Source of the DNA: a virus | Lineage: Duplodnaviria; Caudoviricetes | Direction: 5' to 3' (one strand) | Length of the DNA stretch: 64,000 nt | IMG/VR virus record: IMGVR_UViG_3300034106_004043 | In this document: positions 1 to 64,000 of the stretch, in pieces | Layout: each line of letters begins with the position of its first letter | Numbering within the stretch: position 1 is the stretch's first letter | The notes under the pieces: generated by a model | What the model was told of the DNA's origin: nothing | What the model saw: the letters and a program-made list of their open reading frames with translations, nothing else | The model's database searches: none | Made by a program: the position numbers and the translations under genes

Positions 1-81
1 TTCCACAGTTTTTTGTTGTTTCGTACATGACGAAACCAAGATAATCAAAACTAACATCGAGATAACTTTATTCATTTTCAT
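1..81 (-). CDS. Putative lipoprotein, 5' part only (runs off window)
   Basis: Manual translation MKMNKVISMLVLIILVSSCTKQQ; hydrophobic stretch plus lipobox-like LVSSC. Confidence 0.55.
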   Translation of the reverse strand, partial: MKMNKVISMLVLIILVSSCTKQQKTVE

Positions 82-138
82 AGTTTTATATATTTATACA
101 AATATACGTGGTTTTACCCGTATAAAAAAATATATTAC

Positions 139-1854
139 ATGAAAAAATTATTAATAACTGAAGATGATAAAAAACACATACTAAACTTGTATGGTCTTTT
201 AACTGAGGCAATTGACCCTAATTCAGGTGGTACTACTACAATTAACAATTATTACCCATCAGGATGGTATACATTAGGAAATAAAGATACTCAATCCGGT
301 AAAATCATACAAAATCAATTAGATGAAATATTAGTTCAAGTAACTGAATTTGCTAAAAAATACCCTAACTCCATAGTGAGTGTTAAATTTATATCACAAG
401 AATCAGCAATACCTAATAAAGATAATGAAGGGAAAGCCGGTGGTGGATATTTAGAAGTTGGTGGGTTGAGTGATTTGAGAAAACAATACTTAGAAGCACA
501 TATTAAAAAATATTTTGATAATTTAAAAGCTAACGGTGTTATTGGACAAACAGTTGAGGTTCCTCCTATAGAGTATGAAAGAAAACCCATTGTTACCGCT
601 TGGGTAGGAACACCTTTTTGTCCGGCAAATGCAACCAAAGAACAACAAAGAGGTGAATGTTACAAGAAATATAAAGCCGGTGAAAAAACAACTTATAAAG
701 ATTATTTTAACAAATACCAAAAAGAACAATCAAGTCAATTAGAAATTACTGTAAAGTTAAAAGAAGAACCAAAAATAACAACGACAACTATTGACTATGG
801 TAAATGTGCGGTTCAATTAAAAATTAGAGTATGGGTTGAGTCTCATAATTGTCAAAATGCTGAATTTTTCATTTTTGCAAATGATTTACTACTTTATAAC
901 ACACAGGGAGGTATGACTGCAAATTTAAATAATGCCGGCACGTCTAGAGGTATACCAAAACCAACAGCTCCACCAATATTTGATGCTGAATACTTAAACC
1001 CTGGTTATGGTGAGTTAAAAAATGGTGACGGTACATTTTCATACGGTTATGGTATAAAAAAACTATCTGGTGATAAAGAGGGAAGTAGGTCAGACACCTT
1101 TACAATAACTAAAGAGCAATCATTAGAATTATTAAAAAAATCTGATGGTAAAATTAATCTTTGGATGATTGCCACAACATCGGCAGCCCATAAAGACATT
1201 CCAAAGGTAACAATCACAAAATCAGATGGTACAGTAATCTATAATAAAGCCCCTAAAATAAGACAAGGTAAATTGTTAACTTTAGATGGATGTACCTATA
1301 AAGTAATTGAAGGAAATAACGCTTCAGTTCCTTCTGTTGCAAGTTATGTTAATAAAATTAGAGACGAAAGAAGTGCTTTACAAAAAACATATGAAATTAA
1401 AGGAGGTAGTAAAAAGAAACAACAGAAGATGGATACTAAAGCATTAATTTTAGAGAGGTGTACTGAATTGGTCGATAAAATGACTAATTTATTACAATAT
1501 TTAAAATTAAAATTACAACCATCTGAATCACGATATGGAACACCTGAAATAGAGGCGGAAATCACTAAGAATTACGAGCTCTTCGAGAGCCTATTAACAG
1601 ATACAGGAACAGACGAAAATCCTCAACCACAATTATATAAGTCCGATGGTACATTTCACGATGAAACTATTGCCAATGATAAACTGTTTGGTGATGTTAG
1701 ACAAGATTTAGAACAATTTTACGAAGGATTTAATGCGGTGTTTGTTAAAAGCAAAAAAGTATTTTCTAATGGAATTAGAAATTCATCGGGTGAATTGGAT
1801 GGTAATAAGATATTAAATAATATTAAAAACCTAAAACAATATATGATAGACTAA
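139..1854 (+). CDS. Hypothetical 571-aa phage protein with MKKLLITE N-terminal motif
   Basis: Long ORF; TATTTATA at 91-98; terminator follows. Confidence 0.8.
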   Translation: MKKLLITEDDKKHILNLYGLLTEAIDPNSGGTTTINNYYPSGWYTLGNKDTQSGKIIQNQLDEILVQVTEFAKKYPNSIVSVKFISQESAIPNKDNEGKAGGGYLEVGGLSDLRKQYLEAHIKKYFDNLKANGVIGQTVEVPPIEYERKPIVTAWVGTPFCPANATKEQQRGECYKKYKAGEKTTYKDYFNKYQKEQSSQLEITVKLKEEPKITTTTIDYGKCAVQLKIRVWVESHNCQNAEFFIFANDLLLYNTQGGMTANLNNAGTSRGIPKPTAPPIFDAEYLNPGYGELKNGDGTFSYGYGIKKLSGDKEGSRSDTFTITKEQSLELLKKSDGKINLWMIATTSAAHKDIPKVTITKSDGTVIYNKAPKIRQGKLLTLDGCTYKVIEGNNASVPSVASYVNKIRDERSALQKTYEIKGGSKKKQQKMDTKALILERCTELVDKMTNLLQYLKLKLQPSESRYGTPEIEAEITKNYELFESLLTDTGTDENPQPQLYKSDGTFHDETIANDKLFGDVRQDLEQFYEGFNAVFVKSKKVFSNGIRNSSGELDGNKILNNIKNLKQYMID

Positions 1855-1855
1855 C

Positions 1856-1884
1856 AAAAAACCCATCAAAAGATGGGTTTTTTT
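1856..1884. terminator. Bidirectional intrinsic terminator
   Basis: A-tract, acccatc/gatgggt stem, T-tract between convergent genes. Confidence 0.8.
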
Positions 1885-1904
1885 ATAGTAGTAAATTTAA
1901 ATTA

Positions 1905-2624
1905 TTAAAATAAAAGACTTTTTTTGTAGTAGTCATCAAACCCATCAAGCATTTCGGTGATTGATTTAGTTCCATCGGTTTTAATAACCTCATCAATCAA
2001 TCCAAACTCTTTCGCTTCATCTGAGTTAAACCATCTGTCACGTGCAGAGAATTCCAATACCTCATCAATAGTTTTACCACAATTCTCAGCCAACATCTTA
2101 AATAAGATATAGTTATACTTCTCAGCTTCCATCTGGTTGATACGAGTATCTTGAATGTTACCACTTGTTCCGTGACTAACTTGGTGAGTCATAACCTTTG
2201 AATATACAAGTGATGAACGTTTACCTTTGGTTCCTGATGAAAGTAACACTGAACCCATAGATGCACACATACCAATATTTGTGGTAACAACATCTGATTT
2301 AATGTAGTTCATCAAATCTACAATACCAAGACCACACAATACAGAACCACCTGGTGAGTTGATATATAAGGTAATATCTTTCTGTTCAACCGAATCCAAG
2401 AATAACATCTGAGCTTGAACAATATCGGACATACGTTGGTTCACCGCTCCTGATACCCACAAGATACGTTCTCTCATCAATCGTGAGAAGATATCAATCT
2501 GTGTTGCTCTCATCTCTCTTTCCTCTAACACATAAGGTGTTAATGAGTTCTCAAACGCATCAAGGCTAGTTGATGAAATCCCTTCACTTAACGCAAACTT
2601 TCTAAATTCTTTTCCGTAATTCAT
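1905..2624 (-). CDS. clpP: ATP-dependent Clp protease proteolytic subunit
   Basis: DIFSRLMRERIL, YINSPGGSV, ASMGS (catalytic Ser), MTHQ (His), RDRWF. Confidence 0.95.
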   Translation of the reverse strand: MNYGKEFRKFALSEGISSTSLDAFENSLTPYVLEEREMRATQIDIFSRLMRERILWVSGAVNQRMSDIVQAQMLFLDSVEQKDITLYINSPGGSVLCGLGIVDLMNYIKSDVVTTNIGMCASMGSVLLSSGTKGKRSSLVYSKVMTHQVSHGTSGNIQDTRINQMEAEKYNYILFKMLAENCGKTIDEVLEFSARDRWFNSDEAKEFGLIDEVIKTDGTKSITEMLDGFDDYYKKSLLF

Positions 2625-2630
2625 ATTATA

Positions 2631-2792
2631 TTATTTTATTCCTTTACAAATTTGTTTATCGTCTGATGTGTCCCATAGTTTGGGATTAACCATATGACAG
2701 GTGTGTTTTCTACCTGTTCGTTGAACAAAGTTTTTTAACTTACTATTGTGATTATTTTCAACCTTCCAAGGACATTCCTTACAACAAGACAT
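2631..2792 (-). CDS. Small Cys/His-rich protein, possible metal binding
   Basis: CCKECPW...HTCHM...C; start trimmed to MSCC. Confidence 0.6.
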   Translation of the reverse strand: MSCCKECPWKVENNHNSKLKNFVQRTGRKHTCHMVNPKLWDTSDDKQICKGIK

Positions 2793-2793
2793 A

Positions 2794-3003
2794 TTATATC
2801 TTTTCGTATTTAATATTATCAAGTTTTTCCATGAGTTGGTAATAGATGGTAAGGTTCATACCTACATTTTCTTTTTCATATTTCGCAAAATATAGTTTTA
2901 CCAATTTCTTTGCAGCAACTCCCTGTAAGGGTGTCTTACAGGACTTTATTACCTCCTCAACCCATAATAGGGTGTCATACCAATTTTTTCCTTTTGCCGC
3001 CAT
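2794..3003 (-). CDS. Hypothetical protein
   Basis: Start moved to MAAKGKNWY because the longer ORF overlaps a tRNA. Confidence 0.6.
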   Translation of the reverse strand: MAAKGKNWYDTLLWVEEVIKSCKTPLQGVAAKKLVKLYFAKYEKENVGMNLTIYYQLMEKLDNIKYEKI

Positions 3004-3017
3004 AATTTTAAAATTTG

Positions 3018-3091
3018 TGAAGAAGACGGGAATCGAACCACGTGGCACAAGATGTTTCAAACCTTTGCTCTACCGACTGAGCTACTTCTTC
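3018..3091 (-). tRNA. tRNA-Phe(GAA), atypical second copy
   Basis: gaagaag/cttcttc acceptor; GCTC/GAGC D arm; aaggt-TTGAAAC-atctt; T arm has a bulge. Confidence 0.7.
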
Positions 3092-3145
3092 ATATAAGTT
3101 AAAGGCCGGTGTATTTCACAATCCGACCTTTATATATAAATTAAA

Positions 3146-3511
3146 TTAGATTACTTCAGAGATTGCCTCGTCAGCACAATCCATTATAATATCTGAGTGA
3201 ATTTCGCCTGTAGCACTTACGAATGTGTCTCTCAAAACATCTTCGTCAATACTTGGGATGATTAAACGACCATCAACTTCAAATGTTACCACATCATTAG
3301 CTTCTAATGAATTAATCATTTCATCAAAGATACATTCATTAATTTTACCGGTGTATTCAATCAAGAAATCTTTTAATTGTTCTCTTGTGAAAACGATATC
3401 CGCTTCTTCAACTACGATACCCGCTTCAGATTTAACTTCATTTAATTGTGATTGGATTTCAATTAATTTCTCAATTAACTCTTCGTTTTGTTTTTTGTTC
3501 TTCTTAGACAT
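3146..3511 (-). CDS. Hypothetical acidic protein
   Basis: ORF with TATATTTG promoter element at 3542-3549. Confidence 0.7.
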   Translation of the reverse strand: MSKKNKKQNEELIEKLIEIQSQLNEVKSEAGIVVEEADIVFTREQLKDFLIEYTGKINECIFDEMINSLEANDVVTFEVDGRLIIPSIDEDVLRDTFVSATGEIHSDIIMDCADEAISEVI

Positions 3512-3575
3512 ATTATTATTTTTTTGTTTTTATTTCTTTTACAAATATATAAAGTATTTCTGATACTATCAAATA

Positions 3576-4175
3576 TTATCTTACCAAACTAACAAAACCT
3601 TTTTGGTAATGTGGTGTTCCTTTTTCATCACGGTAATACATCTTCCAAGTGTATATACCCGACTCACAATAGTATCCACTGTTATTCACATTACCTGTCC
3701 AATATTGTGATTGTGATTCAATAACACAAACCAGTTGACCCCATTGGGTATAAATCTCTAATCGTGGATTAAACACATTGGTTCCCTTGAAGGAAAATAT
3801 ATCATTCAGCCCATCGTTGTTAGGTGAAAACGAATTGGGAACATAAAGTTTATGACAGGCAGTGGTGGTAATAGTTAAAGAAGCAGTATCAGTACTACAC
3901 CCATTTAAATCCACACCATACACTTCAATCAAATAATTATCAGTGGTATCATCCCAAGTCAATGAAATATCATTGTCGGATTCAACCTGACCTACACTAT
4001 CAACCGTCCAGTAATAAACAACATTGTCTATGTTCTCAACAGAATAGTTATGTGTCTTAAACTCTGAACACATATCAAGCACATTACCATCGTGTGTTAT
4101 CGTTAGTGGTAAAGTATCACACTGTCCAAAGAAGTGTGAGGGAATAAATAATAATACAAATAAAAGTTTTTTCAT
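3576..4175 (-). CDS. Secreted protein with T9SS type B (gliding motility-associated, CHU_C-like) C-terminal domain
   Basis: Signal peptide ending FFG-Q; YVPNSFSPNNDGLNDIF...IYTQWGQLV...WTG...GIYTW...KGFVSLVR. Confidence 0.85.
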   Translation of the reverse strand: MKKLLFVLLFIPSHFFGQCDTLPLTITHDGNVLDMCSEFKTHNYSVENIDNVVYYWTVDSVGQVESDNDISLTWDDTTDNYLIEVYGVDLNGCSTDTASLTITTTACHKLYVPNSFSPNNDGLNDIFSFKGTNVFNPRLEIYTQWGQLVCVIESQSQYWTGNVNNSGYYCESGIYTWKMYYRDEKGTPHYQKGFVSLVR

Positions 4176-4209
4176 ACGAAATCAATAATACACATTAGAC
4201 TTTGTAAAG

Positions 4210-4983
4210 TCAAAAAAAATTGAGGTCGGAGTTGGAAGAATTATCTTTATTAAATTTATCATTCCATTCTTTTATCCTTGAAATAAGTTCATCAATAGTA
4301 ATTGAGCAAGATGTTTTTTTTACACTATTTTCAGAATACTTTAATAATTGACAGTTTGCCGGATGTTTTATTATTTCAGGGTCTATTTTATTAATGAAAC
4401 CTTCTTTAACTGAATACATATGGTCCTTACTGACCCCATTTAAATTATTACCTTTATTTGAAGGACTATACCATCCTAATTTTTTTAAATCAGTGGTGTT
4501 AAATTCTGCTTCAAAAGTTTTGAAGTCAAAGTCAAATTCACAAGACGGTCTATAAAACTTATAATATTGGTATCTACAATCATCACAAGTTATTTTATAT
4601 TTTGGTATTTTTTTTTCAAGATTACAAGAACGACATTTTTTATTTTTTTCTTTTACCGGCCCATAGTGTTTTTTTAATGATTGACTTATTTTATTCTTAA
4701 CATCTTCTGTCAACCCATTTCTTTGTAAATTATTATAAGAAGCTGAACAATTTAAAGAACAAAAAAATCTTTCTTCACTAATATATGAAACAAATTCATC
4801 ACCACAATACTTACAACTTTGTTTATGACTTTTAGATGGTAATTGTGATTTTAATTTTAACCTAAAACAACGATTGTTAATTGTTTTTTTTGACACGCCA
4901 AAAATTATAGATATTTCTTTGTGTGTTTTACCTTCTTGGATTAACTCCTTTAAGGTATTATCATTTTGTTTAGTCCATTTCAT
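4210..4983 (-). CDS. Putative HNH-type homing endonuclease with N-terminal HTH and Zn-finger-like segments
   Basis: SKDHMYS...HPANCQLL...ENSVK; several CxxC; TATTTATA just upstream of ATG 4983. Confidence 0.65.
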   Translation of the reverse strand: MKWTKQNDNTLKELIQEGKTHKEISIIFGVSKKTINNRCFRLKLKSQLPSKSHKQSCKYCGDEFVSYISEERFFCSLNCSASYNNLQRNGLTEDVKNKISQSLKKHYGPVKEKNKKCRSCNLEKKIPKYKITCDDCRYQYYKFYRPSCEFDFDFKTFEAEFNTTDLKKLGWYSPSNKGNNLNGVSKDHMYSVKEGFINKIDPEIIKHPANCQLLKYSENSVKKTSCSITIDELISRIKEWNDKFNKDNSSNSDLNFF

Positions 4984-5031
4984 ATCTATAAATATATGAA
5001 AATGAGTTTTTTTCATAGTTGAACTTAATTG

Positions 5032-5119
5032 AGTGTTCGGTCAGATTCGAACTGACGATGTTGCTATTAACAAAACCAATTTTGCAGATTGGCGGTTTCA
5101 ACCACTCACCCACGAACAC
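5032..5119 (-). tRNA. tRNA-Cys(GCA) with long variable arm
   Basis: gtgttcg/cgaacac acceptor, U73; ccaat-CTGCAAA-attgg; 19-nt variable region; gtcag-TTCGAAT-ctgac. Confidence 0.85.
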
Positions 5120-5146
5120 TTATAATTTAATACCAAAAAAGTCAAG

Positions 5147-5234
5147 AGGAGAGCAACAGACTCGAACTGTGCCCAACTTAATGGGTTACTGTTTAGCAAA
5201 CAGTCGGGGACACCATTTCCCTCCTTTACTCTCC
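5147..5234 (-). tRNA. tRNA-Ser(GCU)
   Basis: actgt-TTGCTAA-acagt; long variable arm; ggagagt/gctctcc acceptor. Confidence 0.85.
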
Positions 5235-5238
5235 AATG

Positions 5239-5313
5239 TGTGTCTAGCGGGATTCGAACCCGCGATGACCTGAACCACAATCAGGCGACTTAAACCTCTT
5301 GTCAATAGACACC
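5239..5313 (-). tRNA. tRNA-His(GUG)
   Basis: cctga-TTGTGGT-tcagg; G-1 present; gcggg-TTCGAAT-cccgc. Confidence 0.9.
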
Positions 5314-5319
5314 GTGTAG

Positions 5320-5402
5320 TACCCCCTGTAGGACTCGAACCTACACGTCTTTAAGACAATTGTTTCTAAGACAACTCTGACTACCAGTTCCAGCAAGGGG
5401 GT
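5320..5402 (-). tRNA. tRNA-Leu(UAG)
   Basis: gttgt-CTTAGAA-acaat; variable arm; A73. Confidence 0.9.
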
Positions 5403-5409
5403 AAATAAG

Positions 5410-5496
5410 CGGAAGAGATAGGACTCGAACCTACACATCAGTTTCCCGATACCGGTTTTCAAGACCGGGGCGATACCAATTACGCTTTACTCTTCC
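5410..5496 (-). tRNA. tRNA-Ser(UGA)
   Basis: ccggt-CTTGAAA-accgg; long variable arm; G73. Confidence 0.92.
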
Positions 5497-5758
5497 AAGT
5501 TCCCCACCTGAGATTACAGTGAGTAGATTTTAACGGGTTACTCTGACTGTTTCGAGAACCATCACTATTCTGGGTTCGACGCCAGACCTAGCTTTTTCAT
5601 TAGTGTCTTACCACATAAAAACCTGTCAATCCTATACGTCGGAGCTGCGGATATGCTTCACTTTAACCCGAATCGATTCCCCATTAAGGTCGGGGGCTTT
5701 TTACTACCACTACTTTTTTAAAGAATGTAGCCAATCTTGCCGAGTATCTCTTACTCAT
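5497..5758 (-). ncRNA. Candidate structured ncRNA in the tRNA operon
   Basis: GC-richer spacer with hairpins; 3' end shares CTGTAATCTCAGG with the 1 kb RNA at 18360-18372. Confidence 0.45.
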
Positions 5759-5760
5759 TG

Positions 5761-5949
5761 CAATCAGAACAGGATTCGAACCTGTATGATGTATTTCCCT
5801 TACATCTCGGAATTAAGAGTATCATAGAAACAACTTAATCCTACTAACTTACTTGTTGCGTCTACCAAGTTAACATTGACCCCGTAGTGGATTCTAACCA
5901 CATTGTTTTTACATCTAGAACGGGGTTGTTAACATTCCGCCACCTGACT
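5761..5949 (-). ncRNA. tRNA-like RNA A (189 nt) with D-loop insertion
   Basis: AGTCAGG/TCTGATT acceptor; GGCGGAAT...TGGTAGACGC split D arm; ACAGG-TTCGAAT-CCTGT T arm. Confidence 0.7.
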
Positions 5950-6074
5950 ATATTTTATTTCAATAATCTAGACCAAATCTTAATTACCATATCTCTTTGT
6001 GGAGATGGTTTTAGTTTCGACCACCTATCTATCCAATTCTTTATTTGTTCCTGTGTCATTCTTATTTAATCTTG

Positions 6075-6155
6075 CAGTCAGGACAGGATTTGAACCTGCA
6101 TTGTCACCCCTTTATAGTGTACACCGCGAGCTGCGTTACCATTCGCCACCTGACC
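6075..6155 (-). ncRNA. tRNA-like RNA B (81 nt), no canonical anticodon arm
   Basis: GGTCAGG/CCTGACT acceptor; GCG/CGC D stem; GCAGG-TTCAAAT-CCTGT. Confidence 0.7.
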
Positions 6156-6373
6156 TATGTTAAAACACCCTTATCTATCCAACTTACAGGTGTTATGGCT
6201 GTCCTCATTGCTGAGTTAGGAATAAACTGTCTTGCTCCCCTTCGTGATGGGTTTTACCGACCTTAGTAGTCAACTAGAAGGTAATATATATACAAACCTT
6301 CAACTCTTCCCTATGGTTATCATACCATTTCTCATCGTATGGGACATACTATCTGATGATTAGTCAGAACGTG

Positions 6374-6440
6374 TAGTCAGAACAGGATTCGAACCTGCAA
6401 TCTTCCTTGTTAGGAGCTCTGCCAATTGAGTTACCTGACT
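6374..6440 (-). ncRNA. tRNA-like RNA C (67 nt), 4-nt anticodon loop
   Basis: AGTCAGG/TCTGACT acceptor; tcct-AACA-agga arm; GCAGG-TTCGAAT-CCTGT. Confidence 0.7.
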
Positions 6441-6636
6441 ATTTTACTATTAGCTCTTTAGCATTCTACTCCCTGCATGACGGAATTGTATCTTACTTAG
6501 CCCCACGTCCTCAGTACGGGTACCAAAGTTCACTAATAGTTGAGGATGAGAAGTCCTCTGTGTTGTAAGCATATTGTTACTTTTAACAACTTCCTTTTTT
6601 ATCAATACCTCCTTTCTCAAGGGAACAACACGTTTG

Positions 6637-6751
6637 TAGTCAGGGCCGGACTCGAACCGGATAAGTAACCTTACTTCTAATGGAATCTCCAAGTGTCGAG
6701 AACCACTAGCTCTATGGATTTGGGACCGTCCCTCATTACACCCACCTGACT
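6637..6751 (-). ncRNA. tRNA-like RNA D (115 nt), expanded core
   Basis: AGTCAGG/CCTGACT acceptor; TCCGG-TTCGAGT-CCGGC; TATCTTTG promoter element at 6756-6763. Confidence 0.65.
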
Positions 6752-6774
6752 CCGACAAAGATATGGTAAGTTTT

Positions 6775-7080
6775 TCAATCTACCAAATCTTTTTCCACAT
6801 CTTCATACCATTCTTCAACCGCAAAGATTAATTGAATAAACTCGCAACCATCATCGTCCGATTCATATCTTACGTGGAACCCACCTGTTGATACATCTGT
6901 TTTTTCTTTAAACGCCATCTTTAATAATCGTCTCGCTTCTTGTCTCAATTCAGGAACAGTTGGAATACCTTCGTCAGAAGCCGCCCACTCCCAATTCAAT
7001 ACTTCCATTACTTTTCGGACTTGTTCAAACTTGAAGTAGTCCATTATGCTATCAATAGCATCTTGTTGTTTCTGTGTCAT
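6775..7080 (-). CDS. Hypothetical protein
   Basis: ORF track; typical composition. Confidence 0.75.
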   Translation of the reverse strand: MTQKQQDAIDSIMDYFKFEQVRKVMEVLNWEWAASDEGIPTVPELRQEARRLLKMAFKEKTDVSTGGFHVRYESDDDGCEFIQLIFAVEEWYEDVEKDLVD

Positions 7081-7081
7081 A

Positions 7082-7501
7082 TTATTTATCTAAATCTTTA
7101 TCATTATCCATCAACTCAATAAGAGCTTCCTTTTGTTTCTCTTTCTTCACCATCTCAATCATCTTCTTGATTACCGCAATGTTTCCTTCTCTCTTATCTT
7201 TGAAGAAATCAAAATACATCGGTGGAAACTTCCAACTCTTAATCGTATAGTCAAATCCCAAAATCTCATTTGGTGTGGTGTCAGTTTTAATATCCACAAA
7301 ATATGAATAATTCTCTTCAAACCATCTAAATGCCTGTGAGAAGATTGGCGCTGCAATATTTTCAGACACTCCGTTGGTGTATACTCTACTTGTCCGTAAC
7401 TCCCTGTTGTCCAAATGACTGAAACATCCATAACAACGCTCGTTAAATCCAAGATTCTTGAGTTCCGAAGCAATTTCGTATGTAACAAATTCTTTTTCCA
7501 T
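7082..7501 (-). CDS. Hypothetical protein
   Basis: Start MEKEFV directly after TATCTTTG at 7506-7513. Confidence 0.75.
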   Translation of the reverse strand: MEKEFVTYEIASELKNLGFNERCYGCFSHLDNRELRTSRVYTNGVSENIAAPIFSQAFRWFEENYSYFVDIKTDTTPNEILGFDYTIKSWKFPPMYFDFFKDKREGNIAVIKKMIEMVKKEKQKEALIELMDNDKDLDK

Positions 7502-7542
7502 AATACAAAGATAAGACAAGTTTATTAATAAAACAAAAAAAG

Positions 7543-7613
7543 TTGTCCCGTCTGGACTCGAACCAGAAATACAACAGTCAAAGTGTTGTGTGATGCCATT
7601 TCACTACAGGACA
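7543..7613 (-). tRNA. tRNA-Gln(UUG)
   Basis: caaca-CTTTGAC-tgttg; full cloverleaf. Confidence 0.92.
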
Positions 7614-7670
7614 ATATGGAGCGTAGTGGGGCTGCAGTCCCCTGAGGCACCTACGCAAGTTACTCCTCTT

Positions 7671-7746
7671 TGGCGGCTCCAACGGGATTCGAACCCGTAC
7701 CACACGGCGTGACAAGCCGGCATTGTAGCCATTCAACCATGGAGCC
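7671..7746 (-). tRNA. tRNA-Asp(GUC), CCA encoded
   Basis: ccggc-TTGTCAC-gccgt; ends GCCA. Confidence 0.92.
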
Positions 7747-7824
7747 AAAGTGGGTGGAATCAGAGGCCTTCTGTCCACCGAGACCTCGTAGTTGACTTTC
7801 GTCAGAGCTTACCGAGACACCAGG

Positions 7825-7897
7825 AGCGGGTTGGGGTAATCGAAACCCCGTCTTCACTTTGGAAGAGTGACATAATGAGCCGTTATACGAAACCCGC
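7825..7897 (-). tRNA. tRNA-Gly(UCC)
   Basis: tcact-CTTCCAA-agtga; U73. Confidence 0.9.
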
Positions 7898-7981
7898 TTA
7901 TAAAAAACCCCATCTTCGTCGGATTAACGGACCGACTGCCATATCGGAGGTGGGGGGTTGTCCTGTTAATTCAGAACCTCG

Positions 7982-8054
7982 TGGTACCAGGTGGATTCGA
8001 ACCACCGACACAAGGATTTTCAGTCCTTTGCTCTACCAACTGAGCTATGGTACC
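7982..8054 (-). tRNA. tRNA-Phe(GAA)
   Basis: aagga-CTGAAAA-tcctt; canonical cloverleaf. Confidence 0.95.
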
Positions 8055-8061
8055 ATTATAG

Positions 8062-8136
<75 letters not shown>

Positions 8137-8143
8137 AATTAAG

Positions 8144-8218
8144 TTCTCACGGTTGGAATCGAACCAACGACCTTTTGTGTATCAGACAAATGCTCTAAGC
8201 CAACTGAGCTACGTGAGA
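8144..8218 (-). tRNA. tRNA-Ile(GAU)
   Basis: tttgt-CTGATAC-acaaa. Confidence 0.95.
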
Positions 8219-8225
8219 ATATTAG

Positions 8226-8299
8226 AGCCTCCAGTCGGAATCGAACCAACGACCTACTGATTACAAATCAGTCGCTCTGACCTGCTGAGCTATGGAGGC
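8226..8299 (-). tRNA. tRNA-Thr(UGU)
   Basis: actga-TTTGTAA-tcagt. Confidence 0.95.
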
Positions 8300-8305
8300 T
8301 TGTTG

Positions 8306-8376
8306 CACGACAGTAGGGACTCGAACCCCAAACAACGGTTTTGGAGACCGTGATGATACCATTTCACCACTGACGT
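8306..8376 (-). tRNA. tRNA-Trp(CCA) with 8-nt anticodon loop
   Basis: acggt-CTCCAAAA-accgt; G73; one mismatch each in acceptor and T stems. Confidence 0.75.
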
Positions 8377-8383
8377 GTTTAAG

Positions 8384-8458
8384 TGACCCCGGTGGGACTC
8401 GAACCCACGACTCCCTCATTAAAAGTGAGGTGCTCTAAACCTGCTGAGCTACGAAGTC
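8384..8458 (-). tRNA. tRNA-Lys(UUU)
   Basis: cctca-CTTTTAA-tgagg. Confidence 0.95.
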
Positions 8459-8468
8459 ATTATTTTTG

Positions 8469-8540
8469 CGGTGATGGGGAATTTCGAAATCCCGACCCTC
8501 TGATTAACAGTCAGATGCTCCACCTCTGAGCTACATCACC
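8469..8540 (-). tRNA. tRNA-Asn(GUU)
   Basis: tctga-CTGTTAA-tcaga; G73. Confidence 0.93.
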
Positions 8541-8564
8541 ATTTTCCCAATATGTCAAAGAACC

Positions 8565-8601
8565 AAAAAAAAACCCTGAACTTTTTTGTAGTCCAGGGTT
8601 T
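8565..8601 (-). terminator. Intrinsic terminator upstream of the tRNA array (candidate attenuator)
   Basis: aaaccctggac/gttcagggttt 11-bp stem then U-tract on the minus strand. Confidence 0.8.
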
Positions 8602-8623
8602 CCTTATATATTTGATGATACGA

Positions 8624-8737
8624 TTACATCTTATTAAGAACCCTGAACTTACGGCAATCCTGCCCCTTAATCGTAAACCATGATTGGCCCACGTTTGTCG
8701 GGAGATTACTTACGTTATGTGTTGAGTTCTGTTTCAT
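8624..8737 (-). CDS. 37-aa putative leader peptide MKQNSTHNVSNLPTNVGQSWFTIKGQDCRKFRVLNKM
   Basis: Manual translation; between promoter and terminator; contains a copy of the terminator 3' arm at 8639-8650. Confidence 0.65.
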   Translation of the reverse strand: MKQNSTHNVSNLPTNVGQSWFTIKGQDCRKFRVLNKM

Positions 8738-8766
8738 TGTTTTCTTATTAAATATCAATTGTTTTA

Positions 8767-8797
8767 CAAAAGTAATATAAATTTCTTCTTATGTCAA
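8767..8797 (-). promoter_or_regulatory. Bacteroidota-type promoter for leader and tRNA array
   Basis: TTGACA then TACTTTTG (TAnnTTTG), 20 nt after the TTG. Confidence 0.75.
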
Positions 8798-8852
8798 GTT
8801 TTTTTTCATTTTAGTTTTAAATTTTAAATAAAATTATTACTATTTACATAAT

Positions 8853-9518
8853 ATGAACACTAGTGAATTACAACTAAAAAGATTAATGGACACTGTTGTT
8901 AAAATGTTATCTGTAATTGATGCGGATGGTATAACATTGCGTTTAACAGGTGAAGAAAAAAAATCATTTCATTACAAAAAAGTACCTGTCTATACAATAG
9001 ATAACCCTAAAAACTTACCATACACCCATGAAGCTCTCTCAGGTTACATTGATGAAGAAATACATTCGTTAAGAAAATTTTTTCCTGAGGTTAACATCGC
9101 TCCACAATTTTTATATTATTTAGATTGCGATAGTTTATATATCCCACAAAAAAGTTTAAATGAAATTAATAGTTGTCTTGTGGGAAAACCATTTAAATTA
9201 GATTCCCAATATGAACGTAAAAAAATAACGATTGAAGGTCGTTTTTCTAAAAATTTTTATTTTGAAGTTGATGCCGAAATGATTGTTATAGACGTTAATT
9301 TATTAGTTAAATCTATGGAAATAACATTAGATGGTGAAGTTTACTATGGATTTGATGAAGATGAAATACTTGACATAATTCACGATAAGTTTGACCACCA
9401 TATTGATGAGCTAATGTGGGAATGTCTGACCGATGATATAAGAAACAACAAATCTTTTGTTGATTTTAACTGGATGGGATGGATGGTGAATACTAACTAT
9501 ATGTTACCTCAATCCTGA
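8853..9518 (+). CDS. Hypothetical protein
   Basis: 221-aa ORF. Confidence 0.75.
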   Translation: MNTSELQLKRLMDTVVKMLSVIDADGITLRLTGEEKKSFHYKKVPVYTIDNPKNLPYTHEALSGYIDEEIHSLRKFFPEVNIAPQFLYYLDCDSLYIPQKSLNEINSCLVGKPFKLDSQYERKKITIEGRFSKNFYFEVDAEMIVIDVNLLVKSMEITLDGEVYYGFDEDEILDIIHDKFDHHIDELMWECLTDDIRNNKSFVDFNWMGWMVNTNYMLPQS

Positions 9519-10066
9519 ATAATAAGTGTTTCTAAATCCACAACAACACCAGTCTTATAGGTAATTTCTTCTGTGAAAATTTCATCAATAATTTCCTTCA
9601 CTTCACTTTCAATTTCAAATCCAATAGATTGGTCGTTAAGAGCTTGTTTTAAATCACGAACTCCTTCATCTGTCATTACTAAATCCACCTCACCACCCGG
9701 TAAAATATAAACATCTACTTTAAAATATTCCCCATCTTCTTGGTCTATTATTTTAGCTTTGAAATCAAAACTGTATCCACCTGAAAAGTTATATCGGTCT
9801 GTTTTAAAGGTTTTCTGTAATAGTTCTTCAGTCAATTTAACCGATTGTTCCCTACCCAAGAAATCCCTTAACAATTCAATCAGGATATTAAAGTCTCTTT
9901 CCCACACATCAACTTCAAAGAAATCCATAATCATATTATCAATATGTGGTTGTTCACCTTTCCTAACTTGTTTCTCAAACAATTTCTTAATCAAATTTTT
10001 AAAATTTGGTTTATCCAACTCTTCCTTCAAAAATTTATTTTGTTCCTCTGATATTAGGTATTTCAT
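9509..10066 (-). CDS. Hypothetical protein with MKYLISEEQ N-terminal motif
   Basis: ORF; TATTTATG upstream. Confidence 0.75.
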   Translation of the reverse strand: MKYLISEEQNKFLKEELDKPNFKNLIKKLFEKQVRKGEQPHIDNMIMDFFEVDVWERDFNILIELLRDFLGREQSVKLTEELLQKTFKTDRYNFSGGYSFDFKAKIIDQEDGEYFKVDVYILPGGEVDLVMTDEGVRDLKQALNDQSIGFEIESEVKEIIDEIFTEEITYKTGVVVDLETLIIQD

Positions 10067-10078
10067 ATTACATAAATA

Positions 10079-10651
10079 TTACCCTTCCAAAAAGGATAAC
10101 ACCTTTTCTTTAACTCCAAGTTGTTTGATACCCTCATTGTTCAAAGGTGTTAAGACAAAGTTATCAAGTCCCCATTTGTGTTCATATTCCATTGAGTAAT
10201 GTAGTCCAGTCTTTCCCATCTCCAAATCATCAATCGCCACCCAATGTGTAACTTCGGGATGTTCTTTTAACCATTCTTGAATCTGAACACTTCTTGTTCC
10301 TTCCAAATCCCAATTTCGGAACCAAGTTACTTTTTCACCATCAATTGTATTGGTTGTAAAATCAATTGGTCGTTTGATGATACCTTGTTTCTCATAGTAA
10401 TCACCCATCTCCTCAACTGAACACCAAACTTTCCAATCAGAAGATACAACGATTTCAGCACCAGTCTGTTCCAAGATTTCATTCAATACCTTGATTGCCT
10501 TCTTATCAAAGTTATCAAAACGAGCATCAAGAGGCATTGTCATTACTGATTGACTCAATTTTTTTCTATACTTTTTTTGTTTCTTAAATCGTGACCCCCA
10601 GTTATCAGATAAACAGATAACTCCATCGTGGTCTAAAAATATTACTTTCAT
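10079..10651 (-). CDS. HAD-family phosphatase of the Swiss-Army-knife RNA repair type
   Basis: VIFLDHDGVI, IVVSSDW, WVAIDD. Confidence 0.8.
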   Translation of the reverse strand: MKVIFLDHDGVICLSDNWGSRFKKQKKYRKKLSQSVMTMPLDARFDNFDKKAIKVLNEILEQTGAEIVVSSDWKVWCSVEEMGDYYEKQGIIKRPIDFTTNTIDGEKVTWFRNWDLEGTRSVQIQEWLKEHPEVTHWVAIDDLEMGKTGLHYSMEYEHKWGLDNFVLTPLNNEGIKQLGVKEKVLSFLEG

Positions 10652-10818
10652 TTTTTCTTTGAGTATTTTTCCCTGTTGGAAAGTTTCCTGTCAGGGTCGT
10701 ATTTGTATTTGATGTCAACAGAAATCGGGCCGTTCTTGAACTTATCCAAATCATAAGTCCAAACAGCAATGGTCTCGTCCGTTTCGTAGGTTCTTGTAAA
10801 TTTAGTTTTGTCGCTCAT
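10648..10818 (-). CDS. Small hypothetical protein (56 aa), missing from ORF track
   Basis: MSDKTKFTRTYETDETIAVWTYD...; ATGA overlap with next gene; TATATTTG at 10826-10833. Confidence 0.65.
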   Translation of the reverse strand: MSDKTKFTRTYETDETIAVWTYDLDKFKNGPISVDIKYKYDPDRKLSNREKYSKKK

Positions 10819-10859
10819 AATTTTACAAATATACGAATATTTATAATAAAAACAAAATT

Positions 10860-11132
10860 ATGTTTAGAATCACAGAACAAGAAAACAAACAAATACGTAA
10901 AATGTATGGTTTAATATCAGAATCAACAGAATCTGATTGTAATAATAATCAAATAGAGTTTAAAGAGTTTAGAGTGTGGTGTGCAATGGGAAAAAGATGT
11001 ACAAATAGTGGTTATAAAATTAAACCTGTTGTATCAGGACAACCCGATAATATATGTGCCGACAAAGAATTAATTAGAGCATATAGTGATACTAAACTAT
11101 ATGACGAGTTTAAAATTTACATGGGACGTTAA
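10860..11132 (+). CDS. Hypothetical protein (RITEQE motif, four Cys)
   Basis: ORF; TATTTATA at 10838-10845. Confidence 0.65.
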   Translation: MFRITEQENKQIRKMYGLISESTESDCNNNQIEFKEFRVWCAMGKRCTNSGYKIKPVVSGQPDNICADKELIRAYSDTKLYDEFKIYMGR

Positions 11133-11546
11133 TTATTCCTTATTTTCCAAATTAATTAATGGAACAAAATCTTTTGATGGGGTAAATTCTAAGTTATCAA
11201 CAACGACAGGCATATTAATACTAAAGAATTTAAGGAATTCCTCAATGTCATGACCTATTTGAACTGAAAATTCATACCATCCTTTATTAACACGGTCTCT
11301 TCCAATTATCTTTTCTTTATTACCAAACGCACATAAGTAATAATTAACCATACCTTCACCATTAACCAATTTAACCGATACAAAAAGGTGGTCTTTCATT
11401 TCACCAATACTTATTAACTGAGCAACTTTATCTATATGAAATTGATAATAACCCTTTTGAGGTTTTTCACTGAAACTAACACGATGGTCATAACCAAAAG
11501 TTTTACCCTCAAGAAATTTATTTATCCCGTTAAGTTCTTTATTCAT
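11133..11546 (-). CDS. Hypothetical protein
   Basis: ORF track. Confidence 0.7.
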   Translation of the reverse strand: MNKELNGINKFLEGKTFGYDHRVSFSEKPQKGYYQFHIDKVAQLISIGEMKDHLFVSVKLVNGEGMVNYYLCAFGNKEKIIGRDRVNKGWYEFSVQIGHDIEEFLKFFSINMPVVVDNLEFTPSKDFVPLINLENKE

Positions 11547-11977
11547 CGTCTAACACCAGGTTTAGAATTACCTCTCTGTGGTTCATTATTTCTTTTATAA
11601 TGAGTTACATTTGGTTTAGGAGTGTTAATAGTCGGTGAAGGATTGTTGTGTTGTGGTGGAGGTGGTGGTAACGGTAGTGTAGTTTGTTGATAGTTATACG
11701 TTGGATAATAATTGTTGTTTCTATCATAGTAGTTATAGTCAGGATAGTTGTTGTAATAAGTTACAGGTAATACAACTCTATTACCGTAGTAATCCTCACT
11801 TGATACTGGTCTTGCTTTAGGTTCGTGATGTGTCACCCAAAACTCTTCAGTCCTGTTCCAATACATCTCATCATCTTCGGGTCTTGTTCTGTCGTCAGTT
11901 AGATTTTCAAAACTAGTACAAGATGTGAATAGTAATATAAAAAATAATATGTTAAGATTTTTCAATTCCATAGACAC
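11543..11977 (-). CDS. Putative lipoprotein with Tyr/Asn- and Pro-rich tail
   Basis: ILFFILLFTSC lipobox; YYNNYPDYNYY and PPPPPQ tracts. Confidence 0.6.
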   Translation of the reverse strand: MSMELKNLNILFFILLFTSCTSFENLTDDRTRPEDDEMYWNRTEEFWVTHHEPKARPVSSEDYYGNRVVLPVTYYNNYPDYNYYDRNNNYYPTYNYQQTTLPLPPPPPQHNNPSPTINTPKPNVTHYKRNNEPQRGNSKPGVRR

Positions 11978-12995
11978 GTCCTAGATTTCTTTTTAATTTT
12001 TTACCAGCTTTGTTAATTCTTGGTTCATACATTTTAAACAAATCGTAGATACTATTTGTTTTCTCTATGTCCCTTGGTACTGTTTTATTAGTTTGTTTAG
12101 CAATTTGTCTATATTGTTTCATATAGAACTTATGTAAATTACTTAAATGAAAAACAAGAGTGTCCTCACCACTTCTTTGTTTAATAACATCTACCAACCC
12201 ATCAAAGAAGTTGTCAGCATTAAACTTTTCCATTTTATCAGCAATAAACCAATATGGTGATTTTGTAAACTCTTCAGGTGTCATTTTAAATGATTTTGAA
12301 TAAGCTTCTTGTGACATAGCATTCAATTCATATGGTTCTGAATAATAAACTAAATCTAAAAATTCACTATAATATTTGAAAATCTTTTTAGGAACATTCG
12401 GATTAATTCCACCGGCGAATGTTTTAATTAAATCAACTTCACCCTTACCTGTTGACTCCCATCTTTTATAGAACTCATATAGATGTAATAATTCGTGAGT
12501 AATACTATCTCTTAAGTCATCAATCAAATCATCAATATCTTCAGGTTCAAATGTAGGTGTTATTAAAACTTCAACTTCCATTTTACCTATGATAGTTTTA
12601 TTAATTTCTTTCAGTATTTTTTCAGGTATTTCAAGTGATGGAAGTTTCATGTAAGATTCCCCTTCAGATTCTTTTTTAATCTGATACATAGCACCACCTG
12701 TTTTAAACTTAGCATCGCCACCAGGTTTTTTTACATAACCAAATTTAATCTCAATATCCATTCCTTCAACAGGAAACTCAATAAATGAATCAGGGTCTGA
12801 CTTAACAACTTGTTTCATTGTATTGTAGTCTAAATTAATTGACTCCGAATCATTTTTTTTATTGAATGTCATGTCTTCAACAATTGGTGTAACCTCATTA
12901 AGGACAATATTAATAAAAGGAATTGTTGCACGACTAACACCTAAATCTTCATTCAGTAATCTCTTATATTGTTCTTCTGTAATAACAACTTTCAT
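11952..12995 (-). CDS. Hypothetical protein with HExxH zincin-like motif
   Basis: MKVVITEEQ start; ITHELLHLYE...ELNA. Confidence 0.65.
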   Translation of the reverse strand: MKVVITEEQYKRLLNEDLGVSRATIPFINIVLNEVTPIVEDMTFNKKNDSESINLDYNTMKQVVKSDPDSFIEFPVEGMDIEIKFGYVKKPGGDAKFKTGGAMYQIKKESEGESYMKLPSLEIPEKILKEINKTIIGKMEVEVLITPTFEPEDIDDLIDDLRDSITHELLHLYEFYKRWESTGKGEVDLIKTFAGGINPNVPKKIFKYYSEFLDLVYYSEPYELNAMSQEAYSKSFKMTPEEFTKSPYWFIADKMEKFNADNFFDGLVDVIKQRSGEDTLVFHLSNLHKFYMKQYRQIAKQTNKTVPRDIEKTNSIYDLFKMYEPRINKAGKKLKRNLGRVYGIEKS

Positions 12996-13882
12996 TATAA
13001 CAATGTATTAACTAAATTTTTAAATTCTTCTTTATTTTGTTCTATCCAATTTAAAATATCAGGTCTAATCTTACCACCATAAGGTCCAAAAATCTTGGCA
13101 ACTTCTTCATCTCTTTGACTTACCTCCAAATATTCTTTACGTTCTTCATCGGTTACAATTGGTTTAATGATATCAAAAGAATTTCCTTTTTTAATAAAAA
13201 CATCTGACGATACTCTTAACTCATTAGAATTTACTTTTCTTGGTTTTCTTATGTTGTTAGCATCTGAAAACAATTCAACAGCATTTTCTTTTGTTAGATA
13301 ATATGTTGTTAATCTATCACCAGAATCAATTGTTATACACGTAATATCAACAAGTATTTTTCTTAAAATTTCTTTTTTATACTCCGTAATCTCATTGTCA
13401 TTAACCAAAAATAGATTAGTACCTGTTATTTCAGGTCGGTTGTTTAATAAAGCATTTTTAATTGTTGCAATAGCATCTCCACCTAAACTATTTAAAGCAT
13501 TTGTGAAACCTCCTATTGATGGACTTTCAGTAGTATCATTTAAAAATTTCTGTTCAACTTCTCCTTGACTTACTTTATAATCCCAAATCCCACTTTTACT
13601 TTCATTAAGTGTACCATTAAATAAACCAGCCATCAATCCTTCAATAGCATGTCCTCTAATCTCTTTATACTTAACAATACGATTAATATAATCTTCAAAT
13701 CTTAATCGGTTAACAACATTTAAACTATTCAAATCAACATCTTGACCCCAATCATAATTTAACCCGTAAGCTTCTAAAATTTCTTGAATAACAAATGTCG
13801 CCTCCTGTTTAACAATAGGAATAGGATTGTATAGGTAAAATTTATTTTTAACCTCTTCAGTTATAAGTTTTTTCTTTTTCAT
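12995..13882 (-). CDS. Hypothetical protein
   Basis: 295-aa ORF with KKLITEE start. Confidence 0.75.
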   Translation of the reverse strand: MKKKKLITEEVKNKFYLYNPIPIVKQEATFVIQEILEAYGLNYDWGQDVDLNSLNVVNRLRFEDYINRIVKYKEIRGHAIEGLMAGLFNGTLNESKSGIWDYKVSQGEVEQKFLNDTTESPSIGGFTNALNSLGGDAIATIKNALLNNRPEITGTNLFLVNDNEITEYKKEILRKILVDITCITIDSGDRLTTYYLTKENAVELFSDANNIRKPRKVNSNELRVSSDVFIKKGNSFDIIKPIVTDEERKEYLEVSQRDEEVAKIFGPYGGKIRPDILNWIEQNKEEFKNLVNTLL

Positions 13883-14199
13883 TACTTACCAATAACAATA
13901 TCACTATAGTTTAAGGTTTCCATACCTTTCATATCATCAACCACTTCGTCATACATGTAAGCTTTAACCACTGAAACAATTGATTGTTCCGCTTGAGCAA
14001 TCTTAGATTCCATCCAATCATCCAACTGTTCATCATCTTCCATAATCTCCCACATTTGTAATGCTAAGGTACCAAGGGCAAAAAGTTGTTGCTTAGCCAT
14101 ATAATTACCATCTTTATCTTCATTAATAAGTTCAGTATTTTCAGATAAAGCTTTTTTTAATTTTTCAAGTTGTTCTTCTGTGATTATAATTTTAGACAT
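13882..14199 (-). CDS. Hypothetical, possibly virion-associated protein
   Basis: Start MSKIIITEEQ after TATTTATA at 14215-14222; the ORF-track extension crosses a terminator. Confidence 0.7.
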   Translation of the reverse strand: MSKIIITEEQLEKLKKALSENTELINEDKDGNYMAKQQLFALGTLALQMWEIMEDDEQLDDWMESKIAQAEQSIVSVVKAYMYDEVVDDMKGMETLNYSDIVIGK

Positions 14200-14304
14200 A
14201 ACTATAGTTTTATATATAAATACAAATAAAACGAAAAAAGGGAACACTAATGTTCCCTTTTGAGCCCAACCCGGAAGTTGGTCCACCACTTTGTTTAACA
14301 AAGA

Positions 14305-14565
14305 CTATTTAACCTCACCTACTTTAGCCAATACTTGTTCAGAAAATGTAACAAACTCCATTTCAGTTGTGATTAAAGATTCAACTAAAATCTTGTTAGG
14401 AATATGTACTAATGTATCAGTCACGTTGTAGTATCTAAACGCAACTCCGTTATCAATAGCGTCATTCACAAGTTTTAAAAATAATTTTGTCTGTATTGCG
14501 TCAACAAAAGACATTGTTAATACTTTACCGAATTTTTCGTGTTGGATGTTTAATGTTACTTTCAT
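14305..14565 (-). CDS. Hypothetical protein
   Basis: TATATTTG at 14570-14577. Confidence 0.7.
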   Translation of the reverse strand: MKVTLNIQHEKFGKVLTMSFVDAIQTKLFLKLVNDAIDNGVAFRYYNVTDTLVHIPNKILVESLITTEMEFVTFSEQVLAKVGEVK

Positions 14566-14583
14566 AACACAAATATAGATAAA

Positions 14584-15552
14584 CTATTCCTTACTTCCAA
14601 ACTTTTTGAAATAAAAATCAATAGTTTTATCTAACCCTTCATCAAAATTAACTTTAGGTTCCCACCCAATTTGTTCTTTCACCTTGGTTGAATCAATAGA
14701 GTATCTAAAGTCATGTCCTTTTCTATCTTCAACAAATGTAATTAAGTCTTGTGAGTTCTGTTCCCATTGTTTAATATTATCAATCTTATCACAAATCAAT
14801 CTAACCAGTCTTAAATTATTTAGTTCATTACGTCCACCGATACAATAGGTTTCGCCTACCTTACCTTTGTGAAATATCATATCAATCGCATCCACATGGT
14901 CCTGAACATATAACCAGTCCCTCACATTCTGTCCGTTACCATAAACTGGTATTGGTTTCCCATTAAGGATACTTTTAATGATTGTTGGAATTAATTTTTC
15001 TTGATGTTGGTTTGGTCCAAAGTTATTTGAACAATTTGATATCACAACAGGTAATCCATAAGTGTGGTAGTAAGCTCTAACAAAGTGGTCGGATGATGCC
15101 TTTGATGCTGAGTAAGGACTTCTTGGGTCATAAGCAGTCTTCTCATCAAAAGAACCCACCGCACCTAAATGTCCAAAAACCTCATCAGTTGATATGTGAT
15201 AGAATAATTTAATACCATACTTAATTGAAGCGTCCAACAGATTCAACGTTCCAATAATATTTGTTTGAACAAACTCCATCGGATTTAATATTGAGTTATC
15301 AACATGTGATTCAGCCGCGAAGTGTATTACCGAGTCAAACTTGTAATTTTCAAATAACTTAAATAATCTTTCTCGTTCAGTAATACTAAATTTGATTATT
15401 CTAGAGCTTCTAACATCATCAATGTTATCTTCATCCGCTGCATATGTCCCACTATCAAGGATGACTAAATTATAGTCAGGATATTTCTTTTTAAAGGTAT
15501 TATAAAAATTAGAACCAATAAAACCTAATCCACCAGTTATTAATACATTCAT
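14584..15552 (-). CDS. rfbB: dTDP-glucose 4,6-dehydratase
   Basis: TGGLGFIGS, HFAAESHVDNSI, STDEV, SPYSASKA, NCSNNFGP, QNVRDWLYV. Confidence 0.95.
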   Translation of the reverse strand: MNVLITGGLGFIGSNFYNTFKKKYPDYNLVILDSGTYAADEDNIDDVRSSRIIKFSITERERLFKLFENYKFDSVIHFAAESHVDNSILNPMEFVQTNIIGTLNLLDASIKYGIKLFYHISTDEVFGHLGAVGSFDEKTAYDPRSPYSASKASSDHFVRAYYHTYGLPVVISNCSNNFGPNQHQEKLIPTIIKSILNGKPIPVYGNGQNVRDWLYVQDHVDAIDMIFHKGKVGETYCIGGRNELNNLRLVRLICDKIDNIKQWEQNSQDLITFVEDRKGHDFRYSIDSTKVKEQIGWEPKVNFDEGLDKTIDFYFKKFGSKE

Positions 15553-15812
15553 TTCTCTATTTCTATTTTAAATTCAGTTTTGTTCTTACTGAAGTTTTCT
15601 TTAATGATAGAGTTCCAACTCAATTCTGTTATGAATTTTTTGAACTCTTCGTCTTTGATTTTCTTAATATAAGAAAGTAATTCCTGTTCGGTGCAATCTG
15701 GATTAACATCCATAAATTGTTTAATAATCGGAAATTTGTCCAAGTCAATTTCCTCAAATTCTCTAACACCTTCGTATTGGTGTTTTTCAACCACACCCAT
15801 TTTAATTTTCAT
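15549..15812 (-). CDS. Hypothetical protein
   Basis: ORF coupled to rfbB. Confidence 0.65.
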   Translation of the reverse strand: MKIKMGVVEKHQYEGVREFEEIDLDKFPIIKQFMDVNPDCTEQELLSYIKKIKDEEFKKFITELSWNSIIKENFSKNKTEFKIEIEK

Positions 15813-15857
15813 ATCCGATATAAAAATTATAATCCCCCATGTTTCAGGGGGATTTTA

Positions 15858-16910
15858 TTATTTAATAATTCTTGTTGTGTAAAACTTACCACTATCGTCA
15901 GTAAGAGTAATAACATAAGTTCCATTACTTAATGTTTCAGAATCAAACTGAATGTTGTTAGTAAAATATTTTTCTTGGTGAACACATCTTCCGTCGATAG
16001 ACATAACTCTTAACGTTCCACTATTTGATGGTGTGTTAATATTAACAATACCTAACACAGGGTTTGGCCAAACTTTAACGTTATTAGTCATTGTTTCTTC
16101 AACCCCAATTATAAATTCAGGAACAACGTTTAAGGTATAATCATTTAAAATTCCACCCGGTGTCCAAACTCCATTACTATCAATTGAAAAGTTTATTGAA
16201 GTATAAACCTGACAACCATTAATGGAAATTGCGTATAAGTTAATCGGGAGCATTTGTGAAGTAAACGTTGAGGTAGGGAATGTAATGGTTGGGTATTGTT
16301 CGTTTGAACTCGTCCCATTTCCTCCATTTCCAAAAAACCATTCCCATTCTACAGTATTTGAACCTTGGTAAACCACGTAAATAGTGTTTGGTTCAGATAC
16401 AAGTGAATCAGGAACAAAGTACAGAGTATCAATTGTCGGCATTGCCTCAATTAAACCATCACAGTTGTTATCAATACCGTCATAACATAGTTCAGGTGCC
16501 CCTGGATAGATATATGGGTCAAATGGATTACAGTCAATGTTATCCATGAACCCATCAAAATCTGAGTCTTGGTTTTGAAGTACTATCGTAAATGTCTGAA
16601 CACCTTGTCCTGACCCAAGATATATTGTTTCATTTATACAAGTCTCACCTAAACATGGTGAAGTATAAATTGCACAGATACTAACATTTAGACTATCAAT
16701 TGCTGGTACAACTGCAACATAACTTCCTGTAGGTTGTTGTGTTAAAGTAATACTACCTTGAATACCACCTCCATAATAGTTTCCGAACAATGTGTATGGA
16801 CATCCTCCGAGGTTAATTATATCAACGTTAAAAGACGTTAATACTTGTGATGATGCACTCATTCCAATGAATGCGAAAAGGGTTAAAAGAAATAATTTAA
16901 TTTTTTTCAT
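15858..16910 (-). CDS. Secreted protein with MopE-like metal-binding motif, PKD-like segment and T9SS type A C-terminal domain
   Basis: Signal peptide ending ASS-Q; PGAPELCYDGIDNNCDG; WEWFFGNG; VWPNP...SIDGR...LSNGTYVI...RIIK. Confidence 0.85.
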   Translation of the reverse strand: MKKIKLFLLTLFAFIGMSASSQVLTSFNVDIINLGGCPYTLFGNYYGGGIQGSITLTQQPTGSYVAVVPAIDSLNVSICAIYTSPCLGETCINETIYLGSGQGVQTFTIVLQNQDSDFDGFMDNIDCNPFDPYIYPGAPELCYDGIDNNCDGLIEAMPTIDTLYFVPDSLVSEPNTIYVVYQGSNTVEWEWFFGNGGNGTSSNEQYPTITFPTSTFTSQMLPINLYAISINGCQVYTSINFSIDSNGVWTPGGILNDYTLNVVPEFIIGVEETMTNNVKVWPNPVLGIVNINTPSNSGTLRVMSIDGRCVHQEKYFTNNIQFDSETLSNGTYVITLTDDSGKFYTTRIIK

Positions 16911-17002
16911 AGTTTGTTTTTTTATGTTTAGGTAATAATAGAATAATTGAATTACATAATCAACACATTAATCAAAAACCCCCTTTTTCAAGGGGGCTTA
17001 GA

Positions 17003-17848
17003 TTATTTAAGTAGGTTGTAATACTCGTTGAAGTGTTTTATTCTGTCAGTGAGCCCTATAACCCCGCCATTAACTCGTTTTGTAACTGCCGTGACAGTTG
17101 CAACATCAGAACCCTTATCACAGATTGACCAAAGTTTGTTTGAATCAAAGAAGAACGCCGCAGAGGCTAAAGGATATTTGGTAGCAACTAAATCAGGATT
17201 AGACACAGTATCTTCACCAATGAACTTAGCGAAGTTTGTATAGTTTTGTTTACCAGTCAACTGGATATATCCTCTTCCACGGAATTTAAAACCTTCACCT
17301 GTTGACTCATCACCATTACCCATTCTACTTCCATAAACACGTGAAGCAATCTTTTCAGGTTGACGAGCATATGACTCGTTTAAGTTACCAGGGAAATACT
17401 TACCAAAGATTTTCTTAAGTCCGTCAGCAGAATAGTTAAGGTTCTCAGAAACAGCTTTAAACCCACCTGACTCGTGTCCACACTGAGCCAAGAAATGAGC
17501 TAATCTTAATGGGTTAGTGATATTGAATTTTTTAGCAGTTTCAGGGATTTGAGCAATCACTGCGTCAGGAATATGTCCTTTTAGATTTTGTAATTTGAAC
17601 TCAGAACTTGTTGGAATAACAACATCTTCTTTAACCACTTGTGCTGGTTGAACAGGTTGAGTTGTCGCTCCGAACATTTTAGACCAAGTTCCTGGCCCAA
17701 CGATTCCGTCAGCGGTTATTCCGTTAGCCGCTTGCCATTCTTTAACTTTTTTCTCTGTGTTAGGACCGAATGAACCATCGGCAGTTAATCCTAATTTTGC
17801 TTGGAGTTGTTTAACGTCTTCTCCTTTAGACCCAACTTTTAGTAACAT
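17003..17848 (-). CDS. Endolysin: peptidoglycan-binding domain plus glycoside hydrolase family 19
   Basis: LKVGSKGEDVKQLQ...DGIVGPGTW; LAHFLAQCGHESGGF; FRGRGYIQLTGKQNY; TKRVNGG. Confidence 0.9.
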   Translation of the reverse strand: MLLKVGSKGEDVKQLQAKLGLTADGSFGPNTEKKVKEWQAANGITADGIVGPGTWSKMFGATTQPVQPAQVVKEDVVIPTSSEFKLQNLKGHIPDAVIAQIPETAKKFNITNPLRLAHFLAQCGHESGGFKAVSENLNYSADGLKKIFGKYFPGNLNESYARQPEKIASRVYGSRMGNGDESTGEGFKFRGRGYIQLTGKQNYTNFAKFIGEDTVSNPDLVATKYPLASAAFFFDSNKLWSICDKGSDVATVTAVTKRVNGGVIGLTDRIKHFNEYYNLLK

Positions 17849-17888
17849 AATTTATAATTTTATTATAAATATGTTTAAAGTCAGGAAA

Positions 17889-18074
17889 TTAAACGGTTAT
17901 AATCCAAGTCAAGAGTGAAGCAAATATAAAAAAGAATAAAACCCCAATCCACAGAACACCAGAATTAAAATTTTCTTTCTGTTTATTTTTGTGATAATAT
18001 TTTCTAACTTCTTCACCTAACTCGTAATTGTTTGGGTATTTGTTAACTAATTCTTTAATCTCTTTAGGTATCAT
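17889..18074 (-). CDS. Small membrane protein
   Basis: C-terminal hydrophobic helix. Confidence 0.6.
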   Translation of the reverse strand: MIPKEIKELVNKYPNNYELGEEVRKYYHKNKQKENFNSGVLWIGVLFFFIFASLLTWIITV

Positions 18075-18076
18075 GA

Positions 18077-18301
18077 TTACTTTTTTGTATAAATATAAAA
18101 GTGTTCACCAATATCTACAGTGTATCTTTCCATAAACTTACCCTGACAAGCTTCTTTAAGTTTTGGTGTTAAAGCAAAATGTTCATCTTCATCCAAAGTA
18201 GGTTGAAGTCTAATCTCATACTCCATCTTATATGGTAGTTCCTTTTGTGTTACCACCGCCCATGATGGTAATACCTCTTTAAGATTTTCTAATATTGTCA
18301 T
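18077..18301 (-). CDS. Hypothetical protein
   Basis: TATTTATA at 18316-18323. Confidence 0.65.
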   Translation of the reverse strand: MTILENLKEVLPSWAVVTQKELPYKMEYEIRLQPTLDEDEHFALTPKLKEACQGKFMERYTVDIGEHFYIYTKK

Positions 18302-18322
18302 AGTTTATAAGTATCTATAAAT

Positions 18323-19343
18323 AAAAAAACCCGTCAATTGACAGGTCAGATTAGAAAAGCCTGAGATTACAGCTTATGTTAAGAAACTTTTGAAGGATTA
18401 TTGTTTCCCTTCGTATCCACCACCTTTTGGGTAGTATTTCTTAGTGACGGTATTTTAGGTGTACCACTCCTTGAGGTTTGAATTACTCTATCAGTACTTA
18501 ACTCTTTCCGAGGTTGCCACCCCAGTTCGTCCTTGCGGGACTAAAGGTTTTTCTTAACAATACACATTGACTTGGGGTCTCTGTATGCAATGAACGGCTC
18601 ATTACTATGTAGTCACCTTTCACTCAAACCTGATGGACACTTTTCCTTTGTTATTTTGTAATAATTTTAGGGTTGTGTTGTAGATGTGTCAGAGTAGTGG
18701 TCCAACATAAGCTCTGTCTCCTTTTGAGCGACAGAATACTAAACTACTCCGTGAAGTGTCCCCACCTCCATATTTCAAGATTACTTCATAAAGAGACCTT
18801 GGTAGGTCTTCCTTAGGGATAGTAGCGACACCACTCGTTCTCCATCTTACCTTTCGGTTTTAAGTCCTCTATCATATTGGGACCCGCAATAGTGTAACTG
18901 GATGGTCACATTTCTTACAGAGTTCCTATGGGTTATTCTTATCGTTCTTCCGAACTCAACTTGAGAATCTACTTTCCCAAGTCACCCAACCATTTTCCCT
19001 ACGAAGTTATCCTCGGTACTTACGGTGTGGTGATATCCCACTTGTGTACTTGAGTTCAATTCCCCTTACGGGGTTTCAAACCGCAGTCTCCTCAACACAG
19101 GGGAGACCACTTTATCCTACTTTCGTAGTTTATTTAAGGACCATACACGGCCCATTATCGTTTATCAGTTACACTCAAGCTGCGGACTTTCTGCCATTTA
19201 CTCGGTGGATAATATCACCGACACTTTGTGTTTCCTGAACGGATAATCTTTTTGTTTCAAAGAACGCTTTTTCAAAAAGAGAAGAAGGAGGAATCTTTAC
19301 AACCTACCGAAGTAGGAATCTTTACAACCTCTTCATCTCAAAT
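18323..19343 (-). ncRNA. Large (~1 kb) structured non-coding RNA
   Basis: No credible ORF; GC-richer; minus-strand GAAA, GUAA and UUCG tetraloop hairpins; promoter upstream and terminator at 18323-18346. Confidence 0.75.
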
Positions 19344-19349
19344 CTTTTA

Positions 19350-19482
19350 CAAACTTACGACTTTTTTTTCTTTCTGTCAAGTAGTTTGTGAACTTTTTTT
19401 TTGATTTAACTACCGAGTATCTTTCATCCCCTATGAGTGTTAAATCTTTTACAAACTTACGGCGAATATTCCGTAGTGTCAA
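19350..19482 (-). promoter_or_regulatory. Tandem Bacteroidota-type promoters for the large ncRNA
   Basis: TTGAC...TAAGTTTG twice (-7 boxes at 19350-19357 and 19452-19459). Confidence 0.7.
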
Positions 19483-19500
19483 ATAAATATATCAAAAAAA

Positions 19501-19911
19501 TCAAAAGTTTAACACATCAGTTAAAACTTCCTTAATACCTGATGACATATTAAGTCCTTTAATTTCTTCTAAAGTCATATAAGCGCACTCTGTGTGTTCA
19601 AAACCATCCGCTGCTCCATCTAAATCCGGAATGATTTCAGTATCGGTTTTAAAAATAAAGACATGTAAAATTGTTTTTACCTGTCCTAACTTATTATAAC
19701 GATTAATTCTAGATAAAGGTTTAATGACACCATCAACACTAACACCCATCTCTTCATAGAACTCTCTATACGCAGCATCCTTTGGGTCTTCACCTTCTTC
19801 TATACCACCCATAGGTATTGCCCATTTTGATGGTTCATTAATTTCGACAGCTCTCTTACAAACTAAACATCTGTTATTTACTTTTACAATTATTCCTGCA
19901 CTTTGTTTCAT
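19501..19911 (-). CDS. NUDIX hydrolase
   Basis: GGIEEGEDPKDAAYREFYEEMG. Confidence 0.9.
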   Translation of the reverse strand: MKQSAGIIVKVNNRCLVCKRAVEINEPSKWAIPMGGIEEGEDPKDAAYREFYEEMGVSVDGVIKPLSRINRYNKLGQVKTILHVFIFKTDTEIIPDLDGAADGFEHTECAYMTLEEIKGLNMSSGIKEVLTDVLNF

Positions 19912-20326
19912 AATACTATTTATATATAACTATGTTTGTAATAATAAATAAAGAAATTTTTAAAGTCAAAGTTTGTAAAACCAAATCTGAAACTCAAAGA
20001 GGGATGATAGGTCGTGAATTTATCGGATTTGATGGTATGCTATTTTTAATGGGTAAAGGTGAACACAGTTTTTGGATGATGAACTGTATTATTCCTTTGG
20101 ATATTATCTTTATAGATGAAAACTATAAGATAACAAAAATACACCACAACTGTGAACCATGTGAAGATGAACTTTGTCAAAGTTACGAAGGTTCTGGAAC
20201 CTATGTTTTAGAAATAGAAGGTGGTCGTTGTCAAGATGAAAATATTGAAGAAGGTGATATCTGTAAGTTTTTAATTAAAGTTTAAACTTTCTTACTTTTA
20301 CAATTATTCCCGCACTTTGTTTCATA
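19878..20326. repeat. 35-bp direct repeat pair flanking the DUF192 gene
   Basis: 19878-19912 vs 20292-20326, one mismatch; duplicates the NUDIX start. Confidence 0.85.
19932..20285 (+). CDS. DUF192 family protein
   Basis: QRGM...GMLF...FWMMNCIIPLDIIFID...YVLEIEGG. Confidence 0.85.
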   Translation: MFVIINKEIFKVKVCKTKSETQRGMIGREFIGFDGMLFLMGKGEHSFWMMNCIIPLDIIFIDENYKITKIHHNCEPCEDELCQSYEGSGTYVLEIEGGRCQDENIEEGDICKFLIKV

Positions 20327-20361
20327 TATACTTATATTTATAAATAGGTGAAAACTAACTA

Positions 20362-20853
20362 ATGAAAAGACTTTCTCAAATTTCTATTTTAAAAAAATTG
20401 GTTCTTGAGTCGATTAACCAACCTGAAATTATTTTTGAGGGCGATTTGAGTGTAAGTCCAGGTTTAAGAATATGTCTTTACGATAAGGACAAAAATATGA
20501 TTGGTAGTACTAATGTACTTGACTATGATTCATCAATTGGGTTGGACCCTGATATTAATAGATTTAATAATAAAAAGACGGAATATTGTAGAGAGATGTG
20601 TGACGATAATTTTTTTAATGGTAAAAACTCCGTTTATTTACATAGTTTATTTGTGGATGAAAATCATAGAAACAGAGGATATGCCGACATTCTAAAAAAT
20701 GAATGTCATGAAATTGCCAAATCTAGGGGTTTTGATTACGCAACTTCAATAGTCAGTTTAAAAAATGAGGCATCACAAGAGTTAAACAAAAAACATGGGT
20801 ACAAAGTACACCAAACAAATGGGTTTAAGGATTTTTTCTATAAAAAATTGTGA
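20362..20853 (+). CDS. GNAT-family N-acetyltransferase
   Basis: LHSLFVDENHRNRGYA...NEASQELNKKHGY. Confidence 0.8.
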   Translation: MKRLSQISILKKLVLESINQPEIIFEGDLSVSPGLRICLYDKDKNMIGSTNVLDYDSSIGLDPDINRFNNKKTEYCREMCDDNFFNGKNSVYLHSLFVDENHRNRGYADILKNECHEIAKSRGFDYATSIVSLKNEASQELNKKHGYKVHQTNGFKDFFYKKL

Positions 20854-20858
20854 ATAAC

Positions 20859-22265
20859 TCAATTCTTTGAAGACTCAATTTTTTCTTGTAGGACACTAAC
20901 AAATCTATTCTGTAACATCTTTAAGAATTTAATATAAGGTGAATCTTCTTTTTCAGACTCATACTTGTACTTACCTTGTGGTGGTCTCTTACTTCTTCCA
21001 ATATAGTTTAATCCTGATATATTTGTAATACACTTGTGTCCACCTGAATTGGCTTGGATAACTTCCCATACAGGAACGGTAACACCATCTAAAACACTCC
21101 ATTCTTCTTCAGTCAGTTCAGTTGATTTCTTTTCCATCAAAGATTTAATATCCATAAGTGTTTTAACACCATCTTTCTCATCCAAGTATTTGTCTCCGTA
21201 TATTGCAGCAAAATCCTTAAAGGTAAATCCAACTGATTCTTCTTTCGCAGCAGTTTCAGAAACCCACTTGATTGTTGATAATGGGACTTGTTTTTCTTTT
21301 AATTGTGATTCCCAATGTCCCAATACTTCTTGAGCAATCTCTCCCAAGTTAACACCTTTAAGTTCTCTTTCTTTTTTAAAAGGGTTACATGATGCCTGTA
21401 ATAAACCAAGTGGCCAAGCAATAACAAGGAAGTCAGCATCAGGGTTGTTTCTAAATGGGGTATATCTATCATATGAACCAGGTCTCATCATACTTCCACC
21501 ACCATACTGAACGATGATATTATCTTTAACCTGAACATTCTTATGTCCTTTCATTGTCTGAACGTAATCTTCTTTGTTTTTCTCTAATGAAGATATATCA
21601 GCATATCTGTTTGTCTTCATTAATTCCTTAATCTTATTGAAGATTGAAAGAAGTGAAGGTTTACAATCTAATACTAATGTCTCTAAAAATCCTGGTTTAC
21701 TTTTGAAAGCCAACAATAATTTGTTGGTAACCAAACCTAATAACATTCTATTTTCTTTAGCACTCTTTTCTTTTGATGTACCATAAACATAATTCATCAC
21801 CATTTCAGGTGTAATGTTTTTGGAAGCGTAATCAGCACTATCAACCATAGATATTGTCGCAACATCTTCTGGTGTGAAAATTTCAGAAGCCGGGACAATC
21901 TGTGAAAGAGTTTCAACATTTGAACGAGCCCCTCTGAACTGAGTTGACTTAGTTTCGTCAGCTCCGGCTTGTCTGTCGTGGTGGTCGGTATGAACCACGA
22001 ACATTGGTTTTCCGTGAGCAAAGTCAACAAGAACTGGCATAATTTCACCTTCAGCATCCGCCTTCTTAACCGCAAATTCTTTATCTCCGTATTGGATTAC
22101 TTCAACATCAACAACTTTAATTCCATTGTCTTCCAAATACTTTTTCATTGCTAATGCAGTTGCAACACCATCTAAATCTTGGTGAAAGTATATCTTCGCT
22201 TTGCTGTATCTATTAGAAAGTTCTTTTATGTTTCTAATACCACCTTCAGAAATTATCTTTTTCAT
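20859..22265 (-). CDS. DHH-like phosphoesterase
   Basis: FHQDLDG, LVDFAH, HTDHH, SGGH. Confidence 0.7.
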   Translation of the reverse strand: MKKIISEGGIRNIKELSNRYSKAKIYFHQDLDGVATALAMKKYLEDNGIKVVDVEVIQYGDKEFAVKKADAEGEIMPVLVDFAHGKPMFVVHTDHHDRQAGADETKSTQFRGARSNVETLSQIVPASEIFTPEDVATISMVDSADYASKNITPEMVMNYVYGTSKEKSAKENRMLLGLVTNKLLLAFKSKPGFLETLVLDCKPSLLSIFNKIKELMKTNRYADISSLEKNKEDYVQTMKGHKNVQVKDNIIVQYGGGSMMRPGSYDRYTPFRNNPDADFLVIAWPLGLLQASCNPFKKERELKGVNLGEIAQEVLGHWESQLKEKQVPLSTIKWVSETAAKEESVGFTFKDFAAIYGDKYLDEKDGVKTLMDIKSLMEKKSTELTEEEWSVLDGVTVPVWEVIQANSGGHKCITNISGLNYIGRSKRPPQGKYKYESEKEDSPYIKFLKMLQNRFVSVLQEKIESSKN

Positions 22266-22339
22266 TAATAATAAATATTATAACAAAAAAAAAGTTCATC
22301 ATTACGATGAACCTTTTAAAGTAAAAAAGTAATATACCT

Positions 22340-22711
22340 CTATTTTAAAGTTAACAAGTATTTCAACTGGTTAATTTCCGCTAACATTTCGTCTCTAATG
22401 TTTAATAAATCTGAGTCCATCTTTGGGTCGTAGCTTTCAGACAATCCCACCAAGTATTCACATACTAAATTAATAAACTCAGTTAACTCAAGTTCTTCAA
22501 TATCTCTACCCGCTAATGTATAACCGCCTGTAAAACTAGGTCTTCCGTGTTTACCCATACAAACTTCAACAAACTTATCAATCAAATCATCAAGTGAATC
22601 ATAAATACGCCCATAAGCCTCATGTCTTGAGAATGATTTTGTTTGCCAGTGTAGTATTCTAAACTGAGTTTGTGTTTCTAGTAAAAATTTAACAACTTCC
22701 GAATTTTTCAT
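22340..22711 (-). CDS. Ferritin/Dps-like four-helix protein (DUF5856-like)
   Basis: LHWQTKSFSRHEAYG...DKFVE...LLNIRDEML...KYLLTL. Confidence 0.8.
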   Translation of the reverse strand: MKNSEVVKFLLETQTQFRILHWQTKSFSRHEAYGRIYDSLDDLIDKFVEVCMGKHGRPSFTGGYTLAGRDIEELELTEFINLVCEYLVGLSESYDPKMDSDLLNIRDEMLAEINQLKYLLTLK

Positions 22712-22756
22712 AATAACATTTAATTATAAATATACAAATAAATAAAAAAACGGAGT

Positions 22757-23614
22757 TTATTGGACTCCGTTTTCAAATTGTAACTTCTGTTGGTTCTTTT
22801 GGTCAACAAAACTTTGTATTCGTTGTTTAGCAATTTCACAATAGTTTTCACTCAATTCAATACCAACCCATCTTCTGTCATGAACAACTGCTGCCACACA
22901 ACTGGTTCCTGAACCATTGAAAGGGTCTAAAACAATATCATTTCTATATGATAATATCTTAATTGCCTTTTCGGGAATATCCATCGAGAACGTTGCCTTT
23001 GTTAATGAACGAGTGTCAGCAAAGTATTTCCATTGTCCAAACACCAATTCCATGAACTCTTTCTTATCTTGTTCAGAATAAGCAACTTTGTTCTTTCCCT
23101 CTTCAGTTAGATAAGGTTCACCTTTCCATTGTGGTTCACCTTTAATTTTCTTAATATGAACTTTCTTATAAGCAAGAATAACACACTCTTTTGGGTTATA
23201 AATGTAAGGTGCCGATGGACTCATCCAAGAACCCCAAGCAGTTGTCTTACTTCTATGTGGCGAGTCTTCTTCAAGGTCAACAATACCGTAGAACTTAAAC
23301 CCAACTTTTTTCATCACCTGATATATCTCAGAGGCAAAGAATACTCTACCACCACGAGCTTGTACATTTACCTCATATGGTATGTTAATAGCCATTCTTC
23401 CATCGTCTTTAAGTAAACGATAAGCCTCCGTTAACCATTTTTCAGACCAATCCCAATATTCATCCATAACAATCTCATCATTATGTGTGTCGTATTGGAT
23501 ACCCACATTATATGGTGGTGACGTTACAACTAAATCAACCCAACCTTCAGGCATCTCTTTCATTACATCAATGGTGTCACCATTGATTACCTTATTAATA
23601 TAATTCTCAATCAT
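22757..23614 (-). CDS. Site-specific DNA methyltransferase (N4/N6, beta class)
   Basis: TSPPY; VLDPFNGSGT; GIELSENY. Confidence 0.9.
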   Translation of the reverse strand: MIENYINKVINGDTIDVMKEMPEGWVDLVVTSPPYNVGIQYDTHNDEIVMDEYWDWSEKWLTEAYRLLKDDGRMAINIPYEVNVQARGGRVFFASEIYQVMKKVGFKFYGIVDLEEDSPHRSKTTAWGSWMSPSAPYIYNPKECVILAYKKVHIKKIKGEPQWKGEPYLTEEGKNKVAYSEQDKKEFMELVFGQWKYFADTRSLTKATFSMDIPEKAIKILSYRNDIVLDPFNGSGTSCVAAVVHDRRWVGIELSENYCEIAKQRIQSFVDQKNQQKLQFENGVQ

Positions 23615-23834
23615 TCTGTAATTTTTCTATCTTTTTTTCAATATACCATATAGCTTTCTTCAGGTCCTGAACCACATTGTCTTTCTTACCAGCACGTGAT
23701 AGGTATTTGACCGCATTACCCAAATAAAAATCTTTATCTAAACCCCAAGCATCAATGACTTTGATAGCTTCATATGGATTATCTTCACCACCATAGTGTG
23801 ATGGGTGATTAACCATTTCTTTTTGTTCTGACAT
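23607..23834 (-). CDS. DUF3310-like protein
   Basis: VNHPSHY...FYLGNAVKYLSRAGKK...DLKKAIWY. Confidence 0.85.
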   Translation of the reverse strand: MSEQKEMVNHPSHYGGEDNPYEAIKVIDAWGLDKDFYLGNAVKYLSRAGKKDNVVQDLKKAIWYIEKKIEKLQND

Positions 23835-24009
23835 AATATTCTTTTCCATATTTACTTTCTTCAAGTATACCCTCACTTACAAGTTTTTCAATTCGTTTTC
23901 TTGTTTCGTCGATTCCAACTCGTAGGATATAATCACAAATGTAATTGATATGAACTGGTTTTTCAAGTTTTCTTAACAGAACTTCATACGGGTCTATATT
24001 GTTTCTCAT
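23809..24009 (-). CDS. Small winged-helix-like protein
   Basis: IEKLVSEGILEES...YY; start trimmed to MRNNID. Confidence 0.55.
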   Translation of the reverse strand: MRNNIDPYEVLLRKLEKPVHINYICDYILRVGIDETRKRIEKLVSEGILEESKYGKEYYVRTKRNG

Positions 24010-24145
24010 ACTCTTTAAATTTTTTGGCAACGTCGTTATTTGTGAAAATGATTGAATCGGCTTTGAGATAATGATTAATAATAGTTAAATCTTTTTCTAA
24101 ACTTTTGATTTGTTCTTCTCCTATTATTTTTTTGTTGAATCCCAT
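23984..24145 (-). CDS. Small hypothetical protein (53 aa), missing from ORF track
   Basis: MGFNKKIIGEEQ...; TATATTTG at 24150-24157. Confidence 0.6.
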   Translation of the reverse strand: MGFNKKIIGEEQIKSLEKDLTIINHYLKADSIIFTNNDVAKKFKEYEKQYRPV

Positions 24146-24157
24146 ATAACAAATATA

Positions 24158-24919
24158 TTAATCTTTTTTTAGATTTACAATTGTTTTTTTCTGAACTATG
24201 TAACTTAATACCTTTCTTTTAAAGATTGGTAGGAGTGTATTTTCAAATGGTAGGTCGTTGGAAGACATTAATTCAAAGATGGGTAAACTTATATCTTGTG
24301 TTAATTCATTTAATATTGTTCTAATTACCTTTTTACTTTCCCCATCAAATATCAACTGAACCGCAAATTTACTGTCGTGTTTAACCGTATCAATACCACC
24401 AGTTGTATACTTCCAAATCCTTTTGTTGTTCCCGTTAAGTGTGAAGAAGTAACCTCTTTCTAAATCCTGTTTCTTATTTTCGTTGGTGTGTTTGATTGAA
24501 ACCGAGTCGTATGTTAATGTCCAAAGAGCTTTGATGACATTGAAATATTCAAAAAACTTTGGTCCGGCATATTTTAATACCTTATTTAATTCTTCCAACT
24601 CATCATCATTTAATTTTGGGATGGGTGTGAATTTAAGTTCATTGATTAGTATTTCATCATCAATAACTTCAAACTTCTTATTAACAACGATGTATTTGAA
24701 TTCCGAAGACATCACTTGTAGATTAGCCAAGTGTAATGACATTTCACTAAATAATGGATATAACTCAAACTTCTCAATCTTATCGTCACAGAACTTTAAA
24801 AAGTCCATCAACATATAATATTTGTGTTCGTAGTCAATTGGTTCTGTTAATAACCAGTCGGTTGTTAATCTGAAATGATTATTTTTTTTCGTTCTTCTTT
24901 TTCTTGATTTGGTTTCCAT
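24158..24919 (-). CDS. Hypothetical protein
   Basis: 253-aa ORF. Confidence 0.75.
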   Translation of the reverse strand: METKSRKRRTKKNNHFRLTTDWLLTEPIDYEHKYYMLMDFLKFCDDKIEKFELYPLFSEMSLHLANLQVMSSEFKYIVVNKKFEVIDDEILINELKFTPIPKLNDDELEELNKVLKYAGPKFFEYFNVIKALWTLTYDSVSIKHTNENKKQDLERGYFFTLNGNNKRIWKYTTGGIDTVKHDSKFAVQLIFDGESKKVIRTILNELTQDISLPIFELMSSNDLPFENTLLPIFKRKVLSYIVQKKTIVNLKKD

Positions 24920-24920
24920 T

Positions 24921-26219
24921 TTACCCTTCTATTTGTAAAATGTAATATGTTTCATCATTAAATTCAATAGTATCGTAATCACCATCGTAAGAGTTCAGTG
25001 TGTGACCAATACCGTCAGTTTGAATTAACCCTTCTTTAAATCCTTTTATATCTATAAAGTTTTCAATATTCAAACCATATTCTTCAATTACGTTCGCAGG
25101 GTCATCAACCAAATCATTAATTAAATCTTCAACCTTTTCCTCAATTAAATTTTCAGGGACAGTTTTATCACTATCTCTTAACTCATCAAGTTCTTCATTT
25201 AATTCATCTTTTTTTTCTTGGTCTATTTCAGAATCTTCTAAAAACAATTCAATTTCATCAATCCTTTCTTGAACTGCCGGGTCGGAATATTCAAAATCTT
25301 CCTCGTCAAAAAAGTCTTCAAGGTTTTCTCTAACATTATTTTCTTCATCGTCTCTAAAAGTTTCCTTAAGTTCTTCAATATCAATATAATCTTCAACAAA
25401 ACTAGAATTAAAACCTTTTATTCCGATATCATCAATCAATTCATCAATTCTTTCATATGCCGACATGTGGGTTCTATAATTATCACCAACCGCCCATCTT
25501 TCTTTTGATTCTTCTAATTCGTCAGTTAACAAATAAAAAGTTCTCATACTATAATATTTGTAATCATAAACCAAATTATATAAGTCAATTCTTTTTTCAA
25601 GTTCTTCAATTTCTTCTTCAACCGCTTCTAAATCCATCAGATTTTCATTATCTTCTGTTTCTTTCTCAATTTCCTCCATTCTTTCTTTTGCAGTATAAAG
25701 TTCCTGTAACCTTGCATCATGATTAGGTTCTTTAGCCTCATAAAGACCAAAAGATGAAGTCAGATACTCAAATAAAACATTTGCCAAAATCGCAATCTCA
25801 CTAGTCGCAGTTTCTAAATTCCATTCGTCCTCTTGTCGTAAATCGTTTTGTTTGGCTAATTCAATCTGTCTTTGTTTTTTGATTTGAATTTTTTCATACG
25901 GTGTTCCATATGTTGAAATATTATTGTATATAAGACCCTCAAGAGAGTTAATTTGAGTGTATGATAAATCTAAACCACCATTAACTGTGATATTTGTAAT
26001 GTTATTAGCATCCGTATTTCTCAAACTTAAGTCACCATCAATAACAATTCGTTTACCTCTGAATTGTTTCATATTTTGAACCAATTTACCGTTATAGTTA
26101 GTAAACTTTAATAAGTCAATATATTGCTCAGGTGTTATAACAACACTCTCTTGTCCTTCTTCCTCAACCAACATCTGAACAACCTTTTGTATTTGTGATA
26201 TATCTATATTAACTCTCAT
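24921..26219 (-). CDS. Acidic hypothetical protein with a short LRR-like segment
   Basis: IDGDLSLRNT...VNGGLDLSYTQINSLEG; Asp/Glu-rich C-terminal half. Confidence 0.7.
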   Translation of the reverse strand: MRVNIDISQIQKVVQMLVEEEGQESVVITPEQYIDLLKFTNYNGKLVQNMKQFRGKRIVIDGDLSLRNTDANNITNITVNGGLDLSYTQINSLEGLIYNNISTYGTPYEKIQIKKQRQIELAKQNDLRQEDEWNLETATSEIAILANVLFEYLTSSFGLYEAKEPNHDARLQELYTAKERMEEIEKETEDNENLMDLEAVEEEIEELEKRIDLYNLVYDYKYYSMRTFYLLTDELEESKERWAVGDNYRTHMSAYERIDELIDDIGIKGFNSSFVEDYIDIEELKETFRDDEENNVRENLEDFFDEEDFEYSDPAVQERIDEIELFLEDSEIDQEKKDELNEELDELRDSDKTVPENLIEEKVEDLINDLVDDPANVIEEYGLNIENFIDIKGFKEGLIQTDGIGHTLNSYDGDYDTIEFNDETYYILQIEG

Positions 26220-26309
26220 GATAAAAATTATATTAATAAATATTAAAATAACTATATTATTTACTATTAAATCACATGTGGTAAATATTTATAATAAAAT
26301 ACCAACAAT

Positions 26310-26435
26310 ATGGGATGTGGATGTAAAAAACAAAGTGCGTCACCTGAACAGGTGAAAAAGTTAAGAACTGAGAGTATCAGAACAGCAATTCAAAGTACTA
26401 TTGATAAGTACTACAACAAAAACAAGAAAAAGTAA
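26310..26435 (+). CDS. 41-aa MGCGCKK micropeptide
   Basis: Manual translation; TATTTATA at 26286-26293. Confidence 0.6.
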   Translation: MGCGCKKQSASPEQVKKLRTESIRTAIQSTIDKYYNKNKKK

Positions 26436-26459
26436 TAAACCTCTAATAAATTAAAAACA

Positions 26460-26501
26460 ATGAAGAACAACAACGGTGGTGGTTGCGGATGTGGAAAATA
26501 A
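26460..26501 (+). CDS. 13-aa micropeptide MKNNNGGGCGCGK
   Basis: Manual translation; repeats the GCGC motif; terminator follows. Confidence 0.4.
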   Translation: MKNNNGGGCGCGK

Positions 26502-26526
26502 TCTTTCCCGCAACATAAGAAAACTA

Positions 26527-26550
26527 AAAGGGGAATTTTTCCCCTTTTTT
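26527..26550 (+). terminator. Intrinsic terminator
   Basis: aaaagggga/tcccctttt stem plus T-tract. Confidence 0.7.
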
Positions 26551-26563
26551 TATATTTATCATT

Positions 26564-27676
26564 ATGGAATTTAAAATTTTCAAAAACTTAAACGAAGAAG
26601 AGGAAAAACCCGTACTAACAGCTTTCCAAAATAAGTTAGTAAAACTTATTACTCTATTCCAAAACGGAGATGTTACTGAAGAGGATATTGAAAACACCAT
26701 AGGTGGTTTTGATAAATTTTTTGAGTTAATAATTAAAAATAATTTAACACATTACATTGACCCTTTTAATAATGACTGGTCGGATTATCAAAATAAAATA
26801 ATTTATCAGTTAATACAAAAAGACCCAAATTACATCTATAAGATGATGGAAATGGAATTTTCAGATATAACTGAAATTGATGGGAAATATTATGTTGATT
26901 TAGAAGATTCTGGTGAACTGGCACAATTCTTTAGTAGTGGTAGAAACGATATTAGTGAAGATAGAATTGCCGAAATATTAAATGGGGATTATGATGGTTA
27001 TTTATATGATGACGTAACAGGTGATGAGTTCAAAGATATTTATGAAGAACTAGAACCAAAATACCAAGAAGAAATTAGAGGTTATATCAAAGAAGATTTA
27101 CTTAAAATTGGTAATTTATCTATCGAACATCTAACTCCTGAATTAATAGAAGATTTAGCAATAGAACAAGGTGATGAGTCGAATTTAAAATTAAATGAAG
27201 AGATAATCACTAAACTTTTACAAGATAATGATTGTGTTGAATACTTTATAATGAACTTAGGATTAGATATAAGAAGTGAATTATATTCATTATACTCAAA
27301 TTGTTATGGGTCGGTTTATGCTAACGAATTGTATGACTCACTTATAGGACAATTAGTCGGTGAGGTTATTGATAGTAAAAAATCAGAAGAGTATAAATAC
27401 AAAAAACACGACTACAATAAAAGTACATCAACAGAAAGATGGGGTGTAAGATATGAAGTTACAAAAACTGCTCATAATAATATTAAACTTTGGTTTGAAA
27501 GTAACGTAAATAACCCATATGAAAATTTAAATTATTACGGAGGTTACATCAACCTACTTAAAAGTTTATTTGAAAATGGTGATTTAAATTGGTTGAGTTC
27601 TGGAAGAGTTCCTGACTACCCCGATTTAGGTGACGTTAAAAAATGTCTTAATATTGAATTTAATAGTTATTTCTAA
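26564..27676 (+). CDS. Hypothetical acidic protein
   Basis: 370-aa ORF; TATTTATC upstream. Confidence 0.75.
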   Translation: MEFKIFKNLNEEEEKPVLTAFQNKLVKLITLFQNGDVTEEDIENTIGGFDKFFELIIKNNLTHYIDPFNNDWSDYQNKIIYQLIQKDPNYIYKMMEMEFSDITEIDGKYYVDLEDSGELAQFFSSGRNDISEDRIAEILNGDYDGYLYDDVTGDEFKDIYEELEPKYQEEIRGYIKEDLLKIGNLSIEHLTPELIEDLAIEQGDESNLKLNEEIITKLLQDNDCVEYFIMNLGLDIRSELYSLYSNCYGSVYANELYDSLIGQLVGEVIDSKKSEEYKYKKHDYNKSTSTERWGVRYEVTKTAHNNIKLWFESNVNNPYENLNYYGGYINLLKSLFENGDLNWLSSGRVPDYPDLGDVKKCLNIEFNSYF

Positions 27677-27726
27677 TAACACAAAAAATTATTTACACTT
27701 TAACCTTTAAAATTTTAGTTCTAAAA

Positions 27727-28359
27727 TTGGACATGGAAAAAGAGAGTTGTATTTTAAATCAAGAATTTGTTAATAAGTTTGCAGATTTCTTATGTCAAGA
27801 AATAAGTGATAATAACACTTATAAAACAAAACTATCAGTTGTTGATTGTAATAGTTTATTTATTATCAAAGGTTATACAAAGAATCCAAAAATATATGGA
27901 TGTTACAATCTGACAGATAAGTTCATAGAACAAGAACAAAATAACTATTCTGATTTAACAGCTCTTAATCTTAAAACATTGGACATCATAGATTATGATA
28001 CCAAAGACACAAACTTTGAGGATACAAAATTCGTATTTGAATATCCTGAAACTTTCACAACAAACAATCTATCATCAATAACCATACAATCAACATTCCC
28101 TCACGGTTATTCTAAAAACTATTTAGGTAATCTTTATTCTTACCTTTATAAAATCTCGGAGAAATCACAACCGTACTTTAAGTTCAGAAACATTAAATTG
28201 GAATTTGAAAGTAATGAAGGTAACCTGAAATTCACAAAGGTAAAATCAGATAGTTACTATAGTTCAGAACTTCTCCTATCGATATTAAACGACAACTTTG
28301 AAGGTAAGGTATCAGATGACTACCAACTACCGTCCAAATTGTTCCTGAACGTTATTTAA
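27727..28359 (+). CDS. Hypothetical protein, weakly reminiscent of a degenerate SAM synthetase (MetK) fold
   Basis: FVNKFADFLCQEI...FIIKG and FPHGYS segments; ORF is solid, fold is a guess. Confidence 0.45.
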   Translation: MDMEKESCILNQEFVNKFADFLCQEISDNNTYKTKLSVVDCNSLFIIKGYTKNPKIYGCYNLTDKFIEQEQNNYSDLTALNLKTLDIIDYDTKDTNFEDTKFVFEYPETFTTNNLSSITIQSTFPHGYSKNYLGNLYSYLYKISEKSQPYFKFRNIKLEFESNEGNLKFTKVKSDSYYSSELLLSILNDNFEGKVSDDYQLPSKLFLNVI

Positions 28360-28883
28360 ACACGTTTAGAATAACCAACGATTTGGTAGAAGTCTCTATC
28401 ACCATCAATATACCCCTTAACCATCACCAATAGGTTTCTAAACATGAACGCATCTGGTGTTTGTTTTTCACACTTGGAGAACAACTCAACAAAAGAAATT
28501 AAAACTTCAACAGAATAATAACCACATCCTTGTAACTCAAGATACTTTGATGTGAGTTTATTAACATACTGTAACTTGTAGGTATCCCTTGATGTCTCAC
28601 AATTAAATGGTTCGGTCTCATCATAGATTTTTATCAGGTCATCAATAAAACCCTTAATAACATTCGGAGCACATTGTTTCTTAGCAATCAAATCAACAAT
28701 CCAATGTGTATGTGATGGTGTCCGTAATCTCTTACCTTCCTCCTTATGTTTTACTATGAAATCCAAATCAGGACGAGCCCCTCTTCCACCTTGATAGATA
28801 GCAATCTTTGATGTTGGGTCAACTTGCCAAAATGTCAAAGGGGTATGAACTACCCCTTTCTTTTTAAATGTTAGTTCCTTCAT
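28356..28883 (-). CDS. Hypothetical protein
   Basis: 175-aa ORF. Confidence 0.7.
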   Translation of the reverse strand: MKELTFKKKGVVHTPLTFWQVDPTSKIAIYQGGRGARPDLDFIVKHKEEGKRLRTPSHTHWIVDLIAKKQCAPNVIKGFIDDLIKIYDETEPFNCETSRDTYKLQYVNKLTSKYLELQGCGYYSVEVLISFVELFSKCEKQTPDAFMFRNLLVMVKGYIDGDRDFYQIVGYSKRV

Positions 28884-28892
28884 GGAACAAAA

Positions 28893-29165
28893 CTACAAAA
28901 TATTTTTTATAATTCCAACAGCTTCGTTTATATCTTGGAAATCTCTGTCGGGAGCGAATAACTTAGCATCTTCTGTTACAGTATCCACAATCATAAATGC
29001 CGGAACAAAATCATTACCAGTGACTTCAACAAAAAGGTTATACTCCTCTTCGTATTTTTCAATGTCTCGTTCCTTAAACTTAATCTTATTTTCTTTAAGT
29101 TGTTTTTTAAACTCCGTACACCAATGACAACCTTTCATTGTATATGCAACCAATAAATTAGCCAT
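28893..29165 (-). CDS. Glutaredoxin-like protein
   Basis: YTMKGCHWC...VPAF. Confidence 0.8.
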   Translation of the reverse strand: MANLLVAYTMKGCHWCTEFKKQLKENKIKFKERDIEKYEEEYNLFVEVTGNDFVPAFMIVDTVTEDAKLFAPDRDFQDINEAVGIIKNIL

Positions 29166-29470
29166 TAGTTCTCAATGTGTTCAGTGATTAATGATGATAC
29201 CATATCAGCAGGTTTTAAACCAACCATCGTGTGAGTATCAACACCTTCTTTATAGAATTTTAAAACTGGTACATTTCTAACACCCAAACTCTTTGAGAAA
29301 TTAATATCACTCTCAACATCAAACTCATAGATTGACACATCAGTTGTGATTTTCTTTAATTCTTCTGTTAATTGTTTACAGGGACCACACCATGTGGCAT
29401 ACATCTTTAATATAAAATCTTCCCCGTTGTTAATTTTTTCCTGTATCTGACTACTTGTTAATTGTTCCAT
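29165..29470 (-). CDS. trxA: Thioredoxin
   Basis: YATWCGPCK; VRNVPVL. Confidence 0.88.
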   Translation of the reverse strand: MEQLTSSQIQEKINNGEDFILKMYATWCGPCKQLTEELKKITTDVSIYEFDVESDINFSKSLGVRNVPVLKFYKEGVDTHTMVGLKPADMVSSLITEHIEN

Positions 29471-29474
29471 ACTT

Positions 29475-29816
29475 TTAAATATTTTTACTTTCCTTTTTTT
29501 GTTTCAAAAGTTGAGTTAAGAAGAACTTAACCTCACTCAACTTGTCAGCGTTATAATATAATTTTACTTTATACTCAACCCCATCTGCTTTAGATAAATA
29601 AATAAAACTACCGTTGGGTAGTTTACATATTAAATCGGAGTAAACCTCACCATCACTATACATGATTGAGTTGATAAAAACTTTTTCTATGTTATCTCTT
29701 TTCAAAAAATCATTAGGTAAAAGATTGTGTCCATCAGATAACTGAAGAATTGATAAAAGTCCTTCTTTATCCAACAGTCTATCCTCAAATAGAAATATCT
29801 TTTTTTCGTTTACCAT
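29475..29816 (-). CDS. Hypothetical protein
   Basis: ORF track. Confidence 0.7.
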   Translation of the reverse strand: MVNEKKIFLFEDRLLDKEGLLSILQLSDGHNLLPNDFLKRDNIEKVFINSIMYSDGEVYSDLICKLPNGSFIYLSKADGVEYKVKLYYNADKLSEVKFFLTQLLKQKKESKNI

Positions 29817-31495
29817 TCAAAGTCAATGTAAGGTAAATCATCTCCAATGTCAATTGAATTTGTTAAATGTCCCCAGTTAAGTTGTCCGTCTTTATCAAAA
29901 ATAAAGTTGTATTCTTTTCTTCCACCACCAGTAACAAACTCAGCTATAGGATTACCCCACACTTCATTAGAGATACTTTTTAATCTATTATCCAATATAG
30001 AAATCGCATCATCCCAACTATCATCCAATAAACCATTAAATCTTCCAAGTGTCTGAACTCGTTTGAATATAACAGGTTGATTATTATTCGTACCGATTGA
30101 AGGTCTGTATTCAATTGACGCTCTCTCCCCATCTTCCTTACGAAGTGATATAATTAATGATGAAGGTCTATCTTGATAAGTTCTTACACAATTAGATTGG
30201 TGTACTGACTCATCAACATATTCTTCACTACTTTGTAGTACAAGAGGGTTAAATACCATTTTATCACTTGTTATGATTGGTTTTGATACTTGTTCAACAA
30301 ATTCATTAGAGTATTGTCTTGAGTATTTCCCTGTGGTGTAAAAGTCAACTTTATCTGACCAAGTACTATGTTCAGCATTAAATTCTTTCAAAGTTTTAGA
30401 CATCCATTTAATCGGCTCGTTTCTTGATAGAATATCAAAAAATCTTACGTGGTCGTAAAAAGTATGAGTAGATAAATTATGGTCGGTTTTAGATAATAAG
30501 TAAATCTGATAACAATTACTCATATCCCTTTTACCGAAATTTTCAAAATAATGTCTTACAGGTTGAAATGGTGATTCGTCAATTTTAGTGTTAAAAATAA
30601 TACACAATTCTTCTTCAGGTCTTTGTAAAATAAAATCTCTCCCAAAGACATCCATCAACATTTTAATACTTTTGAAACAAGGATTTTGGACTTTATGTAA
30701 TACTTTTTTAATTTTCTCTGAACTTACATCGTTTAATTTCATATAAGCATCAACCATCTTAAATCCGTATTTCTTATAGTCTTTTTTAATTGGTTTTGGA
30801 TATACATTGTAATACCCTCTCCAATTATCAGGTTTCTTAACCCCTTGTTTGTCCAACAAGCATCCAAATAAAGACATCGGTAACTCAATGTAGTTTAAAA
30901 CTTTTTCAGCTCCAATTTTAGATAAAAACACATTAATACCTTCGGTAATTTTTAAATTATATGTTTTGGTATCATCTAACCCATTCATAAATGAATGATA
31001 ACCATCCGTAGTTAACGATATCGGAAATGAGTTTCTTCTAACAACACTACCTTTACCCTTACCTCTTTTCTTATGGTATTCAGTGTTTTTACCAACCGTA
31101 AAAATATTGGTTTTCTTATTAAATGTAATGTAGTTCAGTTTGGTACTTTTACGAAAAAATACTTCACCAGCCTTTCTGTGTTTTCCACAATAGAATACTT
31201 TTAAACAAACCTTATCTTCATTCTCCTCAACAACAAAAGTACTTCTAAAAACAGTTACATCACAAAGAGGATTACCATAATTTTTTTCAAACTCCTCTTT
31301 ATCGTTATTAACTGATTTATCAAATGTATAAACATAATGCTTACCGTCAAAAGACTCTCTCGCATGATATTTATTTTTCAAACCAAATGGTTCTACAAGA
31401 ATACTATCAGTAATCTCCCCCACCGAATTGTAGGGGAGATAGTGACCGACATAATATTTTTCGTTGATGAGTGTGAATAGGTTGTCCATTAGCAA
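29810..31495 (-). CDS. PcfJ-domain protein
   Basis: EYVDESVHQSNCVRTY...IISLR...SIE...VQTLGRFN. Confidence 0.7.
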   Translation of the reverse strand: MLMDNLFTLINEKYYVGHYLPYNSVGEITDSILVEPFGLKNKYHARESFDGKHYVYTFDKSVNNDKEEFEKNYGNPLCDVTVFRSTFVVEENEDKVCLKVFYCGKHRKAGEVFFRKSTKLNYITFNKKTNIFTVGKNTEYHKKRGKGKGSVVRRNSFPISLTTDGYHSFMNGLDDTKTYNLKITEGINVFLSKIGAEKVLNYIELPMSLFGCLLDKQGVKKPDNWRGYYNVYPKPIKKDYKKYGFKMVDAYMKLNDVSSEKIKKVLHKVQNPCFKSIKMLMDVFGRDFILQRPEEELCIIFNTKIDESPFQPVRHYFENFGKRDMSNCYQIYLLSKTDHNLSTHTFYDHVRFFDILSRNEPIKWMSKTLKEFNAEHSTWSDKVDFYTTGKYSRQYSNEFVEQVSKPIITSDKMVFNPLVLQSSEEYVDESVHQSNCVRTYQDRPSSLIISLRKEDGERASIEYRPSIGTNNNQPVIFKRVQTLGRFNGLLDDSWDDAISILDNRLKSISNEVWGNPIAEFVTGGGRKEYNFIFDKDGQLNWGHLTNSIDIGDDLPYIDFEW

Positions 31496-32235
31496 AATGT
31501 TTCAGCTAGTTCCCAAAGTTTTGTGTTAATCATGTTATCCATATTCAAGGATTGGATACCCTTTACTGAACGAGTGTTACGTCCTTGTTGTTTGATGAAC
31601 CCTCCACGGATTAACTTCTCTTGTACTACGTTGAAGGTTGTCCAAAGGTTATCATCACTATCACCATCACGAAGTGGGTCAATGATTGTCTCCAAAGTTA
31701 GAGTTGAAATATCCTCGGTGTTCTTCCAACGGATACCAACCGCCTTAGATACGAAGTCAATCTTTCTTTCAGTATCCATAGTAACTTCCATCATACGGGT
31801 TACTGACTTTTGGATTTTTGGAGTGTTTAATACGAACTGCTCAGTAATCAATTCAACATCACTCATACTCAAGTTCAAGTGTGTTTGTTTCATATCTCCG
31901 AAAGTTGATACAGGAACAGTCAAACCGTTACTACATACAAGTCGGAATAAACCTGCACCTACTTGAAGAGTTGAACTTCCGTTGTGTGAGTTGGTGATTA
32001 CCGCCTCTAATAACGAGTCACCTACTTGTGGAAGTTCTGCGTTACGAAGACGAACTTGGTGTTTACCAAATGAGCTCTTACCCACTTGTTTTGCTCCACT
32101 TACTTGCCATCCGTTTTGGATGAACTTGTCAACTACATCAATGGTAGGAACCATGGTGTAACGGTCAGATAATTTTGAAAGTTTTTCAGTTTGGAATAAT
32201 GCTGGTACTGTTGTTTTTAAATCTTGTAGGTTCAT
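31489..32235 (-). CDS. DUF932-family protein
   Basis: LSDRY...PT; ITNSHNGSST...GLFRLVCSNGL; LWTTFNVVQE. Confidence 0.85.
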   Translation of the reverse strand: MNLQDLKTTVPALFQTEKLSKLSDRYTMVPTIDVVDKFIQNGWQVSGAKQVGKSSFGKHQVRLRNAELPQVGDSLLEAVITNSHNGSSTLQVGAGLFRLVCSNGLTVPVSTFGDMKQTHLNLSMSDVELITEQFVLNTPKIQKSVTRMMEVTMDTERKIDFVSKAVGIRWKNTEDISTLTLETIIDPLRDGDSDDNLWTTFNVVQEKLIRGGFIKQQGRNTRSVKGIQSLNMDNMINTKLWELAETFC

Positions 32236-32275
32236 AGTGTTTATTTGTTTATGACTACAAATATACAACACTTTC

Positions 32276-32566
32276 TTAGTTAAGCCAAATAATTCCGTAA
32301 TTTGTTTTGATAACAGGTGTTTTTATTTCTAATGGTTTAACAGTTTTGTTTGTCTCATCGTACATACCTACAACAATATCAATAAGTTGTTGCTGGGTAA
32401 GGATAAGTTCCAAACCATTATCAAGGTTTTCGTAAACTTTTTCTTTAACCCTTTCGTAGAAAGTATTTTTCTTAAGTTTCCCGATTAAGTCAATCAAATC
32501 GTTGGGGTTCTTTTCGAAGAACCCTATCAACTGATTTAAGTAAATTTCCGCATCTACATTTTTCAT
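32276..32566 (-). CDS. Hypothetical protein
   Basis: TATCTTTG at 32586-32593. Confidence 0.7.
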   Translation of the reverse strand: MKNVDAEIYLNQLIGFFEKNPNDLIDLIGKLKKNTFYERVKEKVYENLDNGLELILTQQQLIDIVVGMYDETNKTVKPLEIKTPVIKTNYGIIWLN

Positions 32567-32604
32567 AGGCAGTAAGATTAGGAAACAAAGATATAACTAA
32601 TTTA

Positions 32605-33957
32605 TTAAACTACATAATAATAACCATCACCTTCCTCATGTAAAACATCTTTAAGTTCTTCAGGAAGTTTAACATTACTTCCACTTACATTTAAGAAACC
32701 TAACATAGGTAAATCTTTAATACACGTTGGGATAGTCGTTAACTGAGGGTTGTTTGGTAAAGCAAGTAATAGTAAACTTGTCAAATTACAAATACTATCA
32801 GGAACAGATTTAACCATACCACCTAATAAAAGTGTTTGTAACTTATCAAATCTTCCAATACTTTCAGGAACCTCAAGAGCAATTGTTTCTTTAATGTTTT
32901 TTGAAGTTTGGATAATTAATTGCTCCAAGTCATCTGGTAGGTTGTCAAATAATTCTTTAAATCCATATAATCCAACGAACTTACCTGCTGAAGATTCAGG
33001 ATAAACAATATCAACTCTCTTACCATTCTCTTTTGCCAATCCTTTAGCAAATTCAGGTTTGAAGAATTCTTTAAGTTCCGCCAACTTACCTTGTAACATT
33101 TCAACAATATTCACATTTCTATCGTTTCTATCCATAAACTGATTAGACTGAAAGTGCCATTGGTATCTTTCAACAGGTAGACCTGATTTCTTACCCAAAT
33201 CAGAACTTTGATTAGGTAGAATTACATATAATGGTCCTTGTTTGATATAAGTGTTAAAGTAACTTAAACCAGGTGAAGATGTACACCATCTTGTTTCACC
33301 CATATCAGGTTCGTGATAACCACCAAAGAAACAAGCCGCGTTTTTACCAAGTTCAGTTTGGTCTTCAATTTTAACAACAGTCCAGTTTGGTCCTTTAAAT
33401 GCAATCGTTGAACCAGGGTATTGGTAAGTTGATTTAGCTTCTTCTTTTTCTTGTTTTGTTCCTTTTGTTTTTTCTAACTTAAAGTCCTTAACCGCATCAA
33501 ATAATGTATCAACAGTCAATTTATTAATATCTCTTTTGTCAGCTTCTAATTGACCTTTGAATCTCTCAAACTTCTTTAAGTCGTCAGTAACCTTGTATAA
33601 ATCCTCAAGGTATAAGTCACGATATCTTTTAACTAATTGTTTATATTCAGGTGAACCAACTTCAACATCCGCTCTTTCATCACTAAATGATGGTTTCAAG
33701 AAATTCTTTAATATCCAGTTAGTATACTTACCAACCTTAACAATTTCCATTTGTTCAGGTGTTAGACTATCAATATTTTGAAGTAAGCTTTGCGGAGCTC
33801 TTGTAGTAGGGTCAGCAAAGATAATAGTTCTCAATGTTTCAAAAGGGATTTTACCAGGTTCAGGTTTTCTACCACCTTTGTCAACTAATTTATCATATAG
33901 AAGATTAAATCTTGAATCTTCTAAGATAATGTTTTTTAAGATATTAGTAAATTTCAT
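32605..33957 (-). CDS. Protein with TRWCT domain and C-terminal leucine-rich repeats
   Basis: VPESIGRFDKLQTLLL, VPDSICNLTSLLLLAL, IPTCIKDLPMLGFLNV. Confidence 0.75.
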   Translation of the reverse strand: MKFTNILKNIILEDSRFNLLYDKLVDKGGRKPEPGKIPFETLRTIIFADPTTRAPQSLLQNIDSLTPEQMEIVKVGKYTNWILKNFLKPSFSDERADVEVGSPEYKQLVKRYRDLYLEDLYKVTDDLKKFERFKGQLEADKRDINKLTVDTLFDAVKDFKLEKTKGTKQEKEEAKSTYQYPGSTIAFKGPNWTVVKIEDQTELGKNAACFFGGYHEPDMGETRWCTSSPGLSYFNTYIKQGPLYVILPNQSSDLGKKSGLPVERYQWHFQSNQFMDRNDRNVNIVEMLQGKLAELKEFFKPEFAKGLAKENGKRVDIVYPESSAGKFVGLYGFKELFDNLPDDLEQLIIQTSKNIKETIALEVPESIGRFDKLQTLLLGGMVKSVPDSICNLTSLLLLALPNNPQLTTIPTCIKDLPMLGFLNVSGSNVKLPEELKDVLHEEGDGYYYVV

Positions 33958-33981
33958 TTCTAAAGTTTTTATATAAATATA

Positions 33982-34824
33982 TCAATAATTCATAATTAAT
34001 AGTTCTTCCCCCATATTTTGTACCTTTCCTTTCTTTGCTGCCGCGGCTTTAGCAAATTCTTTCTTCTCCCATTTGTATTCCTCCTTTGGGAACCACTCAT
34101 TCAACAACTGAAAATCGTAGTAAGATAAACTAAACTTACCTTTAATACCTTTCAAACAATCAGCCAATCTTTCGTGGTCTTCCCTATCAAAATCGTGGTT
34201 TGAGTAATAGTTCTCGGTTTTCCAGTACGGCGGGTCAACATAAAAGTATGTTGTTGGACTATCAAACTCTTTAATAACATCTTCAAAATCACCCAATCTA
34301 AACTCTGATATTCTATTGAAATGTTCCACCCATTCAGGTTTAGATAATTTATCTCTAAAGGTAAGATATTTTGACTTATACTTTCCCTTTAAATCAATAA
34401 AACTTGATGTCTCAGGTTTTGAACCACTGAAAACCTGTGTCAGAACATAAGCATACTTCGCAGCAACACCATAATCAGGATAGTTAATTGTTAAACCATG
34501 AGAGAAAATTTCCTTTTGAAACTCATTAAATTGTTCTTTATAAACTGGTGGTGTTACTTCCACACCTTGTTGTTGACATGGGATACTATTAATTGAGGAT
34601 AACAGAGTCTCAGGGTCCTGAAGACACATAAACAAATTATAGTTCAAAGGATTAAAGTCGTTATAAACAACTCTTTTTAAATTAGGATATTGTTTTAAAT
34701 CCATGTTGAAGAAACACCAAAACATACCACCAAATGTTTCAACATACGTTTCCATATCTGTTGGGTAGAATGGGACAATCCACTTACCTATCTTACTCTT
34801 ACCTCCAATATATGATAATGCCAT
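33982..34824 (-). CDS. dam: DNA adenine methyltransferase (Dam/D12 class)
   Basis: SYIGGKS, YVETFGG, VYNDFN, YVDPPY. Confidence 0.88.
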   Translation of the reverse strand: MALSYIGGKSKIGKWIVPFYPTDMETYVETFGGMFWCFFNMDLKQYPNLKRVVYNDFNPLNYNLFMCLQDPETLLSSINSIPCQQQGVEVTPPVYKEQFNEFQKEIFSHGLTINYPDYGVAAKYAYVLTQVFSGSKPETSSFIDLKGKYKSKYLTFRDKLSKPEWVEHFNRISEFRLGDFEDVIKEFDSPTTYFYVDPPYWKTENYYSNHDFDREDHERLADCLKGIKGKFSLSYYDFQLLNEWFPKEEYKWEKKEFAKAAAAKKGKVQNMGEELLIMNY

Positions 34825-34850
34825 AAAATAATTTTTATCTAAATATAATT

Positions 34851-34988
34851 CTAATCTTGGTAGATATCAACCTTCTTAAGTTTTTTACGCGAATACTCCT
34901 TGCCGCATGGTACAACTTTTGTAATCATATTTCGTCTCACAATTTGAGCGACGTGACGTAAGTTAAGTGGTAGTATTTCCTGTTTCAT
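34851..34988 (-). CDS. 45-aa basic peptide, missing from ORF track
   Basis: MKQEILPLNLRHVAQIVRRNM...; TATCTTTG at 34993-35000. Confidence 0.55.
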   Translation of the reverse strand: MKQEILPLNLRHVAQIVRRNMITKVVPCGKEYSRKKLKKVDIYQD

Positions 34989-35061
34989 ACGACAAAGATA
35001 TGTCAAAAAAAGTTTAAAATATATTTTTTTATTCGGGATATTCTATTTATATTTGTATTCA

Positions 35062-35205
35062 AGTTAAACGAATGGGGTCAACTTAATAACCCAACCAAAT
35101 CATTAAGTCGGAATTGAACCCCGGTGTGTTCAAAGGCAAAAGCCTCAACCGTTAGGTGAAAAAGATAGAAACCCTCATTACATCGGATGTTTTGGGGGTT
35201 TTTAT
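35062..35205 (+). ncRNA. Candidate small structured RNA
   Basis: TATATTTG at 35048-35055; hairpins 35074-35122 and 35134-35145; terminator-like end. Confidence 0.4.
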
Positions 35206-35592
35206 TTATACGTAAATTTGGAAATCGTTTTTACCAGTTGTGTAAAATCTTTTCTTACGTATGGTAGTGACAATATTAATTTGAAAATTATAACAATCTT
35301 GTTCTTCTAAATTGGTAATAACATTCAGGAATGGATAATCTTTTTGTGAAACTACTATTGATGAATCTTGTCCTAACTCTCCCTCTTTAATACCTCTTAA
35401 TATTTCAGGTAGTCCAAGGTTTAATAAACTTAAGATTTCATCATTAGTAATTACTTCATCTTTACCATGTCTATACCTTTGTGTATTTCCGTGCGCCGAG
35501 TTTTCAATAGATACTTTAACTTTAATATCTCCAAAAAGCTTTCCAATCCTTTCTTCATTTATTATTTTTACTATACAACTTAAAAGGTTCAT
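35206..35592 (-). CDS. Hypothetical protein
   Basis: Start MNLLSC after TATTTATA at 35596-35603. Confidence 0.65.
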   Translation of the reverse strand: MNLLSCIVKIINEERIGKLFGDIKVKVSIENSAHGNTQRYRHGKDEVITNDEILSLLNLGLPEILRGIKEGELGQDSSIVVSQKDYPFLNVITNLEEQDCYNFQINIVTTIRKKRFYTTGKNDFQIYV

Positions 35593-35612
35593 AATTATAA
35601 ATAACACAGAAT

Positions 35613-35774
35613 ATGGAAAATTTAAAAAAAACCGAAGAAAAAAAATGTACTAAATGTGATAAAATGAAACAAAGTATCGTTCCTCAAGTCGCAATTGGGG
35701 TGTTAGTATTTAGTTTCACTATCTATGGTATAGTTGAATTTGTTAAAGACATTATTGAATTACTTACCAAGTAA
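35613..35774 (+). CDS. 53-aa CxxC plus transmembrane protein
   Basis: KCTKCDK...VAIGVLVFSFTIYGIV. Confidence 0.55.
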   Translation: MENLKKTEEKKCTKCDKMKQSIVPQVAIGVLVFSFTIYGIVEFVKDIIELLTK

Positions 35775-37892
35775 TTCAATAATTTTATCTTTTACCATCT
35801 CAGATGTTATCTTTTTAGAACATTCAAACATTTTATCATTCCCCTTATTTATTGGACACCAATTCCAATCACCTGGGTCTAATCTAAACTTATTTGCACA
35901 TCCTCTACAAGTATTTTCAGGTGCACTAACTTTATAAACATTATCATAAGGTTCGTTAAACTCTTCAGTAAATCCTGAAATCAATACTGTTGGGATATCC
36001 AAAGCCCAAGTAACCCATGAAATACCACTTGATATTCCAATAAAGAATTCACAGGTAGATAACTCTTCAATCAGTTTATAGATTGAGCCAGAAGGGTTTT
36101 GTTTAGCACCTTTAGGATAAAAATTACCCATATACCCATCTTCCTCTTTTGAATAAATGATTACCTCATAACCAAGAGATATAAGATAATCAGTAATTTC
36201 TTGCCATCCTTTTGGGTTATTCCAATATTTGGATTGAGCGGTTGAATGAATACCCAATCCAACTCGTTTTTTCTTTAACTTGTTAGGGTTTTTAATTAAA
36301 GGTTTTACTTCCTTATATTCCAAACCTAAAATGTCTGTCGCGGTTTTTTGTAATGGACCTAATTTAAAGTCACTTGGGTGTCTATCAGTTTTAACATTAT
36401 CACCATCGTAAAACCAACCTATCTCATACATTGCGTATAGGTTATCAACCGTACTGCCAGGGGGGACAAATTGTATTTCAGGATATTGTTTTACAAACAA
36501 ATCGTTAAAGAATGTTGAACAGATAACCTTACAATTATGTTTTTTTCTAAATTCCTCAGCGTAAGGTGCCCAAGCGAATGTATCACCTAAAGATTTAGAA
36601 TCTAAAGCGATATATACTCGTTTGTTCTCCGCATTATATTTCTTTTCACTAATTAAATTACCTTCAGAGTAAATTTTTAAAGTATACTCATCAAAATATT
36701 TCTTACTTAATCTGACCCACATATTACAACCAATCTCCTCACGATATTCACAGTCACCACTCTGATTCCAAAACTCAACCAAATATCGTTTATCACTATT
36801 ACCCTTAATTTCAACTAACGCTCCGTTGATATAATGATTAATTACTTCAATTTTTTCAACCATCTCTTTTGGTTTTATTTCAGTATTTTCAAATACTTTA
36901 TCAAATCTTTGTTTTGTCTCAAGACTATTCAAATTTTTTCTACTGTTAATAAGGTCTTCATAAATTCTAACCATCCTTTTAGTAATAACACTCCAATCGT
37001 ATTTTTGTCTATCTAATTCAGTGTTATTTAAATATAAATCATAATTGTCAATTACTTGTTTAATACCACTAACTATTTGATTTACATCTCTTTCAACTAT
37101 AACCATTCCTTCTATTGTTTGTGAACCCAAATAAGTACCAACAACGGGTATATTACAAGATACCGCCTCTAATAATGTTAGGTTTGGATGTCCGGCTTCC
37201 AACATAGATGGATGTAAGAAGATTGAATGACTTTTATATAGTTCTAATATTTGTTCTTCATTTGGATTTGAGAACATTAAAGTTAACTTATCGTAATTTA
37301 ATAAGTCATTGTGATGTTCAAAGAATATTCTGTTATTTTCAGGACCAGCAACAGTAATAGGTAAATCTAATTTGATTGCGGATTCAATCGCATATCTAAA
37401 TCCTTTTCTATCGTAGGTTGAATCACCACCAATACCATTGTTTGCTAAACACAATAATTTATGTTCAGTTCTTTTTGGATTGTCATTTTTAAAGAAATCA
37501 GTATTAACACCATGTGATAGATAGAACAACTTATCTGTCTCATCAAAGTAATCAACTAAAAACTCAGCGTGGGTGAAAGATATCACAGACCTTTTAATTG
37601 CTTCTAAATTTTGTTGGTAGTTAGATGACTCCTTACCGTAATAAACAACGTGGTGGTCATGTAATGAGAAGATATAAGGGATACCTCTATTTGCCGCTTC
37701 AATAGCCAAATTAGCCATATGAATATGAATAATATCACTACTGTTAGTATCTACCTCATTAAGATATTTTATATCACATTGGTGTCCTAACTCTTTAATA
37801 TTGTTGTAATATTCCCATATTACTTTTTCAACCGCCCCCCAACCATTTGGTGGTATTGTAATAATTCCAGGTGTTACTTGTGTAATTCTCAT
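35760..37892 (-). CDS. GT4-like glycosyltransferase fused to autotransporter O-heptosyltransferase-like (Aah/TibC) domain
   Basis: PPNGWGAVEK, EAGHPNLTLLEA; DSKSLGDTFAWAPY...CSTFFNDLF...YPEI; FFIGISSGISW. Confidence 0.85.
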   Translation of the reverse strand: MRITQVTPGIITIPPNGWGAVEKVIWEYYNNIKELGHQCDIKYLNEVDTNSSDIIHIHMANLAIEAANRGIPYIFSLHDHHVVYYGKESSNYQQNLEAIKRSVISFTHAEFLVDYFDETDKLFYLSHGVNTDFFKNDNPKRTEHKLLCLANNGIGGDSTYDRKGFRYAIESAIKLDLPITVAGPENNRIFFEHHNDLLNYDKLTLMFSNPNEEQILELYKSHSIFLHPSMLEAGHPNLTLLEAVSCNIPVVGTYLGSQTIEGMVIVERDVNQIVSGIKQVIDNYDLYLNNTELDRQKYDWSVITKRMVRIYEDLINSRKNLNSLETKQRFDKVFENTEIKPKEMVEKIEVINHYINGALVEIKGNSDKRYLVEFWNQSGDCEYREEIGCNMWVRLSKKYFDEYTLKIYSEGNLISEKKYNAENKRVYIALDSKSLGDTFAWAPYAEEFRKKHNCKVICSTFFNDLFVKQYPEIQFVPPGSTVDNLYAMYEIGWFYDGDNVKTDRHPSDFKLGPLQKTATDILGLEYKEVKPLIKNPNKLKKKRVGLGIHSTAQSKYWNNPKGWQEITDYLISLGYEVIIYSKEEDGYMGNFYPKGAKQNPSGSIYKLIEELSTCEFFIGISSGISWVTWALDIPTVLISGFTEEFNEPYDNVYKVSAPENTCRGCANKFRLDPGDWNWCPINKGNDKMFECSKKITSEMVKDKIIELLGK

Positions 37893-38575
37893 ATTAAACT
37901 AAAATTTTCATTTTTTCTTTTATCATAAGTTTCCCTATCTGTTGAAGCATATTTTTCATTCTCAATATCTAGTTCATCCATTGACCCTGGGTTAAAATAA
38001 TAATGTTTATGTAAATAAATAAAATCACCAATATATGTTATTTTATTTAAAATTTTACCGACTTGAGTAAGTTCATCATCACAGTAAAAAGAATAATAAA
38101 TAGGGTTAAATATATAACCAAATCTTTCATAATATTTTCTACCCATAACAGGATGTGTACAAATTAATTCATTTTGTATACCATCAGGAAAATGTAAAAT
38201 ACCGTCTAAATCAGGGTAAAACTCTAACATATATTTTCTAATATGTAAATCAATATTTTCTTTAGGAAATTCAAAATCGTCAGCAATATTCATAACAATA
38301 TCCCAATCAGATATTTTATTAATATTATAATTTGTGGCAATTATTTTACCTTTAGAGTCCGATGAAAATACTTTTATAATACTTGAATATCTATGATTTA
38401 AAATAAAATTTTTAATTTCATCTGAATTCATTGTATCATCGTCATTATCTATTGAGACTAAAATTATACAATTTTCATAATCGTATAATTTATCACATAA
38501 CTCATTAATTACATTAATAAATTTTTTAGGTCTACTCCTTGTTGCAAAATTAAATAGGATTTTTAAATTTTTCAT
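37889..38575 (-). CDS. GT-A fold glycosyltransferase
   Basis: FATRSRP, SIDNDD, NIADD, FYCDDE. Confidence 0.75.
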   Translation of the reverse strand: MKNLKILFNFATRSRPKKFINVINELCDKLYDYENCIILVSIDNDDDTMNSDEIKNFILNHRYSSIIKVFSSDSKGKIIATNYNINKISDWDIVMNIADDFEFPKENIDLHIRKYMLEFYPDLDGILHFPDGIQNELICTHPVMGRKYYERFGYIFNPIYYSFYCDDELTQVGKILNKITYIGDFIYLHKHYYFNPGSMDELDIENEKYASTDRETYDKRKNENFSLI

Positions 38576-38576
38576 A

Positions 38577-39317
38577 CTATTTTGTAAAAACTTTATATTC
38601 TTTATCTATAAATGACTCACCATCTACTTGAGTTGTTATTCTTTTATTTAAAACACCCATGGTCAATCTTTGTTCTGAACATATTATATTGAAAAACGTG
38701 TCAGCACAATCCCATCTATGTGTTCTCAACTGGTTCATTATTGTTTTACGTGATTTCTTTGAAAACATTATACATTGTAAACCAATTATTTTATTTGTAA
38801 TAAACAATAAATCTTGATTTGGTATTTCCCTAACCACATCAGATTGGTGCCATCCATAATCTAAGGTTTTAGTATCACCGAATGAAAAATAAGAAATGTC
38901 TTCCTGATTAACAATACTACACACCTGATTAACTTTATCTATAAACTCCTCAATCGGAACTTCTATAATACAATCACCTTCACAGACAATTAAGAAATCT
39001 AAATCATTATCAAATTCAGATAAGATACCTATTTTAAATGCTTCAAAACATCCGTAGTGAGCCGGTGTTAAAGCGTTACCATATTCAGGGTCATTAACAT
39101 CTTCATACTTACCCATTCTAACATTATGTGGTCTAACACTAGTATGAATTGGAGGTAAAGAAGCATATAACTCGTTCTGATGTAAAACATATTCAATACC
39201 ATAAGGGATTACCTGTTGTACAGATTTTCTTGATTCTTTTTCTCTATGTTCATTCTGTGTTGTCTGTAAATGAACTAATTTAATCTTATAATTCATATGA
39301 TTTTTTACGGTCTCCAT
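38577..39317 (-). CDS. GT25-like glycosyltransferase
   Basis: AHYGCFEAF, IVCEGDC, GLQCIMF, WDCADTF. Confidence 0.65.
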   Translation of the reverse strand: METVKNHMNYKIKLVHLQTTQNEHREKESRKSVQQVIPYGIEYVLHQNELYASLPPIHTSVRPHNVRMGKYEDVNDPEYGNALTPAHYGCFEAFKIGILSEFDNDLDFLIVCEGDCIIEVPIEEFIDKVNQVCSIVNQEDISYFSFGDTKTLDYGWHQSDVVREIPNQDLLFITNKIIGLQCIMFSKKSRKTIMNQLRTHRWDCADTFFNIICSEQRLTMGVLNKRITTQVDGESFIDKEYKVFTK

Positions 39318-40900
39318 AATCCAATACCACCAAACCCTTGTGAGTGTTGACCATTTAATTTAACATTACCAGATGACTTAGTACATACTAAATTAATTTT
39401 TGTACCTTCATCTAAATCTTGCCAAAATTTATAAACCTGACCGGCGTAACTATCGGCGAATATATGGTTAGGGTCAATGTCGTGGAAACCAATCACACCA
39501 CGTGGTGATAATAAATTTTTATATAATTCAAAATCATGTTTAACACCATCATATGTGTGGTCACCATCAATAAAAATAAAATCGTATTTTGGACAAAAAT
39601 CTTTTACTTGTTCAAACATATCTTTAGTATGTGAGTCCCCTTGGAAGAATTTCCAATCTTCTCCGTGCATAAAATGATGTATAATTGATTGTCTTGGTTC
39701 AATATCTACTGAAACTTTCTTACCCGTTGATAGTTTTGACATCAACCAAAAGGTACTACCCATTGTCCCAATTTCTAATATATTATGAGGTTTAAACCCT
39801 CCTAGCCAATAGGATAATGTTAATATTTCTTCATACACCTGCATGAAAATACATTTTTCCATCAAATCAAAATCCAAACAATAATCCACTAACTCTTTTG
39901 GTTCATTAGTTTTTATAATATTTGTTTTTGTTGATTTAGAAAGTTGTTTAGATAATAAATTCACTATTGAATCGTAATAACGAATATGGTGATTATTATT
40001 ACATAGTTTAGATGTGTCAACTAATCCATCAGGTAGTGTATAGTCTTTAGTCCAATCCAAATATTCAATAAAACCAATTTTATTTTTCCAATATGTATCG
40101 AATAATTTAAAACAAAGTTTTCTATCATCTTCAGTTCCTAATATATATTCATATAAAAATCCATCTCTCATCGGTGGATTAGGTGACAATATAACAATAC
40201 GATTATTATAAATTTCTTTAATTTTTAAAATTGAATTAAAGTAACTATCCATCAACTCTAAACAAGCTTCTTTTAAAGTAATGTTCTTGTTTTCACAATG
40301 TTTATGAATTGTGTATCTGAAATCTATCTCACCCAAATAGAACACTAAAACATCTTTTTCTTGTATCGGAAGAGAATCAAGTAACCCTAAGAAGTCACCA
40401 TTAACAAATCGATTTAAACTTAATGAAGTCTGACTAACCCTTATAGGTACATGTCTCCCTACCCTATCAAATTTATTATTAGTATCGCCAAAACTAGCCC
40501 AAGCGTTTGAATCCCCTATAATCCAAGCTCTTTTAAGATATTCAGGATTAGATAAAGAATGATTACGCATTTCAAAAGATTTATGGTGAGTCTTAATTAC
40601 CTCATCATATATTATTTGATTAGTACTTAAATCTTCAACTTTAATTCTAACACCAAATTTTAAATTAGGTTTTTCATTATTATCAATTTCATCAACACTA
40701 AATCGAGTCCAAAAATTAATATTATTTGGAATTGTAACAGTGTCCGAACCTGGTATGTATTCGATATTAAAAAATGGGTCTAGTATAGTTAATTTTATAG
40801 TACTTTCATTACTGATTGGATTTTCAACACTATAATGTATTTCACAAACAGATTCTGTAATTAATCGTTTTTCTTCCAATCTAATTAAATTAAACTTCAT
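39305..40900 (-). CDS. SGNH-like domain fused to class I SAM methyltransferase
   Basis: IIGDSNA, GEIDFR, NNHH; ILEIGT, FIFIDGDHTYDGVKHDF, GFHD. Confidence 0.75.
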   Translation of the reverse strand: MKFNLIRLEEKRLITESVCEIHYSVENPISNESTIKLTILDPFFNIEYIPGSDTVTIPNNINFWTRFSVDEIDNNEKPNLKFGVRIKVEDLSTNQIIYDEVIKTHHKSFEMRNHSLSNPEYLKRAWIIGDSNAWASFGDTNNKFDRVGRHVPIRVSQTSLSLNRFVNGDFLGLLDSLPIQEKDVLVFYLGEIDFRYTIHKHCENKNITLKEACLELMDSYFNSILKIKEIYNNRIVILSPNPPMRDGFLYEYILGTEDDRKLCFKLFDTYWKNKIGFIEYLDWTKDYTLPDGLVDTSKLCNNNHHIRYYDSIVNLLSKQLSKSTKTNIIKTNEPKELVDYCLDFDLMEKCIFMQVYEEILTLSYWLGGFKPHNILEIGTMGSTFWLMSKLSTGKKVSVDIEPRQSIIHHFMHGEDWKFFQGDSHTKDMFEQVKDFCPKYDFIFIDGDHTYDGVKHDFELYKNLLSPRGVIGFHDIDPNHIFADSYAGQVYKFWQDLDEGTKINLVCTKSSGNVKLNGQHSQGFGGIGLWRP

Positions 40901-40904
40901 ATTA

Positions 40905-41702
40905 TTATTCTGATTTATTTATTGTATAAGCACTTGTTGATGGTTCAAAACCTAAATTGATAATGTGGAATCTTTTATGACATAAAGATTTATATTTTTT
41001 TGACCACCTTTCAGCAAATTCCAATTCAACTTTAGTTTCATTTGGATTGAATGTTGTTGAAAATTCCCCTATTGACAATAGTTTTTTGACATTATGAACA
41101 CCAGGTCTTAATGAAAAACTTGGCCAGTTAATATATGTTAACCATAAGTCAGGTGTTTGAACTACTTGTAATGCCGAAACATCATCATAAAATAAATTAC
41201 AATTCAATGGTAAATTTGGGTCATAGTACCACTCCCAATAATTTTCATATTCAACAGGTTTGATATTATCAGGAAATTTTTTAAAACTCTGAGAATATCC
41301 AAAATAAGCATAACCATTATTTAAACTTAACGCATCTATCGCTTCAGTAATCTTGAATAAATCCATAAAAAGATAATCATCCTCCAATAAAAAACAATAA
41401 TCAGAATCAGTCTCGATTAATTTATCTCTCCAAGAATTTAATACTCTAGCGTGTCTAAAATTATCAGGAAATGAATTCGGGTAAAAGTGAGTGATGATTT
41501 TGTTTGTATTTGGAAAATAATCATTTAGTAATTTTTCCATTTCTCTTTTATCGTCATTATTAGATGAGTCGTCAAAGAAAATTATATCATCTATTATTTC
41601 CGTATCTAAACAAAAAACAGAAAATGCTTTAATAACACGTCTTAAGAAATGTAGTCTTTTACAAGACATTATTGTTAAAGATATTTTTTTATTATTATAC
41701 AT
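40905..41702 (-). CDS. GT2-like glycosyltransferase
   Basis: TIMSCKR, FFDDSS, FLLEDDY, FSLRP. Confidence 0.7.
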   Translation of the reverse strand: MYNNKKISLTIMSCKRLHFLRRVIKAFSVFCLDTEIIDDIIFFDDSSNNDDKREMEKLLNDYFPNTNKIITHFYPNSFPDNFRHARVLNSWRDKLIETDSDYCFLLEDDYLFMDLFKITEAIDALSLNNGYAYFGYSQSFKKFPDNIKPVEYENYWEWYYDPNLPLNCNLFYDDVSALQVVQTPDLWLTYINWPSFSLRPGVHNVKKLLSIGEFSTTFNPNETKVELEFAERWSKKYKSLCHKRFHIINLGFEPSTSAYTINKSE

Positions 41703-41718
41703 TTTTTAAATTTTAAAA

Positions 41719-43455
41719 TTAAGAAAATACCACATAATCAAGAATATTTTCATTTATAATATCGTATAAAAATTCATTTGTCTGAGTGTCATATACCGAT
41801 ACTTTTTTAATTTCACTATTAAAAATATTAAATGACCAATGACCATAATTTTCCAAAGTATAATAATAAGTTTCATTACTATCATCTAAAAAATTAACAA
41901 TTATTTTTCTTTCTGATTTAAAATTATTGTAATTATACGATAATACCATTTTAGAATCTTGTCCTAAAATATTATAAATTTTAATTGAGCATCCGTTAAA
42001 CTTTGATGATATATTACTAACTGTCGTTTCAGTATTCCAAATCGTACCCACAAAATCTTCATTCATGGATATTTCACCATTTTTTCTAATCAAAAATCCA
42101 TTATCTTTTTGATTAATATTGTGATAAAGATATTTTTCAACATTAATAAAATCAGTACCAAATCCATTATTTTGTAAATAATTTTTATAATCTTCCTCAC
42201 AATTAATCCTATTAATTATCTGTTGGAAGTATTCTATTTCACAATAAAAATAATGGAACGAAACATCTCTACCTTCATTAAAATAAAACATTCCCTTTTT
42301 GTTTTGAGTAGAACAAATCACTGGTACAGTTGTCATATATTCATAACCTTCTTCACTATATAAATCATCAACTTCAATTCTTTGGAAATGTGTAAACCCA
42401 AATGACTTACACAAATCTAATGAGTTAAACAAATTAACCATAACAGGTAATCCATGTTTTTGTATTGTATTTGTAACTTCATGAGTTGTTAATGAACCAA
42501 GGTTTTTCCAAAAAATAACTGGTTCGGAATTAGTGTATTCACCTTCAAAAAGAATGTTATTTGAGTTATATAAATGATAATCAACAATTTTTAATATATG
42601 TTCAGGAACAATAGTATTAGACACAAGAAGTATTGTATGGTTATACTTTTTTAAGTTATTAATACATAACTCCAACTTATTTAAAACATTTTCATTATGG
42701 ATAAAACAATCGACTATTGTTATTGTTTTAAATTCATCTTTAATATTTTGTCTTTTGAGTTCATTAGAAACTATTATGTTTTTTTTGTTTTTTTCTTCTT
42801 CCGAAATATTTGAAAACATACCATCATTTGATATTCGATAAATTCCCCCACATTTATGAATACACTTAATTAAACCGTGTTTACTAATTTCATAATTAAG
42901 CGGCCAATCAACATAAGGTAAATTTGTAAAATAATCTTTAATTAAATTTGGTATGTTTCTAAATACCCTCGCAAAAGATGCATGATTAATAGTTAATAAA
43001 TCATCTGTAGTTATATCGTCAAGAAATGAACTAATAAACAATTCAGGAACTGTAGGTATCTTGGTACCATCGGGATGCAAATATCTTGTTCCTGTACAAA
43101 CCATACTATAATTTGGACTGTTCTCTAAAAATTCAACTTCTTCATTTAAGATTGTATAATTATCAAAATAATCATCTCCGTCAATATAAGCAATGTATTT
43201 TGTTTTACAGTAATTTAATAAAGTTCTAATATTTTCAAAACCTCCTAAATTAGTATCACCATTTAAAATTATTAAATTAGGGTATTTTTCTTTTAATTTA
43301 ATTAAAACATCTTTAGTATTATCTGTCGACCCATCATCCCTTACTATCACATCAAACCCATAATTAATTTTTTGAGAGTATATTGAATCAATACACTCTT
43401 CAATATATTTTTCAAAATTATAAGATGGTACTACTACCGTAAGTATTTTTTTCAT
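41719..43455 (-). CDS. GT2 glycosyltransferase with C-terminal extension
   Basis: VVVPSYN, DDGSTD, YIDGDDY. Confidence 0.88.
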   Translation of the reverse strand: MKKILTVVVPSYNFEKYIEECIDSIYSQKINYGFDVIVRDDGSTDNTKDVLIKLKEKYPNLIILNGDTNLGGFENIRTLLNYCKTKYIAYIDGDDYFDNYTILNEEVEFLENSPNYSMVCTGTRYLHPDGTKIPTVPELFISSFLDDITTDDLLTINHASFARVFRNIPNLIKDYFTNLPYVDWPLNYEISKHGLIKCIHKCGGIYRISNDGMFSNISEEEKNKKNIIVSNELKRQNIKDEFKTITIVDCFIHNENVLNKLELCINNLKKYNHTILLVSNTIVPEHILKIVDYHLYNSNNILFEGEYTNSEPVIFWKNLGSLTTHEVTNTIQKHGLPVMVNLFNSLDLCKSFGFTHFQRIEVDDLYSEEGYEYMTTVPVICSTQNKKGMFYFNEGRDVSFHYFYCEIEYFQQIINRINCEEDYKNYLQNNGFGTDFINVEKYLYHNINQKDNGFLIRKNGEISMNEDFVGTIWNTETTVSNISSKFNGCSIKIYNILGQDSKMVLSYNYNNFKSERKIIVNFLDDSNETYYYTLENYGHWSFNIFNSEIKKVSVYDTQTNEFLYDIINENILDYVVFS

Positions 43456-43467
43456 TATTTATCCCTA

Positions 43468-43836
43468 TTATTTTTTTAGAATTATTGCATTCCCCTCAAT
43501 TAAAATTTCATCATCTTTAAAAATTATTGTTTTTAAAAAAAACTTATTTCCGTCTTTTTTATCAAGTTCTACAATCACCTCAATTTCATCATTAATAAAA
43601 CAAGGGTTTTTAAAAATCAAATTTTGTTGTAGATATATTGAACCCTTACCAGGATATACTTCAGATATCAATCTTGAAAAAAAGGAACTTAATAACATCC
43701 CGTGAGCAACTCTTTTACCAAAAATAGTTGATTTAGCGTATTCCTCATCTAAGTGTATTGGGTTTTTATCTCCTGATAACTCAGAGAAATCTTTAACCAT
43801 ATCTTCAGAAATTAAAATTTTTTCAGATACTCGCAT
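43468..43836 (-). CDS. MaoC-family (R)-hydratase/dehydratase
   Basis: FSELSGDKNPIHLDEEYA...RVAHGML...PGKG. Confidence 0.92.
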   Translation of the reverse strand: MRVSEKILISEDMVKDFSELSGDKNPIHLDEEYAKSTIFGKRVAHGMLLSSFFSRLISEVYPGKGSIYLQQNLIFKNPCFINDEIEVIVELDKKDGNKFFLKTIIFKDDEILIEGNAIILKK

Positions 43837-44375
43837 TCTAAATTTATTATATTTTTTTTTCTATCCTTTATTTCTTTAGCCGGTATTCCAACCGCAATTT
43901 TAGACTCAGATATGTTTTTATTTACTAATGATAAACTACCTATAGCACTATAATCTTCAATCTCAACATTTGGTAATATTATAGTACCCGCACCAATAAT
44001 AACATGTTTACCTAATATGACTTTACCTGAAATCACATTTGTAAATTCTTTATTAACTGTGGGATTTGTCATGAATTCCCCACTATAATCATCTGTTGAT
44101 GTATATATGGATACTCTAGAAGATAGTCCTGAAAAATCTTTCATTACAATTTCTTCATTACCCATTAAACTACAGAAAATTGCAATATGGACATTATTAC
44201 CTAACTTAATTCCTCCATTACCAGCACTTATCACACAAAAATCATCAATTCTAACATTATTACCCAATTCAATATTTTTAGGATTATAAATTGAACATCT
44301 ATTAGAAATTAAAACATTATCCCCAATAGATTTGAAACCTATTTCGACCAACTCATTTTTACTATAAAATCCCAT
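43812..44375 (-). CDS. Left-handed beta-helix sugar acyltransferase
   Basis: IELGNNVRIDDF, IKLGNNVHI, GKVILGKHVIIG, GIPAK. Confidence 0.88.
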   Translation of the reverse strand: MGFYSKNELVEIGFKSIGDNVLISNRCSIYNPKNIELGNNVRIDDFCVISAGNGGIKLGNNVHIAIFCSLMGNEEIVMKDFSGLSSRVSIYTSTDDYSGEFMTNPTVNKEFTNVISGKVILGKHVIIGAGTIILPNVEIEDYSAIGSLSLVNKNISESKIAVGIPAKEIKDRKKNIINLECEYLKKF

Positions 44376-45028
44376 TATTTTTTATATATTTCAAATTTTG
44401 ATAAGTCAGGATATGGTAGTTCCAAATCTTCATTATGTTTAGGTGTACCATCCATGTTATAAAATTGATTCATAAGTAATAAACCTCTTGAAGCAATTTC
44501 AGGCATCATGTAAAAATTCCATCCTAACATATCAAAATTATCATCATGATACGATACTTCATTCCTACCTGAATATCTCGCTCGTTTAAACCACTTGTAA
44601 GCCTCAAAATCGTCAGTTAAGATTGCACCACCTTTACCAAGTTTTAAGTGTTTATATGGGCCTGTAAATGATAAACACATATGTGTTCCTGGTATATACA
44701 TATCACTTGTAAATCTTAATGCCGAATCCCAAACATTTGTTGGTGATAGTTGATACGCTCCTTTTAATGTTGACCCATAAACAGGTTCAAACTCGACTTT
44801 ACCTCCAGCGTGGATAATCTCGCAAGGTACTGACGGGTATGTTCTACTTGGTATTTTAATTGTTTTACCATTAATTTTCTCATAATACAACGCTAAAAAT
44901 AAAGCGTTACTTTGATTATCAACTGTAACAGCATATGGTGCACCAGCATATTCAGCTAATTGTTCTTCAAATTTTTTTGTGACATCGTAAACCGATGATG
45001 ACAATGTACCAGGTGTTCTTAATTTCAT
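44375..45028 (-). CDS. Compact DegT/DnrJ/EryC1/StrS aminotransferase
   Basis: FEEQLAEY, WDSA, SFTGPYKHL..GKGGAIL, GWNFYM; only 217 aa. Confidence 0.8.
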   Translation of the reverse strand: MKLRTPGTLSSSVYDVTKKFEEQLAEYAGAPYAVTVDNQSNALFLALYYEKINGKTIKIPSRTYPSVPCEIIHAGGKVEFEPVYGSTLKGAYQLSPTNVWDSALRFTSDMYIPGTHMCLSFTGPYKHLKLGKGGAILTDDFEAYKWFKRARYSGRNEVSYHDDNFDMLGWNFYMMPEIASRGLLLMNQFYNMDGTPKHNEDLELPYPDLSKFEIYKK

Positions 45029-45029
45029 A

Positions 45030-47636
45030 TTATTTTATTTTTTTAGCAATATAATTATCAGTTGTTGTATGCGTAATTGTAAATCCAAATTCATGTAGTT
45101 TTTGTATTATTTTTTGATTACTATTTTCATCATTAGTTTTTTCAACACACAATAATCTACATTTTTTTAATTTATTTTGTATTTCATCTATTACAATTAA
45201 TTCATGCCCTTCAACGTCAATATTAATGAAATCATAGGTATCTTTTTCTAAATCATAATATTCAACAATATCATTAAAATTGTATACTATTATTTGATTT
45301 TCTTTCCAACTCATTCCAATAAATCTTTCTTTATTTTCAGGATGTATAGTAGATAATATTCCCTGCGGAGCATCGCTCACATCCCAGTTCAAACTTTCAT
45401 GTATATTTATCACATCTGTTTTATTTGAAACACCCGCATTAATACATTTAATATTTTTATTTTTTTTATATAAATTCTGTAATTTTAAAAAAGCAGTTTG
45501 GGTAGGTTCAACACAAACTCCATCCCATCCTAATAATGCAAGCGCGTGTGTATTTGAAAATGTTTTACCGTCATTCGCACCAATATCTAAAAATTTATTT
45601 GTTTTTGGGTCTTCCCCATCAAAAAATGATAGAATTATTTCCTGTTCATTGTTTTGTGAAAAATCTAAAATGTCATTGTTAACTTTATTTTTAGGTTTAG
45701 CAAAGATTACTCCATGTTTAGCGTTTTTATCCGCTTTAGTTTTACGTCCCATTTCATAAATGATAATATCATATTCAAAATCATTTTTTTCAAGTTTTTC
45801 AAGTATGATATTAATTTGTCCATTGGTATTTTCATGAAACTCAATCATAAATCTATCCACCAATCCAATCTGTTCATCAGTAATTGATTCAAAAATTGGG
45901 TATTCACCACCCTCAATATCACATTTAAATAATGATATTCTACCATAGTCATTATCTTTGTAGATATCATCAATAGTAATAGTGTCACAACTAATTAAAT
46001 TGTTAAGTTGACCATATTCTCCCACATTACCGTCAAAAACATTTGACCCAATAGTTGAATTTTCTTTTGAAAATCTGAAATCAATCTTGGTATGTTCCTT
46101 GTAAACAGGGTTCATATAAATGGTTGATTTAGATAAATCACCATCTAAATGATATTCAATACTTTCCCTTAGGTATGGATTTGCCTCAACTAAAATAACT
46201 TTTTTAGCATTTATGGTATACATGTACTTAGCGAATAACCCAACATTAGCACCAATATCAATTACAGTATCAAGATTTTCTAACTTTAAATCATCAAAAC
46301 ATCTATCAACAAAAAACTCATAATAGTTAATGTAATTACAATCCAAAGGTTTAAATTTAAATTCAGGTATTCTTGGGTAGAAATTAGGATTAACAATTAA
46401 CTCTTGACCAAAAACTAATTCGTTTGTTTCCACATCATAGAACTCAACTAAAAATCCTCTAAAGTTAGGATTGTCTTTGAATTTTTTAATATGAATTGGG
46501 ATAGGCATTGTCCAATAAAATATTGGGTATTCCAAAGGTAAATTAAACCAATACATCGGAGCCTTTGAAGTTATGTCTCTAATACTAACATTAAAATCAA
46601 ACTTTTTATTGCCGGTATAGTTAATGGTAATCTGATTATTATCACCATTAAAATCAAAACTGAAAAGAGAGTCAATACCCCCAACATTTAATACATCCAT
46701 CATATTATTTACATCTTTATCTATATCTCCAGTTAAAAATGTAACTTGAGGTAGTTTATCATATTTTCCACAATACACATCCAAATTATACATCATCATA
46801 GGAATACCATATTCAATAGCCTCCTTAATGGCAATTGGATTTAATTCTTTATTATTTCTATCCCCTTTTGATGGGAACATAAACAAATCGGACGCTTCCA
46901 AAAATTCATTTACATTATCCTTTTCACCCCAAATAATACAGTTTTCAGGTTTGTTATTCATCAGTGGTTCCCAATAACTTCTAAAGTTATCTGCCTGATT
47001 TCCAATGAAATGAAATTTAATTTTACTATTTTCTAACTTACGAGCAATTTCAAAAATGTATTTTTGATTTTTTCTTTCAGTGAATAACCCAACATTAACA
47101 ACATGTTTCCACCCTTTATCGAACCCAAGTTTTTCTTGGAGCATGTTCTTTCTTTTTTCTCTGTTTTCAATAGGATACTCAATTACCTCATAAGGTATGT
47201 CAAACATTGAATACTGAATAGCATTAAACACACTAACAAAGATAAACTTGTCAGGAAACCAAACCTTAGATGTTGGTTTAAAACTTGAATCGTGCGTGGT
47301 TTCAAATATTTTATATGGACGATTTTGTCTATAAATTTGTCTTGTAATGTTATTATCCATGAAAAATTCAGGGAACTCCTCCATTGATATAATGTCAGGT
47401 TGGAAATCGTTAATAACATCAATTAAAACATTCTTATCATCCCATAGAGTAATAAGATTGTCCTCACCAATCATATTTTTAATTCTGTTCTTCTGAACAA
47501 CAAAATCCCAAGAATAACACCCGTATTCAACACACTTTATAATATAATCGTCTTTAAGAAGTTGAATCTTATTCGTAGTAACCTGTGGTAGTCCCCCAGT
47601 AGATAGGTGTGGGACTATAAATAATATTTTCTTCAT
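45030..47636 (-). CDS. GT4-like glycosyltransferase fused to two FkbM-type methyltransferase domains
   Basis: PHLSTGGLP, FMFPS; VIDIGANVG...KCDIEGGE; FLDIGANDG...NIDVEGHE. Confidence 0.85.
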   Translation of the reverse strand: MKKILFIVPHLSTGGLPQVTTNKIQLLKDDYIIKCVEYGCYSWDFVVQKNRIKNMIGEDNLITLWDDKNVLIDVINDFQPDIISMEEFPEFFMDNNITRQIYRQNRPYKIFETTHDSSFKPTSKVWFPDKFIFVSVFNAIQYSMFDIPYEVIEYPIENREKRKNMLQEKLGFDKGWKHVVNVGLFTERKNQKYIFEIARKLENSKIKFHFIGNQADNFRSYWEPLMNNKPENCIIWGEKDNVNEFLEASDLFMFPSKGDRNNKELNPIAIKEAIEYGIPMMMYNLDVYCGKYDKLPQVTFLTGDIDKDVNNMMDVLNVGGIDSLFSFDFNGDNNQITINYTGNKKFDFNVSIRDITSKAPMYWFNLPLEYPIFYWTMPIPIHIKKFKDNPNFRGFLVEFYDVETNELVFGQELIVNPNFYPRIPEFKFKPLDCNYINYYEFFVDRCFDDLKLENLDTVIDIGANVGLFAKYMYTINAKKVILVEANPYLRESIEYHLDGDLSKSTIYMNPVYKEHTKIDFRFSKENSTIGSNVFDGNVGEYGQLNNLISCDTITIDDIYKDNDYGRISLFKCDIEGGEYPIFESITDEQIGLVDRFMIEFHENTNGQINIILEKLEKNDFEYDIIIYEMGRKTKADKNAKHGVIFAKPKNKVNNDILDFSQNNEQEIILSFFDGEDPKTNKFLDIGANDGKTFSNTHALALLGWDGVCVEPTQTAFLKLQNLYKKNKNIKCINAGVSNKTDVINIHESLNWDVSDAPQGILSTIHPENKERFIGMSWKENQIIVYNFNDIVEYYDLEKDTYDFINIDVEGHELIVIDEIQNKLKKCRLLCVEKTNDENSNQKIIQKLHEFGFTITHTTTDNYIAKKIK

Positions 47637-47707
47637 ACCTAAAAAAAATAACAATATTTATTTCATAAATCCATAGAATATAGTATCTTTACAAAAAAAT
47701 ATACACA

Positions 47708-48094
47708 ATGAAAAAATTTATCTTATCAGTCTTTTTAGTTCTTTCAACACTATTATCATTCTCTCAAGAAGTAGGTTTTGCTAAAGCCGTAGAACTCTAT
47801 ACAGGTTATAGAGACACAAATAACGAAATCGTATGGAATGGTTCACCAACATCAGTGGATATTCTAATCAAGTTAGAAGACGACAAAGTAACCATCTTTA
47901 GTCAACAAACCCAAGTATATCGTGTAGTAACCAAACTAAGTGACGAAGATTCATATATCACTTACAGAATGTTAGATTCACAAGGTGGTAACTGTAACTT
48001 CCATATGGGTCCATCTGAAACTCAAGGTTATATATTCATCGCAATTGAATACAACGATTATGCTTGGATGTATCTAACAGAGATAGACGAATAA
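47708..48094 (+). CDS. Secreted hypothetical protein
   Basis: Signal peptide ending SFS-Q. Confidence 0.7.
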   Translation: MKKFILSVFLVLSTLLSFSQEVGFAKAVELYTGYRDTNNEIVWNGSPTSVDILIKLEDDKVTIFSQQTQVYRVVTKLSDEDSYITYRMLDSQGGNCNFHMGPSETQGYIFIAIEYNDYAWMYLTEIDE

Positions 48095-48096
48095 AT

Positions 48097-49017
48097 CTAC
48101 CCCCTCTTGTGTTTAACGTACATATTAACATAGAAATCACCAATACCGTCATTTTTAAAACCCTTACCTTTAACACGTAGGGGTTTTGTTGTATCTATCT
48201 CTTCAGGTAATTTAATATTTAGACTACCTGATGGATGTGGGACATCTAAAGTATCTTTATTAAAATCATCTAACGACATTTGATAATTGTATACTAAGTC
48301 GTTGTTTACCTTATCAAAACCATCCTGTGGTGTTATTTTAACTTTTAATATTAAATCACCAAACAAACCATTATGATAATCACCCATAGATGATGCTTTA
48401 ATCAATTGACCATCAGATATACCATGAGGTAAATTGATATTAATAGTTTCAAACTTATTATTTTTACCTTCACCAGCACAGGAGAAACAAACATTCTTTA
48501 ATGAATATCCCTTACCTTGACATGAGTTACATGTTGTCTGTAAAATATTTGAGAAGAAAGAATTACCAACTCTTTGTACTATTCTACCTGAACCATTACA
48601 AGTGTTACAAGTAATTCTATCCCCACCCTGTCCATTACAGGTGTTACAATTAACTTTTCGACTAAACTGAACATCTATATTATGAGCTAAAAAAGAATCA
48701 ATTGTACCTATATTTAAATCAACTACTTTATCAGGTGCTCTTTTCTGTTTTGGACCCGCCATATTATTAAACAAATCGTTAAACATACTAAATGGGTCTG
48801 AGTCAAACCCTCCAAACGGATTACTACCACCTAAATCATATTGTCTTCTTTTTTCATCATCACCCAAAGTATCATACGCTTGAGAAATTTTCTTAAATGT
48901 CTCTTCATTACCACCTTTATCAGGGTGATGTTCAACTGCTAATTTTCGATACGCCTTTTTAATTTCATCTTGTGTTGATGACCTATCGACTCCAAGTATT
49001 TCGTAAAAATTTTCCAA
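48097..49017 (-). CDS. dnaJ: DnaJ chaperone
   Basis: J domain with HPD; [32 protein letters not shown]; C-terminal domain. Confidence 0.93.
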
Positions 49018-49054
49018 CTATTTTAATTTTTTATAAATTTATTATCATTACTCT

Positions 49055-49684
49055 ATGGATTCAAAATACCATATAATTTTATTTAAAAATAACAAGAAAA
49101 AAAAGAAACTTAAATCCTTTGTTAGAGAAAATCTTGCAAATGAATATTATAAAAATTTAATATCAAAGTCAAATGAAATTATTTTTGATAAGAAATTTGA
49201 AAATGGTTATGAGTGTCAGTTTTTCCTTGGTATTGTATCTGACAAATATGTCGATAATAATATTCATTATTTAGATGAGTTTGGTAGGAATAAATCAATC
49301 GACCCTAAGATTGACAATAACAACTATATACAAAAAATTAACGTGTATAGATTAGAAGAAAGTCTTTTTGATGTAAAAAATGATAATAAGATTAGTGTCG
49401 ACTACTTTATTAAGAATTATATAAAAGATAAATTGTATCTTATCTCACAAATTAAAAATAAATTTGTTTTACAAAATGATGACGATTTTTCATTATTTAG
49501 TTTAAAGAATGAAGAAGATTGTGAAAGATTTTTAACAATACTGAGTACTTTGGAAGTTAAATCAAAACTAATGATTGTTAGAGATGTCTCTCAGTCACAG
49601 AGAAAATACCTATACAACTTATTGATTGAGAAAGGATTTAATAAAAAGTTCTTGTATACAAGTTTTACTACTTATCCAAGATAA
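49055..49684 (+). CDS. Hypothetical protein
   Basis: 209-aa ORF. Confidence 0.7.
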   Translation: MDSKYHIILFKNNKKKKKLKSFVRENLANEYYKNLISKSNEIIFDKKFENGYECQFFLGIVSDKYVDNNIHYLDEFGRNKSIDPKIDNNNYIQKINVYRLEESLFDVKNDNKISVDYFIKNYIKDKLYLISQIKNKFVLQNDDDFSLFSLKNEEDCERFLTILSTLEVKSKLMIVRDVSQSQRKYLYNLLIEKGFNKKFLYTSFTTYPR

Positions 49685-49889
49685 AAATAAAATCAGTCCC
49701 TGAAATATCTACTTTAAATTGTTCAGCCTCGCTATCTTTACCAGTATTAAATGTTGATAACGATGTTTCAAATTCTTCCAAAGGTAACTCAAATATAATT
49801 GTAACTTTACCTTTTAATAAAGTCTGTGAAGCGTCAGCAATAATCGCCAATTTACTTAGAAATTCATCACTTTCCTTATTCTCTGCCAT
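49668..49889 (-). CDS. Hypothetical protein
   Basis: ORF track. Confidence 0.6.
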   Translation of the reverse strand: MAENKESDEFLSKLAIIADASQTLLKGKVTIIFELPLEEFETSLSTFNTGKDSEAEQFKVDISGTDFIFILDK

Positions 49890-50047
49890 AATGTTAATTT
49901 TTTTTCAGGTTTAAAGAAATCTTCTTTTTTGAACTGTTTGAACAATTCCGCCATTTCTTTTTTTTGTCTTTCTAAATCATCTTTATCCTTCTTCTGCGAT
50001 GATGCTAGGGAGTTCAATAACTTCTGAGTTTGGTCTAGATTTAACAT
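49856..50047 (-). CDS. Hypothetical protein
   Basis: ORF track; start uncertain. Confidence 0.55.
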   Translation of the reverse strand: MLNLDQTQKLLNSLASSQKKDKDDLERQKKEMAELFKQFKKEDFFKPEKKLTLWQRIRKVMNF

Positions 50048-50426
50048 CGTTTAAACTTATTTTTTTATTAATATCAAATTTAAAATTTTTAAGATTATCT
50101 AATGACTCTTTATCAAAAATAGTTTTTAATTCATTAATCTTAGATTCCAATAGTCTTTCTTTCTCCTCTCGCTCTAAATTATAATTAATAATATTCAAGA
50201 TGTTTTCCTGAATAAGATTAATATTTTTTTCATCATATTCACTAACAAATGATAAATTCAATAAGTCATTTGCAGTACCGTTATTAACAAACTTATCCTC
50301 AATTATGTGTTTTTTTAACATTTTCCAAGTCATCGGGAAAGCAACATCAAAAACTAAGTAATTTTCTAATTTCCTAATTTGTGTTAAATAATTTATAATT
50401 GGTGTTAATTCTTTATATATACTCAT
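49983..50426 (-). CDS. Hypothetical protein
   Basis: ORF track. Confidence 0.7.
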   Translation of the reverse strand: MSIYKELTPIINYLTQIRKLENYLVFDVAFPMTWKMLKKHIIEDKFVNNGTANDLLNLSFVSEYDEKNINLIQENILNIINYNLEREEKERLLESKINELKTIFDKESLDNLKNFKFDINKKISLNDVKSRPNSEVIELPSIIAEEG

Positions 50427-50614
50427 GATAAATCAATAATGTAGGTTATAATATAACTTAAAGTTAAATAGAAAGTTAAGAGGTCCCTACCACTTAACTT
50501 TAACCTTTCGGGTGAAGTTTGTAGTAGGGCTCTTAAAAAAATAAATGAAATTCTAAACACATTTAAAATGCTAAGAACAAAGAAAAATAAAAATATTGAC
50601 GTTATATTAAGCAT
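50423..50614 (-). CDS. Small two-TM membrane protein
   Basis: Two hydrophobic stretches. Confidence 0.55.
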   Translation of the reverse strand: MLNITSIFLFFFVLSILNVFRISFIFLRALLQTSPERLKLSGRDLLTFYLTLSYIITYIIDLS

Positions 50615-50783
50615 CCTTCTTTTTACCTTCTAAAATTTCTCCTCTAAATTGTTGTAATAACGCCTTTAACTCTTGAGCACTTTTTCTAGCTCGAGTTCCA
50701 GCACTTTTATTACCGTTATAGAATTTTCCGGCATCAACAGAAAGTAATTCAGTTAATTCTTTGATTTTTTCTACAGTCTCCAT
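50607..50783 (-). CDS. Histone H1-like protein Hc1 family (58 aa), missing from ORF track
   Basis: DAGKFYNGNKSAGTRARKSAQELK...FR. Confidence 0.8.
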   Translation of the reverse strand: METVEKIKELTELLSVDAGKFYNGNKSAGTRARKSAQELKALLQQFRGEILEGKKKDA

Positions 50784-50837
50784 TTAATTAAAAATTAAAA
50801 ATTGTTTATTATAATATCAAGAATAAAGGTTTTTAAA

Positions 50838-51311
50838 TTATTGTAAATTTACTTTGACATTTTTTTCTAATGATTTATACAAAGTAGTTAACAAATCTAA
50901 ATCAGATTTAGTAAAGATTGTATCCATATTAAAAACTTCAGAGAAAAACTTAACTAAAGACATTCTAACCTCAGTAACTTTTTGAGAATAAAAAGTTTCA
51001 TCTAAAAAACTTCTTATAAAAGTTTTGTGTTCACCATCATATTCAAAAAATACACCTTCTTTATTAAAATTTTTAATGGTTTTTTCCCAACACCAATCAA
51101 AGTGTTTTAAATCATCTTCTTCAGTTATTTTAATATTTGTTTCCATAGTTGTTTCATGACCAAGATATGTACTGTAAACCAAATTTACTAAGGATATAAC
51201 AAAATCTTGGAACAACTCCATTTTCAAATAACATATATTATTTGAATCAACCCAAAAATCAAACTCTTCGTCGTCAACGGGTTTAGATATATATAAAAAA
51301 AAATTCTCCAT
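50838..51311 (-). CDS. Hypothetical protein
   Basis: ORF track. Confidence 0.7.
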   Translation of the reverse strand: MENFFLYISKPVDDEEFDFWVDSNNICYLKMELFQDFVISLVNLVYSTYLGHETTMETNIKITEEDDLKHFDWCWEKTIKNFNKEGVFFEYDGEHKTFIRSFLDETFYSQKVTEVRMSLVKFFSEVFNMDTIFTKSDLDLLTTLYKSLEKNVKVNLQ

Positions 51312-51355
51312 ATTTCTATAGAGAATTATAAATTAAATTATTATAAAGTAACTAA

Positions 51356-52855
51356 TTATTTTTTGTATTGATACCCAATAAGTTTTTTCATGTTTTCCAT
51401 TTCCTCATTAAGCAACGAACTTTTTTCATTTAAAATTGATTCGTCAACATTATCTAAAACTTTTTGAGCTTTAGCGGCTGATGAACTTTTCTTACTTTTT
51501 AATCCACCCTTTTGAGTTACTTCACCAGCAACCTCAACAGGTTGTGATTGTCTCTTATAAGACGCCTCTAACTGTTCTGCACCATATAAATTATCCTTGT
51601 AGTTCTTATACATCTTTTCACCTAACTTACTTGGAACAACATTACCTAGTGGGTTTCCGTCCTCATCTAATTCAGCGTTACCTGTTAGTTTATTACCTTT
51701 AAGGTACATCTCAATTTTTTTATCATCAGGTTTAATCTCATCAAATACTATATTAGTTTGACCTGGGTATGCAAATGCGTCAACATACTCATCAACATAC
51801 TCAGATGCAGTATAAGCCTTTTTATCCATTTTTGCAAGTTCTCCATTACCTTTTGGGAACATAACAGGATTAGATTTAAACGTATCTTTAGAACCCGCTT
51901 TAACATATTCAGACATCTTTTTAAAAGATTCTTTATTTGCCTTTGAGTTCTGTTCTTTATCTTTTTTAGAAACTCTATCGTATTGAACCAAACCAGCCGG
52001 TTTACCTGTCTTTTTTAAATTATCTTTAACTTTTTCTTCAGTGACAAGTTCTTCAATCATATCAACTAATTCAGATTCAGATAAATCAAGAAAATCACCA
52101 TCAGACATTTTAACTCGATAATTAATAGGTTCTTCATTATCAGAAACAAAATCAACCTCTTGGTCAATTTCTGGATAGTTTCTCATATACTTTTTCTTTA
52201 GTGATTGAACTCTTGGATTTTCATCGTCAGATAGATTAATATCTTCAAATTCATCATGTCCCATACCTAAACCCATACCACCTAAATCTTCATCAAGTTC
52301 AGAGTTATCAGTATAAGTTTTACCACCTAATTTAAATTTACCACCTTTTGGCGTGTCTTTTAATTTTTTAGTAAAAGCGTTACCTTCTTCTACTTCTTCT
52401 TCCATTTTTTGTAATTTTAAAAAATCCGCTTTAGTCAGTTTACCTTTAGGTTCTGCAACATCTAATTTTTTTTGACCACCATGTAGTCTTTCAGTTGTTT
52501 CACTTCTCGCATCTTTAGAACCCATCGCTAATGCCAAATCTTCAAGACCTGCATTATCATCTTCTTTAATTCTTTTTTTCATATTTGCTATTTTTTTTTC
52601 TCCAAAGGCGACATCACCACCTTGTTTATTTCTTTTAAAATGAAACGGTCCATGTGATGAATGTTTACCTCTTCTCATAAACGTATAATCCTCATCCTCA
52701 TCATCAAAACCATAATCAGTACCAACTTCTAAGTCGTACTTATCAACGTCTTCCATTGTTTCAACCTTTTCCTTAATTTTTTTTGTAATTTCTTCAGCCT
52801 TTTCATTTAAACTTTCATTTAAAATTTTACTGAATAATTTTTGGTTTTGGTTCAT
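51356..52855 (-). CDS. Large charged low-complexity protein, possibly virion-associated
   Basis: 499 aa, Lys/Glu-rich; TATTTATT upstream. Confidence 0.7.
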   Translation of the reverse strand: MNQNQKLFSKILNESLNEKAEEITKKIKEKVETMEDVDKYDLEVGTDYGFDDEDEDYTFMRRGKHSSHGPFHFKRNKQGGDVAFGEKKIANMKKRIKEDDNAGLEDLALAMGSKDARSETTERLHGGQKKLDVAEPKGKLTKADFLKLQKMEEEVEEGNAFTKKLKDTPKGGKFKLGGKTYTDNSELDEDLGGMGLGMGHDEFEDINLSDDENPRVQSLKKKYMRNYPEIDQEVDFVSDNEEPINYRVKMSDGDFLDLSESELVDMIEELVTEEKVKDNLKKTGKPAGLVQYDRVSKKDKEQNSKANKESFKKMSEYVKAGSKDTFKSNPVMFPKGNGELAKMDKKAYTASEYVDEYVDAFAYPGQTNIVFDEIKPDDKKIEMYLKGNKLTGNAELDEDGNPLGNVVPSKLGEKMYKNYKDNLYGAEQLEASYKRQSQPVEVAGEVTQKGGLKSKKSSSAAKAQKVLDNVDESILNEKSSLLNEEMENMKKLIGYQYKK

Positions 52856-52877
52856 TTTTGTTTTTTATAATAAATAC

Positions 52878-53423
52878 TTATTTTTTTAGATTTTTTAGTA
52901 TTTCTTCATTAATCATTTTAGTAATTGTTGTTTCACTTAAATTATATTCTTTAGATAATTTACCAACAATATTTTCAAATATATCAGTTTCAGAAAGTTT
53001 TAAAGCATTAATATCACCTTGGTTACAGTAAGGGTACTTTTGACATTTCTTTTTAATTTTAACAAACTTTCCACCTTTATATAAAGGTTTTGACGCACCT
53101 CTCCAATCTTTCTTACTTGATGACTTAGCCAAAAATGAAGGTCCTTCATATGAACCAGATGAGCTAGAACCTGTCGCTTCAGTTGCTTCAACTTTTTTAA
53201 TACCATCACAACTACATTCAGATTTAGTTTTATCACAAACATCACAATGTTCTTCTTCTGATAACGGTCCAACAAACGCTCCTACTGAGCCTGAACTAGT
53301 TGCTTCTTTAGTTTCTAATGCTTTTGAATACTTATTCAAATCTTCCGCAGCATCTGCACCTGATTGACCAAGTTGTCCATACTGTTTTCTAATACTATTC
53401 ATTAAAGATTGTCCTAAGTTCAT
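52878..53423 (-). CDS. Hypothetical Ser/Gly-rich protein with Cys clusters
   Basis: HCDVC..CSC; CQKYPYC. Confidence 0.65.
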   Translation of the reverse strand: MNLGQSLMNSIRKQYGQLGQSGADAAEDLNKYSKALETKEATSSGSVGAFVGPLSEEEHCDVCDKTKSECSCDGIKKVEATEATGSSSSGSYEGPSFLAKSSSKKDWRGASKPLYKGGKFVKIKKKCQKYPYCNQGDINALKLSETDIFENIVGKLSKEYNLSETTITKMINEEILKNLKK

Positions 53424-53426
53424 ATT

Positions 53427-53681
53427 TTATCTTTTTAATCTATCTCCCCAAATATTTCTTGATGTAAATAAATACTCATAAAAATCTTGTAATGATTTGG
53501 TTACAATTAATTTTATATCTTTATTTATACCACCCTTCTTAACTTCAGATGATATAATATCAATAAGTTTAGTTTCAAATTGTTTTAAAGTGTTTGATTC
53601 AAGAAATCCTTTCACTTCTTTTTTAACAATTTTTTCTATTTCGTTTTTTTCAGATTGATTGAAAGCCATTTTAAAACGCAA
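53427..53681 (-). CDS. Hypothetical protein
   Basis: ORF track. Confidence 0.6.
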   Translation of the reverse strand: MRFKMAFNQSEKNEIEKIVKKEVKGFLESNTLKQFETKLIDIISSEVKKGGINKDIKLIVTKSLQDFYEYLFTSRNIWGDRLKR

Positions 53682-54093
53682 GTATTAATAATAAAAGTGT
53701 TAATCCTCCACCAGCATAGGTTCCGACTTTCCACCATTTAGTTTTATCGTTATTGGTTTTAATCTCATCCTTTAAATCATCAGTCATATCAACATATAAA
53801 CCAATTTGTTTGTCTTTCTCACCAATAATAATTTGATTGTTTTTATCTTTCTCTTCTAAAATTTCAATTTTCTTATCTTTATCACCTTCCCTCTTTTCCA
53901 ATAAAGAAATTTTAGAATATAATTGTTGGTTTTCTTCAATACAACCATCCAACCTAATCAAATCTTTAGCAATCTTTCTAGCAACCTCAGAACTGATAAC
54001 AACCTTAGTAGTGTCTTTACTTACCGTATTTGTCTGTGAAAAAATGTTGAAGGTCATCATTACCGAGATTATCAACAGAAGCAACTTTTTCAT
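53671..54093 (-). CDS. Exported coiled-coil protein with C-terminal TM (spanin-like candidate)
   Basis: Signal peptide ending IFS-Q; coiled coil; hydrophobic C-terminus; overlaps the upstream gene. Confidence 0.55.
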   Translation of the reverse strand: MKKLLLLIISVMMTFNIFSQTNTVSKDTTKVVISSEVARKIAKDLIRLDGCIEENQQLYSKISLLEKREGDKDKKIEILEEKDKNNQIIIGEKDKQIGLYVDMTDDLKDEIKTNNDKTKWWKVGTYAGGGLTLLLLILAF

Positions 54094-54361
54094 TTGTTTT
54101 CTTTTTAATTACGTTTATGTTGTTATCAACCAATTGTATTTCTTGGGTTATTTCTAATATATTTGTATCGAGTTCCGCTAATTTATTATCTAATTCTTTA
54201 TTCAAAATTGAGACTGAATCAATCTTTGTTTGGATACTATCAATTGATGTTTGATATTTTTTAACATCAGTTTTAATTTGATTTGTTGTAATAATATTAT
54301 ACACAAACAAACCGATAATAATTAAAAATAAAATTCCAATTATATTATTCTTATTGTTCAT
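54017..54361 (-). CDS. N-terminal TM plus coiled-coil protein (i-spanin-like candidate)
   Basis: IIGILFLIIIGLFVY then heptad repeats; start trimmed to MNNKNN. Confidence 0.55.
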   Translation of the reverse strand: MNNKNNIIGILFLIIIGLFVYNIITTNQIKTDVKKYQTSIDSIQTKIDSVSILNKELDNKLAELDTNILEITQEIQLVDNNINVIKKKTNEKVASVDNLGNDDLQHFFTDKYGK

Positions 54362-54956
54362 TTGTCTCAGGTTTTGTTTTCTTTCTACTAGCAAGAACTT
54401 TAGCCCATTTTGACTTAAATTTCTCATAGAAAGTTTGAAGTTTATTAATACCATCTAAAAAGTTTTCATCAACTTTTACCATATCACCTGAAATGTAGAT
54501 ACCATTACTTTCACCTATAGTGAAATAAAAATTTAAATCAAAATCAACAATCTTACCACTCCAATCAACATTACTCTGATAAACATTTAATTGACCAAAA
54601 TTCACCAAATCAGAAACTTCGGAAACAAACTCGTCCATCGTTTCTTGGAAATTTTTCTTATCATCAGTTGTTAATTCAACATCTTGAGTGCTATTACCAT
54701 GTAAAACTAATAATCCACCTGAAATACGATATCCCTGTTCAAATTCACTACTTTTACCATCAGTGTCTTCAATTTCATCTTCAACCGCACCTGGTACATT
54801 ATACCTATCATTAATATTAGGAGTATCTCTAATTGCGTCCTCAACTAAATAAGTTTTCTTTATTTCACTAATGTGTTCAGATATATTAGGATTTTTACTA
54901 TTAATTAAATCTCTAATTATATTAATCTGATTTTTGATGTCTTGGTTATCCTTCAT
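54351..54956 (-). CDS. Hypothetical protein
   Basis: 201-aa ORF. Confidence 0.7.
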   Translation of the reverse strand: MKDNQDIKNQINIIRDLINSKNPNISEHISEIKKTYLVEDAIRDTPNINDRYNVPGAVEDEIEDTDGKSSEFEQGYRISGGLLVLHGNSTQDVELTTDDKKNFQETMDEFVSEVSDLVNFGQLNVYQSNVDWSGKIVDFDLNFYFTIGESNGIYISGDMVKVDENFLDGINKLQTFYEKFKSKWAKVLASRKKTKPETNEQ

Positions 54957-55545
54957 TTTCTATATTGTTTTTAAAATATTCATAATTAAAAGATGGGCTT
55001 AAATCAGTAAATCGATTGTTGAAATTACTTTTACAAACAATCCCATTAAACAATTTTACACCCTCAACTTTTGTGTTGTGTCCAATAAATCTATTATCTA
55101 TTGAAAACTTACTCAAAAGTTTTTTTGATAATCCAACAAGAGAATCAATCTGTTCTAATGGGTATGGTTCCCACCAAATCTTATCTCTCCATTTTTTTTC
55201 AAAAATATCTTTACTATAAATATCACCAATCCAATTAGAATATGATATTCCTAAAGGAGTTTTTTTTAACCATCCTAAATTCTCCAAACAAATGACAATA
55301 GAATTTCTATTTATCTCCGTATCAGTAAAAATATTTGAATAAGAATCGTCAGGTATTAGACTTATGATATCACCTTTTTTATTTATAAAATAGTTTGGTA
55401 TTCTATCAAAATTACCATTATTTCGATTCTTTAATGACGTTAGATATTCATTCTGAGGCCTAAAACTATGACAAAGAATTATTTGCTTTTTGTTTTTGTT
55501 TTTTTCAAACTTAGGAAATTTACCATATTTTTTAATATTAAGCAT
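54946..55545 (-). CDS. N-acetylmuramoyl-L-alanine amidase (Amidase_2-like)
   Basis: IILCHS, NYFINKKG, SIVICLEN, IGHN, DLSP. Confidence 0.75.
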   Translation of the reverse strand: MLNIKKYGKFPKFEKNKNKKQIILCHSFRPQNEYLTSLKNRNNGNFDRIPNYFINKKGDIISLIPDDSYSNIFTDTEINRNSIVICLENLGWLKKTPLGISYSNWIGDIYSKDIFEKKWRDKIWWEPYPLEQIDSLVGLSKKLLSKFSIDNRFIGHNTKVEGVKLFNGIVCKSNFNNRFTDLSPSFNYEYFKNNIENEG

Positions 55546-56482
55546 CCCTTTTCAAATAGTTTAAAACCTTGTAATCTTGAGTCGATTCGACATTTTCATC
55601 ATTTTTTTTTTCAACCTCTTCAGGTTGTATTTCTTCTTCTTTTTTAAGTAAACCCATATAAACCGTATTGTCATACTGATTTTCCTCAGTAATTGTTTTA
55701 ACTTCTTCTACAGGTTCTTCAACAACGTCTTCAGTTATTACCTCATTGTTCTCATTAATATTTTCTTTAACAATTTCAGTATAACCATTTAAAACTTCTT
55801 CAATCTTACGTAAATCTTCTTCTGATGGTCGATATGGGTCATTTTTAGGTTCCTCTTTAACCGGATAATTATTTTTTAATATTTCCTCTAACTGATTTAG
55901 TTGTTCTTGATTAGGTTCCCATTTTTTAGGTTCCTCAGTTTTTTTCGTTTCATCAAAAACTATTTTAATTTCTTCTCTCACCGGAATAGTTTCAACATCT
56001 TTCTCAATAACTTCTTTGTTCTTTTCAGTGAACTTAACCAACATGTGAGCAAATGTAAGAGAGATGATTGGTAGTAATCCGCCAGTTAGGAATGCTAAAA
56101 CTGTTTTATGACTGTTTAAATCAGTCTTTTCAATACCCATATTTTCAAGTAATCCACCAACCATTGAAATCCAATCTTGGAATGTCTGTGATGTTTCATC
56201 AATGTATGTAAACGAAAAGAATATGTTTCCCAACATTTGAATAAATGTTACGATTAAAAACGGAAAATAAACAAATCTACCCATGTTAACTGATACGGCA
56301 GCTAAGGCAGATAATGCAGCAATTTCAATACCTACTGAAAGATATATAGCCCAAGTAAAAGGATTAGATAAACCATAAAAACTCGTAACGTGTGATATTG
56401 ACACAAACGCTACGAGTAATATTGGAATAACAAAGGCTAAAGAAATTATGTTTGTTAAATTTCTACTAAACCAATTTTTCAT
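55538..56482 (-). CDS. Multi-pass membrane protein with acidic tail
   Basis: About four TM segments then a Glu-rich region. Confidence 0.7.
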   Translation of the reverse strand: MKNWFSRNLTNIISLAFVIPILLVAFVSISHVTSFYGLSNPFTWAIYLSVGIEIAALSALAAVSVNMGRFVYFPFLIVTFIQMLGNIFFSFTYIDETSQTFQDWISMVGGLLENMGIEKTDLNSHKTVLAFLTGGLLPIISLTFAHMLVKFTEKNKEVIEKDVETIPVREEIKIVFDETKKTEEPKKWEPNQEQLNQLEEILKNNYPVKEEPKNDPYRPSEEDLRKIEEVLNGYTEIVKENINENNEVITEDVVEEPVEEVKTITEENQYDNTVYMGLLKKEEEIQPEEVEKKNDENVESTQDYKVLNYLKRDA

Positions 56483-56757
56483 TGTCCCAACTCATTCTTG
56501 TAATGGTTTATGGGCATATGGTTCTTATCCGACAATTCTTCAATTTCTAAAGTCTTCCAACTTGGAGTTTCTTTAATGATAGTAATTAGTTTATCCTGAG
56601 ATACTACGATAGTACTTAAAGAGTCAACTTTCTTTGTTAATAACTCAATCTGTTTTTCAGTCGTTTTGACTTGGGTTGAGGTTCCACATCCTTTAAAGAA
56701 GGATAATAATACGATTACCAAAATCGCGGGGATAAAGTATTTCTGTAATTTTTCCAT
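56479..56757 (-). CDS. Putative lipoprotein
   Basis: ILVIVLLSFFKGC lipobox-like sequence. Confidence 0.6.
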   Translation of the reverse strand: MEKLQKYFIPAILVIVLLSFFKGCGTSTQVKTTEKQIELLTKKVDSLSTIVVSQDKLITIIKETPSWKTLEIEELSDKNHMPINHYKNELGQ

Positions 56758-56807
56758 AATGTTTTTTTATCTAATTTAAAATTAAATTTATAACAATAAA
56801 TAGTTGA

Positions 56808-57608
56808 TTACATATAATCAAACAAGGTAACACTTTCATTTCGTAACTTACGAAGAGCTTTTTCTTTAATTTGTCTTACTCTTTCCTTAGTTAAACTGAA
56901 ATCTGAACCAATATCTTCAAGTGTTCTTGGGGTTCCTGAGATACCATAATAGTCTTCAATAATCTGTCTTTCACGTTCATCCAAAATATTCATAATACTG
57001 AATAATCCGTCTTTAAGTTGTTCCCCATTATTGAATATCTCATCAGGCATATCACTGTCTTTGTTCACAATCAAATCAATCAATGTATCACCATCCTCAT
57101 TAATCTGAGTTTGTAGGTTAATCGTTGATGGTAGGTTAGCAAATCGGTCATCAATTCTCTCACCTGTCTTGTCTGTACGTTTCTTTTCTTTATATAAATC
57201 TTGGATAACATTCACAGGGATACGGATTGTTCTTGAGTGTTCATTCAAAGACTGTAGAATAGATTGTCTAATCCACCACACTGCATATGATATAAAACGA
57301 AGGTTCTTTGTCCAATCAAAACTCTGAATTGCCTTCATAAGCCCTATATTCCCTTCCGCAACTAAATCACTAAAATCAACACCTTGTCCCTGATACTGTT
57401 TAGCGACAGTAATGACAAATCGTAGGTTACCCTCTAACAATTCTTTACAGATGCCAGCCTTTTCACTATCAGGTGTCTCTGGGTTTTGCATCGTAGCTGA
57501 CAGTTCCCTTTCTCTTTCAGGAGTCATTACCTTAATACGTCTAAGTTCTTTAAGGTAGATTTGTACTTCGTCTTGATTAATCGGGATAACTTGGTTTTTT
57601 TCCATCAT
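56808..57608 (-). CDS. RNA polymerase sigma-70 factor, RpoD/SigA-like
   Basis: NLRFVITVAKQY, DLVAEGNIGLMKA, RFISYAVWWIRQSI, TLEDIG...TKERVRQI. Confidence 0.93.
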   Translation of the reverse strand: MMEKNQVIPINQDEVQIYLKELRRIKVMTPERERELSATMQNPETPDSEKAGICKELLEGNLRFVITVAKQYQGQGVDFSDLVAEGNIGLMKAIQSFDWTKNLRFISYAVWWIRQSILQSLNEHSRTIRIPVNVIQDLYKEKKRTDKTGERIDDRFANLPSTINLQTQINEDGDTLIDLIVNKDSDMPDEIFNNGEQLKDGLFSIMNILDERERQIIEDYYGISGTPRTLEDIGSDFSLTKERVRQIKEKALRKLRNESVTLFDYM

Positions 57609-58153
57609 ATTATTTGTTTTGAGTAAATTTCTAATTGTTTTAATTGAATTTCTGACAAACTATCTATACCTTTTTCTTTTATCTTATCCAATAAATCATT
57701 AAGTGTCATAACTGGTACATCTTGAATAACTTCTTCATTAAGAATTTTAAGAATATCATCAAAAGGACTACCCCTGTGAATATGTATACCCTTTAAAAAT
57801 TCAGGAACTCCTGTATTATCACTTACGTATCTAGTCTGATTTAATTCTTCTTTTTCTGTCAAAATGTCAGTGTTTTCAAACAAATGTTTTTTAATATCTT
57901 CGTCCATAGAATATATCATGTCAGATTCAATAGGGAAAACAAAATACATTGCCGTTAATTTAACAATATTTTTTTTCATATAGTCGTCTATATCTTCCCA
58001 ATCCAACTTCGTGCCAAATGTTATTATGACACCACTGTCTCCATGTTGGAATTTTATCTCACCTTTTGATATTTGTGATACCGTTTCAGTTAAAAGGTTT
58101 AAAGCCTGTGGGTTTTCTTTATATTCCCCGAATGCAAATAATATATAATTCAT
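57605..58153 (-). CDS. Hypothetical protein
   Basis: TATCTTTG at 58167-58174. Confidence 0.7.
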   Translation of the reverse strand: MNYILFAFGEYKENPQALNLLTETVSQISKGEIKFQHGDSGVIITFGTKLDWEDIDDYMKKNIVKLTAMYFVFPIESDMIYSMDEDIKKHLFENTDILTEKEELNQTRYVSDNTGVPEFLKGIHIHRGSPFDDILKILNEEVIQDVPVMTLNDLLDKIKEKGIDSLSEIQLKQLEIYSKQII

Positions 58154-58198
58154 AATCATAGTCTTACAAAGATAATACAATTTTTTAATTTACCAAAC

Positions 58199-60526
58199 TT
58201 AATGTGAAATTTTTGAAATGTTGTCAGTTTTCGTAATCTTGATAATGTTATCAGACCAGTTTGAAATCATAGGGTTGTGAGTAATAACAAGTATGTTTTC
58301 AAAGTATTCTTTAATCTTAATAAAGAACTCATAAACCATTTCCAAGTTATCGTTAGAAATCTTACCAAATACTTCATCAAATACTGTAATATTTGGTTTA
58401 GGTAATGAACACACTTTAGCCATCACCGCTCTTAGTGCCAGTGAAGCAATTGTCTTCTCATATCCCGAACCTGAAGTCATTAACTTTTCAATTTGAGTAT
58501 TATTGTCTATCATCCAAAATTCTACCTCATTCTTTTCACTAATACGAATTTCCAATCTAAAATAACATGAGTCCTGTAATAGTCGTTGAAGTTCAGAGTT
58601 AATCAAAGGCATCATACTCTTCATAATTCTTTTTGAAATACCGTTCTTACCAAACAACTCTAAATAAACTTTATACTTAACTTCCTTTTGTTGTTCCTCA
58701 GAAATCTTAATGATTAAACTGTTATTAGAATTAATCTTTTCAAGGTTATTAGTTATCTTAAATCTTGAATTGGTTATTTCCTGTTGAACAAGTTGTTCCT
58801 CTCGTTTTAAATCTTCCAATCGTAAGTTAGCCTTAATGATTTGACTTTCAATCTGTTCGTTAGATTTAATAACATCTTGTACATCATCATATCTTTTCAA
58901 CTTATCTAATAAACTTTCCTTTTTTAACTCAAAGTTTTCAATTGTAGCTTGGTATTTTTCATAGACAAGTTTGTTTCTTTCGTACTCATCAAAGTCTTTT
59001 TTAAGTTTAACAAAACCTTGTTCTTTGTCCGATAATTCTTGTATTAAACCTTCAATCTTGGTTTTTTGCCCAATAAGTCCGTCAAGTTCAGCAATTCTTG
59101 ATTGTGTAATTGCCGCATTCATAAGTTCAATACCACAGTGCTCACACTTTATACCACCACTTACTGAACTCTTTAACTTTTGGATGGATGATATGTTAGT
59201 ATCTAACTCAACCTTTTGTTTGTAAGTCTTTTGGTACTCTTCCTTAACCTTATCATGTTCATTTTCATAATAAAACTCAGAAGGTTCAACAATCTTAACA
59301 CCATCTCTTAACTGAACATTCTGTTTGATTTGATATTCAAAAGTTTCAACTTCTTTTTTTGTGTTTTCAGGATTAAGTAATGAAATTTCTCTATCAACGA
59401 CAACTTTTGATTTCAAAAGGTTATCACGATATTCTTGTCCTTTAACAATCCTACCTCTAACATCTTCAATTTTAAATTCACTTTCTACAATATTCTTATC
59501 AAACTCTTGGTTTTTAACCAATAGTTCTTCGTTCTCATTCTTCAATGTTTCAGTATTGTAAATGTTTGAAATCATTGACTTGGAGAACTCTGAATAGATT
59601 TCTTTACCAGTCTCTTCTTTTCTTTTAAGAAAATCTAATCCTAAAAATCTTGATAAGACTTGTCCACGAGCTGTTGGTTTTGCTTCCAACAAGTCCTCAA
59701 GGTTAGTACCAGTGGTTAATATCGTCATCAAGAAGTCTTCATAACTACCAATGGATGTCTTAATAAACTTTTCAGTTTCACGTCGTTGTTCACCCGTAAA
59801 TTTAACCAATGAACCATCAGGAAACTTCTTAAAGAAGTCTAACTCTGTTTTAACATTCCATTCACCTGATTTAGATTTCTTACGTTCAAGTTCACGAACA
59901 ATAATGTAATCTTCACCATCAATAATAATCTCTCCTCTAACAGATACTTTATCTTTGTCAGAATATCTGTTGAATATCTCCTCAGCTTTGTTTGTCTTTG
60001 TTGTTGTATTGAAAAACAAGAACATTAACAAATCCACCGACAACACAGTCTTACCTCCAAAGTTAGGTGGGTCCGATTCAATTACGGTAATCCCACCCAA
60101 CTTTTCAAAGTTTATATGTTGGTTTTCACCATAAGATAGAAAGTTAGAAAACTCAATCTTCTTAATATACCACTTCTTAAATGAAGCAATCTCATCTTGT
60201 TCGGCAATCATCTTATTGTTCACCGCTGAGTCAATCTTCAGTATATCTTCGTAAAGGTTTTCTTGGGATTTAGATTGAAGGATGGACTTAATCAAATCGT
60301 GTTGATAGTTCTCGTCCATAATGTTGATAGTTACATCAACATTGTCTTGTACCTCTTCTGTTTTTTTTAACTTGGTAATAACATTTACGCTTGTAGTTGA
60401 ATACTTTTTTTGAAAGTACGCTTTCACACTTTTTAACTTTTCTTGTGTAAAATTCTCTGGGGTATCTTCCCATACTACTTGTACGTAAGGATTCTCAAGT
60501 TTTGAAAAATCTAAATCTTTTATCAT
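58199..60526 (-). CDS. SbcC/Rad50 (gp46-like) SMC-family ATPase with N-terminal extension
   Basis: IEFSNFLSYG, PPNFGGKT, CEHC hook, SGSGYE, VFDEVFG, VITHN. Confidence 0.9.
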   Translation of the reverse strand: MIKDLDFSKLENPYVQVVWEDTPENFTQEKLKSVKAYFQKKYSTTSVNVITKLKKTEEVQDNVDVTINIMDENYQHDLIKSILQSKSQENLYEDILKIDSAVNNKMIAEQDEIASFKKWYIKKIEFSNFLSYGENQHINFEKLGGITVIESDPPNFGGKTVLSVDLLMFLFFNTTTKTNKAEEIFNRYSDKDKVSVRGEIIIDGEDYIIVRELERKKSKSGEWNVKTELDFFKKFPDGSLVKFTGEQRRETEKFIKTSIGSYEDFLMTILTTGTNLEDLLEAKPTARGQVLSRFLGLDFLKRKEETGKEIYSEFSKSMISNIYNTETLKNENEELLVKNQEFDKNIVESEFKIEDVRGRIVKGQEYRDNLLKSKVVVDREISLLNPENTKKEVETFEYQIKQNVQLRDGVKIVEPSEFYYENEHDKVKEEYQKTYKQKVELDTNISSIQKLKSSVSGGIKCEHCGIELMNAAITQSRIAELDGLIGQKTKIEGLIQELSDKEQGFVKLKKDFDEYERNKLVYEKYQATIENFELKKESLLDKLKRYDDVQDVIKSNEQIESQIIKANLRLEDLKREEQLVQQEITNSRFKITNNLEKINSNNSLIIKISEEQQKEVKYKVYLELFGKNGISKRIMKSMMPLINSELQRLLQDSCYFRLEIRISEKNEVEFWMIDNNTQIEKLMTSGSGYEKTIASLALRAVMAKVCSLPKPNITVFDEVFGKISNDNLEMVYEFFIKIKEYFENILVITHNPMISNWSDNIIKITKTDNISKISH

Positions 60527-60542
60527 TCTAACTTTTGTGAAA

Positions 60543-60725
60543 TTAATTTGCGGGCTGAACAGGTTCATTTGTTTCTACTTCTTCTGTCTTTTCAGAAGCG
60601 GTTTGTCTCATCTTTTCAAACAAATCTGACATTGTTCTTTGATAGCGTCTTTCAGCATGGATGTTTCTTAATTTCCACGCAGCAACCTTCTGCTTGTGGT
60701 TTGGTCTTAATCTTGACTTTGGCAT
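60543..60725 (-). CDS. Small basic protein
   Basis: MPKSRLRPNHK... Confidence 0.65.
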   Translation of the reverse strand: MPKSRLRPNHKQKVAAWKLRNIHAERRYQRTMSDLFEKMRQTASEKTEEVETNEPVQPAN

Positions 60726-60745
60726 ATATTTATTTGGTTTTTAAA

Positions 60746-61096
60746 TTAATCTATTTTAGCTGGTCGGTTTACTTCAAACCATTCAATGAAAGCGTTGATA
60801 GCCCATACTGCCCCTGATGCAAATAACCCATCAAAGAACCATGAAATGTATGGACTTGTTCCGAAAAACTGATAAGTCGGTGAGAATAAAACTGTTCCTA
60901 AGAAGAACCCTATCCAAGTGGAACAACACATCATACAGGATAAAATACCTGAAATGAAATTGAATGTGTTTGAAAAAATTAAATCGGAGTTTCCATAAGC
61001 TTTGATGAAATCTCTCATTCCTTTGAAGATGGTTCCATAAACCATAATTGTTGAAAACCCGTAGGCTAAAATCATAAATAATACTAACTGTGTCAT
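60746..61096 (-). CDS. Membrane protein with CxxC (DUF1360-like)
   Basis: TM segments; CMMCCSTWIGF. Confidence 0.6.
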   Translation of the reverse strand: MTQLVLFMILAYGFSTIMVYGTIFKGMRDFIKAYGNSDLIFSNTFNFISGILSCMMCCSTWIGFFLGTVLFSPTYQFFGTSPYISWFFDGLFASGAVWAINAFIEWFEVNRPAKID

Positions 61097-61551
61097 ATTC
61101 TGTTTTTTAAGTTTGAATTCTGTAGGTAGAAAGCATAAGAAGTTTTTGTCATATCTTCAAGCTCATTTACCTTTCTTGTTAATTCTTTTATTGTGTTATT
61201 TTTATCACTTAATTGTCTGTTTAGTTCAAAAAGGGTTTCTTGTAGTTTTCCACACTCCACTTCCTTTTTATCTTCCAATTTACCTTTAAGAATGTAAATT
61301 TCATTTTGTAGTTCTTCAATCTTTGAGTTATCTTCAACAATAACTTCCTTCTCAAATTCTCTGTCAATTACATCAGGTAAGTTCCCTTGGTTAAGTAATC
61401 CATATTTTTCAATATAGTATCCTTTACGGAAACATAGTTTAACAAAACCATTAGGGTCAGTTATTTCATTAATCTTACAGAACGAGTTGAAATCCTCAAC
61501 ATCCTGTTTAGATAACTCAATAGTTAACGAATTTTTCTGTTCCATTTTCAA
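61093..61551 (-). CDS. Hypothetical coiled-coil protein
   Basis: ORF track. Confidence 0.65.
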   Translation of the reverse strand: MKMEQKNSLTIELSKQDVEDFNSFCKINEITDPNGFVKLCFRKGYYIEKYGLLNQGNLPDVIDREFEKEVIVEDNSKIEELQNEIYILKGKLEDKKEVECGKLQETLFELNRQLSDKNNTIKELTRKVNELEDMTKTSYAFYLQNSNLKNRI

Positions 61552-62296
61552 TATCTTCGTATGAGTTTATTCTAAATGATATGAAAGGTTTTGGGTTGAA
61601 TAAATCCACGGTTGTATACTCATCTTTTTCCACATCATAAATTCCATATCCGTGTTTGGTTACCGTTTCACCATAATTCTGCCCAATGGTTGAACCAATC
61701 ATATAAGCCTTCTTACCACCAGGTATATCAAAGATTTGTCTCTTGTGAATATCACCACATAATACCAAGTCACATCCATCAAACTTTGATGTTTCAAACC
61801 CATCTTCAAACTTAAATCCTAAGTTGGTTGTAAGTCCCTGAACTGGTCCGTGAAATAATCCAATTTTAACTCTATCAGATTTTTCAATCGTAGGTGGGAT
61901 GTTATGGTCCATAAGTGAATACACACACCAATCAATATTTTCATCCTGATATACACCTCTGTTCTTGTAGTAAACCACCATATCATTTTTAAGTGAGTCA
62001 ACCACAGGTGTTAAAGCGTCCAATCGTTCCATATTGTTTTCAAGGAAGTCGTGATTACCAGGTATTAATATTGTTTTAGCAATCTTTGAACACTCCGTCA
62101 ATACCCAAGCGATGAACTCAACAAGTTCAGGTGTCATTTGATTTTTTGAGTGAACCAAATCCCCCGTGAATACAATTCTATCAGGAGCAATATCTTTCCA
62201 TTGTTTAAAAGCTTCTTCTAAAATTGACTTATATAGTTGGTGGTCTTTAAACAACCTAACGTGTAAATCAGAGAAATGAACTAACTTTTTTATCAT
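61517..62296 (-). CDS. SbcD/Mre11 (gp47-like) metallophosphoesterase nuclease
   Basis: HFSDLH, TGDLVH, PGNHD, FHG, GDIH. Confidence 0.9.
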   Translation of the reverse strand: MIKKLVHFSDLHVRLFKDHQLYKSILEEAFKQWKDIAPDRIVFTGDLVHSKNQMTPELVEFIAWVLTECSKIAKTILIPGNHDFLENNMERLDALTPVVDSLKNDMVVYYKNRGVYQDENIDWCVYSLMDHNIPPTIEKSDRVKIGLFHGPVQGLTTNLGFKFEDGFETSKFDGCDLVLCGDIHKRQIFDIPGGKKAYMIGSTIGQNYGETVTKHGYGIYDVEKDEYTTVDLFNPKPFISFRINSYEDIENGTEKFVNY

Positions 62297-62526
62297 AGTT
62301 CTAATTTCGGAGATTCAATGTGAAATGGGTTTAATTCTTCATTAACATTACCACAAGCCAAACAAGCGTATGTTGGGAATGGAACAACGGTATCGTCAGG
62401 TGAACCAGTTAATAACTTTGGTACTCGTTTTAGATACGTAATTTCTTTGAACTCGTTATGTTCACATTTGTCACAGACAATAAAGTCCATGTCTCTTAAA
62501 TTAATTTTTGGTTTTTCTAATTGCAT
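62293..62526 (-). CDS. Zn-ribbon protein
   Basis: CDKC...CLACG. Confidence 0.7.
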   Translation of the reverse strand: MQLEKPKINLRDMDFIVCDKCEHNEFKEITYLKRVPKLLTGSPDDTVVPFPTYACLACGNVNEELNPFHIESPKLEL

Positions 62527-62527
62527 A

Positions 62528-62725
62528 TTATTCTTCTATAAACATTATTGTATTACTAATCGGTACTCTAAGTACTGGTTTAGATTTCTCATCAGTTTTA
62601 GTCATTACTTCGTAGTAACCTTCTCTCACCTGTACTGTTGATACGTTTAAGTAATCCTCAAAATGAAGTTGACCTAAATCAACGCTTACTGTTTTTTCTG
62701 TTGTGTTAAATGTTAGTTTTATCAT
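62528..62725 (-). CDS. Hypothetical protein
   Basis: ORF track. Confidence 0.65.
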   Translation of the reverse strand: MIKLTFNTTEKTVSVDLGQLHFEDYLNVSTVQVREGYYEVMTKTDEKSKPVLRVPISNTIMFIEE

Positions 62726-62802
62726 AATTTTTAAATATATAACTTTTTAAGGTGATTGTCAAATTTGGGGATATAAAACCTTTTAATTGATAAATTTAAG
62801 GT

Positions 62803-63729
62803 TTAATGATTGTTTAATAATTTTTCAATTTTAAATATTGATTGGTTAAAGTAATTTTCATCTATCTCACAACCTAAAAAAAGTCTGTTGTTATTTATAC
62901 AAGATATTGCTAAAGAACCGCTACCCATAAAAGGGTCAACTATAATATCTAATTCATTTGTACAGGATAATACTAACCTGTCAATTAGTTTTAAAGGTTT
63001 TTCAGTAGGATGAATTTTGTTTTCTTTCGGGATATAAAAATTTATATCATCAAAAACATCTGTAACACCCATAGGTAAATTAAAAGTATAAACTAAATCT
63101 TCGTACTTGGGTAATCCACCAAATAAAACGCTTAACTTTTCCCAATCTTCTTTTGTTGGTTCTTGTAATTTTTTTTGTTTTTTACCTGCAATTGAGGACC
63201 ATGTGCCGCCCCCGTTTGATGATTTACCTAAATATTCATTAATTTCTTTAGACGTTAAGTTTTTCTCTTCAGCCTTAATTTGTAATAAATCACGAATATA
63301 ACTTGTACTATCTTTTACAAAATAATAAATATATTCAGTCGTTGTTGGGAACATTTTTAATTTTGAAGATACCCTACCAGCAGCACTTTTCATTCCCTTC
63401 CAAACAACAATTTGTTGTCTGAATTTGAATCCGTAAGATTCTATAATAGGAAGTAAATGAGATAACTGATAACTATATCCAAATAGAAAAAAACTTCCAC
63501 TTTTTTTTGTAACTCTACTAATTTCTTTTAACCACTCCGAACACCAATCTTTGTATTCTTCAATACTTTTCCATTGTTTATCCCATTCCTCATCTACTAC
63601 CCCCCAATATGGAGGGTCAGTTATACATGCATCACAACATTCGTCAGATAAGTTTTTAAGAAAAGAAATACAATCTTGATTATAAATTTTGTTCACTTCT
63701 ACGTTTTGTTTCACCTCTTTTTTTTCCAT
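62803..63729 (-). CDS. Site-specific DNA methyltransferase (N6/N4, beta class) with internal insertion
   Basis: ITDPPY, HPTEKP, VDPFMGSGS, GCEID. Confidence 0.9.
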   Translation of the reverse strand: MEKKEVKQNVEVNKIYNQDCISFLKNLSDECCDACITDPPYWGVVDEEWDKQWKSIEEYKDWCSEWLKEISRVTKKSGSFFLFGYSYQLSHLLPIIESYGFKFRQQIVVWKGMKSAAGRVSSKLKMFPTTTEYIYYFVKDSTSYIRDLLQIKAEEKNLTSKEINEYLGKSSNGGGTWSSIAGKKQKKLQEPTKEDWEKLSVLFGGLPKYEDLVYTFNLPMGVTDVFDDINFYIPKENKIHPTEKPLKLIDRLVLSCTNELDIIVDPFMGSGSLAISCINNNRLFLGCEIDENYFNQSIFKIEKLLNNH

Positions 63730-64000
63730 GTGCGGTTTTAAAATTTTTAACATTTAATAATGACTCAATTTCATCGTATTGATAAATATCTTTTTTAACA
63801 ATAAAATCTTTAGGGAGGTATCTTTTAATACCTTTTGGTTGTGTAAGTATTTTTTTTGTTAAAACTATACTTGAAACATTTTTTACACTAATTGATAAAT
63901 TAGAATTTTTTTTATTAAATTTTAATTTGAAGCAAGCCTCGTATTTTGGATTACTAGCGTAAAAATCTTTCGAGTAAGGTAAAAAATTTTTACTTTTACT
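63680..64000 (-). CDS. 3' part of a Lys-rich ORF overlapping the methyltransferase start
   Basis: Open frame from the window end to TAA at 63680-63682. Confidence 0.55.
   Translation of the reverse strand, partial: SKSKNFLPYSKDFYASNPKYEACFKLKFNKKNSNLSISVKNVSSIVLTKKILTQPKGIKRYLPKDFIVKKDIYQYDEIESLLNVKNFKTAHGKKRGETKRRSEQNL

What the first reader, a model, noticed from the sequence alone, without database searches (positions are those of the whole stretch)
5761..6751. Four tRNA-like RNAs with a shared acceptor/T top half and unrelated cores
Elements at 5761-5949, 6075-6155, 6374-6440 and 6637-6751 share an (A/G)GTCAGG/(C/T)CTGA(C/T)T acceptor stem and a T arm; three have RCAGG-TTCRAAT-CCTGT. Their cores give total lengths of 189, 81, 67 and 115 nt, and none has a normal 7-nt anticodon loop. 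This acceptor is not shared by any real tRNA in the window. Element D starts right after its own host-type promoter. Inference: they may be tRNA mimics acting as decoys for tRNA-targeting nucleases or sensors, or RNase P/Z-processed scaffolds carrying cargo RNA, rather than independently decayed tRNAs.
Basis: partly seen in the sequence, partly recalled or inferred. Interest (0 to 1): 0.82.

Follow-up and report, generated by a model that had tools for sequence, protein, structure and literature searches.

The report
Anticodon-less tRNA-shaped phage RNAs
Four genes in the tRNA island of an uncultured lake phage encode RNAs that keep the top half of a tRNA but carry other folded modules in place of the anticodon arm. 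They belong to two large phage RNA families I could not find described, and their nearest known relatives are the tRNA-like "stable RNAs" of phages T4 and T5, whose function is still unknown.

Summary
All four elements lie on the minus strand, in a 1.3-kb gap without long ORFs between two blocks of ordinary tRNA genes. They are not decayed tRNAs.

- **A, B and C** belong to a very large family of uncultured phage contigs. It has a constant acceptor stem, a mostly tRNA-Leu-type D arm and a constant T arm. Its cores are hyper-diverse: 162 distinct cores among 190 unique copies sampled.
- **D** belongs to a second family. It is single-copy and sequence-conserved, and shares the same acceptor stem (at least 119 contigs).

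Acceptor, D and T stems, and several cores, show compensatory changes. Members always point the same way as neighbouring tRNA genes (173:0) and carry the same flanking signature as those tRNAs: T at -1 and C after the discriminator.

A relative about 90% identical keeps D, C and the spacers at 96-100% identity. It has unrelated units at the A and B sites, so units are exchanged like cassettes.

Most likely these are non-decoding RNAs cut out by the tRNA-maturation enzymes, with a tRNA chassis carrying variable cargo. What the cargo does is unknown. I did not demonstrate processing, CCA addition or charging.

Decoys for anticodon nucleases are unlikely, because there is no anticodon loop. This scan has met the same family before on other DNA.

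The parts
5761..5949 (-). Element A (188 nt plus discriminator G at 5761). Acceptor 5943-5949 / 5762-5768. The Leu-type D arm is split by a 65-nt D-loop insert (5869-5933), a nested minihelix with a T-arm-like hairpin. Core about 5786-5857. T arm 5769-5785.
   Evidence: Sequence and folds. The core has homologues in L107, L213, L216 and L219 with compensatory changes in an inner hairpin. The same D-loop insert occurs with a different (B-type) core in L209 and at 95% identity in L085.
6075..6155 (-). Element B (80 nt plus discriminator G at 6075). Acceptor 6149-6155 / 6076-6082, Leu-type D arm 6133-6146, 33-nt core 6100-6132, T arm 6083-6099.
   Evidence: Rfam tRNA model 38 bits with the anticodon region skipped. 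Core homologues in L133, L205, L206, L211 and L209. Acceptor pair 1-72 occurs as A-U, G-U and G-C, and the D stem as GCG/CGC or GTG/CAC.
6374..6440 (-). Element C (66 nt plus discriminator A at 6374). Family acceptor and T arm, a class-I (tRNA-Gln-like) D arm, and a stub of 4 bp plus a 4-nt loop (6404-6415) where the anticodon arm should be.
   Evidence: Folds. Rfam tRNA 38 bits. 100% identical in L025. The D arm resembles Bacteroidota tRNA-Gln.
6637..6751 (-). Element D (114 nt plus discriminator A at 6637). Member of a second, single-copy family. Same acceptor stem; the D arm is replaced by a conserved GYGUAAUGAGG arm with tandem G-A/A-G (6715-6744). Inserted hairpin 6677-6709 with conserved loop GACACUUG (6690-6697). 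T arm 6645-6661.
   Evidence: At least 119 IMG/VR contigs carry the 5' module, and it is single-copy in 85 of 85 loci. The consensus fold has covarying pairs. 99% identical in L025. No Rfam match.
6756..6787 (-). Bacteroidota-type promoter match (TTTG-N20-TATCTTTG) ending 4 nt upstream of element D.
   Evidence: Pattern search: 14 matches in the window against 4.7 expected. Not conserved in L025.
6441..6636 (-). Spacer D-C. Conserved, structured non-coding stretch (fold z = -3.0). Part of it (6486-6631) recurs in other contigs and in RNA-library contigs.
6156..6373 (-). Spacer C-B. 99% identical to L025 and present in contigs of four lake metatranscriptome runs. It begins with a 10-nt repeat of the 3' end of C.
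5950..6074 (-). Spacer B-A, holding a possible 34-codon ORF (5955-6059).
   Evidence: ORF list. 96% identical to L025, and the two differences inside the ORF are synonymous by my reading of alignment A1.
5497..5760 (-). Spacer between A and tRNA-Ser. 88% identical to L025, with an RNA-library contig at 5600-5684.

Best explanation
The four elements are genes for non-decoding, tRNA-shaped small RNAs that sit in the phage's tRNA operon.

**Anatomy.** Each keeps the parts of a tRNA that the maturation machinery reads: the 7-bp acceptor stem and the T arm. A, B and C also keep a D arm with the GG that docks on the T loop. The anticodon and variable region is replaced by another folded module.

**Proposed mechanism.**
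1. The RNAs are transcribed together with the neighbouring tRNAs. D may also have its own promoter.
2. RNase P cuts them out at the 5' end, and the host's 3' tRNA-processing and CCA-adding enzymes finish the 3' end.
3. They accumulate as stable RNAs. The tRNA chassis supplies processing and stability, and the inserted module is the working part.

**Two families.** A, B and C belong to a family whose cargo differs in almost every copy and is swapped between related phages, probably by recombination within the conserved ends. D belongs to a sister family with one conserved cargo.

**Function.** The cargo most likely binds or titrates host or phage factors, which fits a fast-turnover accessory locus. 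Cutting the units out would also separate the small RNAs or small ORFs lying between them.

**Shown versus inferred.** Shown: the anatomy, family membership, covariation, co-orientation, the shared flank signature and the cassette replacement. Inferred: processing, stability, and any charging or cargo function.
For: - Total lengths run 60-181 nt. Sampling gave 162 dereplicated cores among 190 unique copies, with no shared core motif.
- **Selection at the RNA level.**
  - The D stem occurs as GCG/CGC, GTG/CAC, GCT/AGT, ACT/AGT, ATG/CAT and others.
  - The T stem occurs as ACAGG/CCTGT, GCAGG/CCTGC, ACTGG/CCAGT, GATGG/CCATC and others when anchored on the 5' block only.
  - The acceptor occurs as A-U, G-U, G-C or U-A at pair 1-72 and C-G or U-A at pair 4-69.
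  - Related cores keep their helices through double changes.
- **Treated like tRNA genes.** Members are co-oriented with canonical tRNAs within 1 kb in 173 of 173 cases, and with each other in 67 of 67. T at -1 is found in 83% of members and 71% of canonical tRNAs in the same loci. A C follows the discriminator in about 95% of members, in all 15 window tRNAs and in all four elements.
- **Cassette behaviour.** Against L025, D is 99% identical, C 100%, spacer C-B 99% and spacer B-A 96%. The unit at A is replaced (48%), and the B site holds two other units plus a small ORF. The neighbouring protein genes are 92% identical. The D-loop insert of A is combined with a B-type core in L209.
- **Transcription.** Contigs from four lake metatranscriptome runs cover D with its leader and the spacers.
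- **Precedent.** T4 rnaC and T5 RNA1, RNA2 and RNA3 are annotated tRNA-like stable RNAs inside tRNA clusters. T5 RNA1 has the same Leu-type D loop.
Against: - No mature ends, CCA tails or abundance were seen. Only assembled contigs could be laid. Their ends fall at element borders, which is where assembly graphs break at repeats, so they say nothing about processing.
- RNA libraries can contain DNA.
- No cargo function, target or protein partner was found. The commonest neighbouring protein cluster is present in only 15 of 143 loci.
- Structural constraint on the cores could reflect only the need not to disturb the chassis.
- Near-identity of C, D and the spacers to L025 may reflect recent exchange rather than purifying selection.
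Confidence: 0.55

Rival explanations
1. Pure punctuation. The tRNA-like units are only cut-here signals, like plant mitochondrial t-elements. They release or stabilise the small RNAs and small-ORF mRNAs lying between them, and the cores have no function of their own.
For: - The spacers are conserved and appear in RNA-library contigs.
- A possible 34-codon ORF lies between B and A, and small hydrophobic ORFs directly precede units in L025.
- ORFs of 40 or more codons end in the T(-1)A1G2 stop in 19 of 154 cases, against 3-6 in the control frames.
- Very small units such as C exist.
- The T5 tRNA region has the same mix of tRNAs, small ORFs and stable RNAs.
Against: - Cores of up to about 130 nt with several hairpins are kept, although a minimal unit would do the job.
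- Related cores keep loop sequences while their stems covary, for example the GACACUUG loop of the D family.
- The D family has a conserved core in at least 119 contigs.
- Most units are not next to an ORF; the median open frame upstream is 8.5 codons.
Confidence: 0.2
2. Top-half decoys or sponges. The constant acceptor, T arm and elbow titrate a factor that reads that part of a tRNA. Candidates are a toxin that modifies or cuts the CCA end or acceptor stem, LeuRS, EF-Tu or RNase P. The core is only filler.
For: - The top half is what is conserved across hundreds of copies.
- The Leu-type chassis keeps A73 in 128 of 142 copies, together with G18G19 and the T loop. The identity review PMC9976931, citing Larkin 2002, lists these as sufficient for E. 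coli LeuRS to charge tRNA-Leu variants that lack the anticodon and variable arms.
- Genomes carry several copies, 1-5 each.
Against: - There is no anticodon loop, so these cannot be decoys for anticodon nucleases.
- In this window A and B have G73, which the same review lists as an antideterminant against LeuRS in E. coli tRNA-Ser. Charging is therefore not a fixed property.
- This reading does not explain the conserved cores or the separate D family.
Confidence: 0.12
3. Selfish tRNA-derived repeats or decaying tRNA pseudogenes that spread or persist at the DNA level, with no RNA function.
For: - The units sit in many different gene contexts and show presence/absence differences between relatives.
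- Rearranged copies exist: an 'empty' scaffold fused through the shared GAAT (L175, L220), copies without a T arm, and inserts inside the acceptor 3' strand (L155, L159).
Against: - Compensatory changes occur in all three stems and in the cores.
- Orientation matches the tRNA genes in 173 of 173 cases.
- No recombinase or transposase is associated.
- The empty scaffold occurs in only 2 contigs.
Confidence: 0.06
4. Interrupted tRNA genes whose inserts are spliced out to give ordinary decoding tRNAs.
For: ARAGORN with introns allowed and the score threshold lowered proposes some calls, for example B as Tyr(ATA) with a 10-nt intron.
Against: - Those calls appear only at reduced thresholds, give unused or odd anticodons, and are not kept in homologues; the 'TAT' in B is absent from L133 and L205.
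- The inserts are too short for group I introns, and Rfam reports none here.
- The conserved blocks end at the D arm and begin at the T arm, so no conserved anticodon-arm exon exists.
Confidence: 0.02

Closest known systems
Phage T5 RNA1, RNA2 and RNA3 ('tRNA-like stable RNA with unknown functions', GenBank AY543070)
   Same: - They lie inside a phage tRNA cluster, interleaved with tRNAs, small ORFs and other stable RNAs.
- They have an acceptor stem and T arm with a long non-anticodon middle.
- RNA1 has the Leu-type D loop GGAATTGGTAGACG.
- RNA2 has the T arm GCAGG-TTCGAAT-CCTGT and an inner T-loop-like hairpin of the kind seen in some cores here.
   Different: - Acceptor stems and cores differ, and there is no sequence homology beyond generic tRNA blocks.
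- T5 infects E. coli; this phage probably infects Bacteroidota.
- The T5 record does not indicate a shared chassis with hundreds of alternative cores or cassette exchange.
Phage T4 species 1 and species 2 RNAs (rnaC, rnaD)
   Same: Small stable RNAs of unknown function at the end of the T4 tRNA cluster. rnaC ends in a canonical T arm and a partial acceptor helix.
   Different: rnaC has an imperfect acceptor stem and no recognisable Leu-type D arm. rnaD shows little tRNA likeness in the fold. No sequence similarity.
Canonical class II tRNA-Leu, including the tRNA-Leu genes of the same phages
   Same: - The D arm and D loop of A and B, and of most family members, are of the tRNA-Leu type.
- A73 is kept in 90% of members.
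- The flanks match: T at -1 and C74.
   Different: - No anticodon arm and no canonical long variable arm.
- ARAGORN fails on most members, and Rfam scores are 31-50 bits against 50-77 for real tRNAs.
- A and B in this window have G73.
Plant mitochondrial t-elements / tRNA punctuation (PMC1920247)
   Same: tRNA-like structures that cannot decode, placed next to other transcripts, and thought to serve as RNase P/Z processing signals.
   Different: t-elements are degenerate and lack a conserved cargo. Here the cores are elaborate and conserved within lineages, and the setting is a phage tRNA operon.
Engineered 'tRNA scaffold' for expressing recombinant RNA (from my own knowledge; no paper checked)
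   Same: The anticodon arm is replaced by an RNA of interest, so that the cell processes and stabilises it like a tRNA.
   Different: That is a laboratory design. This would be a natural counterpart.

Membership tests
Canonical tRNA (Rfam RF00005) | 7-bp acceptor stem and 5-bp T stem with a T-psi-C-type loop | tested here: met
   All four elements have them. D has 4 bp plus a U-C mismatch in the T stem.
Canonical tRNA (Rfam RF00005) | Anticodon arm: 5-bp stem and 7-nt loop with U33 and purine 37 at the standard position | tested here: not met
   Absent from all four. ARAGORN at default settings calls none of them.
Canonical tRNA (Rfam RF00005) | Score above the Rfam gathering threshold | tested here: inconclusive
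   B and C reach 38 bits (threshold 29) only by skipping the anticodon region. A and D give no hit.
Phage tRNA-like stable RNAs (T4 rnaC; T5 RNA1/2/3) | Encoded inside a phage tRNA cluster, on the same strand as the tRNAs | tested here: met
   The elements lie between two minus-strand tRNA blocks. Across the family, 173 of 173 are co-oriented.
Phage tRNA-like stable RNAs (T4 rnaC; T5 RNA1/2/3) | tRNA-like acceptor and T arm without a decoding anticodon arm | tested here: met
Phage tRNA-like stable RNAs (T4 rnaC; T5 RNA1/2/3) | Accumulates as a discrete stable RNA in infected cells | tested here: inconclusive
   RNA-library contigs cover D and the spacers, but contigs cannot show RNA ends or levels.
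AGUCAGG / tRNA-Leu-chassis family (defined here and in earlier notes of this scan; not in Rfam 15) | 5' block AGUCAGG-UG plus a Leu-type D arm; 3' block RCAGG-UUCRAAU-CCUGY plus YCUGAYU; variable core between them | tested here: met
   A and B meet it fully. C has the acceptor and T arm but a class-I D arm. D has the acceptor only and belongs to the sister family.
GYGUAAUGAGG (D-type) family (defined here) | AGUCAGG acceptor, conserved GYGUAAUGAGG-hairpin-(G/A)A-RUCC arm, GGUURCUUAU before the T arm, single copy per locus | tested here: met
   D matches. It is single-copy in 85 of 85 loci, and the consensus helices covary.
tmRNA | G3-U70 alanine identity, tag reading frame and pseudoknots | tested here: not met
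   Pair 3-70 is U-A. Only a low-threshold ARAGORN 'permuted tmRNA' call spanning two elements appears, and there is no Rfam tmRNA hit here.
tRNA gene with group I intron | Group I intron fold in the anticodon loop, flanked by anticodon-arm exons | tested here: not met
   No Rfam intron hit in 5500-7000. The inserts are 16-132 nt, and there are no conserved anticodon-arm exons.
t-elements / tRNA punctuation | RNase P/Z cleavage at the element defines the ends of neighbouring transcripts | not testable with these tools
   This needs raw reads or end mapping. Only contigs were available.

The most novel reading that the evidence does not exclude
Lake phages, and probably many others, keep a community-wide pool of hundreds of structured RNA modules. 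The modules are displayed on one tRNA-Leu-derived chassis that borrows the host's tRNA maturation, and in A73 copies perhaps LeuRS charging. Recombination within the ~25-nt conserved ends shuffles the modules between phages. This would be an RNA counterpart of anti-defence gene islands or integron cassettes, with each module aimed at a different host factor.
Probability: 0.2. Interest if true: 0.88.

Novelty: new variant of a known kind. Interest (0 to 1): 0.62.

Why it matters
tRNA-like stable RNAs have been known in T4 and T5 for about fifty years (from my own knowledge) without a function. This window shows that such RNAs form very large families in uncultured phages, with a constant tRNA chassis and interchangeable, conserved cargo modules.

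- The comparative data give concrete handles for experiments: which parts covary, which loops are fixed, which units are swapped, and A73 against G73 variants.
- They are a natural version of the tRNA scaffold used in the laboratory to express RNAs.
- They are missed or mis-called by tRNA finders, so phage tRNA counts and 'pseudo-tRNA' annotations are affected.

Tried and rejected
- **Link to GOLLD RNA.** The window has a GOLLD RNA at 18358-18751, but 0 of 10 other large contigs carrying family members have one.
- **Conserved protein partner.** Clustering 2,760 ORFs from 143 loci put the commonest cluster (DUF932) in only 15 loci. The others were terminase, DnaB, T5orf172 and unknowns. Window neighbours are ClpP, a protein with a T9SS C-terminal sorting domain, and unknowns.
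- **Cores copied from or antisense to the host.** A search of 401 Bacteroidota genomes with the whole 1.3-kb region found only tRNA-like pieces: tRNA-Gln and tRNA-Val resembling C.
- **Universal core motif.** None found, only weak k-mer enrichments.
- **Integron-like 'empty site'.** A scaffold fused through the shared GAAT occurs in only 2 IMG/VR contigs.
- **Cultured relatives.**
  - blastn of the region and of D against 50,697 phage records gave no match.
  - A typical family member hit only about 25-nt pieces; the one hit I opened (Enterococcus phage EFDG1) is an ordinary tRNA-Gln gene.
- **Cellular genomes.** Only 23 hits, all in metagenome bins and mostly Bacteroidota. These are likely phage contigs or prophages.
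- **RNA contig ends as evidence of processing.** Rejected. The ends coincide with repeat borders, where assemblies break.
- **Fifth AGTCAGGTGG site at 17463.** It lies in a coding region and is a chance match.
- **Spliced tRNAs.** Only low-threshold ARAGORN calls.
- **Literature.** Full-text searches, including for the conserved sequence blocks themselves, found no description of the family.

Full report
**1. What is there**

The window carries 15 ordinary tRNA genes, all on the minus strand, in blocks at 5031-5496 and 7542-8540 plus one at 3017. It also carries a GOLLD RNA at 18358-18751.

Between tRNA-Ser (5409-5496) and a 101-codon ORF (6775-7080) lies about 1.3 kb with no long ORF on the minus strand. 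The four elements lie in this gap and also read on the minus strand.

- RGTCAGG at the 5' end and YCTGAYT at the 3' end.
- RCAGG-TTCRAAT-CCTGT T arms in A, B and C, and CCGG-TTCGAGT-CCGG in D.

RGTCAGGTRR occurs 5 times in the window against 0.49 expected. The fifth site is inside a lysozyme-like gene.

ARAGORN finds none of the four. The Rfam tRNA model reaches B and C at 38 bits only by skipping the anticodon region. With the scaffold constrained, none forms a standard anticodon arm.

**2. They are members of large families**

An exact scan of IMG/VR for the 23-nt 3' block returned the maximum of 120 contigs, many with 2-7 copies. A scan for the 16-nt 5' block did the same.

Nearly all copies have three constant parts:
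- the acceptor stem AGUCAGG;
- a D arm identical in type to that of the tRNA-Leu genes in the same phages;
- the T arm, followed by A73 and then C.

The middle is 16-132 nt long. It differs in almost every copy: 128 clusters among 146 cores, and 162 dereplicated cores among 190.

Cellular genomes gave only 23 hits, all in metagenome bins and mostly Bacteroidota. Three things point to a Bacteroidota host:
- the lake-water source;
- enrichment of the TTTG/TAnnTTTG promoter motif;
- a protein with a T9SS C-terminal sorting domain.

**3. Each window element has relatives**

- **B.** Its core recurs in L133, L205, L206, L211 and L209.
- **A.** Its core recurs in L107, L213, L216 and L219. Its 65-nt D-loop insert recurs in L085, and in L209 it is combined with the B-type core. 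Inserts and cores therefore assort independently.
- **C.** It is identical in L025. It has a class-I D arm like Bacteroidota tRNA-Gln and a 4-bp/4-nt stub in place of the anticodon arm.
- **D.** It belongs to a separate family.
  - It has the same acceptor stem, but a conserved GYGUAAUGAGG arm with tandem G-A/A-G next to a hairpin. I read this arm as K-turn-like by inference only.
  - A long-range helix pairs GGGYG with UUGCU.
  - There is a small hairpin at which long forms such as D carry an inserted arm. Its loop GACACUUG is fixed while the stem covaries.
  - At least 119 contigs carry the family, always as a single copy (85 of 85 loci).

**4. Evidence that selection acts on the RNA**

- **D stem.** It varies through compensatory pairs when only the 3' block is used as the anchor.
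- **T stem.** It varies likewise when only the 5' block is the anchor.
- **Acceptor stem.** Pairs change on both sides in B-type and A-type relatives, and in copies with other acceptor stems found by a generic search.
- **Cores.** Related cores keep their helices through double changes.
- **Orientation.** Members match canonical tRNAs within 1 kb in 173 of 173 cases and each other in 67 of 67.
- **Flanks.** They share the flank signature of the real tRNA genes of these phages:
  - T at -1 in 83% of members against 71% of tRNAs;
  - C right after the discriminator, in all 15 window tRNAs and all four elements;
  - an A/T-rich trailer with no encoded CCA.

From what is known of RNase P, RNase Z and CCA-adding enzymes, which read the acceptor/T minihelix and the elbow, I infer that these RNAs are matured like tRNAs. 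This is an inference. I did not observe it.

**5. Cassette behaviour**

L025 is a relative with about 92% identity in the adjacent protein genes. Segment by segment:

| Segment | Identity to L025 |
|---|---|
| D | 99% |
| C | 100% |
| Spacer C-B | 99% |
| Spacer B-A | 96% |
| Spacer A-Ser | 88% |
| Unit at the A site | 48% (unrelated unit, preceded by a small hydrophobic ORF) |
| B site | two other units plus a 30-codon ORF |

Breakpoints therefore lie at or in the units. Rearranged copies exist but are rare: an empty scaffold fused through the shared GAAT, and inserts in the acceptor 3' strand.

**6. Transcription**

Six lake metatranscriptome runs hold parts of the region, and I laid four of them. 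Their contigs cover D with its leader, the spacers C-B and D-C, and 5600-5684.

Contig ends fall at element borders. The scaffold is a repeat at which assemblies break, so I do not count this as evidence of processing. DNA carry-over cannot be excluded.

**7. Function**

No partner protein, host target or GOLLD link was found. The options I weighed:

- **Chassis plus cargo (my choice, 0.55).** It explains both the constant top half and the elaborate, lineage-conserved, swappable middles.
- **Punctuation only (0.2).** It explains the position between small ORFs and conserved spacers. This is the same architecture as the T5 tRNA region. It does not explain large conserved cores.
- **Top-half sponge (0.12).** It is attractive because E. 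coli LeuRS charges tRNA-Leu variants that lack the anticodon and variable arms, provided A73 and the D/T-loop contacts are kept (PMC9976931). The family keeps A73 in 90% of copies. However, A and B here have G73, so charging cannot be a fixed requirement.
- **Anticodon-nuclease decoys.** Excluded by the anatomy.
- **Selfish repeats or pseudogenes (0.06) and spliced tRNAs (0.02).** Both fit the data poorly.

**8. Comparison with what is known**

The nearest known things are T5 RNA1, RNA2 and RNA3 and T4 rnaC. These are annotated tRNA-like stable RNAs of unknown function inside tRNA clusters. T5 RNA1 has the same Leu-type D loop.

The kind is therefore known. I found three things in neither Rfam 15 nor the searchable literature:
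- the shared chassis with hundreds of alternative cores;
- the cassette exchange;
- the sister D-type family.

Earlier notes of this scan describe the same AGUCAGG family on other genomes, so this is a repeat sighting within the scan. I re-derived here the points I use.

**9. Verdict**

This is a new variant of a known but unexplained kind of phage RNA. Interest is moderate to high, because the family's scale and modularity make an old open question testable.

Noticed in passing
window 18358-18751 (-): GOLLD RNA, Rfam 322 bits, about 11.6 kb from the tRNA-like array. Ten other large contigs carrying family members have no GOLLD.
   Followed up: partly
window 5955-6059 (-): Possible 34-codon ORF between elements B and A. 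By my reading of alignment A1, its two differences from L025 are synonymous (TCT/TCA and AGA/AGG).
   Followed up: partly
window 6441-6636 (-) and 6156-6373 (-): The 'spacers' are conserved and appear in contigs of lake RNA libraries. Spacer D-C folds better than shuffles (z = -3.0), and parts recur in L029, L066, L085, L087 and L114. They may be further small RNAs.
   Followed up: partly
window 6361-6370 and 6374-6383 (+ strand coordinates): 10-nt direct repeat TAGTCAGAAC: the 3' end of element C is duplicated 3 nt downstream. It is also present in L025.
   Followed up: no
window, 14 sites, e.g. 6756-6787, 7506-7537, 19452-19483 (-): The Bacteroidota-type promoter motif TTTG-N17-21-TAnnTTTG is enriched (14 against 4.7 expected). 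Together with a protein carrying a T9SS C-terminal sorting domain (3576-4175), this points to a Bacteroidota host.
   Followed up: partly
L175:2206-2231; L220:8368-8393 and 8718-8743: 'Empty' scaffolds: the acceptor stem and the start of the D arm are fused to the end of the T arm through the shared GAAT. Found in only 2 IMG/VR contigs.
   Followed up: yes
L155 (from position 1911, + strand) and L159 (from position 5113, + strand): Family members with a hairpin-forming insert inside the 3' strand of the acceptor stem. This is a third insertion site besides the D loop and the core.
   Followed up: no
L085:5724-6218; L010:7832-8193 and 7609-7837: Phage-encoded tmRNA genes in two related tRNA islands. 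In L010 a group I intron hit abuts the tmRNA.
   Followed up: no
L166, L177, L075, L129, L014, L042 and others: Anticodon-less tRNA-Leu-like units with other acceptor stems (AGCAAGA, GAGATAG, AGCCAAG, GGTTCAG, TGTCAGG and more). The phenomenon is wider than the AGUCAGG clade.
   Followed up: partly
L234:5960-6084 (T5 RNA2): T5 RNA2 has the T arm GCAGG-TTCGAAT-CCTGT, identical to that of the family, and an inner CTCGTTCGATTCGAG hairpin. The same hairpin occurs in the core of L096.
   Followed up: partly

Follow-up and report, generated by a model that had tools for sequence, protein, structure and literature searches.

Viruses have turned to tRNA mimicry repeatedly, and the surface that most tRNA-handling machines read is the elbow. 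RNA1 of T5 is a stable RNA whose function has been a puzzle for decades. tmRNA is characterized by a G3:U70 acceptor, a tag reading frame, and pseudoknots, and the archaeal bulge-helix-bulge (BHB) motif by two 3-nt bulges with a 4-bp helix between them, carrying the splice sites. T5 RNA1 (AY543070, 30501-30644) is annotated as a "tRNA-like stable RNA with unknown functions" and is an annotated precedent for the kind of host scaffold described here. In the elbow of tRNA, residue 19 pairs with residue 56, and G18 intercalates and contacts Psi55 (PMC4810234). Elbows of the D/T-loop type also occur outside decoding tRNA, and in the TYMV TLS, MALAT1 mascRNA, and bacterial YrlA they engage tRNA-binding factors (PMC4810234).

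Element A and its anticodon-less scaffold

The window is a stretch of 64,000 nt of viral DNA (IMG/VR record IMGVR_UViG_3300034106_004043), and element A is an anticodon-less Leu-type tRNA-like scaffold RNA of 189 nt on its minus strand (5949-5761, including discriminator G5761). Read 5′ to 3′, element A consists of the acceptor strand AGTCAGG (5943-5949), U8, the D-arm 5′ half GGCGGAAT (5941-5934), a 65-nt insert (5933-5869) that follows directly, a U, the D-arm 3′ half TGGTAGACGC (5867-5858) with the host's own G18G19, a 72-nt cargo (5786-5857), a canonical T arm, ACAGG-TTCGAAT-CCTGT (5769-5785), and the acceptor 3′ strand TCTGATT (5768-5762), which pairs with AGTCAGG in a stem that, in this copy, includes two G·U pairs. 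The first-pass annotation, made from the letters of the sequence, had described a Leu-like D arm split by a 65-nt insert at 5869-5933, and the two D-arm halves do flank an insert at exactly those positions. Folding of the full element predicted the acceptor, the T arm, and the insert as proposed. The cargo replaces the anticodon and variable arms and has no 7-nt anticodon loop; its interpretation as an anticodon arm plus an intron was ruled out, as no 5-bp stem with a 7-nt loop could be drawn around a Leu anticodon. ARAGORN reported no gene at 5761-5949, and Rfam gave no tRNA match there even at an E value of ≤10. Around element A, 15 to 18 tRNAs were called by ARAGORN and Rfam, element A itself not being among them.

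Element A has the features of the T5 RNA1 kind, namely, a paired acceptor, a Leu-type GG D arm (GCCGGAATTGGTAGACGG in T5), a canonical T arm, a variable cargo where the anticodon arm would be, and a location in a tRNA gene region. In contrast to element A, T5 RNA1 has no D-loop insert and does not match the covariance model of the insert described below, and the near-invariant acceptor of the window scaffold lineage differs from that of T5 RNA1. The exact acceptor/D-arm 16-mer AGTCAGGTGGCGGAAT was found in at least 120 IMG/VR loci, and most elements among the 16-mer matches listed were without a D-loop insert. Across the scaffold family the cargo is hypervariable and the ends are constant; the discriminator is G in element A and A in its relatives. 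Given constant ends and variable cargo in at least 120 loci, we conclude that the host family is very large and that the insert is a minority feature of it.

Other RNA features were noted nearby and in related loci. The window contains further scaffold paralogs on the minus strand (6075-6155, 6374-6440, and 6637-6751) with the same acceptor and T arm, other cargos, and no D-loop insert, and two of these three score 38 bits with the Rfam tRNA model. Unrelated hairpins of 33 to 70 nt occupy the same D-loop site in L003, L006, L009, L012, L013, L018, L019, and L063, some of which have other acceptors and higher G+C. A tRNA-like element called by neither ARAGORN nor Rfam lies at 5150-5236 on the minus strand, with an acceptor (GGAGAGT/GCTCTCC), an anticodon arm (ACTGT-TTGCTAA-ACAGT; GCT, Ser), a long variable arm, the T arm ACAGTTCGAGTCTGT, and an aberrant D region; one part of this element, TTAATGGGTTACT, recurs at 5530-5542. 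GOLLD RNA (Rfam RF02032, 322 bits) is found on the minus strand at 18358-18751. The spacer downstream of scaffold C (window 6162-6373; L017 884-1120; L020 and L034) is 92% conserved, occurs after different scaffolds elsewhere, and may be another non-coding RNA unit. In L017 (IMGVR_UViG_3300027734_000044), ARAGORN called a 494-nt "tmRNA" on the minus strand (1762-2255; tag EEAEMLLAA*) about 500 nt from the insert-bearing scaffold, which may be either a phage tmRNA-like gene or a false call. Finally, a non-coding unit of about 260 nt directly follows element A (window 5501-5789, compared with 4748-5036 in L164), and in L164 it sits about 700 nt upstream of the element A ortholog. The different placement indicates that RNA units are shuffled between close relatives.

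Fold and covariation of the insert

The insert begins and ends with GTTAAC (minus-strand positions 5928-5933 and 5869-5874), as had been remarked earlier, and the two copies pair with each other as an outer helix, P1. Inside P1 is an internal loop with a single unpaired A on the 5′ side (5927, at least 90% conserved) and four unpaired residues, CAAT, on the 3′ side (5875-5878). The four residues have the length of N73-CCA; AAT and the G that follows are invariant and the C is at least 90% conserved, a conservation that is partly set by the search pattern. P2 is an acceptor-like 7-bp stem in which ACCCCGT (5920-5926) pairs with ACGGGGT (5879-5885), and its 3′ strand is entered from the 3′ strand of P3 via U5886. 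P3 and its loop (5887-5901) comprise GTGG (5901-5898), TTAGAAT (5897-5891), and CCAC (5890-5887), flanked by U5902 and U5886. Both the 7-bp stem and the T-arm-like hairpin had been proposed from inspection, and both are present (5926-5920/5885-5879 and 5901-5887, respectively). Between P2 and P3 lies the 18-nt linker J (5902-5919), a D-loop surrogate in which G5912 is nearly invariant and G18-like and U5911 covaries with A5895 as in a 19:56 pair.

The minimum free energy structure of the isolated 65-nt insert was exactly the proposed one, at −19.4 kcal/mol, compared with −10.9 ± 2.8 kcal/mol for shuffled sequences (z = −3.0; 0 of 200 as good). The 7 bp of P2, a U·U layer (U5902/U5886), and the 4 bp of P3 are predicted to form a 7 + 5 acceptor/T stack of 12 layers. 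Compared with a tRNA minihelix of the kind recognized by RNase P, the CCA enzyme, or TruB, in which a 12-bp coaxial acceptor/T stack ends in a free single strand on the 3′ side, the 7 + 4 + U·U layers are present and the 3′ side is not free, as four unpaired nucleotides and then P1 follow. The resemblance of the hairpin to a T arm was compared with chance expectation: the motif GGTTNRAATCC occurs seven times in the 64-kb window, where 0.34 occurrences are expected, and all seven are on the minus strand within tRNAs or tRNA-like elements.

Relatives of the insert, hereafter the module, were collected by pattern searches. A flank pattern consisting only of the two D-arm halves separated by a gap of 45 to 75 nt retrieved 34 loci from IMG/VR, about 25 of which had the same insert between the same flanks, with unrelated cargos and the same T arm and acceptor. 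An insert-specific pattern retrieved 17 viral and 37 metagenome loci, including some from Tara and another marine assembly, and the module is carried by about 60 related loci on viral and metagenome contigs. The pattern used to gather most sequences prescribes GG/CC in P3, some of the T loop, GGGG in the 3′ strand of P2, and CAATG, and invariance at these positions is thus partly imposed. Loci found from the flanks alone (e.g., L004, L021, L031, and L033) have the same architecture, with changes at pattern-fixed positions. A covariance model of the module, R1, scored true copies at 55 to 94 bits and everything else at no more than 17 bits in 1.5 Mb of loci, and it found a single copy in the window.

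Several weaker candidates were set aside. A weak R1 match at window 5749-5821 was element A's own T arm, a weak second match in G012 was the T arm of an ordinary scaffold, and L182 was a real tRNA matched by chance. The hairpin inserted in L003 has the same P1-P2-linker-hairpin-P2′-P1′ layout, is capped by a loop that is not a T loop, and scores 15.9 bits with R1. The module pattern had no matches in prokaryotes (185,579 species, one genome per species), blastn of window 5500-6700 against GenBank phages gave no match, and Rfam searches of the window region and of the stand-alone copies, at the gathering score and at an E value of ≤10, gave no match for the module.

Comparison of element A with its relatives indicated that the module is both conserved and covarying in about 40 distinct sequences, and chance is thereby excluded. 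In alignment A1, a plain MAFFT alignment of 41 sequences, 98.2% of the cells at proposed pairs held standard pairs, compared with 36 to 50% for slid partners. Compensatory changes were found in 7 of 14 pairs of A1, and none of 500 shuffles was as good; moreover, RNAalifold predicted P2 and P3 de novo. In the model-fitted alignment A3, which is biased toward the structure, 97.2% of cells were paired and 10 of 17 pairs were compensatory. By helix, P1 had 93.7% of cells paired and compensatory changes in five of six pairs (A3), P2 had 98.7% of cells paired and three compensatory pairs, and P3 had all cells paired and two of four pairs compensatory. At least nine different P1 sequences of 4 to 13 bp were found; because most were not palindromic, the GTTAAC palindrome of the window copy is incidental. 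G·U pairs were seen in the tRNA sense strand only, which favors RNA over a DNA-level element. As P1 covaries, it is under selection, as expected for a domain that is retained in the mature RNA. We conclude that the anatomy of the fold, as read from aligned sequences, is supported by covariation.

Covariation also extended to a candidate tertiary contact. Linker residue 9 and T-loop base 3 were U:A in 21 and G:C in 10 of 35 sequences, with no discordant combinations and with other states in the remaining four; in raw MAFFT columns the same pair was UA in 20 and GC in 6. Four co-changes of the pair were placed on the best tree, the support of which is weak, such that only one co-changing pair falls on well-supported branches, a level below that of a formal phylogenetic test; the pattern itself is clean. 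The linkers of L162 and L155, for example, are nearly the same and diverge at just this base, one sequence having G:C at the pair and the other U:A. The G preceding the covarying linker base is at least 90% conserved, and the linker is 18 to 22 nt long across copies. All 35 copies had a 7-nt T loop with U1 and A5, the residues that form a reverse-Hoogsteen pair in the T-loop motif, with the variants UUAGAAU, UUCGAAU, UUAAAAU, UUGAAAU, UGAAAAU, and, in L033, UUCGAGU; the G-C closing pairs of the loop are set by the search pattern. A covarying 19:56-like pair preceded by a G is what a tRNA elbow would predict, and the G-N pattern of the linker appears to be the G18-G19/Psi55-C56 rule of that elbow. 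Together, the P2/P3 stack and the covarying linker pair indicate that the insert is a self-contained 7 + 5 acceptor/T minihelix with its own D-loop surrogate. The original suggestion that one tRNA-like unit lies within another is supported by the 7-bp stem of the insert on a T stem of 4 bp plus U·U, by its T loop, and by a covarying G18G19-like dinucleotide.

Exchange of the module between scaffolds and its occurrence in genomes

Modular assembly had been suggested from the single copy in the window, and comparison of loci bore it out, as the module was found with different cargos, was present or absent beside the same cargo, was part of a chimera, and occurred alone. Element B of the window (6155-6075) is without the insert, and L017, L177, and L178 combine the element B cargo with the insert. 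The cargo beginning with ACCCAAAG is uninserted in L014, where the module resides in another scaffold, and inserted in L026 and L028; further pairs of scaffolds with the same cargo are L090 versus L157, L071 versus L159, and L044 versus L020. In the chimera L017, the 5′ half and the module are 98% identical to those of element A, the cargo is 96% identical to that of B, and the downstream flank is 92% identical to that of C; by sequence, L017 appears to be the expected product of recombination in the constant scaffold segments. In L153 the module is in a scaffold with a different acceptor. Moreover, the module is found without any scaffold on an irregular hairpin in L161 and on a 13-bp stem in L155 and L187, which are intergenic and lie behind a sigma-70-like site. 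The site in L155 matches at 11 of 12 positions and is located just upstream, and the L155 fold has a z score of −6.2. The module is the only sequence that the stand-alone loci L155/L187 and L161 share with the window.

Whole-record searches found exactly one module in each of seven carrier phage contigs of 119 to 261 kb, which hold 1 to 15 scaffolds each. Among the scaffold-bearing genomes without the module are one contig of 246 kb that has terminal repeats and another of 271 kb with a completeness rating of 99%, and since the majority of scaffold-bearing phages are without the module, its role is dispensable. The modules of the window and of G005 differ at 3 of 65 positions (95% identical), and only 7 of the 91 window open reading frames (ORFs) match G005; similarly, G011 shares 4 to 8 of its 146 ORFs with other module-bearing genomes. 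The module is thus kept at 90 to 98% identity across phages that share almost no proteins. We conclude from these comparisons and the covariation above that the module has an elbow-type pair, occupies the D-loop alpha position, behaves as a single-copy exchangeable unit, and is autonomous.

A protein partner was sought by phyletic pattern, and the one candidate was rejected. When six whole contigs were compared, the 134-amino-acid protein DUF5856/phrog_858 at first appeared in all module-bearing genomes and was missing from two module-free ones; however, a profile search found DUF5856 in the module-free genomes G006, G008, and G009 and gave no match in G004 and G012, which carry the module and are incomplete. 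DUF5856 is widespread in these large phages with or without the module, and in the window it is encoded at 22352-22702 on the minus strand, with the PHROG name "starvation-inducible regulator."

Interpretation and comparison with known tRNA-like RNAs

The interpretation that we favor, with moderate confidence, is that the insert is an autonomous "top half with elbow" domain of tRNA carried on an anticodon-less scaffold, where it would constitute a second tRNA-like recognition surface. The outer P1 (4 to 13 bp) leads through the conserved 1 × 4 internal loop (A/CAAU) into the 7-bp P2, the 3′ strand of which connects through the U·U layer to the 4-bp T stem with its 7-nt T loop, in a stack like that of a tRNA minihelix. 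The G-N dinucleotide of the linker (18 to 22 nt) would dock on the T loop as G18-G19 does on Psi55-C56. Displayed from the D-loop alpha region, 2 nt before the host G18G19, the module would give element A two elbows. It is an optional accessory present once per genome, exchanged between scaffold paralogs, probably via recombination in the near-invariant flanks, and predicted to be expressed alone on a hairpin as well. We infer that the module acts at the RNA level as a handle or a decoy, engaged by some T-arm- or elbow-reading factor. Candidate readers may include RNase P, RNase Z, the CCA-adding enzyme, modifiers of the TruB/TrmA type, a domain of an aminoacyl-tRNA synthetase, the ribosome, or a protein of the phage or of a defense system.

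The module could instead be removed from the transcript, as an intron or through processing by RNase P at the 5′ base of P2 and by RNase Z or exonucleases on the 3′ side, to leave a split or re-ligated scaffold. What RNase P and RNase Z measure is an acceptor/T stack of 12 layers together with an elbow (PMC4810234), and the 5′ and 3′ flanks pair like a leader and a trailer, with exactly four unpaired bases after P2; paralogs and orthologs with an exact "empty site" also exist. However, the pseudo-3′ end is CAAU, not CCA, and the −1/+1 residues are A/A, not the usual U/G. Moreover, the insert boundaries are directly opposite one another at the base of P1, which is not BHB geometry, 65 nt is far below the size of a group I intron, no intron or self-cleaving ribozyme family was matched in Rfam at an E value of ≤10 (window 4800-7600 and stand-alone copies), and the stand-alone copies have no exons to join. 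The covariation of P1 likewise is that of a helix kept in a functional RNA. The excisable element envisaged by the first-pass annotation gained no support from these comparisons, and we consider removal of the insert quite unlikely. We regard it as doubtful, too, that the domain is an architectural brace whose only effect is to stabilize or reshape the scaffold, for instance by covering or shifting the host elbow or by contacting the cargo, with no separate ligand. A brace would agree with the emergence of the insert so close to the host G18G19, where it could affect the host elbow, and with the unrelated hairpins found at the same D-loop site in eight loci, but not with the scaffold-free copies. 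Nor is the module tied to cargo type or size (cargos are about 33 to 130 nt); it is missing from other scaffolds that carry the same cargo, and a genome has one copy regardless of how many scaffolds it contains.

Much less probable than either is a DNA-level element with no RNA function, such as a palindrome-bounded MITE-like insertion or a recombination or restriction site. The window copy is bounded by an HpaI-type palindrome and the module occurs in different genomic contexts, but P1 is non-palindromic in most relatives, and the compensatory and G·U changes make sense on one strand only. The loop bases and the tertiary pair are conserved, no target-site duplications and no terminal inverted repeats beyond P1 were found, and the orientation of the module is always that of the tRNA genes. 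Chance likeness, or pseudogene debris in a degenerate tRNA-Leu gene, is scarcely credible: the two acceptor G·U pairs of element A and its G discriminator where relatives have A would suit decay, but the recurrence of the module in some 60 loci, the gap between its R1 scores and all others, its covariation, and its 95% identity across phages that share almost no proteins would not.

Returning to a second tRNA-like recognition surface as the favored interpretation, high identity across phages with almost no proteins in common, one copy per genome, and carrier swapping point to a specific, portable molecular interaction. A broader proposal, which we offer as speculative and rather improbable in its entirety, is that some large aquatic phages use a portable single-copy "second elbow" RNA, in a carrier or alone, to capture or decoy a specific elbow-reading machine. 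Such targets might be a host enzyme of tRNA processing or modification, a tRNA site on the ribosome, or a defense nuclease directed at tRNA, and if the proposal is true, it would represent an RNA-only phage route to manipulating host tRNA biology. Element A is a natural tRNA scaffold that displays a second folded RNA from its D loop. As a 65-nt unit defined by covariation, the module is an easily synthesized RNA for pull-down, modification, and cleavage assays, and it may help to reveal what the anticodon-less tRNA-Leu-type phage RNAs, a very large family, do. No described equivalent of the nested module was found in the literature; a 2026 preprint on three tRNA-mimic families was considered as a description of it and covers other RNAs. 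We conclude that the module is a new structural form of tRNA mimicry.

The module is most readily described by its likenesses to known systems and its departures from them. Like the acceptor/T minihelix and elbow of tRNA, it has 7 + 5 layers, a 7-nt T loop with U1 and A5, and a G whose 3′ neighbor covaries with T-loop position 3. Unlike tRNA, it has no D stem, anticodon arm, variable arm, or free 3′ CCA, and its ends are clamped by P1 via the 1 × 4 loop; in addition, its 19:56-type pair is mostly U:A and the fifth layer of its T stem is U·U. In the tRNA-like domain of tmRNA, too, an acceptor and a T arm are accompanied by a D-loop surrogate that has no stem and docks onto the T loop. In contrast to tmRNA, the module has no G3:U70 (P2 is without a G:U at position 3), no tag frame, no helix connecting to an mRNA-like portion, and an acceptor end that is not free, and ARAGORN reported no tmRNA in the window. 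Archaeal BHB introns in the D loop resemble the module in that an extra segment interrupts the D loop of a tRNA-shaped gene, whereas the module has no BHB, is found in phages of bacteria, is conserved and structured with its own tertiary pair, and also stands alone. YrlA and bacterial Y RNA, characterized by a Ro-binding basal helix, gave no Rfam match at an E value of ≤10 in the window region or the stand-alone copies, and the ends of YrlA enter via a stem that replaces the anticodon arm, whereas those of the module enter via the acceptor-like side. What distinguishes the module from the TYMV TLS, mascRNA, and YrlA together is that it is nested within another tRNA-like RNA, and if its assignment is true, it would be the first natural tRNA-like structure nested in another.

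What the first reader, a model, noticed from the sequence alone, without database searches (positions are those of the whole stretch)
8565..8797. Candidate tRNA-pool-sensing attenuator controlling the phage tRNA array
Seen in sequence (minus strand), in order: a host-type promoter, a 37-codon ORF, an 11-bp terminator with U-tract, then ten tRNAs (Asn, Lys, Trp, Thr, Ile, Pro, Phe, Gly, Asp, Gln). Codons 30-33 contain AAGTTCAGGGTT (8639-8650), an exact copy of sequence at 8572-8583 that overlaps the terminator 3' arm, so it can pair with the 5' arm as an antiterminator. Just upstream, codons 17-27 read GQSWFTIKGQD: 10 of 11 encode amino acids served by the downstream array, and the leader also has a Pro and several Asn codons. 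The only amino acids absent from the leader (Ala, Glu, Tyr) have no tRNA in this window. Established: this is the geometry of ribosome-stalling attenuators such as trp and his. Inference: loss of any of these host tRNAs, by starvation or by anticodon-nuclease defences, would stall the ribosome, free the antiterminator and turn on replacement tRNAs. Caveat: a 37-mer contains many amino acids by chance.
Basis: partly seen in the sequence, partly recalled or inferred. Interest (0 to 1): 0.92.

Follow-up and report, generated by a model that had tools for sequence, protein, structure and literature searches.

The report
Leader-peptide attenuator before phage tRNA array
A lake-water giant phage places a small, translated 37-codon test gene and a switchable transcription stop signal in front of its main block of tRNA genes, so tRNA synthesis is probably opened when ribosomes translate slowly. 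The claim that the test gene spells out exactly the tRNAs behind it does not hold.

Summary
On the minus strand lie a Bacteroidota-type promoter, a 37-codon ORF (8737-8624), an 11-bp terminator with a T9 run, and ten tRNAs. The 12-mer at 8650-8639 exactly repeats the terminator 3' arm.

I found 31 sequence variants of this cassette in freshwater phage contigs. In all 44 distinct contexts it sits just 5' of a tRNA.

- **Translated:** the ORF is intact in every variant. pN/pS is 0.29 in frame against 1.7-2.2 out of frame. Substitutions favour third codon positions (p=2e-5). The start context is excellent.
- **Switchable:** three alternative helices (1:2, 2:3, 3:4) give two nearly isoenergetic folds (-49.6 and -51.8 kcal/mol). 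Antiterminator pairing is strong in every variant. It is re-created in a new register in two of three diverged clades.
- **One transcription unit:** a boxA-like motif follows the terminator, so the tRNAs must be read through it.
- **Not supported:** codon matching to the array is at chance at the amino-acid level (p=0.28; 0.15 for codons 17-27). Identical leaders precede arrays of 5 to 12 tRNAs.

Best reading (about 0.5): a trp-style attenuator that senses general decoding speed. No paper was found. Unchecked notes from this scan describe similar cassettes on other phage DNA.

The parts
8792..8797 (-). Promoter -33 element, TTG(ACA)
   Evidence: It is invariant in 21 aligned variants, while the sequence upstream diverges completely. 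The same TTGACA-N19/20-TAnnTTTG design occurs at 19482 and 19380 ahead of the GOLLD RNA.
8767..8774 (-). Promoter -7 element TACTTTTG (Bacteroidota TAnnTTTG type)
   Evidence: The variant TAACTTTG in L030 and L037 still fits TAnnTTTG. A Bacteroidota host is supported by T9SS sorting domains in two phage proteins and by starts that lack a Shine-Dalgarno sequence and have A at -3.
8738..8762 (-). A-rich 5' UTR (start site inferred, not mapped). It begins with GTAAAACAATT, which is shared with other promoter-proximal leaders of the phage family.
8624..8737 (-). Leader ORF: 37 codons plus TAA
   Evidence: Intact, with no indel, in 31 variants. pN/pS is 0.29 in frame against 1.73 and 2.20 in the other frames. 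Parsimony events by codon position 1/2/3 are 13/23/46, p=2e-5. The start context lies in the top 0.45% of all ATGs. Codon usage is far from that of phage genes: 0 of 2701 windows score as low.
8724..8730 (-). Region 1, AGAACUC (codons 3-5). It pairs with GGGUUCU of region 2 as an anti-antiterminator.
   Evidence: MFE folds and stepwise folding. It is invariant in all variants, so no covariation test is possible.
8651..8715 (-). Leader hairpin domain inside the ORF: a lower helix plus a 9-bp apical helix (8693-8685 with 8680-8672)
   Evidence: Five of the nine apical pairs vary, and 11 of 13 changed cells keep pairing. Examples are C-G to U-A in L114 and nonsynonymous but pair-preserving changes in L108.
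8636..8650 (-). Region 2, AAGUUCAGGGUUCUU (codons 30-34). This is the antiterminator strand and holds the exact 12-mer copy of the terminator 3' arm.
   Evidence: A ribosome at the stop codon would cover its 3' half; this is inferred from the usual footprint size.
8590..8605 (-). Region 3: terminator 5' arm with its A/G-rich extension
8565..8583 (-). Region 4: terminator 3' arm plus the T9 tract
   Evidence: All 16 pairs are kept in 21 variants, seven of them with one-sided compatible changes and only one broken cell.
8541..8564 (-). Conserved block GGTTCTTTGACATATTGGGAAAAT with a boxA-like core, GTTCTTTGACA
   Evidence: Conserved whichever tRNA follows. It matches the gamma-proteobacterial boxA consensus GYTCTTTAANA at 10 of 11 positions (PMC5725501). 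A second exact copy lies in the GOLLD leader at 19265-19255. The complete 294-kb relative has five copies, all on one strand and each just after a promoter.
7542..8540 (-). Regulated tRNA array: Asn, Lys, Trp, Thr, Ile, Pro, Phe, Gly, Asp, Gln

Best explanation
This is a ribosome-mediated (leader-peptide) transcription attenuator that gates the phage's main tRNA operon.

The proposed sequence of events is as follows.

1. A host-type Bacteroidota promoter starts a transcript whose first 114 nt after the UTR are a translated 37-codon ORF rich in codons the phage otherwise avoids.
2. If no ribosome loads, region 1 (codons 3-5) pairs with region 2 (codons 30-34). The terminator (regions 3:4) then forms and transcription stops before the tRNAs.
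3. If a ribosome loads and reaches the end of the ORF quickly, it covers region 2 and the terminator again forms.
4. If a ribosome is on the ORF but lags behind RNA polymerase, region 1 is masked and region 2 is free. Region 2 pairs with the terminator 5' arm (2:3), and polymerase reads through.
5. Polymerase then transcribes a boxA-like element, which probably makes it Rho-resistant, and goes on to the untranslated tRNA array.

The signal is most likely overall decoding speed over 28 different codons. It is not the supply of the particular tRNAs encoded downstream.

Shown: the conserved parts, the translation signature and the competing helices in silico. Inferred: the direction of regulation, the ribosome footprints, and Nus-factor binding to boxA.
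For: - **Linkage to tRNAs:** 31 variants were recovered. In all 44 distinct downstream contexts a tRNA follows, starting 26-44 nt after the T-run in most of them, whichever tRNA comes first. The exceptions are 102 nt (a tRNA-like insert), 273 nt, and one split tRNA-Pro.
- **Translation:** the ORF is intact in every variant. pN/pS is 0.29 against 1.73 and 2.20 in the other frames. Third-position bias has p=2e-5. The start context beats 90% of real phage starts.
- **Terminator:** strong (-19 to -22 kcal/mol) and kept by compatible changes.
- **Antiterminator:** the 2:3 duplex scores -14 to -24 kcal/mol in all 21 variants, against -9 +/- 2.3 for shuffled leaders. Region 2 is always the best partner.
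- **Re-pairing:** L022 and the L108 clade changed the left half of region 2 yet pair again in a new register (p=0.014 and 0.05).
- **Bistability:** the two full-length states differ by only 2.2 kcal/mol. The 1:2 helix forms first in stepwise folding.
- **No second promoter:** at most 1 nt separates the T-run from the boxA-like block, so there is no room for a promoter. boxA acts on RNA of complexes that started upstream (PMC13753749).
- **Specific to this unit:** other tRNA and GOLLD units of the family have promoter, small hairpin and boxA, but no ORF or terminator. The ORF and terminator are therefore an addition to this one unit.
Against: - There is no experimental or read-level evidence. 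RNA-library contigs cover the leader only at depth 2-5, and two of them cross the terminator. This fits read-through or DNA carry-over equally well.
- There is no run of regulatory codons, which is the defining feature of the classical family.
- Purifying selection on the peptide (pN/pS 0.29) is more than a pure sensor needs. It fits a functional small protein.
- Regions 1 and 2 (right half) are invariant, so the 1:2 helix has no covariation support.
- The L107 clade shows only a 9-bp 2:3 helix (-14 kcal/mol, p=0.69 for its left half).
- Part of the conservation is built in by the search patterns I used.
- Rare codons could simply reflect the G+C needed for the helices.
Confidence: 0.5

Rival explanations
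1. An ordinary small-protein gene with its own, partly leaky, terminator. The 37-aa peptide is the functional product. The tRNAs are made by constitutive read-through, and the complementarity between the ORF end and the terminator arm has no regulatory role.
For: There is clear purifying selection on the peptide, with 21 of 37 residues invariant. No regulatory codon run is present. The leader does not follow array content.
Against: - Codon usage is unlike every 37-codon window of the phage's genes.
- The non-coding spacer between the stop codon and the terminator is as conserved as the ORF.
- 2:3 pairing is far above shuffled controls in 20 of 21 variants (fraction of shuffles 0.005 or less). 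It is weaker in L107 (0.025). It is re-created after divergence in two clades.
- The two folds are nearly isoenergetic.
- A terminator this strong with no promoter behind it would starve the array.
- The peptide has no homologues outside the cassette.
Confidence: 0.25
2. One reading: the leader codons are tuned to the tRNAs encoded downstream. Loss of exactly those host tRNAs, by starvation or by anticodon nucleases, stalls the ribosome at codons 17-27 and induces replacement tRNAs.
For: Codon-level decodability by the array tRNAs is slightly raised: 22 of 37 against 16.8 +/- 3.1, p=0.06. With all 15 window tRNAs it is 26 of 37, p=0.024, uncorrected. W20, I23, G25, Q26 and D27 are invariant and correspond to core array members. 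Unchecked notes from this scan claim such matching in other phages.
Against: - Amino-acid enrichment is at chance (p=0.28 overall; p=0.15 for the best 11-codon stretch).
- Identical peptides precede arrays of 5 to 12 tRNAs that lack Asn, Lys, Thr, Pro or Gly.
- Ala and Met codons in leaders do not follow Ala and Met tRNAs in the arrays.
- The family as a whole encodes tRNAs for nearly every amino acid, so any peptide is 'served'.
- The invariant codons overlap RNA helices.
- Stalls at codons 14-21 did not favour the antiterminator in masked folds.
Confidence: 0.1
3. A factor-dependent switch. A phage or host protein, a small RNA or a tRNA binds the conserved leader hairpin or region 2 and decides between terminator and antiterminator. 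Translation of the ORF is secondary.
For: The hairpin domain at 8715-8651 is conserved with pair-preserving changes, some of them nonsynonymous. The spacer is highly conserved. The folds are bistable.
Against: No Rfam family reaches threshold. There is no T-box, and rnk_leader scores only 27 bits against the 50 needed. No candidate binding protein is linked to the cassette. The coding periodicity shows that the frame matters.
Confidence: 0.1
4. A non-coding stable small RNA with its own promoter and terminator, comparable to the small stable RNAs in the T4 tRNA cluster (recalled from memory). The ORF is fortuitous.
For: The RNA is structured (z = -4.3). Codon usage is atypical. Gene callers rarely predict the ORF: only two protein clusters exist.
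Against: The three-base periodicity of substitutions and the frame-specific pN/pS are not expected of a non-coding RNA. Neither is the excellent start context.
Confidence: 0.04

Closest known systems
Leader-peptide transcription attenuators of amino-acid operons (trpL, hisL, thrL, ilvL, pheL, leuL of enterobacteria). Design principles are analysed in PMC1183508.
   Same: A promoter-proximal short translated ORF. Three overlapping alternative helices (1:2, 2:3, 3:4). An intrinsic terminator before the regulated genes. A stop codon placed so that a finishing ribosome covers region 2.
   Different: There is no run of codons cognate to the product. The regulated genes are tRNAs, not biosynthetic enzymes. 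The element lies in a phage of a Bacteroidota-type host that lacks Shine-Dalgarno sequences. The peptide is under purifying selection. A boxA-like element follows the terminator.
rrn-type antitermination leaders (boxA bound by NusB/S10; PMC5725501, PMC13753749)
   Same: A GTTCTTTGACA motif (10 of 11 to GYTCTTTAANA) lies just ahead of long untranslated RNA genes. It recurs after promoters of the other tRNA blocks and of GOLLD in this phage family.
   Different: Here boxA lies behind an ORF and a terminator rather than directly behind the promoter. Binding of Nus factors and the boxA consensus of Bacteroidota were not tested.
T-box riboswitches
   Same: They also set a terminator/antiterminator choice according to tRNA status.
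   Different: The Rfam search found no T-box match, so the specifier-loop and T-box motifs are not evident. The element here is translated.
pyrBI-type coupling attenuators and dual-function leaders such as Sinorhizobium trpL/peTrpL (PMC6614838, PMC7968998). The pyrBI comparison is recalled from memory.
   Same: Read-out of how closely the ribosome follows the polymerase, without an amino-acid-specific codon run. There is precedent for a leader peptide or attenuator RNA having a function of its own.
   Different: In pyrBI the ORF runs through the terminator, so close coupling prevents termination. Here the ORF ends 19 nt before the terminator stem as the scan tool draws it (23 nt before the 11-bp core arm), so the predicted logic is the opposite.
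Promoter / mini-ORF / terminator cassettes ahead of tRNA arrays noted earlier in this scan in other phages (unchecked AI notes)
   Same: The same architecture. Two notes concern homologous 37-codon cassettes in related genomes and mention the AGGGTTCTT:AAGAACCCT pairing and a boxA.
   Different: Several of those notes claim that the mini-ORF spells out the array. In this family that claim fails the tests made here.

Membership tests
Ribosome-mediated leader-peptide attenuators | Short ORF close to the promoter that is actually translated | tested here: met
   Start context is in the top 0.45% of ATGs. The ORF is intact in 31 variants. pN/pS is 0.29 against 1.73 and 2.20 off-frame. Third-position bias has p=2e-5. 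This is computational evidence only.
Ribosome-mediated leader-peptide attenuators | Intrinsic terminator between the leader ORF and the regulated genes | tested here: met
   An 11-bp core (16 pairs with extensions) plus T9, at about -20 kcal/mol, conserved with compatible changes.
Ribosome-mediated leader-peptide attenuators | Antiterminator helix (2:3) mutually exclusive with the terminator and overlapping the ORF end | tested here: met
   -14 to -24 kcal/mol in all 21 variants against -9 +/- 2.3 for shuffles. Region 2 is always the best partner. Pairing is re-formed in a new register in L022 and L108.
Ribosome-mediated leader-peptide attenuators | Anti-antiterminator helix (1:2) that the translating ribosome disrupts | tested here: inconclusive
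   A 7-bp AGAACUC:GGGUUCU helix is present in the MFE fold and forms first in stepwise folds. Both strands are invariant, so there is no covariation.
Ribosome-mediated leader-peptide attenuators | Run of regulatory codons cognate to the regulated product | tested here: not met
   No tandem codons. Enrichment for array amino acids has p=0.28, or 0.15 for the best 11-codon stretch. Codon-level p=0.06. The leader is unchanged across arrays with different content.
Ribosome-mediated leader-peptide attenuators | Read-through that depends on translation of the leader | not testable with these tools
   Only assembled contigs of RNA libraries were available, and they cannot show ends or levels.
T-box riboswitch and other Rfam leaders | Match to the family covariance model at its gathering score | tested here: not met
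   No T-box hit. The best leader hit is rnk_leader at 27 bits against the 50 required.
boxA / Nus-factor antitermination element (for the block at 8564-8553) | boxA consensus in the nascent RNA ahead of untranslated genes, recurring in such units | tested here: inconclusive
   10 of 11 to GYTCTTTAANA. There are two exact copies in the window, both in leaders of non-coding units. The 294-kb relative has five same-strand copies, none on the other strand and none for the control pattern, each just behind a promoter. The Bacteroidota rrn boxA and NusB binding were not tested.
Bacteroidota sigma-A promoters (TTG ... TAnnTTTG; consensus recalled from the literature) | -33 TTG and -7 TAnnTTTG about 19-21 nt apart | tested here: met
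   TTG, 20 nt, TACTTTTG. The variant TAACTTTG keeps the motif. A Bacteroidota host is supported by T9SS domains. The start site is not mapped.

The most novel reading that the evidence does not exclude
The phage runs a homeostatic decoding-speed meter. A 37-codon test ORF that samples 28 different, mostly rare, codons times the ribosome against RNA polymerase. Only when translation lags does polymerase pass the terminator, acquire a boxA-dependent antitermination state and transcribe the tRNA array. This would be feedback control of tRNA supply by translation itself, a logic not described for tRNA genes.
Probability: 0.38. Interest if true: 0.85.

Novelty: new variant of a known kind. Interest (0 to 1): 0.72.

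Why it matters
How phages regulate their own tRNA genes is essentially unknown. Attenuation by a leader peptide is textbook for amino-acid operons, and I found no report of it for tRNA genes in four full-text searches.

If the model holds, large phages measure the host's translation capacity directly and top up tRNAs on demand. That bears on three questions: why phages carry tRNAs at all, how they cope with codon-usage mismatch or tRNA-targeting defences, and how untranslated operons are protected (terminator first, boxA second).

The cassette is compact, at about 230 nt. It is testable in Flavobacterium reporters or in cell-free systems, and it could serve as a sensor of translation speed.

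Tried and rejected
- **GenBank phages:** the DNA search found only tRNA matches and no relative of the leader.
- **Whole genome:** none is held for the window.
- **Peptide searches:** the 37-aa peptide is too short for the search for related loci and for the word-indexed protein search. The 44-aa TTG-extended ORF and an exhaustive phmmer search found only cassette variants plus low-complexity noise.
- **Rfam:** only a sub-threshold rnk_leader hit, and no T-box.
- **Second promoter:** I looked between the terminator and the first tRNA. There is no TAnnTTTG and no room for one; the TTGACA there is part of the boxA-like block.
- **Further cassettes in the window:** none. The Ser-Leu-His-Cys block and the lone tRNA-Phe lack a mini-ORF and terminator.
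- **Leader-array co-variation,** including Ala and Met codons against Ala and Met tRNAs: negative or confounded.
- **RNA libraries:** four metatranscriptome runs hold the leader only as low-depth contigs, two of which cross the terminator. This is inconclusive.
- **Bacterial genomes:** a scan with the invariant 21-mer gave three Bacillaceae hits that share only that word, so it yields no host clue.
- **Bacteroidota rrn leaders:** control genomes of the genome search give no handles, so these could not be inspected for boxA.
- **The count of structure pairs:** not used. Pair counts were computed in a script instead.

Full report
**What is there**

Reading the minus strand from 8800 downwards, the region holds, in order:

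- TTGACA at 8797-8792, then a 20-nt spacer.
- TACTTTTG at 8774-8767.
- An A-rich untranslated stretch.
- ATG at 8737, 37 codons, and TAA at 8626-8624.
- A 19-nt spacer.
- A hairpin whose core arms are 8600-8590 and 8582-8572, followed directly by nine T.
- 24 conserved bases.
- tRNA-Asn, the first of ten tRNAs (8540-7542).

The 12-mer at 8650-8639 inside codons 30-33 is an exact copy of 8583-8572. Those are the only two exact copies in the window.

**Source and host**

No whole genome is held for the window, and no GenBank phage resembles the leader.

- DNA runs that hold the window are lake-water metagenomes.
- Related IMG/VR contigs reach 242 and 294 kb. One relative is a complete 294-kb virus record.
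- Two window proteins carry T9SS sorting domains above the NCBIfam cut-offs.
- The phage's genes lack Shine-Dalgarno sequences and have A at -3.
- The promoter fits the Bacteroidota TTG...TAnnTTTG form.

The host is therefore very probably a freshwater member of the Bacteroidota.

**Conservation and linkage to tRNAs**

I found the cassette by neighbouring proteins, by two DNA patterns in viral contigs, by one pattern in metagenome contigs, and through two predicted peptides. This gave 31 distinct ATG-to-T-run sequences.

- Sequence upstream of the -33 element is unrelated between groups of contigs, whereas everything from the -33 element to the first tRNA is conserved.
- In all 44 distinct downstream contexts a tRNA follows. 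In most it starts 26-44 nt after the T-run. The exceptions are 102 nt where a marginal tRNA-like insert intervenes, 273 nt in one case, and a split tRNA-Pro in the most diverged relative.
- The first tRNA may be Asn, Trp, Lys or Pro.
- The cassette occurs once per locus and is absent from more distant phages fetched with the downstream protein.

**Is the ORF translated?**

- The ORF has 37 codons, the same start and the same stop in all 31 variants, with no indel. The untranslated parts do show indels.
- Over all pairs of the 24 distinct ORF sequences, restricted to codons 1-31 to avoid the pattern-anchored 3' end, pN/pS is 0.29 in the ORF frame. It is 1.73 and 2.20 in the other two frames.
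- On a tree of the variants, parsimony counts 13, 23 and 46 events at codon positions 1, 2 and 3 (p=2e-5).
- The ATG context scores above 90% of the starts of the phage's long ORFs and within the top 0.45% of all ATGs in the window.

I conclude that the ORF is translated and that the identity of its amino acids, or of the tRNAs that read them, is under selection.

Its codon usage is unlike any phage gene. Mean log relative adaptiveness is -0.88 against -0.36 +/- 0.12, and none of 2701 windows scores as low. 17 codons end in G or C against 7.3 +/- 2.9 expected, and 28 distinct codons are used (p=0.02). The peptide has no relatives outside the cassette.

**The RNA switch**

- The leader folds much better than shuffles (z = -4.3).
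- In the ribosome-free minimum-energy fold, AGAACUC (8730-8724, codons 3-5) pairs with GGGUUCU (8643-8637). A hairpin domain occupies 8715-8651, and the terminator forms.
- When the transcript is cut before the 3' arm, or when a ribosome-sized mask covers codons 1-10, region 2 pairs with the terminator 5' arm instead (14 pairs).
- In stepwise folds the 1:2 helix appears as soon as region 2 is out. It gives way to 2:3 when region 3 is out.
- At full length the two states differ by 2.2 kcal/mol: -49.6 with 2:3 forced against -51.8 with 3:4 plus 1:2.
- In all 21 aligned variants region 2 is the best partner of the 5' arm within the leader. Energies are -14 to -24 kcal/mol against -9 +/- 2.3 for shuffled leaders, which is comparable to the terminator's own -19 to -22.

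The exact 12-mer repeat is a property of the window-like clade only. Three diverged clades changed its left half.

- In L022, four changes in region 2 and two in region 3 create a new 16-pair helix with one bulge. One of those region 3 changes costs the terminator a pair.
- In the L108/L113/L135 clade, GUGGU or GUAGU pairs with ACUAC.
- The L107 clade keeps only the invariant 9-bp AGGGUUCUU:AGGAACCCU.
- Against random left halves, the probabilities are 0.014, 0.05 and 0.69.

All terminator pairs are maintained, with seven showing one-sided compatible changes. The apical helix of the leader hairpin is also maintained, in part by nonsynonymous changes that convert G-U to A-U or G-C, and once by C-G to U-A. 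The sequence is therefore under both coding and structural constraint.

**The block after the terminator**

GGTTCTTTGACATATTGG is conserved whatever tRNA follows.

- Its core matches the gamma-proteobacterial boxA consensus GYTCTTTAANA at 10 of 11 positions (PMC5725501).
- The only other exact copy in the window lies in the leader of a GOLLD RNA (19265-19255), behind two promoters of the same TTGACA...TAAGTTTG design.
- In the complete 294-kb relative the motif occurs five times, all on the transcribed strand, with none on the other strand and none for the control pattern.
- Each of those copies lies just behind a promoter. In two units a small hairpin lies between them. They stand ahead of GOLLD, of tRNA blocks and of one protein gene.
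- Those other units lack an ORF and a terminator.

The boxA:NusB:S10:NusG network is reported as conserved in Bacteroidota. The rrn complex it nucleates blocks Rho and also interferes with intrinsic termination (PMC13753749).

Two inferences follow. First, at most 1 nt separates the T-run from this block, so polymerase that transcribes the tRNAs has to come through the terminator. Second, placing boxA behind the terminator rather than in front of it keeps the terminator effective. That is what one expects if the terminator is a regulatory gate.

**The codon-matching claim**

- At the amino-acid level the leader is ordinary. It has 23 of 37 residues from the ten array amino acids, against 20.6 +/- 3.1 in windows of phage genes (p=0.28).
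- The 10-of-11 stretch is reached by 14.5% of windows. 17 distinct amino acids are reached by 18%.
- With standard wobble rules, 22 of 37 codons are readable by the array tRNAs against 16.8 +/- 3.1 (p=0.06). 26 of 37 are readable by all 15 window tRNAs (p=0.024, uncorrected). This is a weak signal that depends on the wobble rules assumed.
- The decisive comparative test is negative. The identical peptide precedes arrays of 5 to 12 tRNAs, including arrays without Asn, Lys, Thr, Pro or Gly tRNAs. Ala or Met codons in leaders do not follow Ala or Met tRNAs.
- There is no run of any codon.
- The regulatory logic implied by the position of region 1 points to delay anywhere in the ORF, not to stalls at codons 17-27.

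**Expression data**

Four metatranscriptome runs hold parts of the leader, but only as assembled contigs at depth 2-5. Two contigs cross the terminator, and one reaches upstream of the promoter. This fits read-through or DNA carry-over equally well and decides nothing.

**Literature and earlier notes**

Four full-text searches found no description of attenuators ahead of phage tRNA genes. Unchecked AI notes of this scan describe similar cassettes in other phages and a homologous one in two related genomes. I treat them as leads, not as support.

**Verdict**

The cassette is real, conserved, translated and built like a trp-type attenuator. It is most likely a translation-coupled gate for the tRNA operon that reads general decoding speed (confidence about 0.5). 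A plain small-protein gene with a leaky terminator is the main rival (0.25).

It fails one defining feature of the classical family, the cognate codon run. I therefore describe it as working like a leader-peptide attenuator rather than as a member of that family: a new variant of a known kind of control, applied to tRNA genes.

Noticed in passing
window 18358-18751 (-), with leader up to about 19482: GOLLD RNA: Rfam RF02032 at 322 bits against a 150-bit gathering score. It is preceded by two tandem TTGACA-N-TAAGTTTG promoters (19482, 19380), a CCTACTTCGGTAGG hairpin and a boxA-like GTTCTTTGAAA (19265-19255). The 294-kb relative has the same arrangement, followed by tRNA-Met.
   Followed up: partly
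window 5761-6751 (-): A run of tRNA-like elements that share an acceptor/T-arm top half. Rfam's tRNA model scores two of them at 38 bits (6075-6155, 6374-6440), but ARAGORN calls none. A promoter-like TTG-N20-TATCTTTG lies at 6786-6756.
   Followed up: partly
L023:2210-2930 (complete 294-kb relative): The first tRNA after the leader is a tRNA-Pro. It is split after the anticodon region by about 650 nt that encode an HNH-type ORF, a possible intron or homing-endonuclease insertion.
   Followed up: no
L036:3206-3276 (and the other L002-type contigs): A 76-nt insert between the T-run and the boxA-like block. It is a marginal tRNA-like sequence: Rfam tRNA 27.4 bits against 29 needed, and not called by ARAGORN.
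   Followed up: partly
window 3576-4175 (-) and 15858-16910 (-): Phage proteins with a T9SS type B (TIGR04131, 40.9 bits) and a type A (TIGR04183, 43.9 bits) sorting domain. This points to a Bacteroidota host.
   Followed up: yes
window 7614-7670, 7747-7822, 7898-7980 (-): Unusually long spacers of 57-83 nt between tRNAs of the array, of unknown nature. RNA-library contigs of relatives join 7820 to 7904, which shows variants without the tRNA-Gly.
   Followed up: no
window 5031-5119 (-): tRNA-Cys(GCA) of 89 nt. The length implies a long variable arm, which is unusual for bacterial tRNA-Cys.
   Followed up: no
L142:1075 (G001 about 254374): A boxA-like GTTCTTTGAAA directly behind a promoter and 17 nt before the ATG of a protein-coding gene. 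Not all copies precede non-coding RNAs.
   Followed up: no
window 35760-47654 (-): A cluster of large multi-domain glycosyltransferase and methyltransferase genes (GT1, GT2, GT9, FkbM and Methyltransf_24 domains).
   Followed up: no

Follow-up and report, generated by a model that had tools for sequence, protein, structure and literature searches.

A GOLLD RNA gene with predicted tandem Bacteroidota-type promoters in a large, tRNA-rich freshwater phage

The GOLLD RNAs of lake phages are the kind that gave this family its name. OLE, another large ornate non-coding RNA, belongs to extremophilic Firmicutes, where it occurs with partner proteins and is dimeric. GOLLD itself is a giant phage RNA, and the cryo-EM structure of the env-38 representative shows a cage of 14 copies (Kretsch et al. 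2025, PMC12286853). Its layout consists of a universally conserved 3′ domain, a 5′ domain that is conserved less well and, between the two, a linker that is variable and unstructured, and an association with phages and tRNAs has been reported (PMC12286853). ROOL, like GOLLD, is found in phages near tRNA islands, has a similar size class and forms an RNA-only cage, although the ROOL cage is an 8-mer (PMC12286853). Published ideas on GOLLD function include encapsulating or binding tRNAs or ribosomes, and GOLLD expression goes up at lysis in the single system studied (PMC12286853).

The window that we analyzed is a stretch of 64,000 nucleotides of DNA from a virus of the Caudoviricetes (IMG/VR record IMGVR_UViG_3300034106_004043). 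An earlier note, made from the sequence alone, had proposed that it contains a highly structured non-coding RNA of about 1 kb, preceded by tandem promoters and closed by a terminator, and had left undecided whether this RNA was GOLLD, ROOL or a new class. Using the Rfam models, together with the homologous and covarying 5′ domain described below, we were able to resolve the RNA as GOLLD. The GOLLD model (RF02032) matches the minus strand at 18751-18358 with 322 bits (E 2e-91; cut-off 150), and the match is not truncated, covering positions 1-416 of the 416 in the model. Across the whole window GOLLD is the sole non-tRNA match, and between 18250 and 19560 we observed only noise besides it at E up to 10, with no other family reaching E = 1. 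ROOL, which is unrelated to the window RNA in sequence and fold, gave no Rfam match there even at E = 10, nor did OLE, nor did group I and group II introns, RNase P or tmRNA. As the earlier note had itself reasoned, a strong Rfam match confirms the RNA and removes its novelty: the window RNA is an ordinary phage GOLLD, which places it in a family already known and not in a new class. We consider it very probable that the region is a stand-alone GOLLD RNA gene of a large, tRNA-rich freshwater phage, with a host that is probably a member of the Bacteroidota. The conserved RNA runs from 19266 to 18358 (909 nt), in keeping with a GOLLD total of >800 nt that includes about 400-500 nt of 5′ domain, and is composed of a 5′ domain (18752-19266, 515 nt), which starts at a conserved CGTTCTTTGAAA box (19266) and is delimited by homology and covariation, and the 3′ domain (18358-18751) that the Rfam model describes.

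The minus-strand interval from promoter to terminator (19483-18321) contains no ORF of at least 80 aa. At this threshold the surrounding gap is, as previously claimed, the largest ORF-free stretch in the window (17849-19500, 1652 nt; the second longest is 1176 nt), and it shrinks to 18302-19500 (1199 nt) once a 74-aa and a 61-aa ORF count as genes. The region is also GC-richer than its flanks, with a GC content of 0.40-0.44 over 18450-19350 compared to 0.26-0.34 in the immediate flanks. The fold of its 811-nt core has a z-score of -3.1, with none of 20 shuffles equally stable. On the minus strand, a Nudix hydrolase gene (19501-19911) ends at the upstream border of the RNA stretch, and the 74-aa ORF (18077-18301) borders it downstream. 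The minus-strand order starts with a 468-aa protein of faint similarity to DHH-family phosphoesterases, is interrupted by plus-strand GNAT and DUF192 genes, and goes on with the Nudix hydrolase, GOLLD, the 74-aa ORF, the 61-aa ORF and an endolysin (PG_binding_1 and GH19), which is followed by a protein with a type IX secretion sorting domain and a sugar epimerase. ARAGORN identified 15 tRNA genes in the window, at 3017-8540, the closest array lying about 10 kb from GOLLD, and no tmRNA. The locus therefore has the phage context of the family, with a tRNA island and with an endolysin and a Nudix gene adjoining the RNA, and all of the GOLLD relatives that we found are on viral contigs. The order of Nudix gene, GOLLD and 74-aa ORF recurs in about 30 of 118 GOLLD loci, with protein identity falling to 35-65%; because these loci belong to related phages, the synteny may reflect descent alone. 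Relatives of the 74-aa ORF were returned by our search from the same phage group only, and they therefore provide no test of a link to GOLLD beyond shared ancestry.

The two promoters that had been claimed upstream of the RNA are TTGAC-N18-TAAGTTTG sites at 19482-19452 and 19380-19350. No other exact match occurs in the window, and both sites lie inside a 44-nt direct repeat. The predicted distal promoter P1 (19452-19483, minus strand) consists of TTTG (19483-19480), 20 nt and TAAGTTTG (19459-19452), with a predicted start near 19446, and the predicted proximal promoter P2 (19350-19381, minus strand) consists of CTTG, 20 nt and TAAGTTTG (19357-19350), with a predicted start near 19344. The Bacteroidota housekeeping promoter consensus is -33 TTTG / -7 TAnnTTTG (PMC2483708, PMC7641319), and the predicted promoters P1 and P2 fit it better than sigma-70. 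Aligning the upstream regions of relatives, we found two or three tandem modules in which the kept letters are TTG, 18-21 nt and TAnnTTTG, and not TTGACA. The -7 variants include TAAGTTTG, TAAATTTG, TAACTTTG and TATATTTG, and all seven variants seen fit TAnnTTTG. Additionally, a GTTCTTT box is present in 58 of 59 distinct GOLLD upstream regions, with a promoter site at most 120 nt upstream in 50 of the 58, usually at 26-28 nt, and 44 of 57 upstream regions have two or three promoter sites within 330 nt. The motif is enriched in the window, with 14 sites against 3.7 ± 2.0 expected (0 of 100 shuffles reach 14), and it also occurs upstream of tRNA arrays, for example at 8798-8767. A point against the two predicted promoters is that a generic sigma-70 scan listed neither of them, with a site count no higher than in shuffles.

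The same two sites can be read as ordinary sigma-70 promoters (TTGACA, 17 nt, TAAGTT), which would make them uninformative on a Bacteroidota host. Both do contain a perfect TTGACA at a 17-nt spacing from TAAGTT; however, relatives replace TTGACA with TTTGGTAG, TTTGTCTG or TTTGGAAG while keeping TTG and TAnnTTTG, and the uniform fit of the -7 variants and the enrichment of the motif across the window also argue against this reading. Further evidence against it comes from the type IX secretion sorting domain of the neighboring gene, which is typical of Bacteroidota, and, as weak host evidence, from a Bacteroidetes MAG contig that is one of only two bacterial-genome matches. We consider ordinary sigma-70 promoters unlikely. 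Bacteroidota-type promoters, together with the sorting domain of the neighbor, make a Bacteroidota host probable.

Between the two promoters, the segment at 19385-19450 (minus strand) contains a hairpin, GAUUUAAC...GUUAAAUC, and after it an A9 run (-9.2 kcal/mol, z -2.69). This hairpin is kept in relatives with other letters, GATTTGAGAC...GTCTCGAATC. Downstream of P2 lies a 78-nt leader insertion (19267-19344, minus strand) that is found in the window only and contains 22-nt direct repeats (19330-19309 and 19305-19284); it folds with -19.7 kcal/mol and a z-score of only -1.6. In relatives that are 96-98.5% identical, a 19-nt hairpin, TCGGA-AATG-TCCGA, takes the place of the insertion; in relatives the layout is proximal promoter, this small hairpin, which covaries in L006, and then the conserved box. 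The repeated leader word TTGTAAARATT was considered as a phage-wide motif and ruled out: with 26 sites where 22.6 are expected it shows no enrichment in the window, and its repetition is a local duplication.

At the 3′ end, the hairpin and T-run at 18347-18328 (z -3.26) agree with the claim of a closing terminator. The intrinsic terminator as a whole (18321-18347, minus strand) has an 8-bp stem, an AAUU loop and a U-run. We propose that host RNA polymerase would initiate near 19344, from the proximal of the two Bacteroidota-type promoters (its -7 box is 19357-19350; the other promoter is 102 nt farther upstream), and would end at the hairpin and U-run of 18347-18321. The resulting primary transcript would measure about 1,020 nt, and the stable RNA may then lack the leader, a segment that is variable between relatives.

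The DNA of this phage is present in at least 14 lake-water metagenomes, and six freshwater or river metatranscriptome runs contain 34-50% of the sampled words of the window DNA. We placed the RNA contigs of four runs, from four freshwater studies, on 17000-20600. The contigs are confined to 18331-19298, covering the 5′ domain to about 19190, with summed depths of 10^2 to 10^4 that derive in part from GOLLD variants at least 90% identical, and as assembled contigs they give no strand, exact ends or level. Over the flanks (17000-18330 and 19299-20600, with the Nudix, endolysin and small ORFs) the depth is roughly 0-10, and past the terminator it drops to about 0-4. One run, X15, yielded six contig pieces with zero differences from the window. 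Since contamination by DNA would cover the flanks equally, the contigs support an abundant, discrete RNA that corresponds to the conserved core. The discrete transcript that the earlier note had set as a mark of a real RNA is thus supported, by contigs that lack strand and exact ends, as an RNA present in nature far above the neighboring genes. The leader (19344-19267) and the promoter region have no RNA contig in the four runs, so processing of the 5′ end, or a 5′ end at another position, is conceivable.

These depths also bear on a rival reading, in which the RNA would not be independent but would mainly serve as a long structured 5′ leader and, by regulated read-through of the terminator, control the genes downstream of it (the 74-aa and 61-aa ORFs and the endolysin). 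The same-strand order of GOLLD, the 74-aa ORF and, mostly, the 61-aa ORF and endolysin is conserved, the 74-aa ORF begins about 50 nt past the RNA in 26 of the 30 loci having that ORF, and the rise in GOLLD expression at lysis in one system (PMC12286853) would be in keeping with such control. However, a strong terminator directly follows the RNA, and contig depth drops across it from 10^2-10^4 to 0-4. Moreover, the 74-aa, 61-aa and endolysin genes are absent from most GOLLD loci, and 21 of 118 loci have a tRNA in their place, 9-25 nt downstream. We find such a leader role very improbable and retain the reading of a stand-alone GOLLD gene.

Because the Rfam model describes the 3′ domain only, the upstream 500 nt were tested separately. 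We extracted 92 other GOLLDs from IMG/VR and phage records, and every one of them has a 5′ part homologous to the 5′ domain of the window RNA, with 66-98% identity over about 400 nt. In IMG/VR, 67 contigs carry a 30-nt motif of the 5′ half and >113 carry a 3′-domain motif; a strict 3′-domain pattern had no IMG/VR match, and looser patterns did. The spacing of the 5′ and 3′ motifs is 719 nt in the window, which is the modal value among 34 other GOLLD loci (range 700-770 nt), and several IMG/VR contigs are 96-98.5% identical across the whole RNA. Megablast of 10000-30000 against deposited phages gave no match, and blastn of the RNA alone matched only two of them at about 70% identity, the huge uncultured phages LR745206 (635 kb) and LR756502 (642 kb). 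Both carry GOLLD too (287 and 275 bits, respectively), and both domains align with those of the window; their GOLLDs, however, are flanked directly by tRNA genes and are without the promoter modules found in the window. In the bacterial genomes scanned for the 5′-domain motif, only two small MAG contigs matched, one from Bacteroidetes (2.1 kb) and one from Methylocystis (0.5 kb).

A new large ornate RNA class, unrelated to GOLLD, ROOL or OLE, had been entertained because of the uncertainty in the earlier note, and the Rfam model does span the 3′ 394 nt only, leaving the 5′ 515 nt without an Rfam match of their own. This reading is refuted by a full-length GOLLD match at twice the cut-off, by the homology of the 5′ part to that of every other extracted GOLLD at the canonical motif distance, and by covariation, and we give it practically no chance. 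The most conspicuous non-coding island of the window thus belongs to a described family, and it is not worth pursuing as a new RNA class. What it adds is modest: a well-defined natural GOLLD gene that has Bacteroidota-type tandem promoters and a terminator to itself, whose probable host phylum can be named, which can be compared with dozens of relatives, both close and distant, and which is clearly present in lake metatranscriptomes. These properties make the lineage a reasonable place to seek GOLLD function.

For the secondary structure we aligned 29 non-redundant sequences, each <90% identical to the others, and derived a consensus with RNAalifold. The consensus fold has 195 pairs, 145 of which show compensatory changes, so the covariation that the earlier note had looked to homologs for is present and the fold is under selection. 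Together with the GOLLD match and the fold stability (z -3.1), this bears out a structured non-coding RNA of roughly the size first proposed.

Four tetraloop hairpins had been read on the minus strand within the RNA, and all four are exactly where they were placed. Two are conserved covarying helices and one is a lineage-specific tip; the fourth, CCTAC-TTCG-GTAGG (19303-19316), falls within the window-specific leader insertion and thus outside the conserved RNA. In CTAC-GAAA-GTAG (19117-19128), 28-29 of the 29 sequences retain each of the four pairs around a near-invariant GAAA, with pair types that include UA 16 / CG 13 and AU 24 / GC 2 / CG 2 / UA 1. The GAAA loop is likewise conserved in ACC-GAAA-GGT (18849-18858; alignment columns 594-616), where the pair types are AU 26 / GC 3, CG 27 / UA 2 and CG 28 / UG 1. 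The third hairpin, CCCC-GTAA-GGGG (19062-19073), is the tip extension of a variable-length hairpin whose base helix covaries (alignment columns 365-394). At the same position most relatives stop after 7 bp with a GNRA loop, and others extend with a UUCG cap. A further hairpin insert (19169-19234, minus strand), closed by TCAG (19238-19235) and CTGA (19168-19165), is hypervariable: its length and sequence vary among relatives otherwise 95-97% identical, and the same type of insert recurs in the distant GOLLDs L149 and L080.

In the 3′ domain, the alignment columns of a 51-nt A-rich linker (18639-18689, minus strand) vary in length and sequence, and ARAGORN finds no tRNA in it. The outer stem of the first hairpin of this domain, helix a-a′ (18751-18743 / 18698-18690), forms in 28-29 of the 29 sequences through several pair types, as does helix b-b′ (18705-18700 / 18638-18633), in which the bulge of the first hairpin pairs just past the linker. 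Since the two helices cross, the linker is inside a pseudoknot. Next to it, the long-range pairing AGGUUUGA / UCAAACCU (18631-18624 / 18481-18474, minus strand), an Rfam pseudoknot that appears in the window as inverted repeat I2, is retained by 26-29 of the 29 sequences and covaries heavily (e.g. UA 13 / AU 13; UA 8 / GC 7 / CG 7). That the stretch instead encodes small proteins, in the mechanical ORFs of 41-64 aa on either strand at 18498-18623, 18673-18816, 18928-19053, 19044-19238 and 19228-19404, can be dismissed at next to no probability, given that the variation among relatives is compensatory in helices and not codon-like, that hairpin tips and the linker accommodate indels of any length, and that the Rfam structure match is strong.

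Altogether, the window RNA has in common with env-38 and the GOLLD family a full 3′-domain match, two domains with a variable linker, a length of >800 nt, GAAA-capped conserved hairpins, a putatively equivalent self-complementary GC/CG loop, the long-range pairing found earlier by covariation, and a lake phage genome with a tRNA island. Details of its own are the 78-nt leader insertion, the extended GUAA-capped tip and the 66-nt hypervariable hairpin. Its 3′ end is marked by an intrinsic terminator, a place that a tRNA takes in 21 of 118 relatives, and no tRNA is in its linker or directly adjacent. Cryo-EM of env-38 reassigns the linker-adjacent long-range pairing to an inter-subunit bridge (PMC12286853), and 18631-18624 / 18481-18474 is probably this contact, as mapped by position only, with intramolecular and intermolecular pairing being indistinguishable from sequence. 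Two adjacent hairpins lie at 18508-18541 (minus strand), the first with a CGCAA loop (18537-18533) that contains a self-complementary GC, present as GC in 26 of 29 sequences and as CG in 3. A GC/CG switch has been reported for the inter-subunit kissing loop L21a (PMC12286853), which this loop would match by position only and not by an alignment to env-38. By homology with env-38, the one GOLLD for which such a cage is known (PMC12286853), 14 copies of the window RNA are likely to form a protein-free D7 nanocage that encloses the linker. As to what such a cage does, our best guess, and a doubtful one, is that during lytic growth it may target the translation apparatus, through tRNAs or ribosomes.

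A more specific proposal, that GOLLD in this phage lineage is mechanistically tied to the phage's own tRNA system, seems to us unlikely. If it were true, a tRNA-adjacent hairpin could be a shared processing or docking module, linking the cage to the handling of pre-tRNA. GOLLD and the tRNA arrays share the same promoter class. The 3′-terminal hairpin of GOLLD (loop UGUAAUCUCAG) recurs about 10 nt before tRNA-Ser with its stem compensated, and there it closes a conserved spacer RNA (5497-5758, about 260 nt), for which Rfam at E up to 1 gave no GOLLD-like match over 5300-7000. In the 21 of 118 GOLLD loci mentioned above, the tRNA begins 9-25 nt past this 3′ hairpin of GOLLD. We also observed the hairpin-plus-tRNA module in four tRNA-array contigs (three distinct sequences) without a GOLLD match in the searched sequence.

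Downstream of GOLLD (Rfam RF02032, a large phage RNA encoded on the minus strand of the window), the neighboring sequence can take different forms. In 21 of 118 loci that carry GOLLD, such as L005, L073, L111, and L117, a tRNA gene starts 9-25 nt past the GOLLD 3′ hairpin, an arrangement in which the 3′ end of the RNA would be set by RNase P, whereas the GOLLD of the window has an intrinsic terminator at that place. A copy of the GOLLD 3′-terminal hairpin was found elsewhere in the window (5521-5505, minus strand), where it forms the end of a ~260-nt spacer RNA conserved between tRNAs (5497-5758, minus strand), with tRNA-Ser following ~10 nt downstream. The 11-nt loop UGUAAUCUCAG is identical in the two hairpins, and the stem of the copy is compensated, having CAC/GUG where the GOLLD 3′-terminal hairpin has AGC/GCU. 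Rfam assigned no family to this spacer RNA. The ~260-nt inter-tRNA spacer is kept in four IMG/VR loci (L154, L160, L161, and L157), two of which, L154 and L160, are identical in sequence across the spacer region, and GOLLD was not found by Rfam in these loci. Within the tRNA array of the related contig L161, we also observed a freshwater-1 RNA (RF02979, 73.6 bits) at 1964-2025.

The gene 3′ of GOLLD is a 74-aa ORF (18077-18301, minus strand) that has neither a Pfam nor a PHROG match. Its start lies ~50 nt beyond the end of the GOLLD model in 26 of the 30 loci carrying the ORF, and it still adjoins GOLLD in loci that have no endolysin. Additionally, the ORF is 99-100% identical between loci whose Nudix hydrolase and endolysin differ by 3-15%. 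The 74-aa ORF could be a partner protein or merely a syntenic gene.

Within the GOLLD 5′ domain, comparison of relatives revealed a hypervariable hairpin (19169-19234, minus strand). Relatives that are otherwise 95-97% identical carry a different insert at this hairpin, and the insert type of the window is also present in the GOLLDs of L149 and L080, which are only ~70% identical overall. From these sequence comparisons, the hairpin looks to have been exchanged between lineages.

We identified 17 sites in the window matching the Bacteroidota-type promoter [C/T]TTG-N18-21-TAnnTTTG, positioned upstream of genes and tRNA arrays; examples of these include 3573-3542, 6787-6756, 8798-8767, 10856-10826, 14601-14570, and 32289-32258. 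The motif is often continued by TTTGTAAAA, and its strict TTTG form is ~fourfold enriched in the window relative to shuffled sequences. A promoter module upstream of GOLLD in the relatives L005, L018, and L027 closely resembles site 6787-6756. Behind each upstream promoter module, in the window (19385-19450) and in relatives, lies its own small hairpin with an A8-9 run, and the relatives keep the hairpin with changed letters. This element may be a short 5′ stabilizing hairpin or a separate small transcript.

Adjoining the endolysin (PG_binding_1 plus GH19; 17003-17848, minus strand) is a phage protein (15858-16910, minus strand) in which a C-terminal sorting domain for type IX secretion occurs together with a metal-binding motif resembling that of MopE. 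The presence of this sorting domain supports a Bacteroidota host for the phage.
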